Shown in pieces: positions 1 to 64,000 of a DNA stretch of 64,000 bases (position 1 is the stretch's first letter; every line of letters starts with the position of its first letter). The notes under the pieces are model-generated. The model worked only from the letters and a program-made list of their open reading frames with translations. It was not told the origin of the DNA and made no database searches. Source of the DNA: Tubulanus polymorphus (Eukaryota > Animalia > Nemertea); contig NC_134033.1 in the NCBI RefSeq assembly GCF_964204645.1, positions 12,160,655 through 12,224,654 of the forward strand, given 5' to 3'. Made by a program: the position numbers and the translations under genes.

Positions 1-1
1 T

Positions 2-301
2 AACTTAGCGTTAGAGAAATACAATAAAGCTGCAGAAGAATATAGAGAAAAGAGGCAAAACTATATGGATTACATCAATAAAGAATTATATGATCAGAAG
101 ATTTCACATAGAGATTTTCAATCAGTTGATGATGCAATGAGTTTATATAACGCAGTAACAAATAAAGAAAAATTACATCTATACAAACCTAAATTATCAG
201 ATTATTATACCCCAAGTAAAGAACAACAGAAATATGAAATGATATGGATTTTAGGTGGAACAGTTATTGTTATATTTATTGCTTATAAATTTACTAATTA
301 G
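2..301 (+). CDS. Polinton small protein with C-terminal transmembrane helix (5' end outside window)
   Basis: Frame is open from the window edge (NLALEKYNKAAEEYREKRQNYMDYIN...) and ends in hydrophobic WILGGTVIVIFIAYKF. Confidence 0.7.
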   Translation, partial: NLALEKYNKAAEEYREKRQNYMDYINKELYDQKISHRDFQSVDDAMSLYNAVTNKEKLHLYKPKLSDYYTPSKEQQKYEMIWILGGTVIVIFIAYKFTN

Positions 302-320
302 TAATTTTTTTGTTAAATAA

Positions 321-755
321 ATGGAAGATAAAGTTGATAGTATTGATATTATTCCTCATGATATAAATAAAACTAAATTAAAAACATATTTAGAAAGACA
401 AATATTAGAATTTGAAAGTGACTTAAAGATAAAAAAGAAAAAATATCTAAAAAGTAAAATTACATATTATTTGATTATAAGTGGTTCGGTTACAATTAGT
501 TCTGTAATAACATTTTTAGCAATATTCAGTCCATTAACACCTTTAGCTATATCAATTGGTGTATTAGGATTAAGTTCAAGTGTTTTAACTGGTATAAGTT
601 CAAAATTAAATATAAAAAGTAATAAAGAAAAAATAAAATCTAATATAAAAGAAATTAATAAATTAAAGAACACACTAGATTATATAATAAGTTTAAATGG
701 CCATATAACAGTTGAAGAACAAGATAAATTATTAAAAGAATTAATAAATTATTAA
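321..755 (+). CDS. Polinton protein, two predicted TM helices flanked by coiled coils
   Basis: 144-aa ORF with ATAAATG start; hydrophobic segments YYLIISGSVTISSVITFLAIF and LAISIGVLGLSSSVLTGI. Confidence 0.75.
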   Translation: MEDKVDSIDIIPHDINKTKLKTYLERQILEFESDLKIKKKKYLKSKITYYLIISGSVTISSVITFLAIFSPLTPLAISIGVLGLSSSVLTGISSKLNIKSNKEKIKSNIKEINKLKNTLDYIISLNGHITVEEQDKLLKELINY

Positions 756-771
756 TTTTTTAGTTATATAA

Positions 772-2108
772 ATGGGGTTTCCAAAAGCTTTCCAATATAA
801 TAAATCACATGAATATTATAAATATAATACTCCAGCAATAGATTTTAGTAACATGATAATATATAAAAATTTAGTTTTACCTTCATTGATTAATTTAGAA
901 ATTTATGTTACTGAAACAAACTATTTTATTTCTAAAATGGAAAATATATTTAATACATATGAAGTTACTTTTACTCGAGATGAATATAATATATATAAAC
1001 TAAAATCTAATATGAAATATTGGCAGAATCAATTAAATTTTGCTGTTCATTGTGCAACAGCTGGTTGTGGTGTAAGTTGGCATGATCACTTGAATAACTT
1101 AGATAAAAATTTGAAATATTCTGATTTAAAATTCATTCATACAATATTTAGATTTCATGTATACTTTCAAATTAGAATTATATTAAATGAATTAGAATGC
1201 CCTTTACCTGGATCAAAATATTTTAAAGAATTAGATAATAATATTAATCTATCTAAGTTTTATAAAATATGTAATGAATTTAATATAAATATTAATTTCG
1301 ATTTTAGAGCGCATGGTAAATTGCAAGGTGTCGGTGAACAGTATGAAATAAAAAGAATTGATTTTATGCATAGAATTGGAGCTTATCATAATTATAAAAT
1401 TAATAATAATAATGGTTGGGTTTATTTTATTGAATCTTATAGTGAAGGATTTACAAAACCCGGTATACAAAGAATAAATCAATCAATTAGAACTTATTTG
1501 ATATGTATTTTAGGTGCACAAGTTGAAACAAGATCACCAATAGTTGGAAATAATAGTACTTCATTTGATGCGCAGAAACAATTCAAAGTATTATTTGAAG
1601 ATTCCATTCATAATGATAAAAATAGATCGATTCCAGAAAACATTGTAAGATATCAAAATTATTTAGATAAATCACATATTAGATTAAATTATTGTATAGG
1701 ACCTAATCTATTAATTATTTCTAATGATTTAGTATTAAAGATGGGAAATATAATTGGTTATAATAATCTAATTAAAACTGCAACAATAAATAATTCAATT
1801 GGATTAAATGATATAAATAAAAAGATTATTACTGCTCCAAAATTAATGGAAGGTGAAAAAAATAAAAACATATTCAATCAACAGAAACTAAAACTAATAA
1901 TATTAAATTGAATAATGATTCCAAAATAAAAGATTACAATACTATAGAAAATGGTGCCGTACGGCACCCACACGGTGATATTAAAACCGATAAAATTCAA
2001 CATGATATAATTAAACTAAATAATGATAATAAATTTCATGAAAATACTAAATTAGCTATAACTTGTATAGGAATTGTTATAGGAGGAATATTATATTTTA
2101 AATTTTAA
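772..2108 (+). CDS. Polinton conserved hypothetical protein; ORFs 772-1911 and 1908-2108 are probably one gene split by a frameshift near 1865
   Basis: 379-aa ORF with ATAAATG start and WQNQLNFAVHCATAGCGVS motif. The downstream 66-aa ORF starts at TTG without the ATAAATG motif, is open back to ~1866 in the -1 frame and ends in a TM helix. Confidence 0.65.
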
Positions 2109-2124
2109 TTTTTTTATTATATAA

Positions 2125-3582
2125 ATGGATGTAGAAGGTGGAGAAGATATTGGAATGGATCCTTTTGATGAACCTAACATAACTGATGAACAACCACCTG
2201 ATTTTGATGAAACAAGTTTTAATGATGGTAATGAGCCAGAATATAATAATAATTTGAATATGCCTGATTATATTAAAAATGCTGAATCACAATTAAATCC
2301 TGAAAATTTAGACCCAGATTTAGTAAAACAAGATTTAGATAATTTAAACAAAATACCTAAATTAGAAGATTTAATTGAAAAATCTAATTTTAACATAAAT
2401 GATGAAGACGTTGGACTTTTAGCAGATCAATTGAAATTTTTAGATAATGGTAAATGTTATTATCGTTTGAAAGGTGATTATTATATTGATATCACTTATA
2501 AAAATAATAAAAATAAAATATTATTAGAATCAACTTTAGAAAAATTAAAACCAGATAGAATTAAAATAATAAGTAATAGTAATGAAATAACTGATGTTAC
2601 ACAAAAAGAAATAGATGATAATATAGATGTATTTAAACAAAGAATTAATGAATTATTTGAAATAATCAAAAAGAAATCAGAAACAGAAACAACTTCTGAA
2701 CAGAATATAACTTCCAAAAATAGTAAACTTAGATCAAATAAAGTTCCAATTGAAAAACTTTTACCGAATGGATTACTTGATGCAACAGATCAAGAATTAG
2801 AAGATTTAGATATATTTTCTGATAAAGCAATTAGAGAAATTATTAGTATAAGACTTGCATCTGATAAAATTGCACATAATAAAAGTATAAGAGATTTTAA
2901 AATTAGAACTTTAGAAAAAGAATTAACTGATAAAAATAAAGAAATAGAACAATTAAAGTCTGATTTAGATCATCAAGTAATTGATGAAATAGAATATAGG
3001 CAAAAAGAATTACGTTTAGAAAAAGAAATTAGTAATTTAAAAGATAATTTAGAAGTACAGAAAGAAGAAATTAAATTATTATTAAAATCATATGATTATA
3101 ATATTAATAGATTAAAAGTTATTTTTAAAGATTTGTTGATTAAACCAAATTCTGAAATATCATTAAAAGACAGGATGAAGTTATTATTTAAATTAGAAGG
3201 AATAACAATTCTTTCAATTCTAACAGCTGTAACTATGTTATTTACAACAATTGGTTTAGCAATATCAAATGCTTCGAAATCTACTCCTACTCCCAATAAA
3301 ACAGATAAACCACCGAATAATAATAATTCTATACAAGATAAAGTTAAAGATGGTTTAAAGAAATTAGCAAAATATTTATGGGAACTATCTAAAAAATCTG
3401 CTGCAGCATTGCCAGGAGTTATTGCATCAATTGTTGGTTTTATATTGAAATCTGCAGGAAACATTATTAACTTTGCTGCTGAACATATTATTTTATTTTT
3501 AATTACAGTTGTAAGTGCTATTATTTTTGGGTTAGTAAATATGATATCAAAAAGATATCAAGAAAAAAATAATAAAAAATAA
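2125..3582 (+). CDS. Polinton coiled-coil membrane protein (acidic N-terminus, long coiled coil, hydrophobic/amphipathic C-terminal helices)
   Basis: 485-aa ORF, ATAAATG start; GITILSILTAVTMLFTTIGLAI, AAALPGVIASIVGFIL and IILFLITVVSAIIFGLV segments. Confidence 0.8.
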   Translation: MDVEGGEDIGMDPFDEPNITDEQPPDFDETSFNDGNEPEYNNNLNMPDYIKNAESQLNPENLDPDLVKQDLDNLNKIPKLEDLIEKSNFNINDEDVGLLADQLKFLDNGKCYYRLKGDYYIDITYKNNKNKILLESTLEKLKPDRIKIISNSNEITDVTQKEIDDNIDVFKQRINELFEIIKKKSETETTSEQNITSKNSKLRSNKVPIEKLLPNGLLDATDQELEDLDIFSDKAIREIISIRLASDKIAHNKSIRDFKIRTLEKELTDKNKEIEQLKSDLDHQVIDEIEYRQKELRLEKEISNLKDNLEVQKEEIKLLLKSYDYNINRLKVIFKDLLIKPNSEISLKDRMKLLFKLEGITILSILTAVTMLFTTIGLAISNASKSTPTPNKTDKPPNNNNSIQDKVKDGLKKLAKYLWELSKKSAAALPGVIASIVGFILKSAGNIINFAAEHIILFLITVVSAIIFGLVNMISKRYQEKNNKK

Positions 3583-3606
3583 ATAATTAATTTTTTTGTT
3601 AAATAA

Positions 3607-4854
3607 ATGAGTGGGAGTTATATAAGTCCTTCGAAGAATCATAGAATATCTAATGCTATTAAAGCAGAAAGATCACATCATATAATTACTCATAACCCTT
3701 CAAATATTAATCCCGATGAAACTTTATATGTTAGAATTCCTAGATTAACACAAAATACTTTTTATGTTCCAAACAGTATTTATTTATCAGCTGATATAAA
3801 AGTAATCGGTAATAATAATAATTATGTCGTTGATAATGTTGGAAGATATTTGATTAAAAAGTTAACAATAAAGATTGGTCCGGAAACAGTTTTCTCATTA
3901 GATGATTATAATTTATTTATGCATTATAAAGATTTATGGTTAACTAAAGAAAATAGAAATAATATGATATTTCAAGGAATTCAATCAGAAAACCAAAATA
4001 AATTAAGATCTGAAGCCAATAACGCAGTAGTAAATAATGGCGTAGATAATTTGATTAAAAAGATTTATGGAAGCAAATATAAAATTCCATTAGACTTTGA
4101 ATTGATAAATAATAATGCACCTTTATATAAATACGCAATTCAAGAAGATATTATATTTGAGATAACATTTGCTCCTGTAAATGAAATTGTATTATCTAGC
4201 GTTAACAAAGATATGAGTTATAAATTATCGAATATATGTTTAGAATATGATACAGTAACTGATGAAAATATTTCAAATATAATTCAAACTCAATACAATC
4301 AAGGATTTTCATTATTATATGATTATATTGATAAATTTAAAACCGTAACTATTAATGCAAATGATGAAATTATTAATGAGAATATTAACTTCCCAAGAAG
4401 ATCTATTAAAGGTATATTAATATTTTTTACCATTGCAACATATTCTAATGGTGCAATAAATGTTGATAATTATTATAATCCTGAAATAACAAAAGTAGAA
4501 ATAACTATCGAAGGAATAGCAAATAAAATATTTTGTCAAGGAATGAGAATGATTGATCAATGGCCAGAAATTAGAAAACATTTTATGAATGAAAAAGTAA
4601 AATCATCTGAAAATTGTAACATTAATCAAATTGATTATTATACCGGTAATAAATATGCATTATGGTTAGATTTTAGAACAACAGAAGATAATTCATTACA
4701 TGGTTCTGGAAAAAAACTACAAAACACTAAAGATGGAATACAATTATTCATGAAAAAGAATAAAGGAATCAAAAATTTTAAAATGCACATTTATATTATA
4801 TCTGACGCACAATTAAATATTGTAAATTCTCAATTAGATAGTATTCAATATTAG
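3607..4854 (+). CDS. Major capsid protein (double jelly-roll), Polinton/adintovirus type
   Basis: Intact 415-aa beta-rich ORF (NPSNINPDETLYVRIP, NVGRYLIKKLTI, ICLEYD, YALWLDFRT) resembling invertebrate Polinton capsids; adjacent to integrase and ATPase. Recognised from memory, not by search. Confidence 0.75.
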   Translation: MSGSYISPSKNHRISNAIKAERSHHIITHNPSNINPDETLYVRIPRLTQNTFYVPNSIYLSADIKVIGNNNNYVVDNVGRYLIKKLTIKIGPETVFSLDDYNLFMHYKDLWLTKENRNNMIFQGIQSENQNKLRSEANNAVVNNGVDNLIKKIYGSKYKIPLDFELINNNAPLYKYAIQEDIIFEITFAPVNEIVLSSVNKDMSYKLSNICLEYDTVTDENISNIIQTQYNQGFSLLYDYIDKFKTVTINANDEIINENINFPRRSIKGILIFFTIATYSNGAINVDNYYNPEITKVEITIEGIANKIFCQGMRMIDQWPEIRKHFMNEKVKSSENCNINQIDYYTGNKYALWLDFRTTEDNSLHGSGKKLQNTKDGIQLFMKKNKGIKNFKMHIYIISDAQLNIVNSQLDSIQY

Positions 4855-4884
4855 AAATATAAAGTTAAAATTAAGGATATATAA

Positions 4885-6012
4885 ATGGGTGGTAAAAAAA
4901 CTCCTAATACTAAAGAACAATATTTAAGAAATTTATATTACAACCCTGAGAGTTCGGTTGCTTATTCTTCTACCAAAAATATATGGTGTAAAGTAAAACA
5001 AGATAAATTAGATAAGATAATCCCACAAAATTTAGTTAAATATAAAGATATAAATGAATTTATGTTAGAACAACCAACATATACAACACATAAAAAAATT
5101 GTTAGAAAATATAAAACTCGTAAAACTATGGTAAGTTATGTAGATCAACAGTGGCAAGGAGATTTAATTGATATGAAAAATGTTAAGAAAGATAATGATG
5201 ATTATTGGTGGTTATTGAATATAATTGATATTTTTAGTCGTTATGTATGGAGCTTCCCACTTTATAGAAAAGATGCTGTACAAACATCAAATGTTTTAAG
5301 AAAATTTCTTTCGGATGATAAACTAAAACCAGAAAAAATACAATTTGATGATGGATAAGAATTTGATAATTCACTTGTTCATGAACTCTTAGATAATCAT
5401 AATATTAAATATTTTTCAACAAAATCAGATAAAAAAGCAGCAGTTGTTGAACGATTTAATAGAACATTAAGAACAAGAATGTGGAAATATTTTACAGCAA
5501 ATAATACTTTTAAATGGATTGATGTTTTACCAAAATTGATAGAAGGATATAATAATTCTTATCATTCTTCTATTGGAATGAAACCTATTGATGCTAGAAA
5601 ATCTGAAAATGCTGAAATTGTTTGGAATAATTTATATGGAGCATTTCTTATAGATGATTTTGGTGAACCTAAATTTAAAGTTGGTCAAAATGTTAGAATT
5701 TCTAAGTATAAAAAGATATTTGATAAAGGATACGATCGAAATTTTACTAGAGAAATATATAAAATAAAAAAGGTAATAACAACAAAACCATATGTCTATA
5801 AATTAGAAGATTTAGATGGTGAAGAAGTTGATGGCTACTTTTACGAAGAAGAATTAAGTTTAACTACTGAAAATCTAGAACAAGAATATAAAATTGAAAA
5901 AGTATTAAAAACAAAAACTATTAAAAGAAAAAAATATTCTTTAGTAAAATGGGTTGGATGGCCAGATAAATTCAATGAATGGATATTATCAAGTAAAATT
6001 AAAAATATATAA
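4885..6012 (+). pseudogene. Retroviral-type (rve) integrase with C-terminal chromodomain, interrupted by in-frame TAA at 5356-5358
   Basis: QWQGDL, IDIFSRY, QFDDG*EF, VVERFNRTL give the DDE triad. ORFs 4885-5358 and 5479-6012 are in the same frame with open sequence between. C-terminal YKIEKVL...LVKWVGWPDKFNEW is a chromodomain. Confidence 0.92.
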
Positions 6013-6621
6013 ATGAATAAGGAATTATTCATATTTGAGCCTCATAATATGTTAATTTCTGGTGTAACAAATTGTGGAAAAACGTATTTTATATTAAATT
6101 TATTAGAAACTGTTTACAAAAACTATTTTGATAATATAGTATTATTTTGTCCAACATATGAATTTAATCAAACTTATGATAGAAATATTACTAGGAATAA
6201 TAAATTTATTATATTAGATCCTAAAACAGTAAAAGAAAATTTAGATAATTGTATTAAAATAGCAATTGATATTTATAAAGGATCAAATACATTATTCATT
6301 ATAGATGATTGTGCTAATCTACATGATTCAAAAGTTAGAGAAAGTGAGTTATGCTATTTAGCTTTCTCTGGGAGACATTTTGGGATAACAACTTGGGTTT
6401 TAAATCAAAAATATAATTCAATTGTTAAAGACTTTAGAGAAAACATTAGATTTCTAGTTTTATTCTACAATAAAGATAGAAAATCAATGAAAAATGCACT
6501 TGAGGAAAATGATATTATTCCACATGATTTACATAATGAATATATGGATGAGTTGAAAAATATTAAAAGATCAAAATTACTATTTAGATTACAACACCCA
6601 TTTAAATATGAATTTATTTAA
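6013..6621 (+). CDS. FtsK/HerA-superfamily (A32-like) genome-packaging ATPase
   Basis: Walker A GVTNCGKT, Walker B FIIDD, GRH motif followed by NQKY. Confidence 0.9.
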   Translation: MNKELFIFEPHNMLISGVTNCGKTYFILNLLETVYKNYFDNIVLFCPTYEFNQTYDRNITRNNKFIILDPKTVKENLDNCIKIAIDIYKGSNTLFIIDDCANLHDSKVRESELCYLAFSGRHFGITTWVLNQKYNSIVKDFRENIRFLVLFYNKDRKSMKNALEENDIIPHDLHNEYMDELKNIKRSKLLFRLQHPFKYEFI

Positions 6622-6624
6622 ATT

Positions 6625-6862
6625 CAATTAGTTTGTTAATCTAGTTGAATTCTAGTTATTGGTAGTTGTAACAAAAATCAAATAGATTTAACAATATTTT
6701 AACTAGCTTGTTAATCTATTTTAATTCTAGTTACATTCTAGTTGAATTCAAGTTGTTAGTAGTTGAAACAAAAATCAACTAGATTTAACAAGAAATAAAT
6801 AAAAACAACAATATTTCAACTAGCTTGTTAATAGTTACATTCTAGTTAAATTCTAGTTGCAA
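6625..6862. repeat. Intergenic array of TCTAGTT/CTAG motifs arranged as imperfect ~100-bp direct repeats
   Basis: CTAGTTGAATTC(T/A)AGTT...AACAAAAATCAA(A/C)TAGATTTAACAA occurs at ~6641 and ~6738; AACTAGCTTGTTAAT occurs twice. Confidence 0.6.
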
Positions 6863-6890
6863 CATCACACAATTAATTTTTGTTATATAA

Positions 6891-7496
6891 ATGGTAGGTG
6901 AAAAGAAAATAAAATCTAAAAATGGTGATGTTCCAATTGAAAAAACTTTAGATGATTTAGGAATAACAGAAACAAAATTAACTCCAGATGATGGTGCTTT
7001 AAATAATGTTACAACAAATAATAATTATGAATATTATCTTTATTGTAAACATCAATTAGAAATATTAATAGCATCTGGAAAATGTAAAAATTTTGTCGGT
7101 AAAAATTTAACTTATAATGAATTAGATACAATGAAATCAGATGAAATTATTAGATTATTTAAGATTTATGAAGCCGCGAGACCAGCTAGAATTAATGACG
7201 CGATATCAGAAAATGTAGTAAAAGGTTATAGTAAATTATGTAATTATATACTACCAATTGAAGATGAAAATAGATTATATTCCGGTTTAAAAAATGATTA
7301 TTTAGTTATGACTGAATTAAATAAATGGATTGGATATTTATCATTTCAATTAGGTGGATTTATGACATTATTATCAACTGGGGTTATAACATTTTCAAAT
7401 ATTGAAAGTAAAAATATTTCTATAATAAATGAGCGAGGTGAAAGAAGTGAAGGAATTAACTGTGAAGAAAAAACCGAGAACTCAGAAACAAATTGA
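6891..7496 (+). CDS. Polinton hypothetical protein
   Basis: 201-aa ORF with TATAAATG start and same composition as neighbours. Confidence 0.7.
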   Translation: MVGEKKIKSKNGDVPIEKTLDDLGITETKLTPDDGALNNVTTNNNYEYYLYCKHQLEILIASGKCKNFVGKNLTYNELDTMKSDEIIRLFKIYEAARPARINDAISENVVKGYSKLCNYILPIEDENRLYSGLKNDYLVMTELNKWIGYLSFQLGGFMTLLSTGVITFSNIESKNISIINERGERSEGINCEEKTENSETN

Positions 7497-7881
7497 ATGG
7501 TCTCGGCAATTAGGAATTAAATCACAAGAATATAAAAAAGCTGTAAAAGAAAAAATAAGTAATAAAAATGTTAATAAAAATGGTGAAAATATTGTTATTT
7601 CTACTCCTTCTGATAATAGAATATTTGATAAATATTTATATTTTACAGTTGGATTTGTAATTGTATTCATTTTGATTGGGTGTAATTGGTATAAGAAATC
7701 AAATAAAATTCATGATATTAGTAATTCTGAAACAACTGCTATCAAAAATGAAAATACTTCTGAAATTCCAAAATTGATAATAAAAAAATGGATTAATATT
7801 TTAGAAAAAAAGCAAAAAAAAATAATTGAATATCTCACTACTTTTGTCTATCTATGCGGAGCAATTAAATTGTCCAGATAA
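7429..7881 (+). CDS. Polinton hypothetical protein, basic N-terminus plus one TM helix (3' end uncertain)
   Basis: ATAAATG start; KKKPRTQKQIEWSRQLG; YLYFTVGFVIVFILIGCNW. Confidence 0.65.
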   Translation: MSEVKEVKELTVKKKPRTQKQIEWSRQLGIKSQEYKKAVKEKISNKNVNKNGENIVISTPSDNRIFDKYLYFTVGFVIVFILIGCNWYKKSNKIHDISNSETTAIKNENTSEIPKLIIKKWINILEKKQKKIIEYLTTFVYLCGAIKLSR

Positions 7882-8141
7882 GTCATTTCGGATTCTAGAT
7901 ATTCATTATTTTTATTAATTTATTTTGTTTTTATTTGAATGTTTGAATTTGAATTTGTTAATCAATTAACATAGTAATTGATTACTAATTTGATTAAAAA
8001 TTATATCATAATTAAGTTAAAAATACATAATTCATTTATCAGTTTTCATTCTTACATTCTTTTCATTCGGAATAATTTATAATTTCAAATTTCACATATT
8101 TTTTTAGCACCAACAACATTTACTTAGGTGTTTTAGCTAAG

Positions 8142-8148
8142 TATATAA
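8142..8148 (+). promoter_or_regulatory. TATA box (TATATAA) ~30 nt upstream of the predicted structured RNA
   Basis: TATATAA at 8142-8148; first paired base of the RNA is G8173; T4 run at 8458-8461 follows the closing stem. Confidence 0.45.
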
Positions 8149-8172
8149 GGCAATTCATTCAACCACTGGAGT

Positions 8173-8461
8173 GCCGCCGGGCTTGGCTTGCAGGGGCATT
8201 TCGAAAATGCACCTTTGTCCACCCTCCGTGGTTCTCCTTCAGTTTCGACTTTCGATCCTCCTTTCGGGGGTAAGGGGTTGATAGGAAATGCATTAGGCGC
8301 CTTTAATATAATGTGTTTCCTGTCAACCATTGAAGGAGAATTGGTGAGGTGTGGGTCACAGGGGTGTAAGTAGAAATGCTTGGGGATAGGTATCTCGTGG
8401 CGCCTCTCAATAACGGGATGCTTATCCCCTAAAAACTCTGTGAGTCAAGTCGGGTGGTTTT
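8173..8461 (+). ncRNA. Putative Polinton-encoded structured non-coding RNA (~290 nt) with twin GGCGCC-loop hairpins
   Basis: Nested helices found by hand: 8173-78/8453-58, 8180-95/8436-51 (16 bp, 5 G-U), 8196-202/8373-79, 8209-18/8358-67, 8230-43/8329-42, 8276-95/8309-28 (20 bp, 3 G-U), 8382-98/8413-29 (17 bp, 3 G-U), small hairpin 8257-70. GAA/AGUA loop-E motif at 8203-05/8369-72. Confidence 0.8.
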
Positions 8462-8801
8462 GCTAAAACTTACCGTAAAAACATTGAAATATTCCTTTTA
8501 ATCACGAGAGAATGATGACTATCCTCCTATCGTCACGGCCGAGCTAATTTAAATAAACCTCGTTTTCAGAAACCAATGAAAACGCAGTAATTCAATACCA
8601 GCTAACTGGTTTGTGTGTGTTGTATGTACTACGTGCTTATTATATAACAACAACGTTGTGCAACACCTGTTTGATTGATCAATATTCAAATGAAGCACTC
8701 TCTTATAATAACATGTAACAGATGTACTGTATGATTGTAGTTGTTTATAAAACGACTAAGGTCATTTTGGATTCTAGATATTCATTATTTTTATTTTTTA
8801 T

Positions 8802-9128
8802 TTAATCAACAATTTCTAAATCATGATGACCGTCTTCATTTTTCCCATGATATATTATTTTAAATCCTACTAAATCTTTCAATTCCTCCATACTCAATGA
8901 AACCCATTTATCGGGTAAAAACACTTTAAATTCTCGTGATGTACTAACATTACAGTAGCTTAAATTAGCTGATACTTTCTCTCCATATTTAGTTTTTATC
9001 TTTTCTAATTTCAATATTTTATGTTCAATTTATTTTGTAACATCAACTAACTTTTTTATTTCAAATTGTTTTTTTGCTGGTTTTATTCTGTTATTTATTG
9101 TTGCTAAGAATGCTTTTCTATCTCCCAT
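8802..9128 (-). pseudogene. Small Polinton gene (~108 codons, possibly OB-fold/SSB-like) with in-frame TAA at codon 33
   Basis: ATAAATG start at 9128 on the minus strand (MGDRKAFLATINNRIKP...VTK*IEHKILKLEKIKTKYGEKV...KVFLPDKW...IIYHG), in frame with track ORF 8802-9014. Fold call is tentative. Confidence 0.6.
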
Positions 9129-9213
9129 TTATTAGGAAAAAAAATTACTTGTGGTGATGAGTGGTGTCTCGCCCTCTCGCCCTCTGGTATGAAACCCCAC
9201 TTTTCTAATTACT

Positions 9214-9401
9214 GGTAGGTTTTCAGCGAGCTCGGTGGTCTGGTAGCATGACGCTGCGCTAGCAATTTACTGGCCCGGGTTTGAGTCTCGCTCTAAGCCC
9301 CTCTATTTTCTCATACTCCACACTAGAATTTCGGGAAAAAATAGCCGAAGTAAACAAAAACACTCTGCCGTATACGGTAAAATATCCACTGCGTTTTAGT
9401 A
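9214..9401 (+). mobile_element. Right half of a tRNA-containing MITE, cut by the Polinton insertion
   Basis: Near-identical to 29557-29744 and 41780-41967; contains A-box-like TGGTCTGGTAG and B-box-like GGTTTGAGTC, then the right TIR. Confidence 0.7.
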
Positions 9402-11925
9402 CACCAAATCAGTTGTCTAAACTTCGGCTTGTGACTTTCTTACCTTCCATATAAGTAGCAAATAACTACAATTCCAATTCCTACGCCGGCCGCAGCTGTT
9501 GCGAGTATCGGTATATCCATATTACACTGTAAATATATTGTCCAGGTCCTTACCTCGTTAAAATATGATCTTAGGCATTTCTATAATATAACATACAAAC
9601 CGTTCATTATTTGATGGTTGAGATCTTATGCAACCTACGAGCAATTATCTAACAATGATATCGTAAAAATCTTAATTATCAACCGATTTTCAAAATGTTT
9701 TCACCGAGCTGTGGATTTCGTAAGCGCGGTCATTATGGTGCCAAATACGCATGCGTCAGTTGGCTACGTCTTCTTAAAACTACCTCTATGGATTGCTTTT
9801 AGAATCAACGCGCAGCGCTGCTGTCCAGTGATGTCGAATCCCACACACCCCTGACTGTATGATTGACAGCGTTACTGATCGTACCAGTGTGTAGTACACT
9901 GATATAGGGCGAGCTTCCTACTGTTTTTTAGATGAAAGTCGAATGAATGTAGTGACAGTCCAATAGGTAAATGCGCGTTTACATCTCTGGGAGTAAGATC
10001 GTGACGTCATCGTGACGAAGTGACAAACAAAATGGCGGATATTTCAACGGCAGGGAATGAGTGTAGTTCAAGAGGGCATCTTCAGTAATTTGATGTTTAA
10101 AATAGGATGGACAGTACATACATAGAGTCTGCGCGTTCGGAGAGGCAGCGATCTATCAGAGTTTAACATTTTGTTTAGAAGCTGTTTTAGTTGTCGAATC
10201 TGATTGAAGATGAATTTTATGTTCGAAAAAAGTGGAAGATTTGTAACAATAATCAACAGAATAACAATTAGAAATAACAACCCTAAATGTAACCGAGTTA
10301 GGCAGAGTCTATCAATTCAAAAAGGATGAAAAAAATCTAACTTAGGCATAAGCAACGTTGTGGTAGGCCTAGTTAGTTACCTAATCGTTGGTGGTAAGCA
10401 TTTTATAATCGGATGGGTGTGGTTTGTGAAAATATCCGATTGTGAAACTAAACCACAGACAGGTTACTGACTATGGTAGGCCACGCTGTTTACGTTGTGC
10501 AATGCCTATTGTGTCTAAACATATAGGAAAACTCTCCTCTGATACCTTTAGCGAAAAGCCAAAAAGAACATTTACCGGTAATACAACGTTCCTGTGATGA
10601 CAATATGCGGCGCCTCACTAGGCTTTGGAAATAACATGTACCAGGTGGCGCTAGCTAGCGGGCGCGCGTGAGGCGGTGTTTTATTTCAGGAAATGAATTG
10701 TGGAAACAGCCAATCAAATCCACGGATATCCACAATTCATTTCCTGAAATTTCCTGAAATTGACCAATCGCTGTGCTTGTTAGCGGTGACGTAATTTCGG
10801 GATATACCGTTGAAGAGCGCCATATTTGATTTTCCGATCGTAAACACACAGCGCAGTTACAGTCACAGAAAGCAGACTAATTCGTTCCAGATCATCTGAT
10901 TAAATTACCCGATTATCACGTAAGTGTATGAATTCAGTACTTCCAACATGCGAGGTTTCATACCCGATTAAATCTTTTATCGCAAATGCTTGATTATGCC
11001 AATTTTTTGGCGAAAAACTTCTTACTTTTCACTCGCAAATTCAATCAACTTCAATTTATTACAATTATTTTGGGTTAAGCCTATCCTTCATCATCAAAAT
11101 GTGAATCGTGAACACTAGAAGAGCGAGAGAGTAGAAGTTTTCACTAGAAGGCATTACGGATTGTTTCATTTTTCCATTCCGTGATATTTTGTCAATTCTG
11201 TTACTGTTAGGCCCTATAACTTATAAGTCCTTGTTTTATTTAGGCCTACTCCCGTGCGTGGAATAGGTCGATTATCAGCCCAAAAATGGAACAGCCCTTC
11301 CTAGCGAATCATTCAGTATTCCCAGCGTCGTAACTGCGTATTAGCCTATGGGTCCGTAAATTCCTTGATGCGCTATGAATTCAAAAAATCTAGAATCCAG
11401 GCCAGGGGTAAAATCTAAAATTCTGACTAAGCATTCCCCTTAAAATTCCTATCAACCTCCCTTGAATTATATAAATTAAAAATCATCAATTGTCTAAATC
11501 TTTTTTCAACTCAATTTGTGAATGCGACCCTCCCTGTACTTATGCATATAGGCCATTGACCAGAAATCTCTCCCTACAACTTGCAATTAACTTGAAACAA
11601 TAGTCACAATGATACCACAGCCACTGGCTGTCTCTATTATTGTTTTGTGTATTCTGTGAAAGGTCAATATAAGTGGGAGCTTATTATATCCCTTTATTAT
11701 GACAGGCATTGTGCTCACAAAGACTTGGTTATCAAAACATAGGCCAATGTGGTTATCAATTCAAATGTTTTGATTTCCAATGACAATAAAGCCCTAGCTT
11801 GCTAATTTCTCAATTACCTAGTTGATGTAATTACTTTCATATGTAAGATGAAAATTGAAATTGTGTTAAACTGGACCCTTAAAATTTGTTCGATGTTTAA
11901 TTGATGTTTCTCTTTTTATTCTAGC

Positions 11926-13470
11926 ATGGAACCAATTTTCCGTCGCCTAAAAAATCGTACGATCGACACGTTTGACACCGATGCCGCCAAGAACCATAAA
12001 AGCACTAGTGGTTGGGCAACTCTGGACCCTGCGGAGAAAGTTTTGGCGGATGCGATGCGCCGGGTTGCCCAGGCCGGAGGAGATCAGTCAAACCCGAAAC
12101 ATTTGTTAGGCCAGTATACACTTCAGTTTGGTAAGTTTAGGGGTAAGAAATTTCAGTGGATACTCTCTAATGCTCTTGGCTTTGCAGTAAACCTCTACGT
12201 CATGGATGAATGTGAGAAGCAAAAACCACATCCCAAGATAGACCACAAGAACCATGCCGACAACAAGAAAGCCCTCTTCAAATACATGAGGCTGTTTCCC
12301 GAAGCCAAGGAAGCGATTGAGAGGAGGAGAGCTGTCCATCAAGAGCGTGTGAAACCTACGATTTCAAGTAAGTCAAGTTTTCAATATACAGTCGGATCGT
12401 TTGATATCAGAGTTGTTTTGTGCTTGTTCTATTTATGAAAAATTTTTTATTTTCACAGAAGCTCGTCAGACTCAACCAGCCGGGAGCCAACCAACTGTGA
12501 CAACTAGGAGGAGTCGCCCATCTGCTACAACCAGGAGCCAACCAACTGCGACAACTAGGAGTCAACCCAGCTCATCGACCACAACTGAGAACGTCTCGAT
12601 GCCGTCTGATGATGATGATGATCTACTGACAAGTGTCATCACTCTTGAAGCGCAGTTATCTGGTAATATATCTTAATTCTAATGATATTTTTATTGTAGA
12701 TTCAATTGATACATCATGAGATATACATCCTACAAATTTTTGCAGTGTTTTGGACGGATTGTAAAGATACCATCCAAGTTAACCGCAGTCCTCCCTTTCG
12801 GCCATCCACTCCTAGTAATTGCAGCCATATTGTAACATTTAATCATTTATTTCTCAAAATTTACAGTTTATATCTGGATAAGTTGGTAAGATTAATGTTG
12901 TGTAGGGTTCCTAGAATATGCTTTTATAAATGTGTAGCTATTGTAAAATGGTATTTTCTTCCAATCTATTTTAATGTACCTATTTCTTTATAAAAACTGG
13001 GTAATCATGCTTTATATGTATGCAGTACTGTCTCTTTATTACATAATCCATCTTTATGATATTGGTATATAGTTGCTATAATGGACATTATGAATATGAT
13101 AACACACACACTCTCTCTTTCTCTCTCTGTCACTTGCAAAATGCAACACTTCTATCCTCTCCTGCTTAATAACTTATTTTTACAGTGATTTCCCTTTTGT
13201 AATCTCATTTTTCCAGTGAGTCACTCTTATTCCTCATTTAGAGGTATTTAGATGGTAACATTACAGTGATGCGGTTTTCTTTTGTTCCTTTTGTCTATCA
13301 TTCTGTTTTTGTTTAATATTTCAGTGAAATTGTACCGGACTTTATGATGATTTAGAATTCTTATGCTATAAACCTCAATCATGAATGAGATAGTAAATTC
13401 ATTTTCTATTTTTCTCTATCTAGCCTCTCAGACAACACGGACTACAGCGACTACGACTACACCGACCACG

Positions 13471-13532
<62 letters not shown>

Positions 13533-15992
13533 ACCGACTACGACAACCGCGATCGATAACGACCTCCGCTTGCTTTTACCAGAATGGCGTAAAGTTCTGT
13601 CCGAATATGAACAGAAGTGGATCACCAAAACCCTCTTCATGAAAACCAAGAGTGGGAGGCTGGAGATGGATTTAGCCGCGTCAATCAGCTTTGGTGGAAT
13701 CCTCCACAGCCATTGGTAGTTGCAGGCCAGGTACCCAGCAGTACCTTGCCCACCGCCTGTTCTTGTGGATGCCTCGACGACTGTGGCAAGTCCATCCGCG
13801 TTGGAATGAGGATCGAGCTATTGCAGCTGTTACTCAAGACAAACAGATTTCCTGCTACAGTGGAAAGCTACGCCATCATATCAATGAGCTAAGTCAAACT
13901 GTCCTTGGAAAGAAGCTTTTACCAGCGTTCCAAGGGCCATTGCGTTACACCATTGAACCTATAGGTATTGATTATCTTTACAGCCAAACAGGAGAGGCAC
14001 CAGTGTCTAACACTAGGTTGCGTCTAGCCGAGGAGGAACGCTTGCTGGACTCTGCTTCTGACCAGGAATTTAGTGACAGCCCTGTTGATGAGCCGCTGCC
14101 TCTGTATGATGTGGAAGACTTGACAATAGCTGTGCCGACTGATGAGGATAACGACTTCTGTAAGTCACAATGTTTTTAGAAAATTGTTTGAATAATAATT
14201 CTATTTCAGTTCTGTTAAGTTCATTCCTGTAATTGATTCCTCTGATTACTGTTGACTTTGTGACATGCCCTCAGCTGAATCCATTACGTTTTGACTAAGG
14301 GATAATGGTTTTGTGTATTATTTTTCATTGTAGTTTCTCCGACTGTGACACCAACTGCACCAGTTCTTCCCGTTGACACCATGTCCGTTGATACTCCGTT
14401 GCCGATGGAAACTGAGGAGGTCACTGAGCTTGAACCCGATGATGCTGTGCCAGAATTTTGCTTACCGACCCTTGATACTCCAGAGCTGCAGCCCTTTGAA
14501 CAGTCGAATGTTCCATCTATTGAATCTCCCCTGGGGGATTCGGATGAGCATGTAAGTTTTCTATAAAAAAGGTTTTCGTTCGAGTTGTGTTGATGTTGTT
14601 AAAGAATTTAATTTCAAATATCTATTTTATTCAGGATTCTTTGGGACCAGACGGTATTGCTGGATTTGGAAAGGTTGATGCTTTGGCTGAGAAACTGGTA
14701 AACTTGGATGAGAATTCACTGGCAAACAACGAAGCTCGTGAAATCATTGATTTGTGGCAGAACTTGGACGACTACGACAAGAGGTCCATCATCAAACCAT
14801 GCCATCAACCAACTCTCAGTCAAGGTAGATTTCGAGCAACAAAGAAACGTTCTGGCTTGGCTCCTGGAGTTGAAAGTTCACGGAGGTAAGCCTAATCTAC
14901 TGTATTTTTCATTTCAAAATAAATGTACTAATAAGTCGAAATTGCCAATTGAATATTAAATGGCGATATAATCTTTGAGTTCAATTTGACCCTTGCAGGT
15001 TAACCTAAATAAACTTTATGTTAATCAAGTATTTATGATAATTTTCAGAGCTTTTCTGGGACCAAATTCGGCACCTGCTCAGTGGCCGACTTGTAATCGC
15101 TACGTCGAGACAACCATGGTGAAGCTCTGTGCGAAGTATCCAGCATCAAAAACGGTTGCAGGAGTGCGAGTTACGCGATGGATCCTTATCTCCCGTGCCT
15201 ACAAGCACATAAGAGACGTCGTCGTCGGAAATCCTGTGGTTATGCATCACTCGAACATTCAGCTTCCAGAGTTGAATATGACGACTATAACCCAATGGTA
15301 AGTTAACCTTTTATGCCCCACCTCTTAACCATCTAAATTATTATTAATCATATTGAGATTATGTTCATAAAATGGTCTATTTCTTTTTTCATTTTAGGTG
15401 GAATCGACGTTCTAAGAAGCAAGAGGAAATGGTTCTCAGGCAGGGAATTCAAATCCCGAATCCTTCTATGGCAAGCCAGCAACCATTGCTTATTGCTTGT
15501 CAAAAGCCTTCTGTGCTGCCGAGAGGATCCTCTGATGATCGCCATACCTTTGTACTTCCTACGAACACTGCTGGAATGGCGAAAATAAAGCGGCGAAGAA
15601 CAACTCCTTCGGCAACTGCGACTTTTGCATCAGTAGCTGCGGCAGCAACTAGTAAGCGGCCTGCACCGCAGATTCCTCAGAATGTTATTGATTTGTCAGG
15701 CGCTCATCAGTCCCTCAATACAGATACTACCGCAGATACTACTCGATTGATGGGTTGCTCACAAATCATGACAGGACCTGTTGCGTCTAAGGAGCAGAAA
15801 GCTGAAAGTTTGCAGCCAGCCACTACCCAGCTAATAATTGTTGCACCGCCAAAAGACCAGGCCGTTCTGCCTAAGGTCATCCATTCTGAATCCATGGGAA
15901 ATATACAGGTTGTTCCTTACACAACCCATATGCACAGATTACAAAGGCAGCAGCAATTAGAAGCTGGGGTGAGTCGCAGAAATCTACCTTGA
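11926..15992 (+). pseudogene. Spliced, internally deleted transposase-like gene (DUF6729-type family), left arm
   Basis: Approximate exons 11926-12367, 12459-12662, 13424-14160, 14333-14551, 14635-14885, 15049-15297, 15399-. Motifs LQFGKFRGKKFQW, LWWNPPQP, HRLFLWMPRRLW, RWNEDRA, PGVESSRR, AQWP. Frameshifts near 13670-13740. Confidence 0.65.
13441..13548 (+). repeat. (ACT)n microsatellite encoding poly-Thr; shorter mirror copy at ~17341-17440
   Basis: Directly visible; the repeat number differs between arms. Confidence 0.95.
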
Positions 15993-17356
15993 CTGAGAGT
16001 TGGTTGATGGCGTGGTTTGATGATGGACCTCTTGTCGTAGTCGTCCAAGTTCTGCCACAAATCAATGATTTCACGAGCTTCGTTGTTTGTAAGAGCCAGT
16101 GAATTCTCATCCAAGTTTACCAGTTTCTCAGCCAAAGCATCAACCTTTCCAAATCCTGCAATACCGTCTGGTCCCAAAGAATCCTGAATAAAATAGATAT
16201 TTGAAATTAAATTCCATGAATCTGAAAATGTACTGTACAATGGTAATTGAACTGTCACCAGTTCTGAGCAATTTGTCTTTAACAACATCAACACAACTCG
16301 AACGAAAACCTTTTTTATAGAAAACTTACATGCTCATCCGAATCCCCCAGGGGAGATTCAATAGATGGAACATTCGACAGTTCAAAGGGCTGCAGCTCTG
16401 GAGTATCAAGGGTCGGTAAGCGAAATTCTGGCACAGCATCATCGGGTTCAAGCTCAGTGACCTCCTCAGTTTCCATCGGCAACGGAGTATCAACGGACAT
16501 GGTGTCAACGGGAAGAACTGGTGCAGTTGGTGTCACAGTCGGAGAAACTACAATGAAAAATAATACACAAAACCATTATCCCTTAGTCAAAACGTAATGG
16601 ATTCAGCTGAGGGCATGTCACAAAGTCAACAGTAATCAGAGGAATCAATTACAGGAATGAACTTAACAGAACTGAAATAGAATTATTATTCAAACAATTT
16701 TCTAAAAACATTGTGACTTACAGAAGTCGTTATCCTCATCAGTCGGCACAGCTGTTGTCAAGTCTTCCACATCATACAGAGGCAGCGGCTCATCAACAGG
16801 GCTGTCACTAAATTCCTGGTCAGAAGCAGAGTCCAGCAAGCGTTCCTCCTCGGCTAGACGCAACCTAGTGTTAGACACTGGTGCCTCTCCTGTTTGGCTG
16901 TAAAGATAATCAATACCTATAGGTTCAATGGTGTAACGCAATGGCCCTTGGAACGCTGGTAAAAGCTTCTTTCCAAGGACAGTTTGACTTAGCTCATTGA
17001 TATGATGGCGTAGCTTTCCACTGTAGCAGGAAATCTGTTTGTCTTGAGTAACAGCTGCAATAGCTCGATCCTCATTCCAACGCGGATGGACTTGCCACAG
17101 TCGTCGAGGCATCCACAAGAACAGGCGGTGGGCAAAGTACTGCTCGACGTTGGGTACCTGGCCTGCAACTACCAATGGCTGTGGAGGATTCCACCAAAGC
17201 TGATTGACGCGGCTAAAATCCATCTCCAGCCTCCCACTCTTGGTTTTCATGAAGAGGGTTTTGGTGATCCACTTCTGTTCATATTCGGACAGAACTTTAC
17301 GCCATTCTGGTAAAAGCAAGCGGTGGTCGTTATCGATCGCGGTTGTCGTAGTCGGT

Positions 17357-17406
<50 letters not shown>

Positions 17407-18946
17407 CGTGGTCGGTGTAGTCGTAGTCGCTGTAGTCCGTGTTGTCTGAGAGGCTAGATAGAGAAAAATAGAAAATGAATTTACTATCTCATTCATGATT
17501 GAGGTTTATAGCATAAGAATTCTAAATCATCATAAAGTCCGGTACAATTTCACTGAAATATTAAACAAAAACAGAATGATAGACAAAAGGAACAAAAGAA
17601 AACCGCATCACTGTAATGTTACCATCTAAATACCTCTAAATGAGGAATAAGAGTGACTCACTGGAAAAATGAGATTACAAAAGGGAAATCACTGTAAAAA
17701 TAAGTTATTAAGCAGGAGAGGATAGAAGTGTTGCATTTTGCAAGTGACAGAGAGAGACAGAGAGAGTGTGTGTGTTATCATATTCATAATGTCCATTATA
17801 GCAACTATATACCAATATCATAAAGATGGATTATGTAATAAAGAGACAGTACTGCATACATCTAAAGCATGATTACCCAGTTTTTATAAAGAAATAGGTA
17901 CATTAAAATAGATTGGAAGAAAATACCATTTTACAATAGCTACACATTTATAAAAGCATATTCTAGGAACCCTACACAACATTAATCTTACCAACTTATC
18001 CAGATATAAACTGTAAATTTTGAGAAATAAATGATTAAATGTTACAATATGGCTGCAATTACTAGGAGTGGATGGCCGAAAGGGAGGACTGCGGTTAACT
18101 TGGATGGAATCTTTACAATCCGTCCAAAACACTGCAAAAATTTGTAGGATGTATATCTCATGATGTATCAATTGAATCTACAATAAAAATATCATTAGAA
18201 TTAAGATATATTACCAGATAACTGCGCTTCAAGAGTGATGACACTTGTCAGTAGATCATCATCATCATCAGACGGCATCGAGACGTTCTCAGTTGTGGTC
18301 GATGAGCTGGGTTGACTCCTAGTTGTCGCAGTTGGTTGGCTCCTGGTTGTAGCAGATGGGCGACTCCTCCTAGTTGTCACAGTTGGTTGGCTCCCGGCTG
18401 GTTGAGTCTGACGAGCTTCTGTGAAAATAAAAAATTTTTCATAAATAGAACAAGCACAAAACAACTCTGATATCAAACGATCCGACTGTATATTGAAAAC
18501 TTGACTTACTTGAAATCGTAGGTTTCACACGCTCTTGATGGACAGCTCTCCTCCTCTCAATCGCTTCCTTGGCTTCGGGAAACAGCCTCATGTATTTGAA
18601 GAGGGCTTTCTTGTTGTCGGCATGGTTCTTGTGGTCTATCTTGGGATGTGGTTTTTGCTTCTCACATTCATCCATGACGTAGAGGTTTACTGCAAAGCCA
18701 AGAGCATTAGAGAGTATCCACTGAAATTTCTTACCCCTAAACTTACCAAACTGAAGTGTATACTGGCCTAACAAATGTTTCGGGTTTGACTGATCTCCTC
18801 CGGCCTGGGCAACCCGGCGCATCGCATCCGCCTTTCTCCGCAGGGTCCTGAGTTGCCCAACCACTAGTGCTTTTATGGTTCTTGGCGGCATCGGTGTCAA
18901 ACGTGTCGATCGTACGATTTTTTAGGCGACGGAAAATTGGTTCCAT
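15979..18946 (-). pseudogene. 3'-truncated inverted copy of the same transposase-like gene, right arm
   Basis: Mirror ORFs; 5-bp deletion frameshift near 18830; truncated at QGRF (15979). Confidence 0.65.
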
Positions 18947-21664
18947 GCTAGAACAAAAAGAGAAACATCAATTAAACATCGAACAAATTTTAAGGGTCCA
19001 GTTTAACACAATTTCAATTTTCATCTTACATATGAAAGTAATTACATCAACTAGGTAATTGAGAAATTAGCAAGCTAGGGCTTTATTGTCATTGGAAATC
19101 AAAACATTTGAATTGATAACCACATTGGCCTATGTTTTGATAACCAAGTCTTTGTGAGCACAATGCCTGTCATAATAAAGGGATATAATAAGCTCCCACT
19201 TATATTGACCTTTCACAGAATACACAAAACAATAATAGAGACAGCCAGTGGCTGTGGTATCATTGTGACTATTGTTTCAAGTTAATTGCAAGTTGTAGGG
19301 AGAGATTTCTGGTCAATGGCCTATATGCATAAGTACAGGGAGGGTCGCATTCACAAATTGAGTTGAAAAAAGATTTAGACAATTGATGATTTTTAATTTA
19401 TATAATTCAAGGGAGGATGATAGGAATTTTAAGGGGAATGCTTAGTCAGAATTTTAGATTTTACCCCTGGCCTGGATTCTAGATTTTTTGAATTCATAGC
19501 GCATCAAGGAATTTACGGACCCATAGGCTAATACGCAGTTACGACGCTGGAAATACTGAATGATTCGCTAGGAAGGGCTGTTCCATTTTTGGGCTGATAA
19601 TCGACCTATTCCACGCACGGGAGTAGGCCTAAATAAAACAAGGACTTATAGGGCCCAACAGTAACAGAAATGACAAAATATCACGGAATGGAAAAATGAA
19701 ACAATCCGTAATGCCTTCTAGTGAAAACTTCTACTCACTCGCTTTTCTAGTGTTCACGATTCACATTTTGATGATGAACGATAGGCTAACCCAAAATAAT
19801 TGTAATAAATTGAAGTTGATTGAATTTGCGAGTGAAAAGTAAGACGTTTTTCGCCAAAAAATTGGCATAATCAAGCATTAGCGATAAAAGATTTAATCGG
19901 GTATGAAACCTCGCATGTTGGAAGTACTGAATTCATACACTTACGTGATAATCGGGTAATTTAATCAGATGATCTGGAACGAATTAGTCTGCTTTCTGTG
20001 ACTGTAACTGCGCTGTGTGTTTACGATCGGAAAATCAAATATGGCGCTCTTCAACGGTATATCCCGAAATTACGTCACCGCTAACAAGCACAGCGATTGG
20101 TCAATTTCAGGAAATTTCAGGAAATGAATTGTGGATATCCGTGGATTTGATTGGCTGTTTCCACAATTCATTTCCTGAAATAAAACACCGCCTCACGCGC
20201 GCCCGCTAGCGCCAGCGCCAGAACACTCGACACTCAATACAAAGATCGTTCTTTCTGCCTACCAATTGCGTCTCTTATCAAATACCGGGTAACGGGGAAT
20301 TTAGAATAGGTGGAATAGAATACGAGGTTCGTATCAACGAAGAGAATACGACGTACATACATCTGATTCACTTAGAACCATTAGTGTCAGTGGTATATCG
20401 CTCACGCGAGCCATGATGGCTCACGCGAGCTCTTTAGTACACGCAGTATACGGGGCCCCTCGAACCGGCCACTCTCAGGAGTGGGTTAAATATCTGATGA
20501 CACATGTGATTTGTCTAGTTACGATAGTACTACAACTCCCTCCCCCAAATACACATTTTCCCTTTTTTCTTTTGCTTTTTTCACTTCACCTCCGAGGTAG
20601 TCGCTACGCCATCAAAGCAAAGCCATATGGCGAGAATAGTTTTCTTGTTCAAACAGTTCCTTCATGAAAGGCAAATATTTTTACCCCTCTTTAAATGACT
20701 TCATCGCGGAGTTGAAACAAGGAATTAAAAATGTTTTTTTTATGCCCCGGCGGTGACTTGTGCCGCGCACCAGGATTTGATCCATTGATTGCGCTTTTCT
20801 GTATCACTTCTCTCCGTCGAATTTGGGAGATGATTTTGATTTAAAGGGTTCCAGCTCAGATGTATGTAAAATGATTGAACGCAAGAGAGCAAGTGATATA
20901 CACGTACACGTAATTTATCATTTACACGATTCTAAAGTGATGGCCAACAACCGGCATCAGAGGAAATAGTTAACTAAGACATGTTGTCCTTAATTTAAGT
21001 GCATAAATCACACTATGAAAACATAAAGTAACCAATGGCAATTATACCAAAAATTTGAGTTTAACTAGAGAGCCCTGAAAATTCAAAATGTATCTATGAC
21101 ATGGGCGCCCTGCCACAGCGGAGCAGTACTCAGAAACCTAGGCTTCATCCGCCCCTGATTTATATATACGCCCCGAAACAGCTACTGCAGTGAACAACCG
21201 GCGAGCTCGACACCAGCGTTCTGAAATTCATAATCTTCGAACGCTGCAACTCGCTGCACGACGACCGTACTACGCGATCGGTTTACAGTCATTTTAGTCG
21301 TTCATTCGTCTGTATCAAACTCTCATCTTACTTTCACATCGTACGTTATACAAATCGTCCGCGCGTCACCTCAGCGTGACCGTACCAAGGAGTTTACACA
21401 CGCTCATCAATTTCAAATTCTATACAAACGTGTCTTTCTGCTGGTTAGTATTTGTAATACGGTATGGAGTTTACACCTGGGCGGAGTGGTACATATGTAC
21501 AACTAAAAATCTGATAATATAATCATACGAATATATACCCGCGTGGTGTCTGTCGATGTTGTTTGGAGTTTCGAGTTATATCATCTTCCGAAACATGAGC
21601 GACGTGCGTCATTTGTTCAGCTCAAATATTATCTGATACGGAATCGCGTTTAATTCGATTCCCG

Positions 21665-22337
21665 ATGGTCGAATACACGAGGATATTTCTACTTTTCGCT
21701 GTACTACGCGTGTCTAGTCCGGTCGACGTTAATATGTTAGTGCTGATGCCCTGGACCGGACCGTGGCCTATCGGTAAGCGTATCGCTAGTTCCGTCTTGT
21801 TGGCCATCGATCGCGTGAATCGCTCCGGTCTTCTACCGAACGACGTGGATTTGAAGTTTACTTGGAACGACACGAGCTGTTCGGCTAAACGTGGACTGTT
21901 CGAGGCCGTGCACGCGTGGGCCACGATGAAATCGAATTTACACGCGATAATAGGTGGCGGTTGTAACGAGGTATGCGAACCGTTAGGGCTCCTGGCGTCC
22001 CAGTGGAACTTACCGATGATCTCTTTCGCGTGTACGTCCAGTCGAATGGACAATAAGTACGACTATAACACGTTCGCGCGTACGGTCGGACCTTACACGA
22101 AAATGGCGCCGATGTTCGTGAAAATTTGCCAGTATTTCAAATGGAAAATGGTGTCGATCATGGCGTCGACGGAGAACGCCTGGCAGCTGACATCGCACGA
22201 GATCAAACTCGACCTGGAAGAGGCGAACGTCACGATAGCCACGTTTCATAGTTTCGATCCCGGTTACGTAAATATCAGCGGCCGAGTAAAACAACAACAT
22301 AACAGTATATTGAAAGATATAGCATCTCATAGTCGCA
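21665..22337 (+). pseudogene. Orphan duplicate of receptor guanylyl cyclase exon 1 (signal peptide plus N-terminal ANF-receptor ligand-binding lobe)
   Basis: One amino-acid difference from 48254-48926; donor GTGAGT at 22338 intact; duplicated intron stops at ~24455 and exon 2 is absent. Confidence 0.85.
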
Positions 22338-24729
22338 GTGAGTACGCGTCGTAATCTGTGTCGTCTTAACGGGGCCAATATATACACCATTTGCTTGAAT
22401 GGCGAACCTCCAACCTTCTGTGGCAATCGAGGATTCCACTGATGGCAAGCGAGGATCCACTGAGTTCGCTAGTAGCCACTCAGTCTTCCGCATCCATTTT
22501 TTTCTACTACAGTTAGTGAATGGACTTTTTCCAATGAAAACTACACCAATTTCTCAGTAGAAAAACGAATTTATTGTACATTTGGTTGGTCGTGTGATAA
22601 TCTATGGATTCGGGAACCTAAAAAATATTCAGTTCAAAGTTAATTGAAAATGAACTAATTTTGACAACATATAACTGAACGCTCGTCTGGCGGTATAGCT
22701 GGTGGTGCGGTTTCTCAGTGTTGTTTTTGTGTGTATGTATGATCGCTTGTCGTGTGTCGGGTATGTCGTAGTCAGTTGCTGAAAAGTTGGGTCAAGTTCA
22801 TCACTATACGCTAACCATATAGCGCATGCTCCAACCAACTTTGGTGCGTCTGACGTCTGTTTTTCACCTGGTTTCCTCGGCCAAGTGGCTAGACTGTTGG
22901 CATCGGTGGGATTGGCTGTTGCACTCACTTCCAGTGCTGAGTGACAACCCCTGATCGAGTCCTGCTTGCTACCTACAGTGGTCCTGTCGTAGGTTGAGTT
23001 TTAAGAATATAAGGTTGAAGGCGCGCGCTGTTGTGTCAGTATACACGAACAAGCTAAGTTCCTCACCGGTGCTGTACTTATTCGATGCGACATGTTTACA
23101 CAACTCAAGCTGTGACGAGCCATTTTTATGAGGCTATCATTATCTATTAGTGTTTTTCTCTGTTGATGGTCGTTTCTCTGGTTATCGCGCAGTTATCTGA
23201 TTACACCACTAGAACACAAGCGATGTGATATGTTTTTCTCGGGTGCAGATTGTACGGCATTGCTTTAACTCCCTTGCAACAGTGCGCATTTCCAAACAGG
23301 AGATGTCGCGTCGCTGCCGTTAAGTGGGCGACAGTGACTTCAACGATTCTGTATAAATTGCGATGATAGTGAACTTCTGATTTGCGATGACGACAACGAT
23401 TCAGTAAAATGATGATTATAGTAAATTAACGAGAGAAACGAGAACTCTCACCAGGGCCCGTTATCGTTGTATACTATCTATCACTAGGGGCGGGGAGGGG
23501 GAAGGGGGTTATGGATCTGATTGTCCGCATCAAATCAAAACTTACAAAACAAACAAAGCGTTACGAATTTAAGATGCACGTATTTTATTTGAAGGCATCT
23601 TGATGATACCATCAGATAAACTGACAATTTGACAGCGCTTTGGCCAATGTCTTTACCAATTACACATTCTAGTTGTTCATTATAGGTATTATTTTCTCGC
23701 GTTTTTTACGCATCTCGTGGTCCACTAACTTAACTGTGTTCTCGAGCATGAAACATAAGCTGTATAGAACTTTCAATATATCACATGATATCCAATTTTC
23801 GAAAACAGCTGAATTTGTAAGTACAAAACAATCATAATTTGAATCGATTCTGATGTATACTTCACATTCCGCTTTTTTATCCTGACTCCAGGGTTCAAGT
23901 TTCATAAAACAAATTACTCTTAAATCGCTTGAATTTCTTCATTAATCGAGTATAACGTAAACTGGATTTATGCTTCAATCGTTTAATTGAAACTAGGTCT
24001 AGTGTTAACTGATCATGCCGGTTCGCATTTTGCACATATTATGTACCTATATACCGAATTTCGTGATTTATGTAATAAAAGGAGTGAATTGCGTGCGTCT
24101 ATTGCGAAAAACCGATGCCGAAATGAGTTTTGCAAAATTCACACCCTTAATGCTTAGAGTAGAACTAGTTGTGAAACAGGTTTGTTGTACTTTGATGTCA
24201 GTAACGTGAGTATCAAAAATTTGATGTGCCAGGCAGGCCTAGTTTATTTCTACGAATAAAACTGCCCCGGGTTCAGAGAGAGAACAGACTCTTCTCGGCC
24301 TTCCTGGAAGAATTCTTGACGATCTGTTTTTGCAAAAAAAATGTCACAGTCGATCGATTGTCTGAGATGAGCGAGTATAGACAGCGTATAAACGCTGCGG
24401 AGTAAGTCGATCTCAAAACACGAGTCATCCGCATCTTTTCACGCAAAATGATCGAAGAGTACTTAGTGGTTAGTTTCACAACTACGTCGTATGTGTTGAG
24501 CTTGTAACACCGAGTCGTTCACCGATAAGACACGAAAATTGAATGGCACCTGAAGTCACGTTCTGCGCAAGATTGATATTTATTTCCAATTAAATGCGGC
24601 CGTTGAAAGAAAAGCGATGTTGTATACGGATAACACTAACCCGATCGAGAATGCAAAAGAAAACAGATAATTTGGAAATGCGGAGTCTAGGTCTTTCCAC
24701 TAAATAAGATAATCATAAATGTGACAAAT

Positions 24730-27700
24730 TTATCTGATCTGCTGATTCATTGTGTCGGATAACCACGACCCGAACGCTTGCAGAGCTTCACCGACGTTTC
24801 CAAACGGATTACTGATATCCCACTTTTCGACATCTTTCAGTAACTGCGAGTGAAGACCTTTATCGGCTTCTCGGGCTAACTGACCACATGTGACCGAATC
24901 TATGTTATATCCAACGTCGGAAAACGGGTTTGCTGGGTCCACAATCCACGGTCTGAAAGATTAAGGACAATCATGATTTGCAGTAGAAGTTGATTAATTT
25001 TGTTTTCTTTTTACAGTTAATACAATCCTGTTTATCTAAGTAAGCATGGCCATCGCATTGTACCGAATGATTTAGGTAATACATGTTCGCCAAATAGAGA
25101 TTTAATGTATGTTTGCTTCAGCTAGTAGAATGGTTCAGCAGGGCTGTGCATAGCAAGGGTCAGAGGGTAGACCCCGAAATGTCGAAAAGTACCAATTTTG
25201 CAAATATCATTGTTATATCCAATATAAGAAATCTAATGTAGAATCCTTCACGTGGGACTGACAAGCATTTTTATAAGCCAAAAATAGTTTTTATTATGGC
25301 ATATTTAAGAAGAATCATTATATCGATTTTTTTGTTTTAGGTAAATCCCTTTTTTGGGTTTCTCTACCCCCTCACATCCTTATGCACGGTAAGGCCCTGG
25401 AATGTATCTACACATGACGTAGATTCATCTAACGCGTAATCGAGATGATTAGTAGATACATTCATCCATGACTGAGTAGATCCATTCATCCATCTATCCA
25501 CCTATCCACATATCTGGCACTAAGGTCCTCAGTGATGACTGTTAGTAGACCTAGTATTCTAAATCAGTTAATTAATAATTAACAATTACCTGCCAGGCCG
25601 CGGTTCACAGCACGGTCGGTCGTAGTTAACAGTCCATTTTATCCTAATGGACCCCAGATCCGTAAGTCGTTGTAACACGGTACGGAGTCCGACTCTGAGG
25701 TCAAAGCTCCGAGGACTTCCTGCTCTCTCCCACGTATCTATAACCAATAACTCGTAAAAGTATGATGGCGGTCCTTTCTTGAAAATAGAAATAAGATGAT
25801 TCGTTGTAAAATTCAAAACACACATGCTTAAACTAAGTATAAATGTTGATTGGGACGCTGCAATTTCGTAGTGATAGTTGTCATCGTCAAATTTGTGTGA
25901 TCATTATACTAAAATCGGTACTAGAAAATGTCGGTAGGGGGTGAAACTTCGTACGGGATGTAACGATGAAACTTAAATAATTCGATTCAATTTCCTCATA
26001 AATTAAATTCATCTTAACTCGATTAAAGAGTGAATCCAGTTACACCTAACTCGATTTAAGCGAAACTGAATAAAGATAATCTGGATTTATTTAGAAATAT
26101 TTTGATTTAACTAGGGGTCCAGGGACACCATGCCCACTTGGAAAGTGGTTCCAAATGCTCAACAATCTAACAATTTCAATATTCAACGCCCCCTGGTGAC
26201 CATATACAGAATCCAATAACCTTGAAACTCACCACAATCATAGAACATGTCAGCAGCTACGATTTTGTTATTGATTGTGATAACAAAATAATCCTCGTTA
26301 CCGCTATAATATGGAAATACTAAGTTATTCTACTATTCAATGCCCCCTGGTCACCATATTCAAAACCCAATGACCTTGAAACTCACCACAATCATAGAAC
26401 ATGTCACGAACTATAACTTTGTAATTGATCATGGTAACAAATTATGCCTAGGTACCAATATAATAAGGAAATAATAAGTTATTCTACTATTCAACGCCCC
26501 CTGGTGACCATATAGAATAACTAATGGCCTTAAAACTTGCCACAATCATAGATGATGTCATGAGCTACAACTTTGCAATTGATTGTGGTTACAAAATATG
26601 CATTGATACGAATATAATATAGAAATACTAAGATATTGTATTATTCAACGCCCCCTGGTGGCCATATGAAAAAACCAATAACCTTGAAACTCACCACAAT
26701 CATAGAACACGTTATGAGCTACAACTTTCTAAATGATTGTGGTAGCAAAATACGCTAAGGTATCAATATAATGTGGAAAAAACTTTTTCCCACTTACGAA
26801 CGAGTACTGCTGACACCAAGATGGCCGCCAATTGCGTCATAATTGGCTGATGAAAATACCTGTCTCAGGTATAAAACATCCCTTTCCAAAGAATACCCAT
26901 CACAAATTGCAATGAGAAATGATAAACCAGTAGGAAGCTACAGGACTCAGAATTTGGGCCAAAATTAACATTTTTGGGCACTAAAAAGGTCATAGGACGG
27001 CCATCTTGAGTCCGATCGACCCAATTTTTGTTATGCCCAATTTTTGTTATGCTGATGGGCCCTGGGGGAATTCACATATATCGAAAGATCAAGGTAATTG
27101 ATCAAAGCGTCTTCAAAATTTCCCTCAAAAAGTTCAAAAATGTGTAAAAAGTGCTGATTTTGGCGAACAACAATGGCTGCCAGTCGGCCATCTTGAATCT
27201 GACAGGGTCAGTTTTAGGCTGAAGACGTGTCTAGGGTAGATACATGCGTAACCCAAATATCAAGACATTACCTTGAAGCGTCTTCAAAACTTCCCAAAAT
27301 AACTGGATTCCGTCTACGGACGGACGGACGACGGACGAAAAGTGAACGCAATAGCCCGCTGGGACTAAAGTCCCAAGTGGGCTAAAAATTAAACTTTTCA
27401 TGAAATCGGGGCCAGAAGTGAATAAGTAGTGTACATATGCTACGCAATCAAGGAACAACGATTGGGTGCTCAGATCGTAGGAACAGCAAGCCGTGCACTA
27501 ATCTGCTGAATATCTTAAAAGAAACATCAAGGTTCAAATCTAGACTATTTTGTGATTGAAAGTGTTGATATTAGAGAAAACCTGGGTTCAGACGGTATGT
27601 TCTACTACCGATCCCTATTCAAACGTACTTTATCATTTACCTAGAATTTAGAAATCTAACCTGGAAAGAACTTCTTGTTTTTGACCAGTATTTCACTGTT

Positions 27701-28758
27701 CGTATCAGACTTTTTACGATCGTAGGTTGTTTCTTAACGAATTCTAGCTGTAACGGGGCAAGTGGTGCAGAATAGAATTCCCTCGACCTACCATCGATAT
27801 TCCGCATTTTATCATAGATACGTGCCTCTAAAAATGATAGAATAAATCCATGCTTTTATTAATTCTCTGTCAACTCTCTGTTGATTTTACTGATCTAACT
27901 GTGGATTTTACTGATCAACACGTATATCGATTATGATAGACACGCTTACTATCAGGATAGTGTTTCAAGATATCGTAAGAGGGCAGAAGGTCAACTTCGT
28001 GGAACTCGTCATCACAGCGTTCCCGGAGTTTCAGGTTTATCAGGTATGAATCCCGACGAATCAATTTCAATTTGCCCTCTCTGTTCCACTTATGGCCGGC
28101 CAGAATATCCCATATCTTATCGATGCACTCTTTAATTTTGAATTGTATATTGTCCATGCCGCGGAAATTGTTAATATACATCACACAGTCGATATCGGCC
28201 TTGCCAATAACGGCTGTACCTTTACCTAACGATCCGGACTAGAATTAGAAAAAAAGACACGTACACGCAACATATCAACAAAATGCACTAAAGATATCAC
28301 ATTCACCATATCCAGCCAGCTGCTAAACAATGATTGTAAGTCACAAAAACAGTCCTACGAACTGAAAGTAACTGATAAGGCCGGCGTTAGAGTCGAAGAC
28401 TAGAATGCCGATAGCGCCCAAATCAAAACGCTAAAAAGCCTCTGCTTTGTGTTTTCCGCAGTGCGTGTTTCTCCGAAGACAAAACATTGCCATGTGCGTA
28501 CGACTTACATTTTTTTCTAATGACATGCGTTTAATTCGTTTTCATTTTTTTATTTTCATTCAGACAAAATAGTGTTTTTACCTTAACAACTTCGCTGACG
28601 TCGAATGGCACATTTTCGGAATGAAGATACCTAATCAACGTGTCCAGAGCTCGTCTAAAACCCGCGTGGTATCTTTCCGTAGGTTGGATAGAATCAGCTT
28701 GAAATGCGTTCATCTCTGAATTGCACGTATCATAAAGACTATTAACACGTATGTTCAT
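24730..28758 (-). CDS. OAS: 2'-5'-oligoadenylate synthetase, copy A (5 exons, 347 aa)
   Basis: Exons 28758-28582, 28238-27950, 27827-27661, 25777-25590, 24952-24730, all GT-AG and in phase. SGSLGKGTA P-loop, ADIDCV, EVDLLP, KSLIRTVKYW, PPSYFYELL, IVDPANP. Confidence 0.93.
26109..27383. mobile_element. Helentron-associated non-autonomous element (HINE/DINE-like) with internal ~154-bp tandem repeats, in OAS-A intron 3
   Basis: Absent from the paralogous OAS-B intron (~39476, an A-run). Four TATTCAACGCCCCCTGGTGACCAT-type units at ~26181, 26334, 26488, 26642; (GGAC)n tract; terminal stem-loop AGCCCGCTGGGACT..AGTCCCAAGTGGGCT. Confidence 0.75.
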
Positions 28759-29320
28759 TGAACTGAAGCCAGTTGTACAAAATTTGCTATAGAAAATCAT
28801 TGGATATACAGATATGAAATTATTCTGACCTACCACTTCGAGACAATTTCATTTCATGAAATCACGTTCTTCTTGTTCATCATTTCTATACGGATATGCG
28901 TGAAACAGAATAACAAAAAGTCGACTTTACACTCAAATGTTAACATAGATCTATAATCGAAGAAGTCCCACTGTTACAATTTGATTGATCGATTTTCGGT
29001 TGCTAGTAAAATGGCGGATGTAGACTTCTCTCGTATTTGAATCACAGGGACTAATTGTCATTGTTGAAAGTGAATGAATAAAACCAGTACCGTCACATGT
29101 ATCAATGACCAAATCCAGATGTATCTTCTTTATTTACGGGTATACTGGAATTGGTCATTGAAATTGGTTTTGTATGGTAATTGATACTGGTTTCGTACGT
29201 CAGGTCCATGTGGTTTGGATTCTTCAGGATCTTGGTTGAGTCTATAAAACCACCACTCGAATGGTTTTACTCAAACCGTTAACGTTTTCGACAAAACAAA
29301 TGTGCAAAACCGGTATTTTT

Positions 29321-29744
29321 TAGTAAACGAAGTGGATATTTAACCGTATACGGCAAAGTGTTTACTTCCGCTATTTTACCGTACATAATTGCTATATATC
29401 ATAGTATAAACTAATAAAAGTAACTATAAAATCATTTTATTCGGTTTAGGGTCTAAAGGACTCAAAGGGTTAGGTTTAGAGATAGAGGTTAGGGTCCGTT
29501 TTGCCCCTAGGGATGGGTGAGGGTAAGGTTGGGCGCTATAAGTAGTTAAAACATTCGGTAGGTTTTCAGCGAGCTCGGTGGTCTGGTAGCATGACGCAGC
29601 GCTAGTAATTTACTGGCCCGGGTTTGAGTCTCGCTCTAAGCCCCTCTATTTTCTCATACTCCACACTAGAATTTCGGGAAAAAATAGCCGAAGTAAACAA
29701 AAACACTCTGCCGTATACGGTAAAATATCCACTGCGTTTTAGTA
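29321..29744. mobile_element. MITE with ~60-bp TIRs enclosing GGTTAG-like repeats and a tRNA-derived segment
   Basis: AGTGGATATTTAACCGTATACGGCAAAGTGTTT (29331) is inverted at 29701-29733; paralogue at 41544-41967. Confidence 0.7.
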
Positions 29745-31094
29745 CACCAAATCAGTTGTCTAAACTTCGGCTTGCGACTTTTTTACCTTCCATTTAAGTA
29801 GTAGCGAAAAACTTCAATTCCAATTCCTACGGCCGCAGCTATTGCGACTCTCGTTGCTGTATCCATATTACACTGTAAATATATGGTCCAGGTCATTACC
29901 TCGTTAGAATATGATCCAAGGCATTTCTATAATATAACATACAAACCGTTCATTATTTGATGGTTGAGATCTTATGCAACAAAGTCGAATGAATGTAGTG
30001 ACAGTCCAATAGGTAAATGCGCGTTTACATCTCTGGGAGTAAGATCGTGACGTCATCGTGACGAAGTGACAAACAAAATGGCGGATATTTCAGGGAATGA
30101 GCGTAGTTCAAGAGGGCCTTCTTCAGTAATTTGAAGTTTAATATAGGATGGACAGTACCGGTACATACATAGAGTCTGCGCGTTCAGAGAGGCAGCGATC
30201 TATCTGAGTTCAACATTTTGTTTAGAAGCTGTTTTAGTTGTCGAATCTGATTGAAGATGTATTTTATGTTCGAAAAAAGTGGAAGATTTGTAATAATAAT
30301 CAAAAGAATAACAATTAGAAATAACAACCCTAAATATAAGCTTAACCGAGTTAGGCAGAGTCTATCAATCCAAAAAGGATGACAAAAATCTAACTTAGGC
30401 AAAAGCAACGTCGTGGTAGGCCACGCTGTTAAGATGTTGTGCAAAGCCTATTGTGGTATTGGGTTTTAAAATAACATTTATATAATATAGCTGCAAAGCA
30501 GCGATGACGGGTTTTCTGTAAAGCCATTCAGAATGATGGGAATTGTAGTAAATTGAAATATCGATACATAGAATAAAATGCATTGACAGATTCGAACCTA
30601 ATATGCAACCACTGTGTAAACGTCAAATATGATTCAGCTTTGAAACCGAACATACGTGGACGTACAATCACAAATATTAATATATTTGACCAGGCACTTA
30701 TTTTGGCATTCAAACATCATGATACTGTATTATCACCATCCTTAAAAATGGATCTGTCCTATTAAGAACTCATCTTAAGCACCTGCTGAGCCGATAGATT
30801 GAGTGAATTCACAGATAAGAACGTATTATGATTTAGAATAGATTAGATTTAAGAAGTTAATGTTTTTATTGAAATATTTGAATAAATACATATATCGTAG
30901 TGTAGATTCAATCAATAAATTATGAATTGATTTGGTCTGGATTTCCGGCTGATGTTGATTTTGGCTTTTATGGATTACAAATTCTACAGTGATAAACAAT
31001 TGATACCTGCAACATGTGTGTAAATCAAACCTATTCCACTAGTTGCGTGTGTTTCCTAATAAACGGGAGAGTCACTCTTGATCTGAGTTATTAG

Positions 31095-31648
31095 AACTAG
31101 GGGTCCAGGGACACCATGCCCACTTGGGAAGTGGTTCCAAATGCTCAACAATCTAACAATTCAGGTATCAAAGGTATAAAACATCCCTTTTCAAAGAATA
31201 CCCATCACAAATTGCAATGAGAAATGGCAAACTCAGAATTCGGGCCAAAATTGACATTTTTGGGTACTAAAAAGGTCATAGGACGGCCATCTTGAGTCCG
31301 TATCCCAATTTTTGTTATGCTGATGGGCCCAGGGGCATTCACATATATCCGAAAGATCAAGGTAATTGATCAAAGCATCTTCAAAATTTCCCTCAAAAAG
31401 TTCAAAAATGTGTAAAAAGTGTTGATTTTGGCGAACAACAATGGCTGCCAGTCGGCCTTCTTGATTCTGACAGGGCCAGTTTTTGAGCTGAAGATGTGTC
31501 TAGGGTAGATACATGTGAAACCCAAATATCAAGACATTACATTGAAGCGTCTTCAAAACTTCCTAAAATAACTGATTTCCGTCTATGGACGGACGACCGA
31601 CGAAAAGTGAACGCAATAGCCCGCTGGGACTAAAGTCCCAAGTGGGCT
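31095..31648. mobile_element. Shorter copy of the HINE-like element lacking the internal tandem array
   Basis: Same termini as 26109-27383 (AACTAGGGGTCCAGGGACACC...AAGTGGGCT). Confidence 0.75.
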
Positions 31649-32129
31649 AAAAATAATGTTCATTTAGTCATAGAAATTCATTGCCTTTTTGGAGTTTCTG
31701 TAATAATATTTGTTCTGCCCTAATTTTTATTACTGTATGAACCAATGATATGCTTTGTAAATATGATGTAATAAAATAAATTTGAATTAAATTTGAACAT
31801 GAGAATCAAGCATAACTTGTGTTTTTTCACTTGTCTTACTTGTCTTTTGTTAACAGTTCCAGAGTTTCAATTATTATCAAATCCAGATTGGCTAAAAAGT
31901 ACATAGGACTAAATGAAATGAATGGTTAGTTACTGCAAACCTATTCCAGTGTTATGTCGATTGTGTTGAATCACTTTCCTTGAGTTGAAAGAATCAGATC
32001 TTCTATGGTACAACATCGGTCGAAGAGAGATATCTTATATTAAATTATAATGGCACCAGTTATAGTAACATCACTGTAGGGCCGACGAGAGGGAAAAAGT
32101 TGTGTTTGTAGTACATAGGCATGGTAGGT

Positions 32130-32916
32130 ATAAAACAAAGGTGTAAGAAGGAGCTTTACAGCAACTTTTTCTCAAACCGAGTTGTGAATAAATGGAACAG
32201 CCTGAACGAAAACATAGTCACTGCTCCATCAATAAACTGCTTTAAAAGTAGACTCGATAAATTCTGGGAAGACCAGAAATATCTTATCTCGTAAAATAAA
32301 TTTTTGTCAATTCAAATGATATGTCACAAATTATAATAATCAATTGTTTATTATTAAAATTTACCTGTATTTTAATTTTTGTTAATCTTAATCTAATCTT
32401 TAAAACTAACTTTACAACTAACTGAACTAACATCATATTGATTGTTCTTTGGTAAATCTGCGGAATGGAGCTCCTGGTCTTACAATGTCGGCGGGAATCA
32501 TCCTGGTACCTCCATAGAGGTTGCCGATACGTTCACCTTGGGCCACACGCACTTCCTTTACCTTTTTCAGAATAACACTAACAACACTCGTATTTATGAA
32601 CCGAATAAAACCTTCTCCTTGTAGCAAATTCTACAAAATGGCTAGAAATCAAGCGTGTATGGCTTATCAAATGAACTACGCCAAAATCATGACTGATCAG
32701 ATTTTTTTTATAAAATTCAACCAATCAACTCTATAAACAATTTAATCTTTTAGTAATGAATAAATATACCAATTATTTTTAATGAAAGATTACTAAGTGA
32801 GAGAGCTTTTTATGGAAACCCTGTCACCTAACCTATACTAATCAACAAACGAGCCGGACACCAATAGGCCGCCACCAGGCCTCCTTCCGTCCGTGAATTT
32901 GATGATGATGATGATG
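32130..32916 (+). mobile_element. 3' fragment of a CR1-like LINE
   Basis: Encodes ...NFFSNRVVNKWNSLNENIVTAPSINCFKSRLDKFW (typical CR1 ORF2 C-terminus); (GAT)n tail at ~32900. Confidence 0.6.
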
Positions 32917-32944
32917 TAGGCTTGTCGTACTCACTTAATACTTA

Positions 32945-33530
32945 AAACGCTGTTGTTACCTGTACGTGACTGTACGGTGATTTCTACAGGTTAGCCATAT
33001 GTGAGTACGTTGACGCTCAGACTTGCAATATTGGGATTCAAAACCAAACGAAAAAAAAATCCAGTAGTAGTCCAGTGATTTACCCACTGTGCCACAGAAC
33101 GTAACTGGTGGGTGGATGAAATTTGATTTACAAATAGCCTAGCCTCACCTAACCCAAACTCTATTCTTTTACGCATGCGCGTTTGCAGATTATAGGAACT
33201 CACGTACAGCGTTTTTAGGGAACTCACGTACGGTTAACCTGTGGATATCACCGTACAGTCACGTATGCGTTACAATTTCGTACTTAAAATGGTATTGGCT
33301 ACTAGGAACTCACGTACGGCGTAAGTAGGGAACTCACGTACGGTTAACCTGTGGATATCACCGTACAGTCACGTACGCGTTACAGTTTCGTACTTAAAAT
33401 GGTATTGGCTACTAGGAACTCACGATTGGCATTATAGACTTAGTAGGGACCTCACGTACGCGGTTAACCTGTGGAGATCACCGTACAGTCACGCGCGGTT
33501 AACAACTACGTACTTAAAATGGCATTGGCT
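32945..33530. repeat. Non-autonomous element with three 110-bp tandem units and an inverted partial unit
   Basis: AGGAACTCACG at 33194, 33304, 33414; GTGACTGTACGGTGAT (~32967) is the reverse complement of ATCACCGTACAGTCAC within each unit. Confidence 0.7.
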
Positions 33531-35620
33531 TCTATATAATAGGCCTATAGACAAATAAATACCGGTAGGCTTTCTTATAATCTTAGCTTCCACACTTCAC
33601 AACCGAACCAACTGACCAACCAGTATATTTAGTCCCAGTACGCACCAACCGGCACAGGCCTAACACTGTTTGTCAACTGTGTGTACCGTTGTAGGCTATC
33701 GATAATCACCTGATACTTTTCTGTCGTTTGTTTTCTCTCTGAGACGAAGACGAACGGGCATCAGACCACAATTAGGTTAGTAGCTCGAAGATGCGTAGGG
33801 CCGGACCCCAAAAATAGTACCTAGAGTGAAGAAGAGGTCCCCTATAAATGTTGCCATAATTTCTGCAAATGGGATAGGTAACGAATTTCGGTTATATGTA
33901 TGAAATCCATTGATCCTGAGAGACAGCTTGATGATGAAATAAGGGATTCCCTGGACTTTTTTTTGCTTGGAGTAAGGGTACCAAACACGGTGGGGGATTC
34001 CCTTAGATATTTGGCTCGGATGTACTGGCATACCTGTACTGGGATACCCCTCCTTTCTAAAGGTTTGATTATTTCAAAAGTTAGGTTGGGTATGTGGGGC
34101 GAAAACCACTTCAATGCGTAGCTAAGATGCTGGCCTATGAGCCATAAGCAGGATTTCCCCTGAATTTACGCGCTTATATATGAACTAAACTCTCGAATTT
34201 CTTGTTTTTACTATAGGATATAGAAGATTTTGGAATAGTGGTCTGAGCTCAACGTAATTCTAGTAGCCTTCCGCGACTCAACGACCTTGATTTAAACTTG
34301 ATCAATTCAAAGTCTGTTTATTGACGCTTTTGGTTACATGAACTGATCAGCAATATACTTAAATAAAATAACCGGAATAACAAGAAATCAAAAATATTAA
34401 AGAGGTAACAAACAAATGCCCGTAAACCTGTCAGACACGCGAACGCCGGACTCGTAAACTCTTGGACTCGGACCCGCTGAGCAATAAATTCATAAAATTG
34501 ACTTTGAAATTGATTGTGGAGAAGAGAGGGAATAATTCGATAGCTCTTCCTCGAAAAGAAGAGAGAAATATCGGTAAGAAAACACAACATGGCTACTAAT
34601 TGAATGGAGCCAAATTTCCGATGTTTACGGCTCGACAGTGCCTTTATAACGTGGATTTATCAAAATTCCCATGCAGTATCTGGAGATTGAAGTGAGCTGA
34701 AGGACATCATACGGATTGTATCGGCGACAGCGGTAAGGTAAGGAAGCCTTTACACTTTTAACAAAAACTATGTGGAAAAGGGAAAAAAAAAATAATAATA
34801 ATCACGCGAATTTCAATAGGGTTTTCTGTGAAGAAACAGAAAACCCTAATAATCACGCGAATTTCAATAGGGTTTTCTGTGAAGAAACAGAAAACCCTAA
34901 TTAGGAAAACTCTCCTCTGATACCTTTAACGAAAAGCCAAAAAGAACATTTACCGGTAATACAACGTTCCTGTGGTGACAATTATGTATCCGGTGCCTCA
35001 CCAGGCCTTGGAAATAACATATACCAGGTAAGGTTAGCCTGCGCCTGAACACTCGACACTCAATACAAAGATCGTTCTCTCTGCCTACCAATGGCGTCTC
35101 TTATCAAATACCGGGTAATGGGGAATTTAGAATACGTGGAATAGAATACGAGGTTCGCAACAACGTAGAGAATACGACGTACATACATTGTGTCAGTTAA
35201 CACCAACCTTCGTCAATTAACACCAAATTCCATGAATAATATCTGCAGCTTTTTGTTTTCAATAATAAACTGATGATGATTAAATGGTTTAATTACACTC
35301 TAGAGGAGAATTAAATTTTGTAATTAACTTAATTAAAATTAATTACGTTTTGTGAAACACCAAACTTGATTTAATCATGATGATTCAATCATGATTAGCG
35401 ATTTAATCATAATTAAGGGTTTATTACGCTTTGTGAAACCGGATCCAGGGGTTTTGTCAGCACGACCACCAAATACGACACCAAGTATTGAATTAATTGA
35501 TTTTGTCCATAGATATGATAGATTTCTGTCAGTAGAGTACATATATATGGGGTTATAGGGTTAAAAAGTGCTAATCACTGCTCGGAAATAAACCCCATTT
35601 ACGAGGATTTTATTTTCCTG

Positions 35621-36508
35621 GGGCCGGTTTCACAAAGCATAATTAACTTTATTTATAATTAGGACCTAAATCATGATTAAATTTCCTTAATCATGATTAG
35701 TTAATTACGATTAAAATTCGGTTTCACGAAAGGGTTTAATTACAAAATTAACTAATTACATAATTAGGCAACTTGATTACAATTTAACTGTATCAAAATG
35801 GCGGAACTTTAGACAGCCATTTGCTGTCCAAGCATCAACAACCTTCCTTGTTTAGAGGAAAAGAGAAATTCACTCCTTTGGGAGTTAAAGATTGCTCTGA
35901 AAGGTCTCAGGAACCAGTGGAAAAACTTAGCAAGATGTCTCAGAAGTTTTTAAATAGAAACTCACCTCCAGTCAGCAAAATTAAATCCTCGTAAATGGGG
36001 TTTTTTTCGAGCAGTGATTAGCACTTTTTAACACTAACTCCATAGATATGTACTCTACTGACGGAAATCTATCATATGTATGGACAAAATCAATTAATTC
36101 AATACTTCTAAGTATGTGGTGGTCGTGCTGACAAAAACATAGGACGTTTGAAAAAAAATCAATAGAATTTAGAGTATTGACATGCCTTTTTTACAAAAGG
36201 CAAAAAATCCAAATTATTTGAGCCAAACAATCTGAAGAACTAAATAAGTGTAGGAATTGCCGTCGTCAATTAATAAACACCAAATTCCATGAATAATATC
36301 TGCAGCTTTTTGTTTTTAATAATAAACTAATGATGATTATAAGGTTTAATTACACTCTAGAGGGGAATTAAATTTTGTAATTAACTTAATTATAATTAAA
36401 GTTAATTACGTTTTGTGAAACACCTAACTTGATTAAATCATGATAATTTAATCATGATTAGTGATTTAATCATAATTAAGGGTTAATTACGCTCTGTGAA
36501 ACCGGCCC
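35621..36508. mobile_element. PIF/Harbinger-like MITE (TIR GGGCCGGTTTCACA) with 3-bp CTG target duplication, nested in a related element (~35200-36881)
   Basis: CTG at 35618-20 and 36509-11; empty site TTTTCCTGACT at ~46725. Confidence 0.8.
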
Positions 36509-38173
36509 CTGACTAGGGGGTTAGTTTCTATTTAAAAACTTTAGAGACATCTTGCTAAGTTTTCCACTGGTTCCTGAGACCTTTCAGAGCAATCTTTAAC
36601 TCCCAAAGGCAAAGGAGTGAATTTCTCTTTTCGTCTAAACAAGGAACTGGAAGGTTGTTGATGCTTGAACAGCGAATGGCTGTCTAAAGTTCCACCATTT
36701 TGATACATTTAAATTGTAATTAAGTTGCCTAATTATGTATATAATTAGTTAATTTTGTAATAGTAACCCTTTTGTGAAACCGAATTTCAATCGTAATTAA
36801 CTAATGATAATTAAAGAAATTCAATCATGATTTAGGTCCTAATTATAATTAAAGTTAATTATGCTTTGTGAAACCAGCCCCTGGTTTTTTATTTGTTTGG
36901 TTTTTTTGTTTTGCTTTTTTCACTTCACCGCCGAGTTAGTCGCTACACGCCATCAAACCAAAGCCATACTGAATAACTTCTGCATACTAGCAGCGCCACA
37001 TTGCGAGAATAGTTTTCTCGTTCAAACAGTTCCTTCATGAAAGATTTTTTCCCCTCTTTAAATGACTTCATCGCGGAGTTGAAACAAGGAATTAAAAATG
37101 TTTTTTTATGCCCCGGCGGTGACTTGTGCCGCGCACCAGGATTTGATCCATTGATTGCGCTTTTCTGTATCACTTCTCTCCGTCGAATCTGGGAGATGAT
37201 TTTGATTTAGGGTTCCAGCTCAGATGTATGTAAAGTGATTGAACGCAAGAGAGCAAGTACACTGTATTAAGAGTTATAGATGAGAGAGAGAGAATGAAAT
37301 AAGAGTACATGTGCTTAAATAGCTACTGATAAGACACTGGCCAGTTCGGCACTGATGCAAGGTCATTAGTACCTTATATGGACTGACCAGTGTTCTGTCG
37401 AAAATATTAAGATAATTAGTTACTACACATATATATTCATAATAGTAATGATAATTATCATAATAGTAATTATTACATCCTTCCTCTGTATCAATTTAGA
37501 TAGCCTAAGGCCAAAAAAATTGATACCTTGTTTCTCCGCTCTGCTGAGCTTAAATGTTGACCCGGCCGGCCGCCTATCTACCCTATACATTACTTTTTTT
37601 AAAATCGTGATCAATTTCACCATAACAGACCCGGCCGCTATAGAAATGAACTGTTTATAAATTTTATCATATTTTACAAAAATGACCCGGCCGCTGCGGA
37701 GAAACAAGGTACCATTTTTGTTTAGCCTAAGTCCCAACACATGCGATCCAGGGAAACACAGAAACCAAGTTTCCGAGCGTTTCCTTGTTTTGAGGACCGA
37801 CCGAGAAACATTAATTACCGGTTTGTTTCAGTATAACTACGTCGTATGTGTTGGGCTTTACACAGATTTATTTACTGATGCGATACAAACATTGAATGGT
37901 ACTTTAAGTCATGTGCTGTGCACGATTGATATTTATTTCTAATTATTGAAATGCGACCGATGAAAGAAAAGCGATGTTGTATCCGGATAACACTAACCCG
38001 ATCGTGAATGCAAAAGAAAACAGATGATTTGAAATGTGGAGTCTAGGCCTTTCCATTAAATACGGTAATCATAAATGTAACAAATTGATCCGATCTGCTG
38101 ATTCATTTGTAATTGTGTTAGATTACGACCCGAACGCTTGAACAGCACACCGAGGATTTCATCAAACGGATCA

Positions 38174-40953
38174 CTAGATATCCCACTCTTCGACATCTTC
38201 CAGCAACGGTGAGCAAAGACCTTTATCGGCTTCTCGGACTAACTGATTACATTTGTCCGAATCTATGTTATATCCAACGTCGGAAAACGGGTTTGCCGGG
38301 TCCACAATCCACGGTCTGAAAGATTAAGGACACTCATGCTCTGCAGTAAAAGTTGATAAATTTCGTTTTCAAATTTCTTTTTACAGTTTAATACAATCCA
38401 GTTTACCTAAGTAAGAATTGCCATCGCAATTCTACTGAATTATTTAGGTAAGACTCCAAATAGAGATTTCATGTATGTTTGCTTCAGCTAGTAGAATGGT
38501 TCAGCTGGACTGTGCATAGCAAGGGTCAGAGGGCAGTTCTCCGAAATTTTGAAAAGTACCCTTTTTGCAAATATCATTGTTACATATATCCAATCGAAAT
38601 CTAAGGTAGAATCCTTCACTTGGGACTGAAAAGCATTTTAATAGGCCAAAAATAGTTTTTATCATGGCTTTATTTAAGAAGAATCATTATATCGATTTTT
38701 TACTTTAGGAAACTGCCCTTTTTGGGGGTTTCTCTGCTCCCTCACATCCTTATGCAAGGTCCGGCCCTGGAATGTATCTACACATGACGTAGATCCATCT
38801 TACGCGCAATCGAGATGATTAGTAGATCCATTCATCCATGACTGAGTAGATCCATTCATCCACCTATCCACATATCTGGCACTAAGGTCCTCAGTGATGA
38901 ATGTTAGTAGACCTAGTAATTCTAAATCAGTCAATTAATAGTTAACAATTACCTGCCAGGCTGCGGTACACAGCACGGTCTGTCGTAGTTAACAGTCCAT
39001 TTTATCCTAATGGACCCCGGATCCGTAAGTCGTTTTAAAACGGTTCGGAGTCCGACTCTGAGGTCAAACCTCCACGGACTTCCTGCTCTCTCCCACGTAT
39101 CTATAACCAGTAACTCATAAAAGTATGACGGCGGTCCTTTCTTAAAAATAGAGATAAGATGATACGATGTAAGATTCAAACACACATGCTAACTAAGTAT
39201 AAATGTTGATTGGGACGCTGTAATTTCGTAGTGATAGTTGTCATCGTCAAATTTGAGTGATCTCTATACTAAAATCGGTACTGAAAATCGGAAAATGTCG
39301 GTAGGGGGTGAAACGTCGTACGGGATGTAACGATGAAACTTAGATAATTCGATTCAATTTCCCCATAAATTAAATTCATCTTTACTCGATTTAAGAGTGA
39401 ATCCAGTTCACCAAACTCGATTTAAGCGAAACTGAATAAAAATAATCTGGATTTATTTAGAAATATTTTGATTTAAAAATTAAACTTTTCATGAAATCGG
39501 GGCCAGAAGTGAACGAGTCGTGTACATATGCTACGCAATCAAGGAACAACGATTGAGTGCTCAGATCGTAGGAACAGCAAGCCGTGCAATATTCTGCTGA
39601 ATATTTAAAAAGAATCGTCAGAATTCAAATCTAGACTATTTTGTGATTGAAAGTGTTGATATTAGAGAAAACCATCACTAATTGGGTTCAGACGGTATGT
39701 TCTACTTCCGATCCCAATTCAAACGTATTTATCATTTACCTAGAATTTAGAAATCTAACCTGGAAAGAACGTCTTGTTTTTGACCAGTATTTCACGGTTC
39801 GTATCAGACTTTTTACGATCGTTGGTTGTTGCTTAACGAATTCGAGCTGTAATCGGGCAAGTGGTGCAGAATAGAATCCCCTCGACCTACCATCGATATT
39901 CCGCATTTCATCATAGATATCTGCCTCTAAAAAAGTTAAAATTTATCCATGCTTTTATTAATTCTCTGTCAACTCTCTGTTGGTTTTACTGATCTAACTG
40001 TGGATTTTACTGATCAACACGTATATCGATTATGATAGACACGCTTATTACCAGGATAGCGTCTCAAGATATCGTAAGTTGGCAGAAGGTCAACTTCGTG
40101 GAACTCGTCATCATAGCGTCCCCGGAGTTTCAAGTTTATCAGGTATGAATCCCGACGAATCAATTTCAATTTGCCCTCTCTGTTCCACTTATGGGCGGCC
40201 AGAATATCCCATATGTTATCGATGCACTCTTTAATTTTGAGTTGTATATTATCCATGCCGCGGAAATCGTTGATATACATCACACAGTCGATATCGGCCT
40301 TGCCAATGACGGCTGTACCTTTACCTAACGATCCGGACTAGAATTAGAAAAAAAGACACGTACACGCAACATATCAACAAAATGCACTAAAGATATCACA
40401 TTCACCATATACAGCTAGCTGCTAAACATTGAAGTCACAAAAACAGTCTTACGAACTGAAAGTAACTGATAAGGCCGGCGTTAGAGTCGAAGACTTGAAA
40501 TGGCGGTAGCGCACAAATCAAAACGCTAAAAAACCTCTGCTTTGTGTTTTCCGCAATGTGTGTTTCTCCGAACACGAAACATTGCCATGTGCGCACGACT
40601 TACATTGTTTTTAATGACATGCGTTTAATTCGTTTTCATTTTCATTCAGACAAAATAGTGTCCTTATCGTTTTTTGTTTGTTTTGAGGATTCCGAGGTTG
40701 ACTGCAAAAGGCATCTGGCGGTGTAAGTACGTACCTTAGAGCGCCAGTCCTAACAAGTTATCGATACGGTTTTTACCTTAACAACTTCACTGACGTCGAA
40801 TGGCACATTTTCGGAGTGAAGATACCTAATCAACATGTCAAGAGCTCGTTTAAAACCGTCGTGGTATTCTTCCGTAGGTTGGATGGAATGAGCTTGAAAT
40901 GTGTTCATCTCTGAATTGCACGTATCATAAGGACTTTTAACACGTATATTCAT
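38174..40953 (-). CDS. OAS: 2'-5'-oligoadenylate synthetase, copy B (5 exons, 319 aa)
   Basis: Exons 40953-40777, 40337-40052, 39926-39760, 39140-38953, 38315-38174, in phase; same catalytic motifs as copy A; stops at ...EWDI*. Confidence 0.9.
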
Positions 40954-42748
40954 TGATCAGAAGCCAGTTGTTCAAAATTTGCAATAGAAAACCATTAGAT
41001 GCCTTAATTATTATTCTGACCTACCCCTTTGAGACATTTGCATTCGCATGATATCATCTTGAACATTAACTGCTGCTTCTTGTTCATCATTCCTGATGGA
41101 TATGCGTGAAACAGAATAACAAAAAGTTGACTTTACACTCAAATGTTAACATAGATCTATGCTAATTGTATACAATCGAACGAGTCCCAATGTTACAGGT
41201 TGATTGATCGATTTTCGGTTGCTAGTAAAATGGCGGATGGAGGATTCTCCCGTATTTTAATCACAGGGACTAATTGTCATTGTTGATAGTGAATGAATAA
41301 AACCAGTACCGTCACATGTATCAATGACCAAATCCAGATGTATCTTCTTTATTTGCAGGTATACTGGGATTGGTCATTGAAATTGGTTTTGTATGGTCAT
41401 TGATACTGGTTTAGTGCACCAGGTCCATGTGGTTTGGATTCTTCAGCATCTTGGTTGGATGAGTCTATAAAACCACTACTCGAATGGTTTTACTCAAACC
41501 GTTTACGTTTTCGACAAAACAAATGTGCAAAACCGGTATTTTTTAGTAAACGAAGTGGATATTTAACCGTATACGGCAAAGTGTTTACTTCCGCTATTTT
41601 ACCGTACATCATTGCTATATATTATAGTTTAAACTAATAAAAGTAACTATAAAATCATTTTATTCGGTTTAGGGTCTAAAGGACTCAAAGGGTTAGGTTT
41701 AGAGATAGAGGTTAGGGTCCGTTTTGCCCCTAGGGATGGGTGAGGGTAAGGTTGGGCGCTATAAGTAGTTAAAAGATTCGGTAGGTTTTCAGCGAGCTCG
41801 GTGGTCTGGTAGCATGACGCAGCGCTAGTAATTTACTGGCCCGGGTTTGAGTCTCGCTCTAAGCCCCTCTATTTTCTCATACTCCACACTAGAATTTCGG
41901 GAAAAAATAGCCGAAGTAAACAAAAACACTCTGCCGTATACGGTAAAATATCCACTGCGTTTTAGTACACCAAATCAGTTGTCTAAACTTCGGCTTGCGA
42001 CTTTTTTACCTTCCATTTAAGTAGCGAAAAACAATTCCAATTCCGGCCGCAGCTATTGCGACTTTCGTTGCTGTATCCATATTACACTGTAAATATATGG
42101 TCCAGGTCATTACCTCGTTAGAATATGATCCAAGGCATTTCTATAATATAACATACAAACCGTTCATTATTTGATGGTTGAGATCTTATGCAACAAAGTC
42201 GAATGAATGTAGTGACAGTCCAATAGGTAAATGCGCGTTTACATCTCTGGGAGTAAGATCGTGACGTCATCGTGACGAAGTGACAAACAAAATGGCGGAT
42301 ATTTCAGGGAATGAGCGTAGTTCAAGAGGGCCTTCTTCAGTAATTTGAAGTTTAATATAGGATGGACAGTACCGGTACATACATAGAGTCTGCGCGTTCA
42401 GAGAGGCAGCGATCTATCTGAGTTCAACATTTTGTTTAGAAGCTGTTTTAGTTGTCGAATCTGATTGAAGATGAATTTTATGTTCGAAAAAAGTGGAAGT
42501 AATAATAATCAACAGAATAACAATTAGAAAATATAGCTGCAAAGCAGCGATAACGGGTTTTCTGGATGCATGTGATCGAAAGGAAAAATTAATTACCGGG
42601 TATTCGATGGAAAAATAAAATGAGATGATTTGGATATTATCGGAGCAATCCTCTTTTTGGTTGAATGGTCTAACCCCAGTATAATCACCCGTGATTTGGA
42701 AATTCTCGGAGCCCTCCTTTATTTACTTACTAAATGACGTCACAAACT

Positions 42749-45389
42749 GTTCAAGTTCAAGTTCAAGTTCAAGTTCAAATTTATTTCACAGAAAGCATGA
42801 CAGGCTATGTACACAGGTTGAGAGAAAACAAACAATAAAATTTACAATTTTTTTAAACAAAGCACAATTATAAAAGAGAGAGAGAGGACAGTAGCTTTCA
42901 GTGTGGGCCAAGCAAAGCCTTTAGGCCGCTGTCGCAAGCACCCAGGGAAAAAAAACGAAAGGGAAATGAAGAAATAAAGTGGAAGGAAATGAAAGTTGAT
43001 GATTTTTGATAATTTCAGGAGAGTTTATATGAGTAAGCTAGAGGGTTCAGGAGAGTGAGCAATTATAACAATTAGGGTTATTACATTGATGGATATCATT
43101 GTAGGTGGAGGTGAGATATGGTCTGAGTTTACGTTTTAAATTTTGTTTGCTTGTTTGTAGGATATCATTGGAAAAAGGTAGTTTTTGCCAGATGTTTGAA
43201 AGAATGTTTTGAGGTGAATTTTGATGCGGGGTTGGCGGTGTTTGTTTTGAAAATAAAGAATATGCGTGGTCTAAATATATGCTTTTTCTGATGTTGACTA
43301 AAGGAGATAAGTTTTCCGCGGTGAAGTAATTAGAAAAGTAATGGGGTGAAGATTTGATGGTGTTTTGAATAAAAAGTGCAGTTTTAAGGATGAGGACATC
43401 ATTGATTTTGAGGATTTCAAGATTTTTAAAAAGTGGGTCTGTGTGTGCAGTGTACTTAGAGTTGGTGATTATTCGAACAATCTTCTTTTGGATTAGGAGG
43501 CATTTTTTATTATAAGGCGAGTGGCCCCAAGCCAACAAGCCATAGTTCAAATGAGGATAGACTAAGGTGTAGTAAAGAGAAAGTAAATTTTGTGTGTCTA
43601 GGATGTTTTTAGTTTTGTTTATGATACCAGTAATTTGTGAAATTTTCTTGTGTATTTTGTCGATATGTGGTTTCCAGTTCAGATTTTCATGTATTGTCAA
43701 GCCGAGGAAATCTATTTGTTTTACTCTTTCAAGTTCAAAGTTGCCTATTTTGATTTGTTGTATGTGGTTTATGAATGGTCTTCTCTGATAATTATGAAAT
43801 ATGATATATTTAGTTTTGTTCAGATTAGGGGTTAGTTTATTAGCGATAAGCCAGTCATTCAATATGTTTAGGTCATAATTGATATACTGTATGAGTGTGT
43901 TGAGGTGTGTATGAGAAGCAATGCAATTTGTATCGTCAGCGAATAATATGTACTTCATGTTTACCGTGGAGGCATAGATATCATTGATGTAAATTAGAAA
44001 GAGGAGTGGACCTAGGATGGAACCCTGGGGTACACCGATGTTTGAGGATAGTGTAGAGGAGTTGTAGGATTTGTACGAAACGTATTGTTGACGATTAGAA
44101 AGATATGAGGAAAACCAATCTCTTGCTATTCCTCGGATGCCGTAATGTTATCTAGTAGTATATCGTGGTTAAGAGTGTCAAAAGCCTTCGAAAGGTCCAG
44201 GAAAATGCCGATTGTCCATTCATGGTTATTTAGTGAGTTAGAAATTCTGTCTATGAGTTCGAGTATTGCATGTTCGGTTGAATGGCTGTGTCGGAAACCA
44301 TATTGGTTAGGAAAAAGGTGTTTGTCAATGAATTTAGATAGTCGTTTATGTACAAGTTTTTCGTAGATTTTGGAAAGTGAATTTAGTAGTGAAATTGGTC
44401 GATAATTTTCGATCAGGTTTATGTCACCTTTTTTATGTAAAGGTGTTATTTTAGCTATTTTAAGTAAGTCGGGGAATTTGCCTGTTGAGAAGGATTGATT
44501 TAAAAGGCAAGTTAGAGGGTATGATATGTGGTTGATGATTCTCTGTAGGGTGTATGTGGAAATGTTGTCATGACCACTTGAGTGTTTTGTTTTGAGATTA
44601 TTTATAGTTTCTATGACTTCTCTTTCGCACACTGGCATGAGGAAGAAGTTAGAGTCGGATCTAGGTAAATTGTTCAGGTAGTGTTGAGATGGCATTTGAG
44701 ACAAGGGAAGTTCATTTGCTAGATGTTCACCAATTTGATTGAAGTGATTGTTAAAAGAGTTGGCAATTTTGATTGGGTCGGTAGTCTTAATGTTGTTAAT
44801 TTTGAATGAGTGTGTAATGTCTTGTTTATTATTAGTTTTCCCGATTACTTCCCTCAGGATTTTCCAGGTGTCTTTTATGTTGCCGTTTGCTATTTTTAAG
44901 GATTTTTGGTAGTGAAGTTTTTTGGAAAGTCTAATGATTGAGTTAAGTTTGTTTCTGTATGTTTTGAAGTTGTGTAGTTCGATAACACGTAGGATTTCAT
45001 TTTTTATAGACATTAGGTGTATGTATTTTTTATCTTTGTTGTAGATCGATTGAATTATGCCTTTAGTTATCCATGGGCTTCTTGGTGTGTTGTATTTGTT
45101 TTGTTTCAGTTTTTTTGAAGTGGTTTCTGAATTAATTATTGTGCTTAAGGTCGCTGAAAATGATTCGAATGTTTCGTTTATTGAAAGGTTGTTGTTTAGG
45201 AGTGTTGGGAAGTCAATATCGCTGAGTTTATCACATATATTGTTAAATCCTTGTTCACTGATAAAATTTTTTGTGTATGTTTGTTTACTATTGGGTTTTC
45301 GTTTTGTCCTGTGACTACACGCAAAAGTGATAAAATGGTCCGAGAGTGGTGTTGTAAGGATGTTATTTCGCCGGTGCTTGTTGTCTAAC
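42749..45389 (-). mobile_element. 5'-truncated non-LTR retrotransposon (CR1/L2 group), ORF2 RT with one frameshift
   Basis: SDH endonuclease end, NYRPISLL, QYGFR, DLSKAFD, GVPQGSILGP, FADD; frameshift near 44145; AATAAA then (TTGAAC)n tail at the 3' end. Confidence 0.93.
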
Positions 45390-46164
45390 AATTCAATTCA
45401 ATTCTTTATTTACAGTAACCTTATAAGTAATTTTAAGTTTCAAATAGGATGGAAAGTACATTCAGACAATCTGTTGGTTCAGAGAGACCTACAGTATCAA
45501 TTTATACATTTCGTTTCGAAGCTGTCAGTTGCCGAATCTGAATGAAGATGAATTTTATTTGACGAAATCGGCGGAAAATATATAATAATAATAATAATCA
45601 ACAGAATTTCAAGAGGGTTTTCGACGAAAGTCAGAAAACCCTAAATATAAGCTTAACCGAGTTAGGCAGAGTCTATCAATCCAAAAAGGATGACAAAAAG
45701 CTAACTTAGGCAAAAGCAACGTCGTGGTAGGCCACGCTGTTAAGATGTTGTGCAAAGCCTATTGGGTTCTAAAATAACATTTATATATTAGGAAAACTCT
45801 CCTCTGATACCTTTAACGAAAAGCCAAAAAGAACATTTACCGGTAATACAACGTTCCTGTGGTGACAATTATGTATCCGGTGCCTCACCAGGCCTTGGAA
45901 ATAACATATACCAGGTAAGGTTAGCCTGCGCCAGAACACTCGACACTCAATACAAAGATCGTTCTCTCTGCCTACCAATGGCGTATCTTATCAAATACCG
46001 GGTAACGGGGAATTTAGAATACGTGGAATAGAATACAAGGTTCGCAACAACGTAGATAATACGACATACACACATCTGCTGATTCACTTGTGTCAGTGGT
46101 ATATCGCGAACGCGAGCCCTGATGGCTCAAGCGAGCTCTTTAGTACACGCAGTATACGGAGCTC

Positions 46165-47103
46165 CGTGCTGACAAAACATAGGATGTTTGAAAATAAATC
46201 GATAGAATTTAGAGTATTGACATTCCTTTTTTTACAAAAGGCAAAAAATCGAGAAAAAATCCAAAAAAATTATTCAGCCAAACAATCTGAAAAATTGAAT
46301 AAGTGGTAGGAATTGCCTTCGTCAATTAACACCAAATTCCATGAATAATATCTGCAGCTTTTTGTTTTCAATAATAAACTAATGATGATTAAAGGGTTTA
46401 ATTACACTCTAGAGGAGAATTAAATTTTTTTGTAATTAACTGAATTAAAGTTAATTACGTTTTGTGAAACACCAAACTTGATTTAATCACGATGATTCAA
46501 TCATGATTAGCGATTTAATCATAATTAAGGGTTAATTACGCTTTGTGAAACCGGATCCAGGGGTTTTGTCAGCACGACCACCAAATACGACACCAAGTAT
46601 TGAATTAATTGATTTTGTCCATAGATATGATAGATTTCTGTCAGTAGAGTACATATCTATGGAGTTATAGGGTTAAAAAGTGCTAATCACTGCTCGGAAA
46701 TAAACCCCATTTACGAGGATTTTATTTTCCTGACTGGGAGGTAAGTTTCTATTTAAAAACTTTAGAGACATCTTGCTAAGTTTTCCACTGGTTCCTGAGA
46801 CCTTTCAGAGCAATCTTTAACTCCCAAAGGCAAAGGAGTGAATTTCTCTTTTCGTCTAAACAAGGAACAGGAAGGTTGTTGATGCTTGAACAGCAAATGG
46901 CTGTCTAAAGTTCCACCATTTTGATACATTTAAATTGTAATTAAGTTGCCTGATTATGTATATAATTAGTTAATTTTGTAAATAGTAACCCTTTTGTGAA
47001 ACCGAATTTCAATCGTAATTAACTAATGATAATTAAAGAAATTCAATCATGATTTAGGTCCTAATTATAATTAAAGTTAATTATGCTTTGTGAAACCAGC
47101 CCC
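46165..47103. mobile_element. Rearranged PIF/Harbinger-like MITE sequence, paralogue of the host element at ~35200-36881
   Basis: Shared sequence; TIR-like GTGAAACC ends at ~46550 and ~47100. Confidence 0.6.
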
Positions 47104-48253
47104 TGGTTTTTTATTTGTTTGGTTTTTTTGTTTTGCTTTTTTCACTTCACCGCCGAGTTAGTCGCTACACGCCATCAAACCAAAGCCATACTGAATAACT
47201 TCTGCATACTAGCAGCGCCACATGGCGAAAATAGTTTTCTCGTTCAAACAGTTCCTTCATGAAAGATTTTTTCCCCTCTTTAAATGACTTCATCACGGAG
47301 TTGAAACAAGAAATTAAAAATGTTTTTTTTCATGCCCTGGCGGTGACTTGTGCCGCGCACCGGGATTTGATCCGTTGATTGCGCTTTTCTGTATCACTTC
47401 TCTCCGTCGAATTTGGGAGATGATTTTGATTTAAAGGGTTCCAGCTCAGATGTATGTAAAATGATTGAACGCAAGAGAGCAAGTGATATACACGTCCACG
47501 TAATTTATCATTTACACGATTCTAAAGTGATGGCCAACAACCGGCATCAGAGGAAATAGTTAACTAAGACATGTTGTCCTTAATTTAAGTGCATAAATCA
47601 CACTATGAAAACATAAAGTAGCCAATGGCAATTATACCAAATTTTGAGTTTAACTAGAGAGCCCTGAAAATTCAAAATGTATCTATGACATGGGCGCCCT
47701 GCCACAGCGGAGCAGTACTCAGAAACCTAGGCTTCATCCGCCCCTGATTTATATATACGCCCCGAAACAGCTACTGCAGTGAACAACCGGCGAGCTCGAC
47801 ACCAGCGTTCTGAAATTCATAATCTTCGAACGCTGCAACTCGCTGCACGACGACCGTACTACGCGATCGGTTTACAGTCATTTTAGTCGTTCATTCGTCT
47901 GTATCAAACTCTCATCTTACTTTCACATCGTACGTTATACAAACCGTCCGCGCGACACCTCAGCGTGACCGTACCAAGGAGTTTACACACGCTCATCAAT
48001 TTCAAATTCTATACAAACGTGTCTTTCTGCTGGTTAGTATTTGTAATACGGTATGGAGTTTACACCTGGGCGGAGTGGTACATATGTACAACTAAAAATC
48101 TAATAATATAATCATACGAATATATACCCGCGTGGTGTCTGTCGATGTTGTTTGGAGTTTGGAGTTATATCATCTTCCGAAACATGAGCGACGTGCGTCA
48201 TTTGTTCAGCTCAAATATTATCTGATACGGAATCGCGTTTAATTCGTTTCCCA

Positions 48254-51200
48254 ATGGTCGAATACACGAGGATATTTCTTCTTTTCGCTGTACTACGCGT
48301 GTCTAGTCCGGTCGACGTTAATATGTTAGTGCTGATGCCCTGGACCGGACCGTGGCCTATTGGTAAGCGTATCGCTAGTTCCGTCTTGTTGGCCATCGAT
48401 CGCGTGAATCGCTCCGGTCTTCTACCGAACGACGTGGATTTGAAGTTTACTTGGAACGACACGAGCTGTTCGGCTAAACGTGGACTGTTCGAGGCCGTGC
48501 ACGCGTGGGCCGCGATGAAATCGAATTTACACGCGATAATAGGTGGCGGTTGTAACGAGGTATGCGAACCGTTAGGGCTCCTGGCGTCCCAGTGGAACTT
48601 ACCGATGATCTCTTTCGCGTGTACGTCCAGTCGAATGGACAATAAGTACGACTATAACACGTTCGCGCGTACGGTCGGACCTTACACGAAAATGGCGCCG
48701 ATGTTCGTGAAAATTTGCCAGTATTTCAAATGGAAAATGGTGTCGATCATGGCGTCGACGGAGAACGCCTGGCAGCTGACATCGCACGAGATCAAACTCG
48801 ACCTGGAAGAGGCGAACGTCACGATAGCCACGTTTCATAGTTTCGATCCCGGTTACGTAAATATCAGCGGCCGAGTAAAACAACAACATAACAGTATATT
48901 GAAAGATATAGCATCTCATAGTCGCAGTGAGTACGCGTCGTAATCTGTGTCGTCTTAACGGGGCCAATATATACACCATTGCTTGAATGGCGAACCTCCA
49001 ACCTTCTGTGGCAATCGAGGATTCCACTGATGGCAAGCGAGGATCCACTGAGTTCGCTAGTAGTCACTCAGTCTTCCGCATCAATTTTTTCTACTACAGT
49101 TAGTGAATGGACCTTTTCCAATGAAAACAACACCAATTTCTGAGTAGAAAAATGAATTTATTGTACATTTGGTTGGTCGTGTGATAATCTATGAATTCGG
49201 GAACCTAAAAAAATCAGTTCAAAGTTAATTGAAAATGAACTAATTTTGACAACATATGCTCGCCTGGTGGTATAGCTGGTGGTGCGGTTTCTCAGTGTTG
49301 TTTTTGTGTGTATGTATGATCGCCGTGTCGTGTGTCGGGTATCTCGTAGTCAGTTGCTGAAAAGTTGGGTCAAGTTCATCACTATACGCTAACCATATAG
49401 CGCATGCTCCAACCAACTTTGGTGCGTCTGACGTCTGTTTTTCACCTGGTTTCCTCGGCCAAGTGGCTAGACTGTTGGCATCGGTGGGATTGGCTGTTGC
49501 ACTCACTTCTAGTGCTGAGCGACAACACCTGATCGAGTCCTGCTTGCTACCTACAGTGGTCCTGTCGTAGGTTGAGTTTTAAGAATATAAGGTTGAAGGC
49601 GCGCGCTGTTGTGTAAGTATACACGAACAAGCTAAGTTCCTCACCGGTGCTGTACTTATTCGATGCGACATGTTTACACAACTCAAGCTGTGACGAGCCA
49701 TTTTTATGAGGCTATCATTATCTATTAGTGTTTTTCTCTGTTGATGGTCGTTTCTCTGGTTATCGCGCAGTTATCTGATTACACCACTAGAACACAAGCG
49801 ATGTGATATGTTTTTCTCGGGTGCAGATTGTACGGCATTGCTTTAACTCTCTTGCAACAGTGCGCATTTCCAAACAGGAGATGTCGCGTCGCTTCCGTTA
49901 AGTGGGCGACAGTGACTTCAACGGTTCTGTATAAATTGCGATGATAGTGAACTTCTGATTTTCGATGACGACAACGATTCAGTAAAATGATGATTATAGT
50001 AAATTATTATCACTTTCTAATCCTCGATGACTTCAACGATTTTAGAGCAGTGTAGAGAGAAACGGGAACTCTCACCAGGGCCCGTTATCGTTGTATACTA
50101 TCTATCACTAGGGGCGGGGAGGGGGAAGGGGGTTATGGATCTGATTGTCCGCATCAAATCAAAATTTACAAAACAAACAAAGCGTTACGAATTTAAGATG
50201 CACGTATTTTATTTGAAGGCATCTTGATGATACCATCAGATAAACTGACAATTTGACAGCGCTTTGGCCAATGTCTTTACCAATTACACATTCTAGTTGT
50301 TCATTATAGGTATTATTTTCTCGCGTTTTTTACGCATCTCGTGGTCCACTAACTTAACTGTGTTCTCGAGCATGAAACATAAGCTGTATAGAACTTTCAA
50401 TATATCACATGATATCCAATTTTCGAAAACCGCTGAATTTGTAAGTACAAAACAATCATAATTTGAATCGATTCTGATGTATACTTCACATTCCGTTTTT
50501 TTATCCTGACTGCAGGGTTCAAGTTTCATAAAACAATTTACTCATAAATCGCTTGAATTTCTACATTAATCGAGTATAACGTAAACTGGATTTATGCTTC
50601 AATCGTTTAATTGAAACTAGGTCTAGTGTTAACTAACCATCTATTGCTTAGAGAAAGAACTAGTTGTGAAACCGGTTTGTTGTACTTTGATGTCAGAAAC
50701 GTGAGTATCAAACATTTGATGTGCCAGGCAGGCCTAGTTTATTTTTACGAATAAAATTGCCTCGGGTTCAGAGAGAGAGCAGACTCTTCTCGGCCTTCCT
50801 GGAAGAATTCTTGACGATCTGTTTTTGCAAAAAAAATTGTCACAGTCGATCGATTGTCTGAGATGAGTGAGTATAGACAGCGGAGCAAGTCGATCTCAAA
50901 ACACGAGTCATCCGCATCTTTTCATGCAAAATGATCGACCTTCGATTTTTCCGTCATTCAAACCCCGAGTATATATGGGTATATATGGACACGCTTCCCC
51001 TGTCGGCGATGCCATTGCAGCTTCCTCGATGGATTGAAAGTCCCTGATGGTTCTAGGGTAATTTCCTCCCGTAGTCGACGTAGGTAAATTAGCCTGATTC
51101 ATTATATTCAGTGTGGGATGTTGCTCGTTTCCGCTCAATCAACTACTATTTTTCCTTCAACCAATGTGGTGATTACAGATATCCTATTATCCTTGTAAGT

Positions 51201-54200
51201 CGCAGCTTCAATGTCACAAACAAGATATTCTTATTACGTGAAATATGACCAACAGAAACAGCGATAAATTGGTCTGGGGATAGGATGGGTCACTAGAAGC
51301 GGGACGTTCTCGTGGTATTGTTACGATGGAAATTAGATGAAATAATATTGTCGCGAGTGGCTTCCTATTGAGGTTACTCTCGGGTACTCCCACAAAACTG
51401 AAAAGGCTGTCGGACCGGTTTCTCTACCGACCCTGTGAAAGCACCCTCTCGGGACACAAGTTTGAAACTGATGCATACAGCGCGCGCCTTGCTGTTCTCG
51501 ACTATGACTTCCTTCGCAAAACTTCCGGTCATAGTCATTCGATGTTTTTAGATGTCAGCAGGTAATTGAGATAGACGATAATTTTCACTTATCAATAACA
51601 TAACCTTGTCGGTATCAGACATCCGTCCGTCCGTGTGGAGCGACAGTAGACACGCATCATTATGGACGAGTCTTTAATATTAATGAAAGTATAAATCTGT
51701 CGCCTGAACGAACTTCGACTATAATCGTACCAAGTGAAACTGAATGTCAATTAGTCGGAACTATGGTCCGGAAATGGTCGACCACGGGACTCGCTGTAGT
51801 TGGGACCTAGTTTCAAGACGACAACGTTAAATGCGTTACAACCGAACTATAGTATAGTTATGGTTATTTTCTCCGACCACAAGTAGACTAGCTACGAAAA
51901 CCGAAGTTCACTCTGGGCCCACCCCATTCGATTCAAATCAGACATTAAGCTTTGTTTGAATTTCGACTATGAATCAAATATGTACTGGTATAATGGCAAA
52001 TATCCAGTTTGTAGTTCATTTTAATCAAAACCGTCTCGGTCGATGTTGATCGAGAATTGGAAGAATAGCGATTAAGTATCGAATGTTTGAGGTATCCAGC
52101 TTTAGATTGTTTGATACGTAGCTTGGTTTGTTTACGGGGCTAATGCTTTCATTGTTCGGATTTTGTCGATAAGTCGGCGACACTGGCCGATGATTTTGAA
52201 ACGGAGCCGAGTAATTAATTAGAATGCGCGCATCAATTGTTATATTTCGACACATGATTGCATCGCTAGGTTACAATGGCATTAACCCCAACTTTAAACT
52301 GGCAGGCACATTAAATTGATTGCAATTTTGCTCAAATCGTAAATTGCTTTTGCGACGAAACAGTTTTTATATTGAATCAACTTTTTTTTCCACGTTGCAG
52401 TTATCATCGTTTGCGCTAGTTCCGGTGACGTCAGAGAGATTATGCTGTTCGCGTCGTCGATGAAGCTGTTAGGCGGAGATTTCGTATTTATCGTGATCGA
52501 TGTCCTTCCAGGTACGTTTTATATGATGACAAAATGACTAATTTTCACCGCGGACCCTAAAACGGTAAAACCTTTTGCCGAGATGAAATCTGATTCACCA
52601 GCAGTGTTAAGTCGGATGTTCGCTGAATCCAGACTCATATCCGCGAAACAAGACGCAGGTTGTTTTGCAGTTGTCCGTTACGCATGCGTGACAAGCTCTC
52701 TATAACTACTGACCCAAGTGGACTGGTTCTACTGTCCATGTTAAAGAATCTAGCGTTTGGTAATCTAGCTGCCATTAAACGTGCTTCAAAATAGTATAGA
52801 TACATGCGTTGCTTATAGAACTTGTGTCTGGAATGTAAAAAAGAATTCTCTCGGGGTCTTCCAACAGCGTCACGATCAAGAGAAACCGAGGATCGAACCC
52901 GGGTCTTGCACGTAGTAAGCAAACGTGGTAACCAGTAGACCAACAGAACTAGTCTACTGACCAGTGGTTATACAGGTTGTTCTATAGGCGTAACATTGGC
53001 TCAACTGTCGTAAGATCAGTTTACCAAATGATTAATCCTATCATCAGTAATTCGCCCGAGAACCTCGTGGTTCTCCGCCAAAATCTAGGGATTCACGCCA
53101 TTTTGTTAAATGATCTCAATCTTCTTTTTTCTAAATACCAGAATCGCGCTTTGGAGTGAACACGTGGATGGGCGACGACGGCCGAGACGCCGAGGCTATT
53201 CGAGCTTACGAAGGCCTGTTAAACGTACACATATTGACACCGCAAACCGAAACTTGGAGATCGTTTAAAAATCGAGTTAGAGCAAAAATGAAAGATCCTC
53301 CTTTTTACTATACTATGCCGGATGACATTGAGGTACGTTTTCGATTTGAGTGAACTTCACGAGGCTTTAAAAGAATATCAACTCTAGGTAGATACATGCA
53401 GATGCCGGTTTCAAAAGTCCAAAAGTGGTCTTAAATGTTAGGACTGGTCATAAGTTATGAGATTGACTTTAGATCTAAGACGGTCTCTGACCTGGTATTT
53501 AGTCTGAGCCATAACTATGGAACCGGCCCGAATAGTGCATTTGCATTTGCATTGTCATCATTGTAGTCCGCAAGTATAACCATAATGACTAGGCAAGTTT
53601 TAATCAATTAATGATGATAATATAGGAGCCGAATTCGAGCCTAACTAAAGCCGCCCTTATACTCCTGGTTAAGTGGTAGTTTCAGACATGCCAGGGCAGG
53701 TATAGAAACTCATCACAAACTGTGACACGGATAATAATCGAAGATGCTCATTTCATATAACACCTTTCTCGTGGCATTAGGCTATACACACGGGTACAAT
53801 GATGCTCTCATTCTAACACAGTACCGCGTGCCCCAATCTAAAATAGATACGTGACGTTAGTATAACGAGAATCCCACGATATAATGAAGAAAAATTAAGC
53901 TTGACGAGAATTCTAACAAGGTTTTCTGTGAAGAAACAGAAAACCCTAAATATGATTCCTTGAGCTAGTACGTCAACGTTTCGACTTTATTCAGTCATCT
54001 TCAGGAGTGCTTAGTTAAAAACAGAAATTATGAACTATGTACACGCAGCTCAGAACAAAGAGACTAATTTAGGTAAAAGTGACGTACGTCAACTAAGGAA
54101 TAATATAACACAGAAACCATGGATTCTCGTTATCGTCACAACACGGGTATACTGTAAAATATAGATCCCACAATCACGAGATCGAAAAAGTTTTTAAAAT

Positions 54201-57200
54201 ATCGAAACTATTGAAATTTATTAAGAACCCGAATTTTCGGTTTTACACTAAGAACCACTTTCAAGGAACGGATATACTGTGTTATCAATCGTTAAGATGT
54301 CTGAAGTATTTTGTTATTCAGCACGCTATTGTTCGAATGAAACGGTCTTTAGACTTTGAAAAGAAGAAATATAATTTTTTATATCTGATAACGATTGTGC
54401 AATGTTATTTTCAAGGAGATATTTCGTAAATAGATTTTTGAATGGCGGGTTTTATATTTTATTCATTGTATGTAGGTTGACATCAGAGCGGCTAATCTGT
54501 TCGATGCCGTGTTGTTGTATGCCAATGCGTTGAACAAGACGTTACGAGACGGATTCGACGTCAACGATGGTCTAATTGTAGCTGATTATTTGTTCAACAC
54601 TCGATATGAAGGTGCGTCGATCGCAAAAAAGCGAGCGAATCAACACTGACAATCCGTAAAATCAGGTTTCTGGCGCTGGTAATGTTTACGCCAAAACTAT
54701 ACTTGTACCTTAAATCGGCTCTGATCAAAATGCAATTAATTTCAACTTAACGCGGGCTATGGGTATCATGAACCTATTCAATTTGTGGCCATTTGATTAT
54801 TTCATATGATAAAATCTAGTCTCATTTCCTTCGAAACGTTTCATTACATCACAATAGATATTTAAGATATGCAGGTGGCCAACTAACTATTTCATTTTCA
54901 CGCATTCTCATCATCAGAATCGCCATGCCACGCCTAATGAAATTGTTCTTCGATACGAACCCTGTGATTTTCGTATACGATATTACAATTTCAATTGCTA
55001 TTCCATATGGAAAGCTTTATTCGGCGGTGGACGTATAATTTTCTCTCTGACTGTAGTTTCATTTCCTGCTTGCTGCTCGGAAACTTTCATGATTATTAAT
55101 TCTCTTTGATGGTGTTTCGCGCAGGTTTATCAGGACCGGTTGTCATCGATTCTCTCGGTAACAGCGATCCGGATTACGCCCTCGAGAATCTCGTCGAAGG
55201 TCACATGGTCGTTGTCGGTGCCTATTACAATTCGAACGATTCCTTCCGGATGTTGTCCGAGGTTCGGTTCCACGGCGGGTCGAACCGGGCGCCCGCTGAT
55301 TCGCCCGCGTGCGGCTGGACGAATGAACTATGTAACCGAACCACCGGTATGTAGATGATACGTTGGAGTAATTCAGTCTATGATTACTCCAAGATAATAA
55401 GTACATTTCACCCAGTCCTAGACTGAGCGTGGGCAGTGTATGAGTTACTTCACTCGACTCGTATTAAACGCCTAAACCACCTATGGCAACATCAGTCACT
55501 ATGGTTCTTGGCCATTAACTCACACTCATAAAAATGGAAAAAATGCAAAAGTCAAGAATTCATTTCACCCCTGGAAATGGTTGTATCCACAGTGATCCCC
55601 GTCGCCCCTAGCGTACCAAACATCTGGCACACTAAGGTTCTCGGTGAAATGCATATTGGTGACTCACGATGATAAAAATGAAAAAAAAATGCAAAAGAGT
55701 CTAGAATTCATTAATGCATAAATCCCTTCAGCATGACAATAACAAGCATAACGAAGTCTGAATAGACAGATATAAGATATATCGTACATCATTAATGGTG
55801 CTTTGATAAATCAGCTTTCCCTCTGAAGACATGATCCAGATAAATGTACCAACCAGATTTATCGAATGAAAAACGACGTAAATGTATGCGTTTAAAAACT
55901 CCCTATTCTTTTCTTTAATACGAGCGTCTAGTGTGAGAGTTCACGCACAGCTTCGCGTGTTTTCCAATTGTTGTTGGAAGTACTGATCGTTTATTATTGG
56001 CCAATCAGAGTCAAAAATACTACCACGGCAAGAAAGACGTTCTGCTATTGGCAGAAATATTACGTATTTAGTATGATTGAATATACATGTATCTAAAAGA
56101 TGAAAAACAAATCTTTTTATTAAGTCAAAAACTAAAGACACAGTTTCATTTGATTATAATATGAAAAATTGCAGTTTGTCTTATCTTTCGAATTTGTAAA
56201 AAGGCGCTTCTCAGTTTATTATCTATTTTCCACGTGCGAATGTGCCTATTCTACTGTAATACGTGTTTATAAATTAGGGACGTATGGTCATTTCAAATTT
56301 CAGCTAACACAACGACTATCGTGCTGGCCACTTTAGGTGTGATGATTATAATCATAGCGATATTGTGTGCACTGGCGTATAGGTATGTTAAAACACACAC
56401 CATTTTCTAAAGATCAGCGATTTGCAACCGATGGCAATTTAACGATAATCATAAAGAATTAGAATTGCATTATTTGAATAGTTTTTAATCAATTTTGCTT
56501 CATTCCTCAACCCGCTGAACCGAGGGAGAGATAACAAGAATCTTTGCAGTTAGAAGTTTCTTTCTGGTCCCGATTAGGAAGGAACAAATAGAACAAAAAA
56601 CTTCCGCCGCCACCACCGGGATTCGAACGATATGAAGATTGCGTTTACGAAACTGACAAATGGCTTACTAAATTACATCATCTTGTATTCAAATTGCGAT
56701 TAACTTTTGTAGAAGCTTTGGTAATCTTCCTCACCAATCTCAAATAGCCATATATAACGTAATTTCTATAGTCTTCTTGTGGTTTTTGTATCGCAGAAAA
56801 TTCAAGATGGAAATGGAATTGAACGCAAAGGAACTGTGGAAAGTAGAATATAAAGATCTGTTATTCTGCAAGCGAGCGGTGAGCTTGGCAGGCAGTATCG
56901 GTACAAAGGTATGTATCCATATTATTTCCGCTAACGGGAACACTCGATGGCCCGATAGCGCGACCAACCTTCAAAACCACATTATTACTGTATCAGTTCA
57001 AGGAGGCACCGGTCTCCCCGATCAAAGGAGAATGCGAAGAAAAGGTTGATAGATGTGAGTTCGGTTTATAGATACCTATTATTCAAGGCTCTTTACCCGA
57101 AAATGATTGAAGAAGTGTCGCTTTCTTTTCAAAACAGCGCCAGGTCACGTCTCGTCTGAAAATATTATCCTCAGTCCTCGTCTGACGTCAAAGTTGTTCG

Positions 57201-60200
57201 TGAATATTGCGATTGTCACGTAGCGAATACTTTCAGCTTTCAGCGAAACTGAAGCTAATTAATTATAGTCAGCCGTGGCGGCGTCAACCTGACCTTTTCC
57301 CAGTTGGAAATCAGTGCGGTTTACTTTCACAAGTCTATATACATTTCGAGCAAACCATCATTATTACCATCAACTAGCGGCTTATTTGCACCGATATTAA
57401 GATGTAGAACATTCGATCAAATCTCATCAAATGAGTTATGATATTAATCATTCACACGATGATGCCATCTTCGTATTTTGTGTTTCTCGTTCTAAGTGTC
57501 GCTTCTAAACCAAAACTAAGACTAACCGTTTTAATTTCCTCGTTATAAGATGATATGTATTATTAGTATACACAAAAAGGATACAAAAGGGGAACGAATG
57601 ATAAACCATTTATAATTTCATATTAGAATTTATCATATTTCACTAATCTGTCGACATCTCACTTAATACGAGCAACCTATTTTTTTCCTATTTTCCCTTT
57701 GTCGGTACATATAGTAGACTTGCGGCTGTATTTGTTCAAAGTACCATGCTTGCGACCAGGTGTTTTATACTGTTTAGATATTTTAAAAAAACAAACATGT
57801 ATCTACCACTTTCTTGCAATTGTGAAATATTATTTGAAAGGTACCATGAACTTATCTTCCAATCATCTTCAACAACTCGTGGTTTTTGTTGTTTTAATGG
57901 TCACATTTGAATAAATCTCTATTTCAAATACATGTTTACATTAAGTCAATACTTTAAGTCATCTAATTCATTTTCCCATTTATGTTTATTTTTTAGAATT
58001 TGACAAAGGGCATCATCAACCTTAATGTCTTGGTAGATACCTGTTATTTATGTGTTATATCCTAATATTCTAAAATCGATGAACTGGAAGCCAGTGAAGG
58101 CAGTGAATCATGTTGAACTAGATGTTCACAACCCATAGGTTCTATCTATTGCTGTTGTAACTATATTTGATTCTTCTTCAGATTGGCAGCCGGCACGTTA
58201 ACGGACACCCCATCGGAGCGTCTATAGGTAGCGTTCGTCATTCGAACGACAAAAGCCTTAATAGCGTCGCATCCACCGATCGAGCTACTACCGGGCAAAT
58301 ATTTTCATCGGTCGCAAAATACAAGGTAAAAGTAAAATACGTTAGCGAGTAGCACAAATGATTCAATATTTGTCAGAGTCAAAATTTCGAGTTGACCGTG
58401 TATGAGTAAGGCGAGGTTTACTGTAACATATGTCTTTCTACGCTCGATAGGGCTGTCTAGTCAGCGTGAAACTGATAGAAAAAAACTCACAGGTCGTCAG
58501 TCGACAGACGTTAAAAGAGCTAAAAAATGTGAGTGCCAATAATCAACCAATCGATGATAGATTTCAAGATGGAAATTAGTACGAGAAAGGATTCCAACTC
58601 TCCTCTTTACATTCCTTACTTTAGATACGTAACTTGAATCACGAAAACGTAAATCGTTTTGTTGGAGCTTGTATCGAAAACGGCAAAGTCTGGGTACTGA
58701 TGGTGTACTGTAACAAGGGCAGTTTACAGGTTTGTAACTGGTATAACATTTCCTCGTTCTTGGAACTGTATTTCGCACAGACGACCGCCGGTTGCGGCCT
58801 TCCATCCGACCCCCGCGATGAAATCCCGAGTCGAATGCATGCATGGACAACAGGGATTGTTTTAGGGCCAAAGGTCAAAAATTAAACGCAAAACTTGAAC
58901 AAACTTCATATTTTCTTTTTCTTTTAATGAATTTTAAGATGCGAAACTTGTTTATTCTTGCTGATACGCCTACGCTACAACTCGTAATATATATAATTTG
59001 CATACATATGTTGTACAAGGGACCACATCTTCTCAACAATTAACTTCTCTTTTTCTGTAAATCGCCATCACATTAACATGAATATGAATTCCTTTTTAAG
59101 GATGTGCTTGAAAACGACAACGTTAAACTGAACGAACAATTCAAAATCTCTTTCGCTACGGATATATGTAAGGTATGTATACAATCCAATGCGTGAAGCC
59201 GATTGAACACTGTGTTGAAACGATTATATATACGGTAAAAAACAATTCAAACAGATTCAGTATTCCTGAATATGACTAAATATTTCATTTATTTAATCAT
59301 TTACTTATTCAGGACCCTTACGACTCCTTGATTCCTTTCAAAATTACCTCTAAACAAACAAACAAAAAATTTATAAGTGTTTGAAGTCTTTTAATTTGAG
59401 AAAAATGCTTGAAACTCCTTTAAAACTCCTTCAATTTTGAGAAATAGGCAACTAAAAATGTTTATAGTTGTACGGTATACAACGACTAAATCGATACAGT
59501 TGGGACCATGATTTTTTCCCCAATTAGGCGGCTACCGAATTAGAAAAAGAGTTTAGTTAGTGTAAAGGATAAAAGTTTGCTTACAAAACCACTGAATTAA
59601 TGGTTTCCTGAGATAAACAGTATCGATTTAAGAGGAGTCTACTGTAATTGGGATATGAAAGTGATGCTCCTCTGGGATTTGAAATTTAAAAAAAAAACCT
59701 TATATCCAGGAATGGCCGATCTGCATAGGCACCTGTGACTTATTTATCGTATCGATTCATTTACAAGGTGAAAGTTTAGAAGTCGAAATGTTGAAAATAA
59801 ACAACTCGCTCTAAGAAACCCTTTCGGACTCACCTTTTCATTTTTGTATTGTGGATGTTTACTGTATTATGTTTCAAGAAGCTATCGCGTACTAAGGAGA
59901 GATGATACTTTCCAGTAGTCGCGCGAGTAAGATCATTAAGTAAGGGTCAAAGTTCTGAGTCGGTAATCAGTAGACTAATTATAGTCACCGATGAAGTACG
60001 TCTACAGAGATGAAGCCGAAATTGTTATTTCTGTATGAACATTAAATTAGACTTCGATTACCTATAACAAGCTACGCGTGATGTTTTTTGCTCTACTCAC
60101 AGGGAATGGAATATCTCCACTCGACTAATATCGTCTCGCATGGTCGTCTGAAAAGCTCTAATTGCGTAATCGATACGAGATGGGTGTGTAAGATTACGGA

Positions 60201-62279
60201 TTACGGATTATACGCGTTTAAACGCGGCGTGAACCCGACCACCTCACCGCCGATCTCTCAAAGGGAAATCTGTTCGGGTACGTGGCCGTTAAGGAATACT
60301 GTGAGAAAGTAATATTGAAATTTTTGCTCGGTGGTGACCAGTCAGTTAAGCTGATTGGTTTATTGATGTAGATGGTATCCAGGGACAGGATTTGCAAACT
60401 GCTATCAGTTTTGTATCATACCCGGGATAATTCAGTTCATCACCGATTCTCCAAGAGGCCGAGGCATAAGTACATTTGCAGTGCTTAAAAACCGGTCCCA
60501 GAAATCTACCCGATATTCATGATTAATTCTGTCCGTCATGTTGCTTCCATTAGAAGAATATGTATTTTCAAAATAGAAATTTCTTACCACAATTCTATAG
60601 ATTTAAGCCGCTATTTTAACGAGTAAATGAATGTAGTAATTTTTGAACACGTATTTTAAGAAGACCAGTATATTTCTAAGAAAGATTTTGAGGCGGTTCC
60701 AAAATATATTCACAGTGTTGCATTATATATCACTCGCTTGATAAATCCATATCTTCGGTGAAAAGTTCTAAATTGTATCTCAAACCATGAGACAGTAACA
60801 AAGAGCCAATGACACTAAATTCCCAACTTTTAAAGGCACCTTCTTAAGTGACGTATTTTTTAATCAATCGCGTTAAAGATTTTAGTGCAAAAAGTGTTGA
60901 AATCATTCCAATAATGTGGGACCTGTGTACCGAAAAATGGCGCCTGGTAACTGGAAACCTCGCTTGCAGTCGTATTCATACGTAGGCTTTTCATGGGCAA
61001 ACTTTTTTGTAGCATTGCTGTGGACGGCTCCGGAAATTTTGAGAGCGGAATCTCCCACAACTGAACGGGGTACACAGAAAGCTGACGTGTACGCTTTCGC
61101 GATTATACTCCAAGAGATTGCGGTTAGGGGGCCTCCGTATTGTACGCATACCGTCGAACCCGAAGGTACGTCCTGTGGCTGCGGCTTATGGCTTTTGTGT
61201 TTAACTATCGTCAGAAATAAACCTTTCAGTAAAAATACAAAATAACCGATAGAATTAAAAGCAAATCAGTCCTACCTCTATCAGGAAATGGTGCGATTCA
61301 AGAATAGGGGACTATAGCAATATATATGTAGTGATAGTAATCAATTAAGTAATAATATTAGTAATTGATAATGATGATATATAATGATAGTAATGTATAT
61401 AGTAATCAATGATGATTAGGGAACTAAACCTAACCCTAACCCTAATCCTAACCACTAGTCCCCTATTCTTGAATCTTACCAAAATTACTGAAAAGAATCC
61501 CCGCCGGTCGGGAATCAAAGCACCTGGCATAGCAAATCATATTTCAATGCTTATCGAACCCTGATTAACTTTTTAACTACTATATTGTGTTGTTATGTTC
61601 AAATTCCAATAAAAACATTCCCTGTGCTATTATTGAACAAACACATATATGCCAATCGACTCCCAAATACCATGATTATAGCACCAAACTAGTCATTCGA
61701 TCGTGCCGGTCCCGAGAGTTAACAACCGAGAATCACATTTGTATGTGGAGATCGTCCGGGATCAATGTTTCATAATTCGATATTTTTTCCGTTCATTTTA
61801 CACACAGGGGCTCGTATCATAAGTTTGGGGGTGAACTGTAGCTTAGATCATCCAGTATCCCCGGTACTATATATATAAAAAGAACTGTTCTTTTTATATA
61901 TATAGTACCAGGGATAATGGATGATCTAAGCTACAGTTCACCCCCAAACTTATGATCGAGCCCCTGCGATTTTACATTAGGCAGAAATAGAGTGATTGAA
62001 GGTGGGGATCGAGGGCCAGGTGCCGTAAATCTCATACTCATGGTTTCGTTGCATACTCATAATATCCGATTTTCAAAATGTCAGTATATTTTCCCCGTAC
62101 ATAGATGTAATCGAAATGGTACAGGCCCGTTCCAGTCCGCCGTACCGTCCTCGAATACCGTGGGACTCCTGTAAACCGAAGATGCACAGCTTAATGATAG
62201 AATGTTGGCAAGAGAACGCCGCGCTCCGTCCAAATTTCAGCAAGATAAAATCGAAATTGAGAGCCATAAACAATAACAA
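48254..62279 (+). CDS. Receptor-type guanylyl cyclase (natriuretic-peptide-receptor-like): ectodomain, TM and kinase-homology domain; cyclase exons not in window
   Basis: In-phase GT-AG exons 48254-48926, 52401-52511, 53142-53332, 54476-54611, 55125-55346, 56304-56382 (TM), 56797-56908, (possible 57997-58032), 58182-58325, 58451-58528, 58625-58729, 59101-59172, 60103-60277 ([12 protein letters not shown]), 61013-61165 ([14 protein letters not shown]), 62105-62279. Confidence 0.92.
52878..52948 (-). mobile_element. tRNA-derived SINE head or tRNA pseudogene
   Basis: Minus strand has TGGTCTACTGG (A box) and GGTTCGATCC (B box); acceptor stem does not pair well. Confidence 0.55.
61290..61480. mobile_element. 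Short MITE with internal (ACCCTA)-like repeats
   Basis: GATTCAAGAATAGGGGACTA is inverted as TAGTCCCCTATTCTTGAATC. Confidence 0.7.
61805..61966. repeat. Near-perfect 162-bp palindrome (hAT-like CAGGGG termini)
   Basis: CAGGGGCTCG...AAAAGAAC-T-GTTCTTTT...CGAGCCCCTG; arms pair along their length with only a few mismatches. Confidence 0.85.
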
Positions 62280-63120
62280 GTAAGTGATGAATGTTTGAAT
62301 GGAAATCGTTGCAGTGACGCGGACGGATACGATTAGGCCAGAATCAAATTGGCTGGTGTCAAGTTAGAAAGTGCGTTCACACGTTAACCACTCACTCGTA
62401 ACATAACAAGGCGGAGTCCCTTCCGGAACAAGTGACAATTCACACGCTATATATAATTTGAGCGGTGCTAAATTCGGCGCGAGCGCTGACGTTTTGGTAC
62501 GGGCAAAGTCTGTTGGTTCCGGAAGTGATTACACCTTGTCCTGGAAGTGGTCGTTTCCACAGTGATCTCCGTGTGTAGGTACATCAGACCATGGTCGTAG
62601 ACGATCGATCGATATTTTTTCCCCTCATATCTCTTGTCTATCCTGGTTTTGTCTAAAAGTCTCTATAAAATAAGTATTTCTACTCCGTTCTTGAGAGCTT
62701 TTATAATCCCCGTCAGTGAACCTTAATTACAAACACTCTCCTGGTGAAAATCCTCCCTTTTTACGCTAGGCTGCTTCACGCCGACAAAACCTTGTTCGAG
62801 CATCCCCTTAGATCTTGGGCAAGTTCGTATCATTTTGCCAAATATTTTGGTTTAGGTAAATCAAGTATCGAAAGGGAAATTGAGTGCTTAAATAAATGTT
62901 ACAACTCGCAGTAACTACGACTAATTGATGACCGATCCGCGATCCTCGCTTCCCAGAAAGGAAAAGAAAATAATACCGGTTTTCAAATTCGGTATCAAAA
63001 GATTTCCTTTATTTACATAACTTTTTCACGCTATACAAGTAAATGCGTTCGAGAACTTTCCCTACATCAACCGCCCATTAGTATCCTACGCTAAAACGCG
63101 TCAGAGGTCGGGAACGAGGT

Positions 63121-63431
63121 TCAATTTTGCCCCTCGGAAGCGTCCTCGAATTGACCGTCATCGACGTCCATTCCCTCGTCGGTATCGTGGTTCCCGTTCG
63201 CGACGCCGCCACCTTCCACCGCTCCCGCTTGTAGCATCGCCTCTAATCGCGCCAACGTCGCTCGTCCCTCCTCGGTCAGATTTTCGGGCACCATATCTTC
63301 GGGACTCGTGAAGAAATCTCCGCCGTCGCCGTCGCCCCCGATCAATCCTTCGTGGTCGTCTCCCGATAGCGAGTCTTCCGGGTCGGGATGCAACGCTTGA
63401 CAGTCGCACATCGTCGTATACATGACCTCTA
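63121..63431 (-). CDS. CLNS1A: Last coding exon of methylosome subunit pICln
   Basis: MYTTMCDCQALHPDPED, LTEEGRATLARLEAML and GQFEDA match pICln; acceptor TTTTAACAG precedes 63431; AATAAA at ~63010 on the minus strand. Confidence 0.88.
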
Positions 63432-63573
63432 CTGTTAAAATAGAAACAAACTCAAATTTTGAGTCGAGACAAGTTCTACCAGCAAATTACACTAACATTA
63501 TGTTGAAGAACTTTTTTTACAGTCTATACTCGGTGCGAAATATAAATAAAGCTTATGTAGGAAAATTAAACTA

Positions 63574-63826
63574 CAATCAACCCCGATAAACCGCCCACAT
63601 CGGTACAGAATGATTTTGGCGGTATAGAGAGTATATTGGGGGGTGTTTAAATATGTATTTGTATAGAGATGTACATTGAGAAAACCTGGCGGTAGGCGGG
63701 GGTGGCGGTAAATGGGAGGGCAGTATATCGCGGGTGTTTTACTATGTATTTGTATAGAGATGTACATCGAGAAAACCTGGCGGTAGGCGGCGGTGAATGG
63801 GAGGGCGGTATATCAGGGGTTGACTG
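63574..63826. mobile_element. pogo/Tc1-mariner-type MITE flanked by TA
   Basis: TA-CAATCAACCCCGATAAACCGCCC...GGGCGGTATATCAGGGGTTGACTG-TA, with an internal tandem duplication. Confidence 0.65.
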
Positions 63827-64000
63827 TACAGACCATTAGTAAGGATAAATATAAGTTAATTTTATGTGGAAAACCATTTTGGTACAATCCCTACTCAGTA
63901 CTAGAAATCTTACAGACTGATACAGCAGATCCTCGTTACAACAAACTTCAGGAGATCAATACATCATTATATCAGCATTCGTTATAACGATATTCCGCTG

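Follow-up and report, generated by a model that had tools for sequence, protein, structure and literature searches.

A Maverick/Polinton at the left of the window

The DNA analysed, referred to below as the window, is a 64,000-nt stretch of Tubulanus polymorphus (NC_134033.1:12,160,655-12,224,654, forward strand), and coordinates throughout are positions in it, those attached to a related locus excepted. Positions 1-9213 are the right part of a Maverick/Polinton of 23% GC, which continues past the left edge of the window (Table 1). We found in it the rve integrase, the double-jelly-roll capsid protein and the A32 ATPase by which such elements are recognised. The packaging ATPase and capsid genes that an earlier reading of the bare sequence (hereafter the sequence-only reading) had placed near a pair of hairpins were thereby confirmed, at 1.5 kb and 3.3 kb, respectively, from the RNA described below. 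The structure model of the capsid protein, of low confidence (pLDDT 54), matches the capsids of iridovirus, PBCV-1 and mavirus (best E 8e-9). The match of the integrase, in its split ORF, to PF00665 (E 7.8e-7) narrowly misses the curated cut-off; the same gene is a single ORF in four related loci (L001, L004, L005 and L012). No protein-primed PolB gene was found in 1-9213, where the element is truncated by the window edge, and a PolB fragment is present in one relative (L021). For the small gene on the minus strand, the counterpart in L001 gave a weak lead to a phi29-type SSB (score 0.87).

Only the right end of the element lies inside the window, where reads lead into a ~90-bp repeat ending at 9213. 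The loose ends at that position disagree among themselves (agreement 0.37), as for an element inserted at many sites. A joint of opposite strands, 7561/9124, was also seen in the reads. The direct repeat on both sides of the module with the RNA bears TTTTTNT on the plus strand and AATAAA on the minus strand and sits after the ends of two convergent genes; it could mark a cassette insertion or common transcript-end signals.

All eight ORF starts checked in the window (321-7881) read TAAATG, and so do those of most long ORFs in L001, L004-L006, L008, L011, L012, L014, L015, L017 and L019. In poxviruses, TAAATG signals the start of late genes (PMC3061580), and poxvirus-associated Polinton-like viruses exist (PMC11296320). 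Its presence at the ORF starts suggests that the element depends on a poxvirus-type helper. The papers matched in our literature search, among the matches listed, do not mention this start motif.

Table 1. Features of the element and of the predicted RNA (window coordinates unless a related locus is named)
Feature	Position	Strand	Basis or remark
Double-jelly-roll major capsid protein	3607-4854	+	Atlas neighbours; structure model
rve integrase with chromodomain	4885-6012	+	two ORFs in this copy
A32-type packaging ATPase	6013-6621	+	Pfam PF04665 (Pox_A32), E 2.7e-13
AT-rich spacer after the ATPase gene	window 6622-6890; L001 9085-9409; L004 3011-3167; L005 3527-3691; L006 1597-1761		
Direct repeat, left copy	7882-7925	+	35-44 nt; borders the 879-bp module with the RNA
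Candidate PSE place	8105-8125	+	assigned from position alone, by inference
TATATA box	8142-8147	+	23-nt spacer, then G8171 as predicted start
Predicted non-coding RNA	8171-8461	+	~291 nt, 50% GC; 112 pairs in the predicted fold, including 22 G-U
5' strand of terminal stem and of 7-bp helix	8173-8202	+	fold; pairs with 8436-8458 and 8373-8379, respectively
5' strand of 34-bp trunk	8208-8243	+	fold; pairs with 8329-8368
Two mini-hairpins, upper junction	8245-8270	+	fold
Hairpin 1	8276-8328	+	20 bp, 8276-8295 paired with 8309-8328
Hairpin 1 loop	8296-8308	+	GGCGCCUUUAAUA
Hairpin 2	8382-8429	+	17 bp, 8382-8398 paired with 8413-8429
Hairpin 2 loop	8399-8412	+	GGCGCCUCUCAAUA
Earliest T4 downstream of the predicted start	8458-8461	+	candidate Pol III terminator; closes the terminal stem; next T4 at 8496
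Direct repeat, right copy	8761-8803	+	35-44 nt; borders the 879-bp module with the RNA
Small gene	8802-9127	-	in-frame stop in this copy
Probable terminal inverted repeat, right end of the element	9124-9213		depth rise; loose ends at 9121/9124 and 9213

Two hairpins with like loops are arms of one predicted fold

Inside the element, a unit of about 290 nt stands out by a GC content of 50%, against 23% for the surrounding Maverick/Polinton. The sequence-only reading had described here two unrelated long hairpins whose loops carry the same self-complementary hexamer, GGCGCC. Both hairpins and both loops are present as described, with a mean pair probability of 1.00 for each hairpin, but they are not free-standing: both are arms of a single ~290-nt fold. 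The fold of 8200-8500 reaches -123 kcal/mol (z = -8.73), a stability that none of 100 shuffles equalled, and folding 8166-8465 gives the 112 pairs of Table 1, with the 5' and 3' ends of the unit pairing with each other. From bottom to top, the predicted structure consists of a terminal stem, a three-way junction bearing hairpin 2 and a 7-bp helix, followed by the 34-bp trunk and a junction with the two mini-hairpins and hairpin 1. The first mini-hairpin bears a B-box-like repeat. Since 22 of the pairs are G-U, the plus strand folds more stably than the minus strand (-156 and -92 kcal/mol, respectively), and these G-U pairs favour the plus strand as the RNA strand.

The two loops agree at 12 of their 13 bases once a single gap is allowed; among 300,000 random pairs of loops with matching composition, only 2 are as similar. 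In both, the hexamer is exposed at the 5' edge; a palindromic hexamer falls on that edge in 1.4% of random 13-nt loops, and anywhere in the loop in 10.7%. By scanning the window and 23 related loci (151,104 bases) with a hairpin descriptor (stem of at least 12 bp, loop of 9-17 nt), we found GGCGCC hairpin loops only at 8296 and 8399. The two-loop DNA pattern was also sought in viral contigs, where all six matches proved to be chance (tandem repeats or unrelated DNA, none in a long hairpin).

A coding function of the region is unlikely, since it holds only short overlapping ORFs (8188-8373 on the plus and 8133-8330 on the minus strand); it is further disfavoured by insertions and deletions in that region of a second copy type, presented below. 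Rfam gave no match at gathering score in the window, VA RNA and EBER families included, and the two matches obtained over 7800-9300 at E up to 10 were chance ones, neither of them inside the predicted RNA.

Promoter- and terminator-like signals at the limits of the unit

The distance from the TATATA box to G8171 matches the spacing of the human U6 and 7SK genes (PMC5703244). Thus the locus shows what is expected of a type 3 Pol III promoter, namely a TATA box with a +1 purine about 24 nt downstream, and none of the 14 other TATATA sites in 1-8140 has a G at the equivalent spacing. The same box also resembles the element's own gene-start motif, TATATAAATG, with which five of its eight ORFs start, and a polymerase other than Pol III is therefore possible. 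No host snRNA gene was found in the window.

At the other limit of the unit, the T4 run is preceded, inside the window's copy of the RNA, by seven T3 runs and no T4; such a T4 is a minimal, incomplete Pol III terminator (PMC5725217). In the second copy type, loose read ends indicate an internal T4 near +28 and a final T4 that is differently flanked, neither of which would be expected if the gene were strictly a Pol III one. It is very probable that the predicted RNA is transcribed from the element, and we lean, though only slightly, towards host RNA polymerase III reading the gene from a U6-type TATA promoter.

Directly past the T4 run, 8467-8490 shares ACC..AACATT with 8109-8122, and no TATA follows it. 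This stretch resembles a vertebrate U6 PSE. Sequence beyond 8474 varies among copies.

A second copy type retains the pairing and the loops

At least ten sequencing runs were matched, four of which contain the stretch, all from one study and one organism. We compared copies in the reads of three such runs together with one raw DNA run under the same species label. The unit is multi-copy: a second copy type (type B) accounts for ~26-31% of the depth in each of the four runs examined and diverges from the window's copy by ~16-17% inside the predicted transcript. Over 8278-8429, the region for which pairing was assessed and which leaves the outer terminal stem outside, the type B contig shows 25 differences from the window's copy.

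First, the 13 changes that fall on the 72 stem positions all keep their pair, an outcome seen in 177 of 300,000 random placements of the changes. Hairpin 1 has three two-sided changes (8281/8323, 8285/8319 and 8288/8316) and two one-sided ones, while hairpin 2 has five that are one-sided and pair-keeping; stem positions move freely between G-U and Watson-Crick pairs. A further two-sided change, at 8380/8431, lengthens the base of hairpin 2. Second, only one of the 27 loop bases is changed (P = 0.036): loop 1 is intact, and the sole change, at 8406, brings loop 2 closer to loop 1. None of the 12 hexamer bases differs (P = 0.11, non-significant alone), and no other palindrome was seen. Third, divergence ends where the predicted unit ends, with 17-18 differences in 97 nt before the T4 run and 1-2 in 52 nt after it (P = 0.004-0.02), and, upstream of +3 (8108-8172), at most 2 in 65 nt among the differences listed (P = 0.006). 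This divergence, confined almost wholly to the predicted transcript, marks the limits of the unit independently of the promoter argument. Net length is unchanged in hairpin 1, hairpin 2 and the 3' strand of the trunk. As judged from loose ends beside 8278 in three of the four runs, type B appears to be without the second mini-hairpin and its linker (8256-8275).

Covariation and loop conservation are here one evolutionary comparison, because only two sequence types, in one host, were seen; within it, the pairing retained between divergent copies supports the view that the RNA fold is under selection. Fast stems, frozen loops and near-identical flanks together point to ongoing selection on the RNA among copies. 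Because the stems change while the loops stay, we rejected the reading of the hairpins as pre-miRNAs, whose arms usually show the reverse pattern and are conserved rather than the loops.

As to how near-identical flanks came to surround a diverged transcript, the flanks may become homogenised and chimeric RNAs whose stems no longer match may be purged; alternatively, stems may diversify to evade silencing.

The RNA was not seen in the related loci

Searches based on the proteins yielded 23 related loci, all of them partial elements in metagenome contigs, and none in the viral contigs or the prokaryote genomes searched. Neither similarity to the RNA (blastn) nor a GGCGCC hairpin loop was found in any of the 23. 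The closest relative, L001, shares the order of ten genes with the window (ATPase 82%, capsid 76%). In the slot of the window's RNA, L001 holds a deoxynucleoside kinase gene (10340-10981; PF01712, E 1.7e-31), and no 100-nt window of this locus exceeds 35% GC. The slot, with the RNA here and the kinase gene in L001, is a cargo slot. Since the RNA is absent from it in L001 and was seen in none of the other partial loci, it would most likely be cargo of the element, judging from these comparisons. L015 also has a GC-rich patch, but this is a repeat within coding sequence and not a counterpart of the RNA.

Compared with L001, a small terminal gene (8785-9110) and a 97-bp piece (7817-7913) are inverted, so gene blocks have been rearranged. 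Several relatives have an AT-rich palindromic or repeat spacer after the ATPase gene, with a perfect 30-bp stem in L004; these spacers are candidate origins or transcript-end signals.

Do the two loops kiss?

Our leading reading, which as a whole we hold only tentatively, is that of an accessory non-coding RNA gene, likely of Pol III type with a U6-like TATA box, whose GGCGCC loops would probably kiss within one molecule and whose product would be a decoy resembling VA RNA and EBER. Any pairing of the two loops would give a 6-bp duplex with a computed energy of -14.1 kcal/mol. The same hexamer lies in the primer binding site (PBS) of MMTV and contributes to the dimerisation of its RNA (PMC4264320). 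By a rough count, hairpin 1, the kiss and hairpin 2 add up to 20+6+17 = 43 bp (45 in type B), facing a trunk of 41 bp plus two internal loops, or ~47 steps, between both junctions. In the predicted fold, these helix lengths fit a kiss inside one molecule: if hairpin 1 turned back at the upper junction, the loops would meet and close a two-helix bundle. We therefore find a part of the earlier interpretation sustained, namely that two sticky loops could form an intramolecular clamp, given selection on the structure, loops and hexamers kept in the single homologue and helix lengths that fit; its other part, a role akin to that of packaging RNA (pRNA), is not.

It is rather probable that the two loops kiss, and mostly intramolecularly. 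Hairpin 1, the 6-bp kiss and hairpin 2 would then close into a rod running alongside the trunk, in which the 3' part of each loop, rich in U and A, would bridge the kiss, and dimers could arise through loop swapping at high concentration. Against this stands the upper junction, where hairpin 1 joins the trunk without an unpaired base. Such a junction commonly favours straight stacking, which would place loop 1 ~67 steps from the lower junction, out of reach of loop 2. Palindromes, moreover, are unnecessary for an intramolecular kiss.

Instead of kissing, the loops could be twin binding sites for one host or viral protein, the RNA acting as a bivalent scaffold or sponge and the palindrome being incidental. 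What is shared and conserved is indeed the entire 13-14-nt loop, beyond the hexamer, a palindromic hexamer somewhere in such a loop is common, and three stem-loops of EBER1 are bound by L22 (PMC4378190); the conserved U/A-rich half of the loop fits either a protein site or the bridging strand of a kiss. We nevertheless consider twin protein sites unlikely, since two exposed all-GC palindromes per molecule would tend to pair with the energy given above, both hexamers sit at the same 5' edge, and the lengths of the arms fit a kiss.

Kisses between molecules, leading to dimers, rings or cages unlinked to the packaging motor, would make the RNA a counterpart, in an animal virus, of OLE, GOLLD and ROOL. 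Symmetric kisses of this kind do need palindromes, and OLE L9.3 and GOLLD L21a switch between palindromes (PMC12286853); hairpin 1 stacked straight on the trunk would also separate the two loops of one molecule. However, an internal kiss agrees with the lengths of the arms and is favoured by local concentration, identical loops fix no stoichiometry, and no covarying palindrome was seen, all of which makes a mainly intermolecular assembly quite unlikely. A bolder form of our leading reading seems to us no more probable than that. In it, the protein genes of the Polinton would be wired for a poxvirus-type helper through TAAATG and the RNA gene for host Pol III, so that a silent provirus would constitutively make an RNA-origami-like particle; this would be a two-helix bundle with a new symmetric kissing-loop module, able to swap loops into rings or cages, its stems engaged in an arms race and its loops fixed.

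Alternatively, the structure might never be transcribed and might serve as single-stranded DNA while the element replicates by strand displacement or is packaged. Polinton replication probably proceeds through single strands, the plus strand folds as DNA too (-60 versus -44 kcal/mol), and no RNA run was among the sequencing runs matched. This is nonetheless improbable, given that the fold has 22 G-U pairs and its changes pass freely between G-U and Watson-Crick, that the promoter- and terminator-like signals coincide with the two ends of the diverging block, and that what follows the ATPase gene in the relatives is another palindromic spacer, rich in AT, rather than this unit.

Even less support goes to a pairing of the loops with another RNA, such as the 3' end of tRNA-Lys, which would sequester uncharged tRNA or tRNA fragments to the benefit of an element rich in AT and in lysine. 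The retroviral primer binding site has GGCGCC as its core, and the hexamer is present in that of MMTV (PMC4264320). In the eight ORFs of the element, 230 of 2160 codons are for Lys, 207 of them AAA. Only ~7 pairs could form, and the acceptor stem would need to be opened. The base preceding the hexamer differs between the two loops, and no better complement was found inside the element, so that we regard this as very improbable.

The least credible of these proposals is that the RNA forms a ring on the A32 packaging motor in the manner of pRNA, as the sequence-only reading had suggested from the nearby ATPase and capsid genes and from the two loops per monomer. Such an RNA was seen in none of the 23 related loci, none of them a complete element; close relatives with the same ATPase and capsid lack it in the corresponding slot, as the kinase gene of L001 illustrates. 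The pRNA of phi29 has two different, mutually complementary loops (GGAC/GUCC) and its ring needs binding to the connector (PMC2582624); here, the same palindrome occurs twice in place of two different loops, which gives none of the left-hand/right-hand polarity of phi29 pRNA, and the RNA does not behave as an obligatory partner of the motor across the partial loci compared. A double-jelly-roll virion is not known to have a connector.

Comparison with known RNAs

VA RNA I/II and EBER1/2 are, like the predicted RNA, small, wobble-rich and highly paired RNA genes of DNA viruses (PMC4378190, PMC6599070), also with paired 5' and 3' ends and a 3' T-run, and adenoviruses have been proposed as relatives of Polinton-like viruses (PMC11296320). 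The wobble-rich stems of VA RNA serve as decoys against host dsRNA sensing and silencing defences (PMC6599070), and by analogy the predicted RNA may possibly be such a decoy, a role that we regard as doubtful. It differs from VA RNA and EBER in its length (~290 versus ~160 nt), its lack of an Rfam match, an upstream TATA box at U6 spacing, twin conserved palindromic loops and an invertebrate-type host. Furthermore, the apical loop sequence of VA-I is non-critical (PMC6599070), whereas the loops are the conserved part of the predicted RNA. By this analogy, it would be a viral RNA that works in the manner of VA and EBER, outside those families.

Other systems share the loops rather than the gene. 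The retroviral DIS of HIV-1, and the GGCGCC palindrome in the PBS of MMTV (PMC4264320), likewise present a GC palindrome of six bases in the loop of a hairpin; the predicted RNA has two such loops per molecule, on different stems, 13-14 nt long and with the palindrome at the 5' edge, and it is a stand-alone gene of a DNA element rather than a genomic RNA leader. Phi29 pRNA resembles it in that each monomer has two loops and the virus has a packaging ATPase (PMC2582624). OLE, ROOL and GOLLD also form kissing loops, some of them palindromic and symmetric, and are borne by mobile elements; they are, however, bacterial and larger, are multimers by cryo-EM (PMC12286853) and show neither sequence nor Rfam similarity to the predicted RNA. 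Finally, the Pol III pri/pre-miRNAs of BLV and MHV68 (PMC4378190) resemble it as a Pol III-type unit with two hairpins of pre-miRNA size (53 and 48 nt here), but in the predicted RNA it is the loops that are conserved while the stems change.

In the open-access literature, among the matches listed and as judged by title and start of abstract, we found no non-coding RNA gene described in a Maverick/Polinton, and the text examined of PMC11296320 contains neither 'promoter' nor 'noncoding'. The unit is likely an undescribed viral non-coding RNA. If our leading reading is true, RNA counter-defence of the VA/EBER type would reach beyond adenoviruses to related elements that integrate into the genomes of invertebrate-type hosts. 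The RNA, compact and easy to transcribe, would then also be suited to studying how a eukaryotic virus might build a natural clamp or cage from kissing loops.

The host flank

Beyond the element, the window holds three fragments of a host tRNA-like SINE, 98% alike (9214-9300, 29557-29643 and 41780-41866), and the element abuts one of them. A duplicated ANF-receptor exon lies at 21599-22354 and 48188-48943. Given the SINE copies and this exon, the host is an animal. An inverted duplication of a DUF6729 element occupies 11900-18950, and LINE-like reverse transcriptase frames were recognised by eye at 43047-45397.
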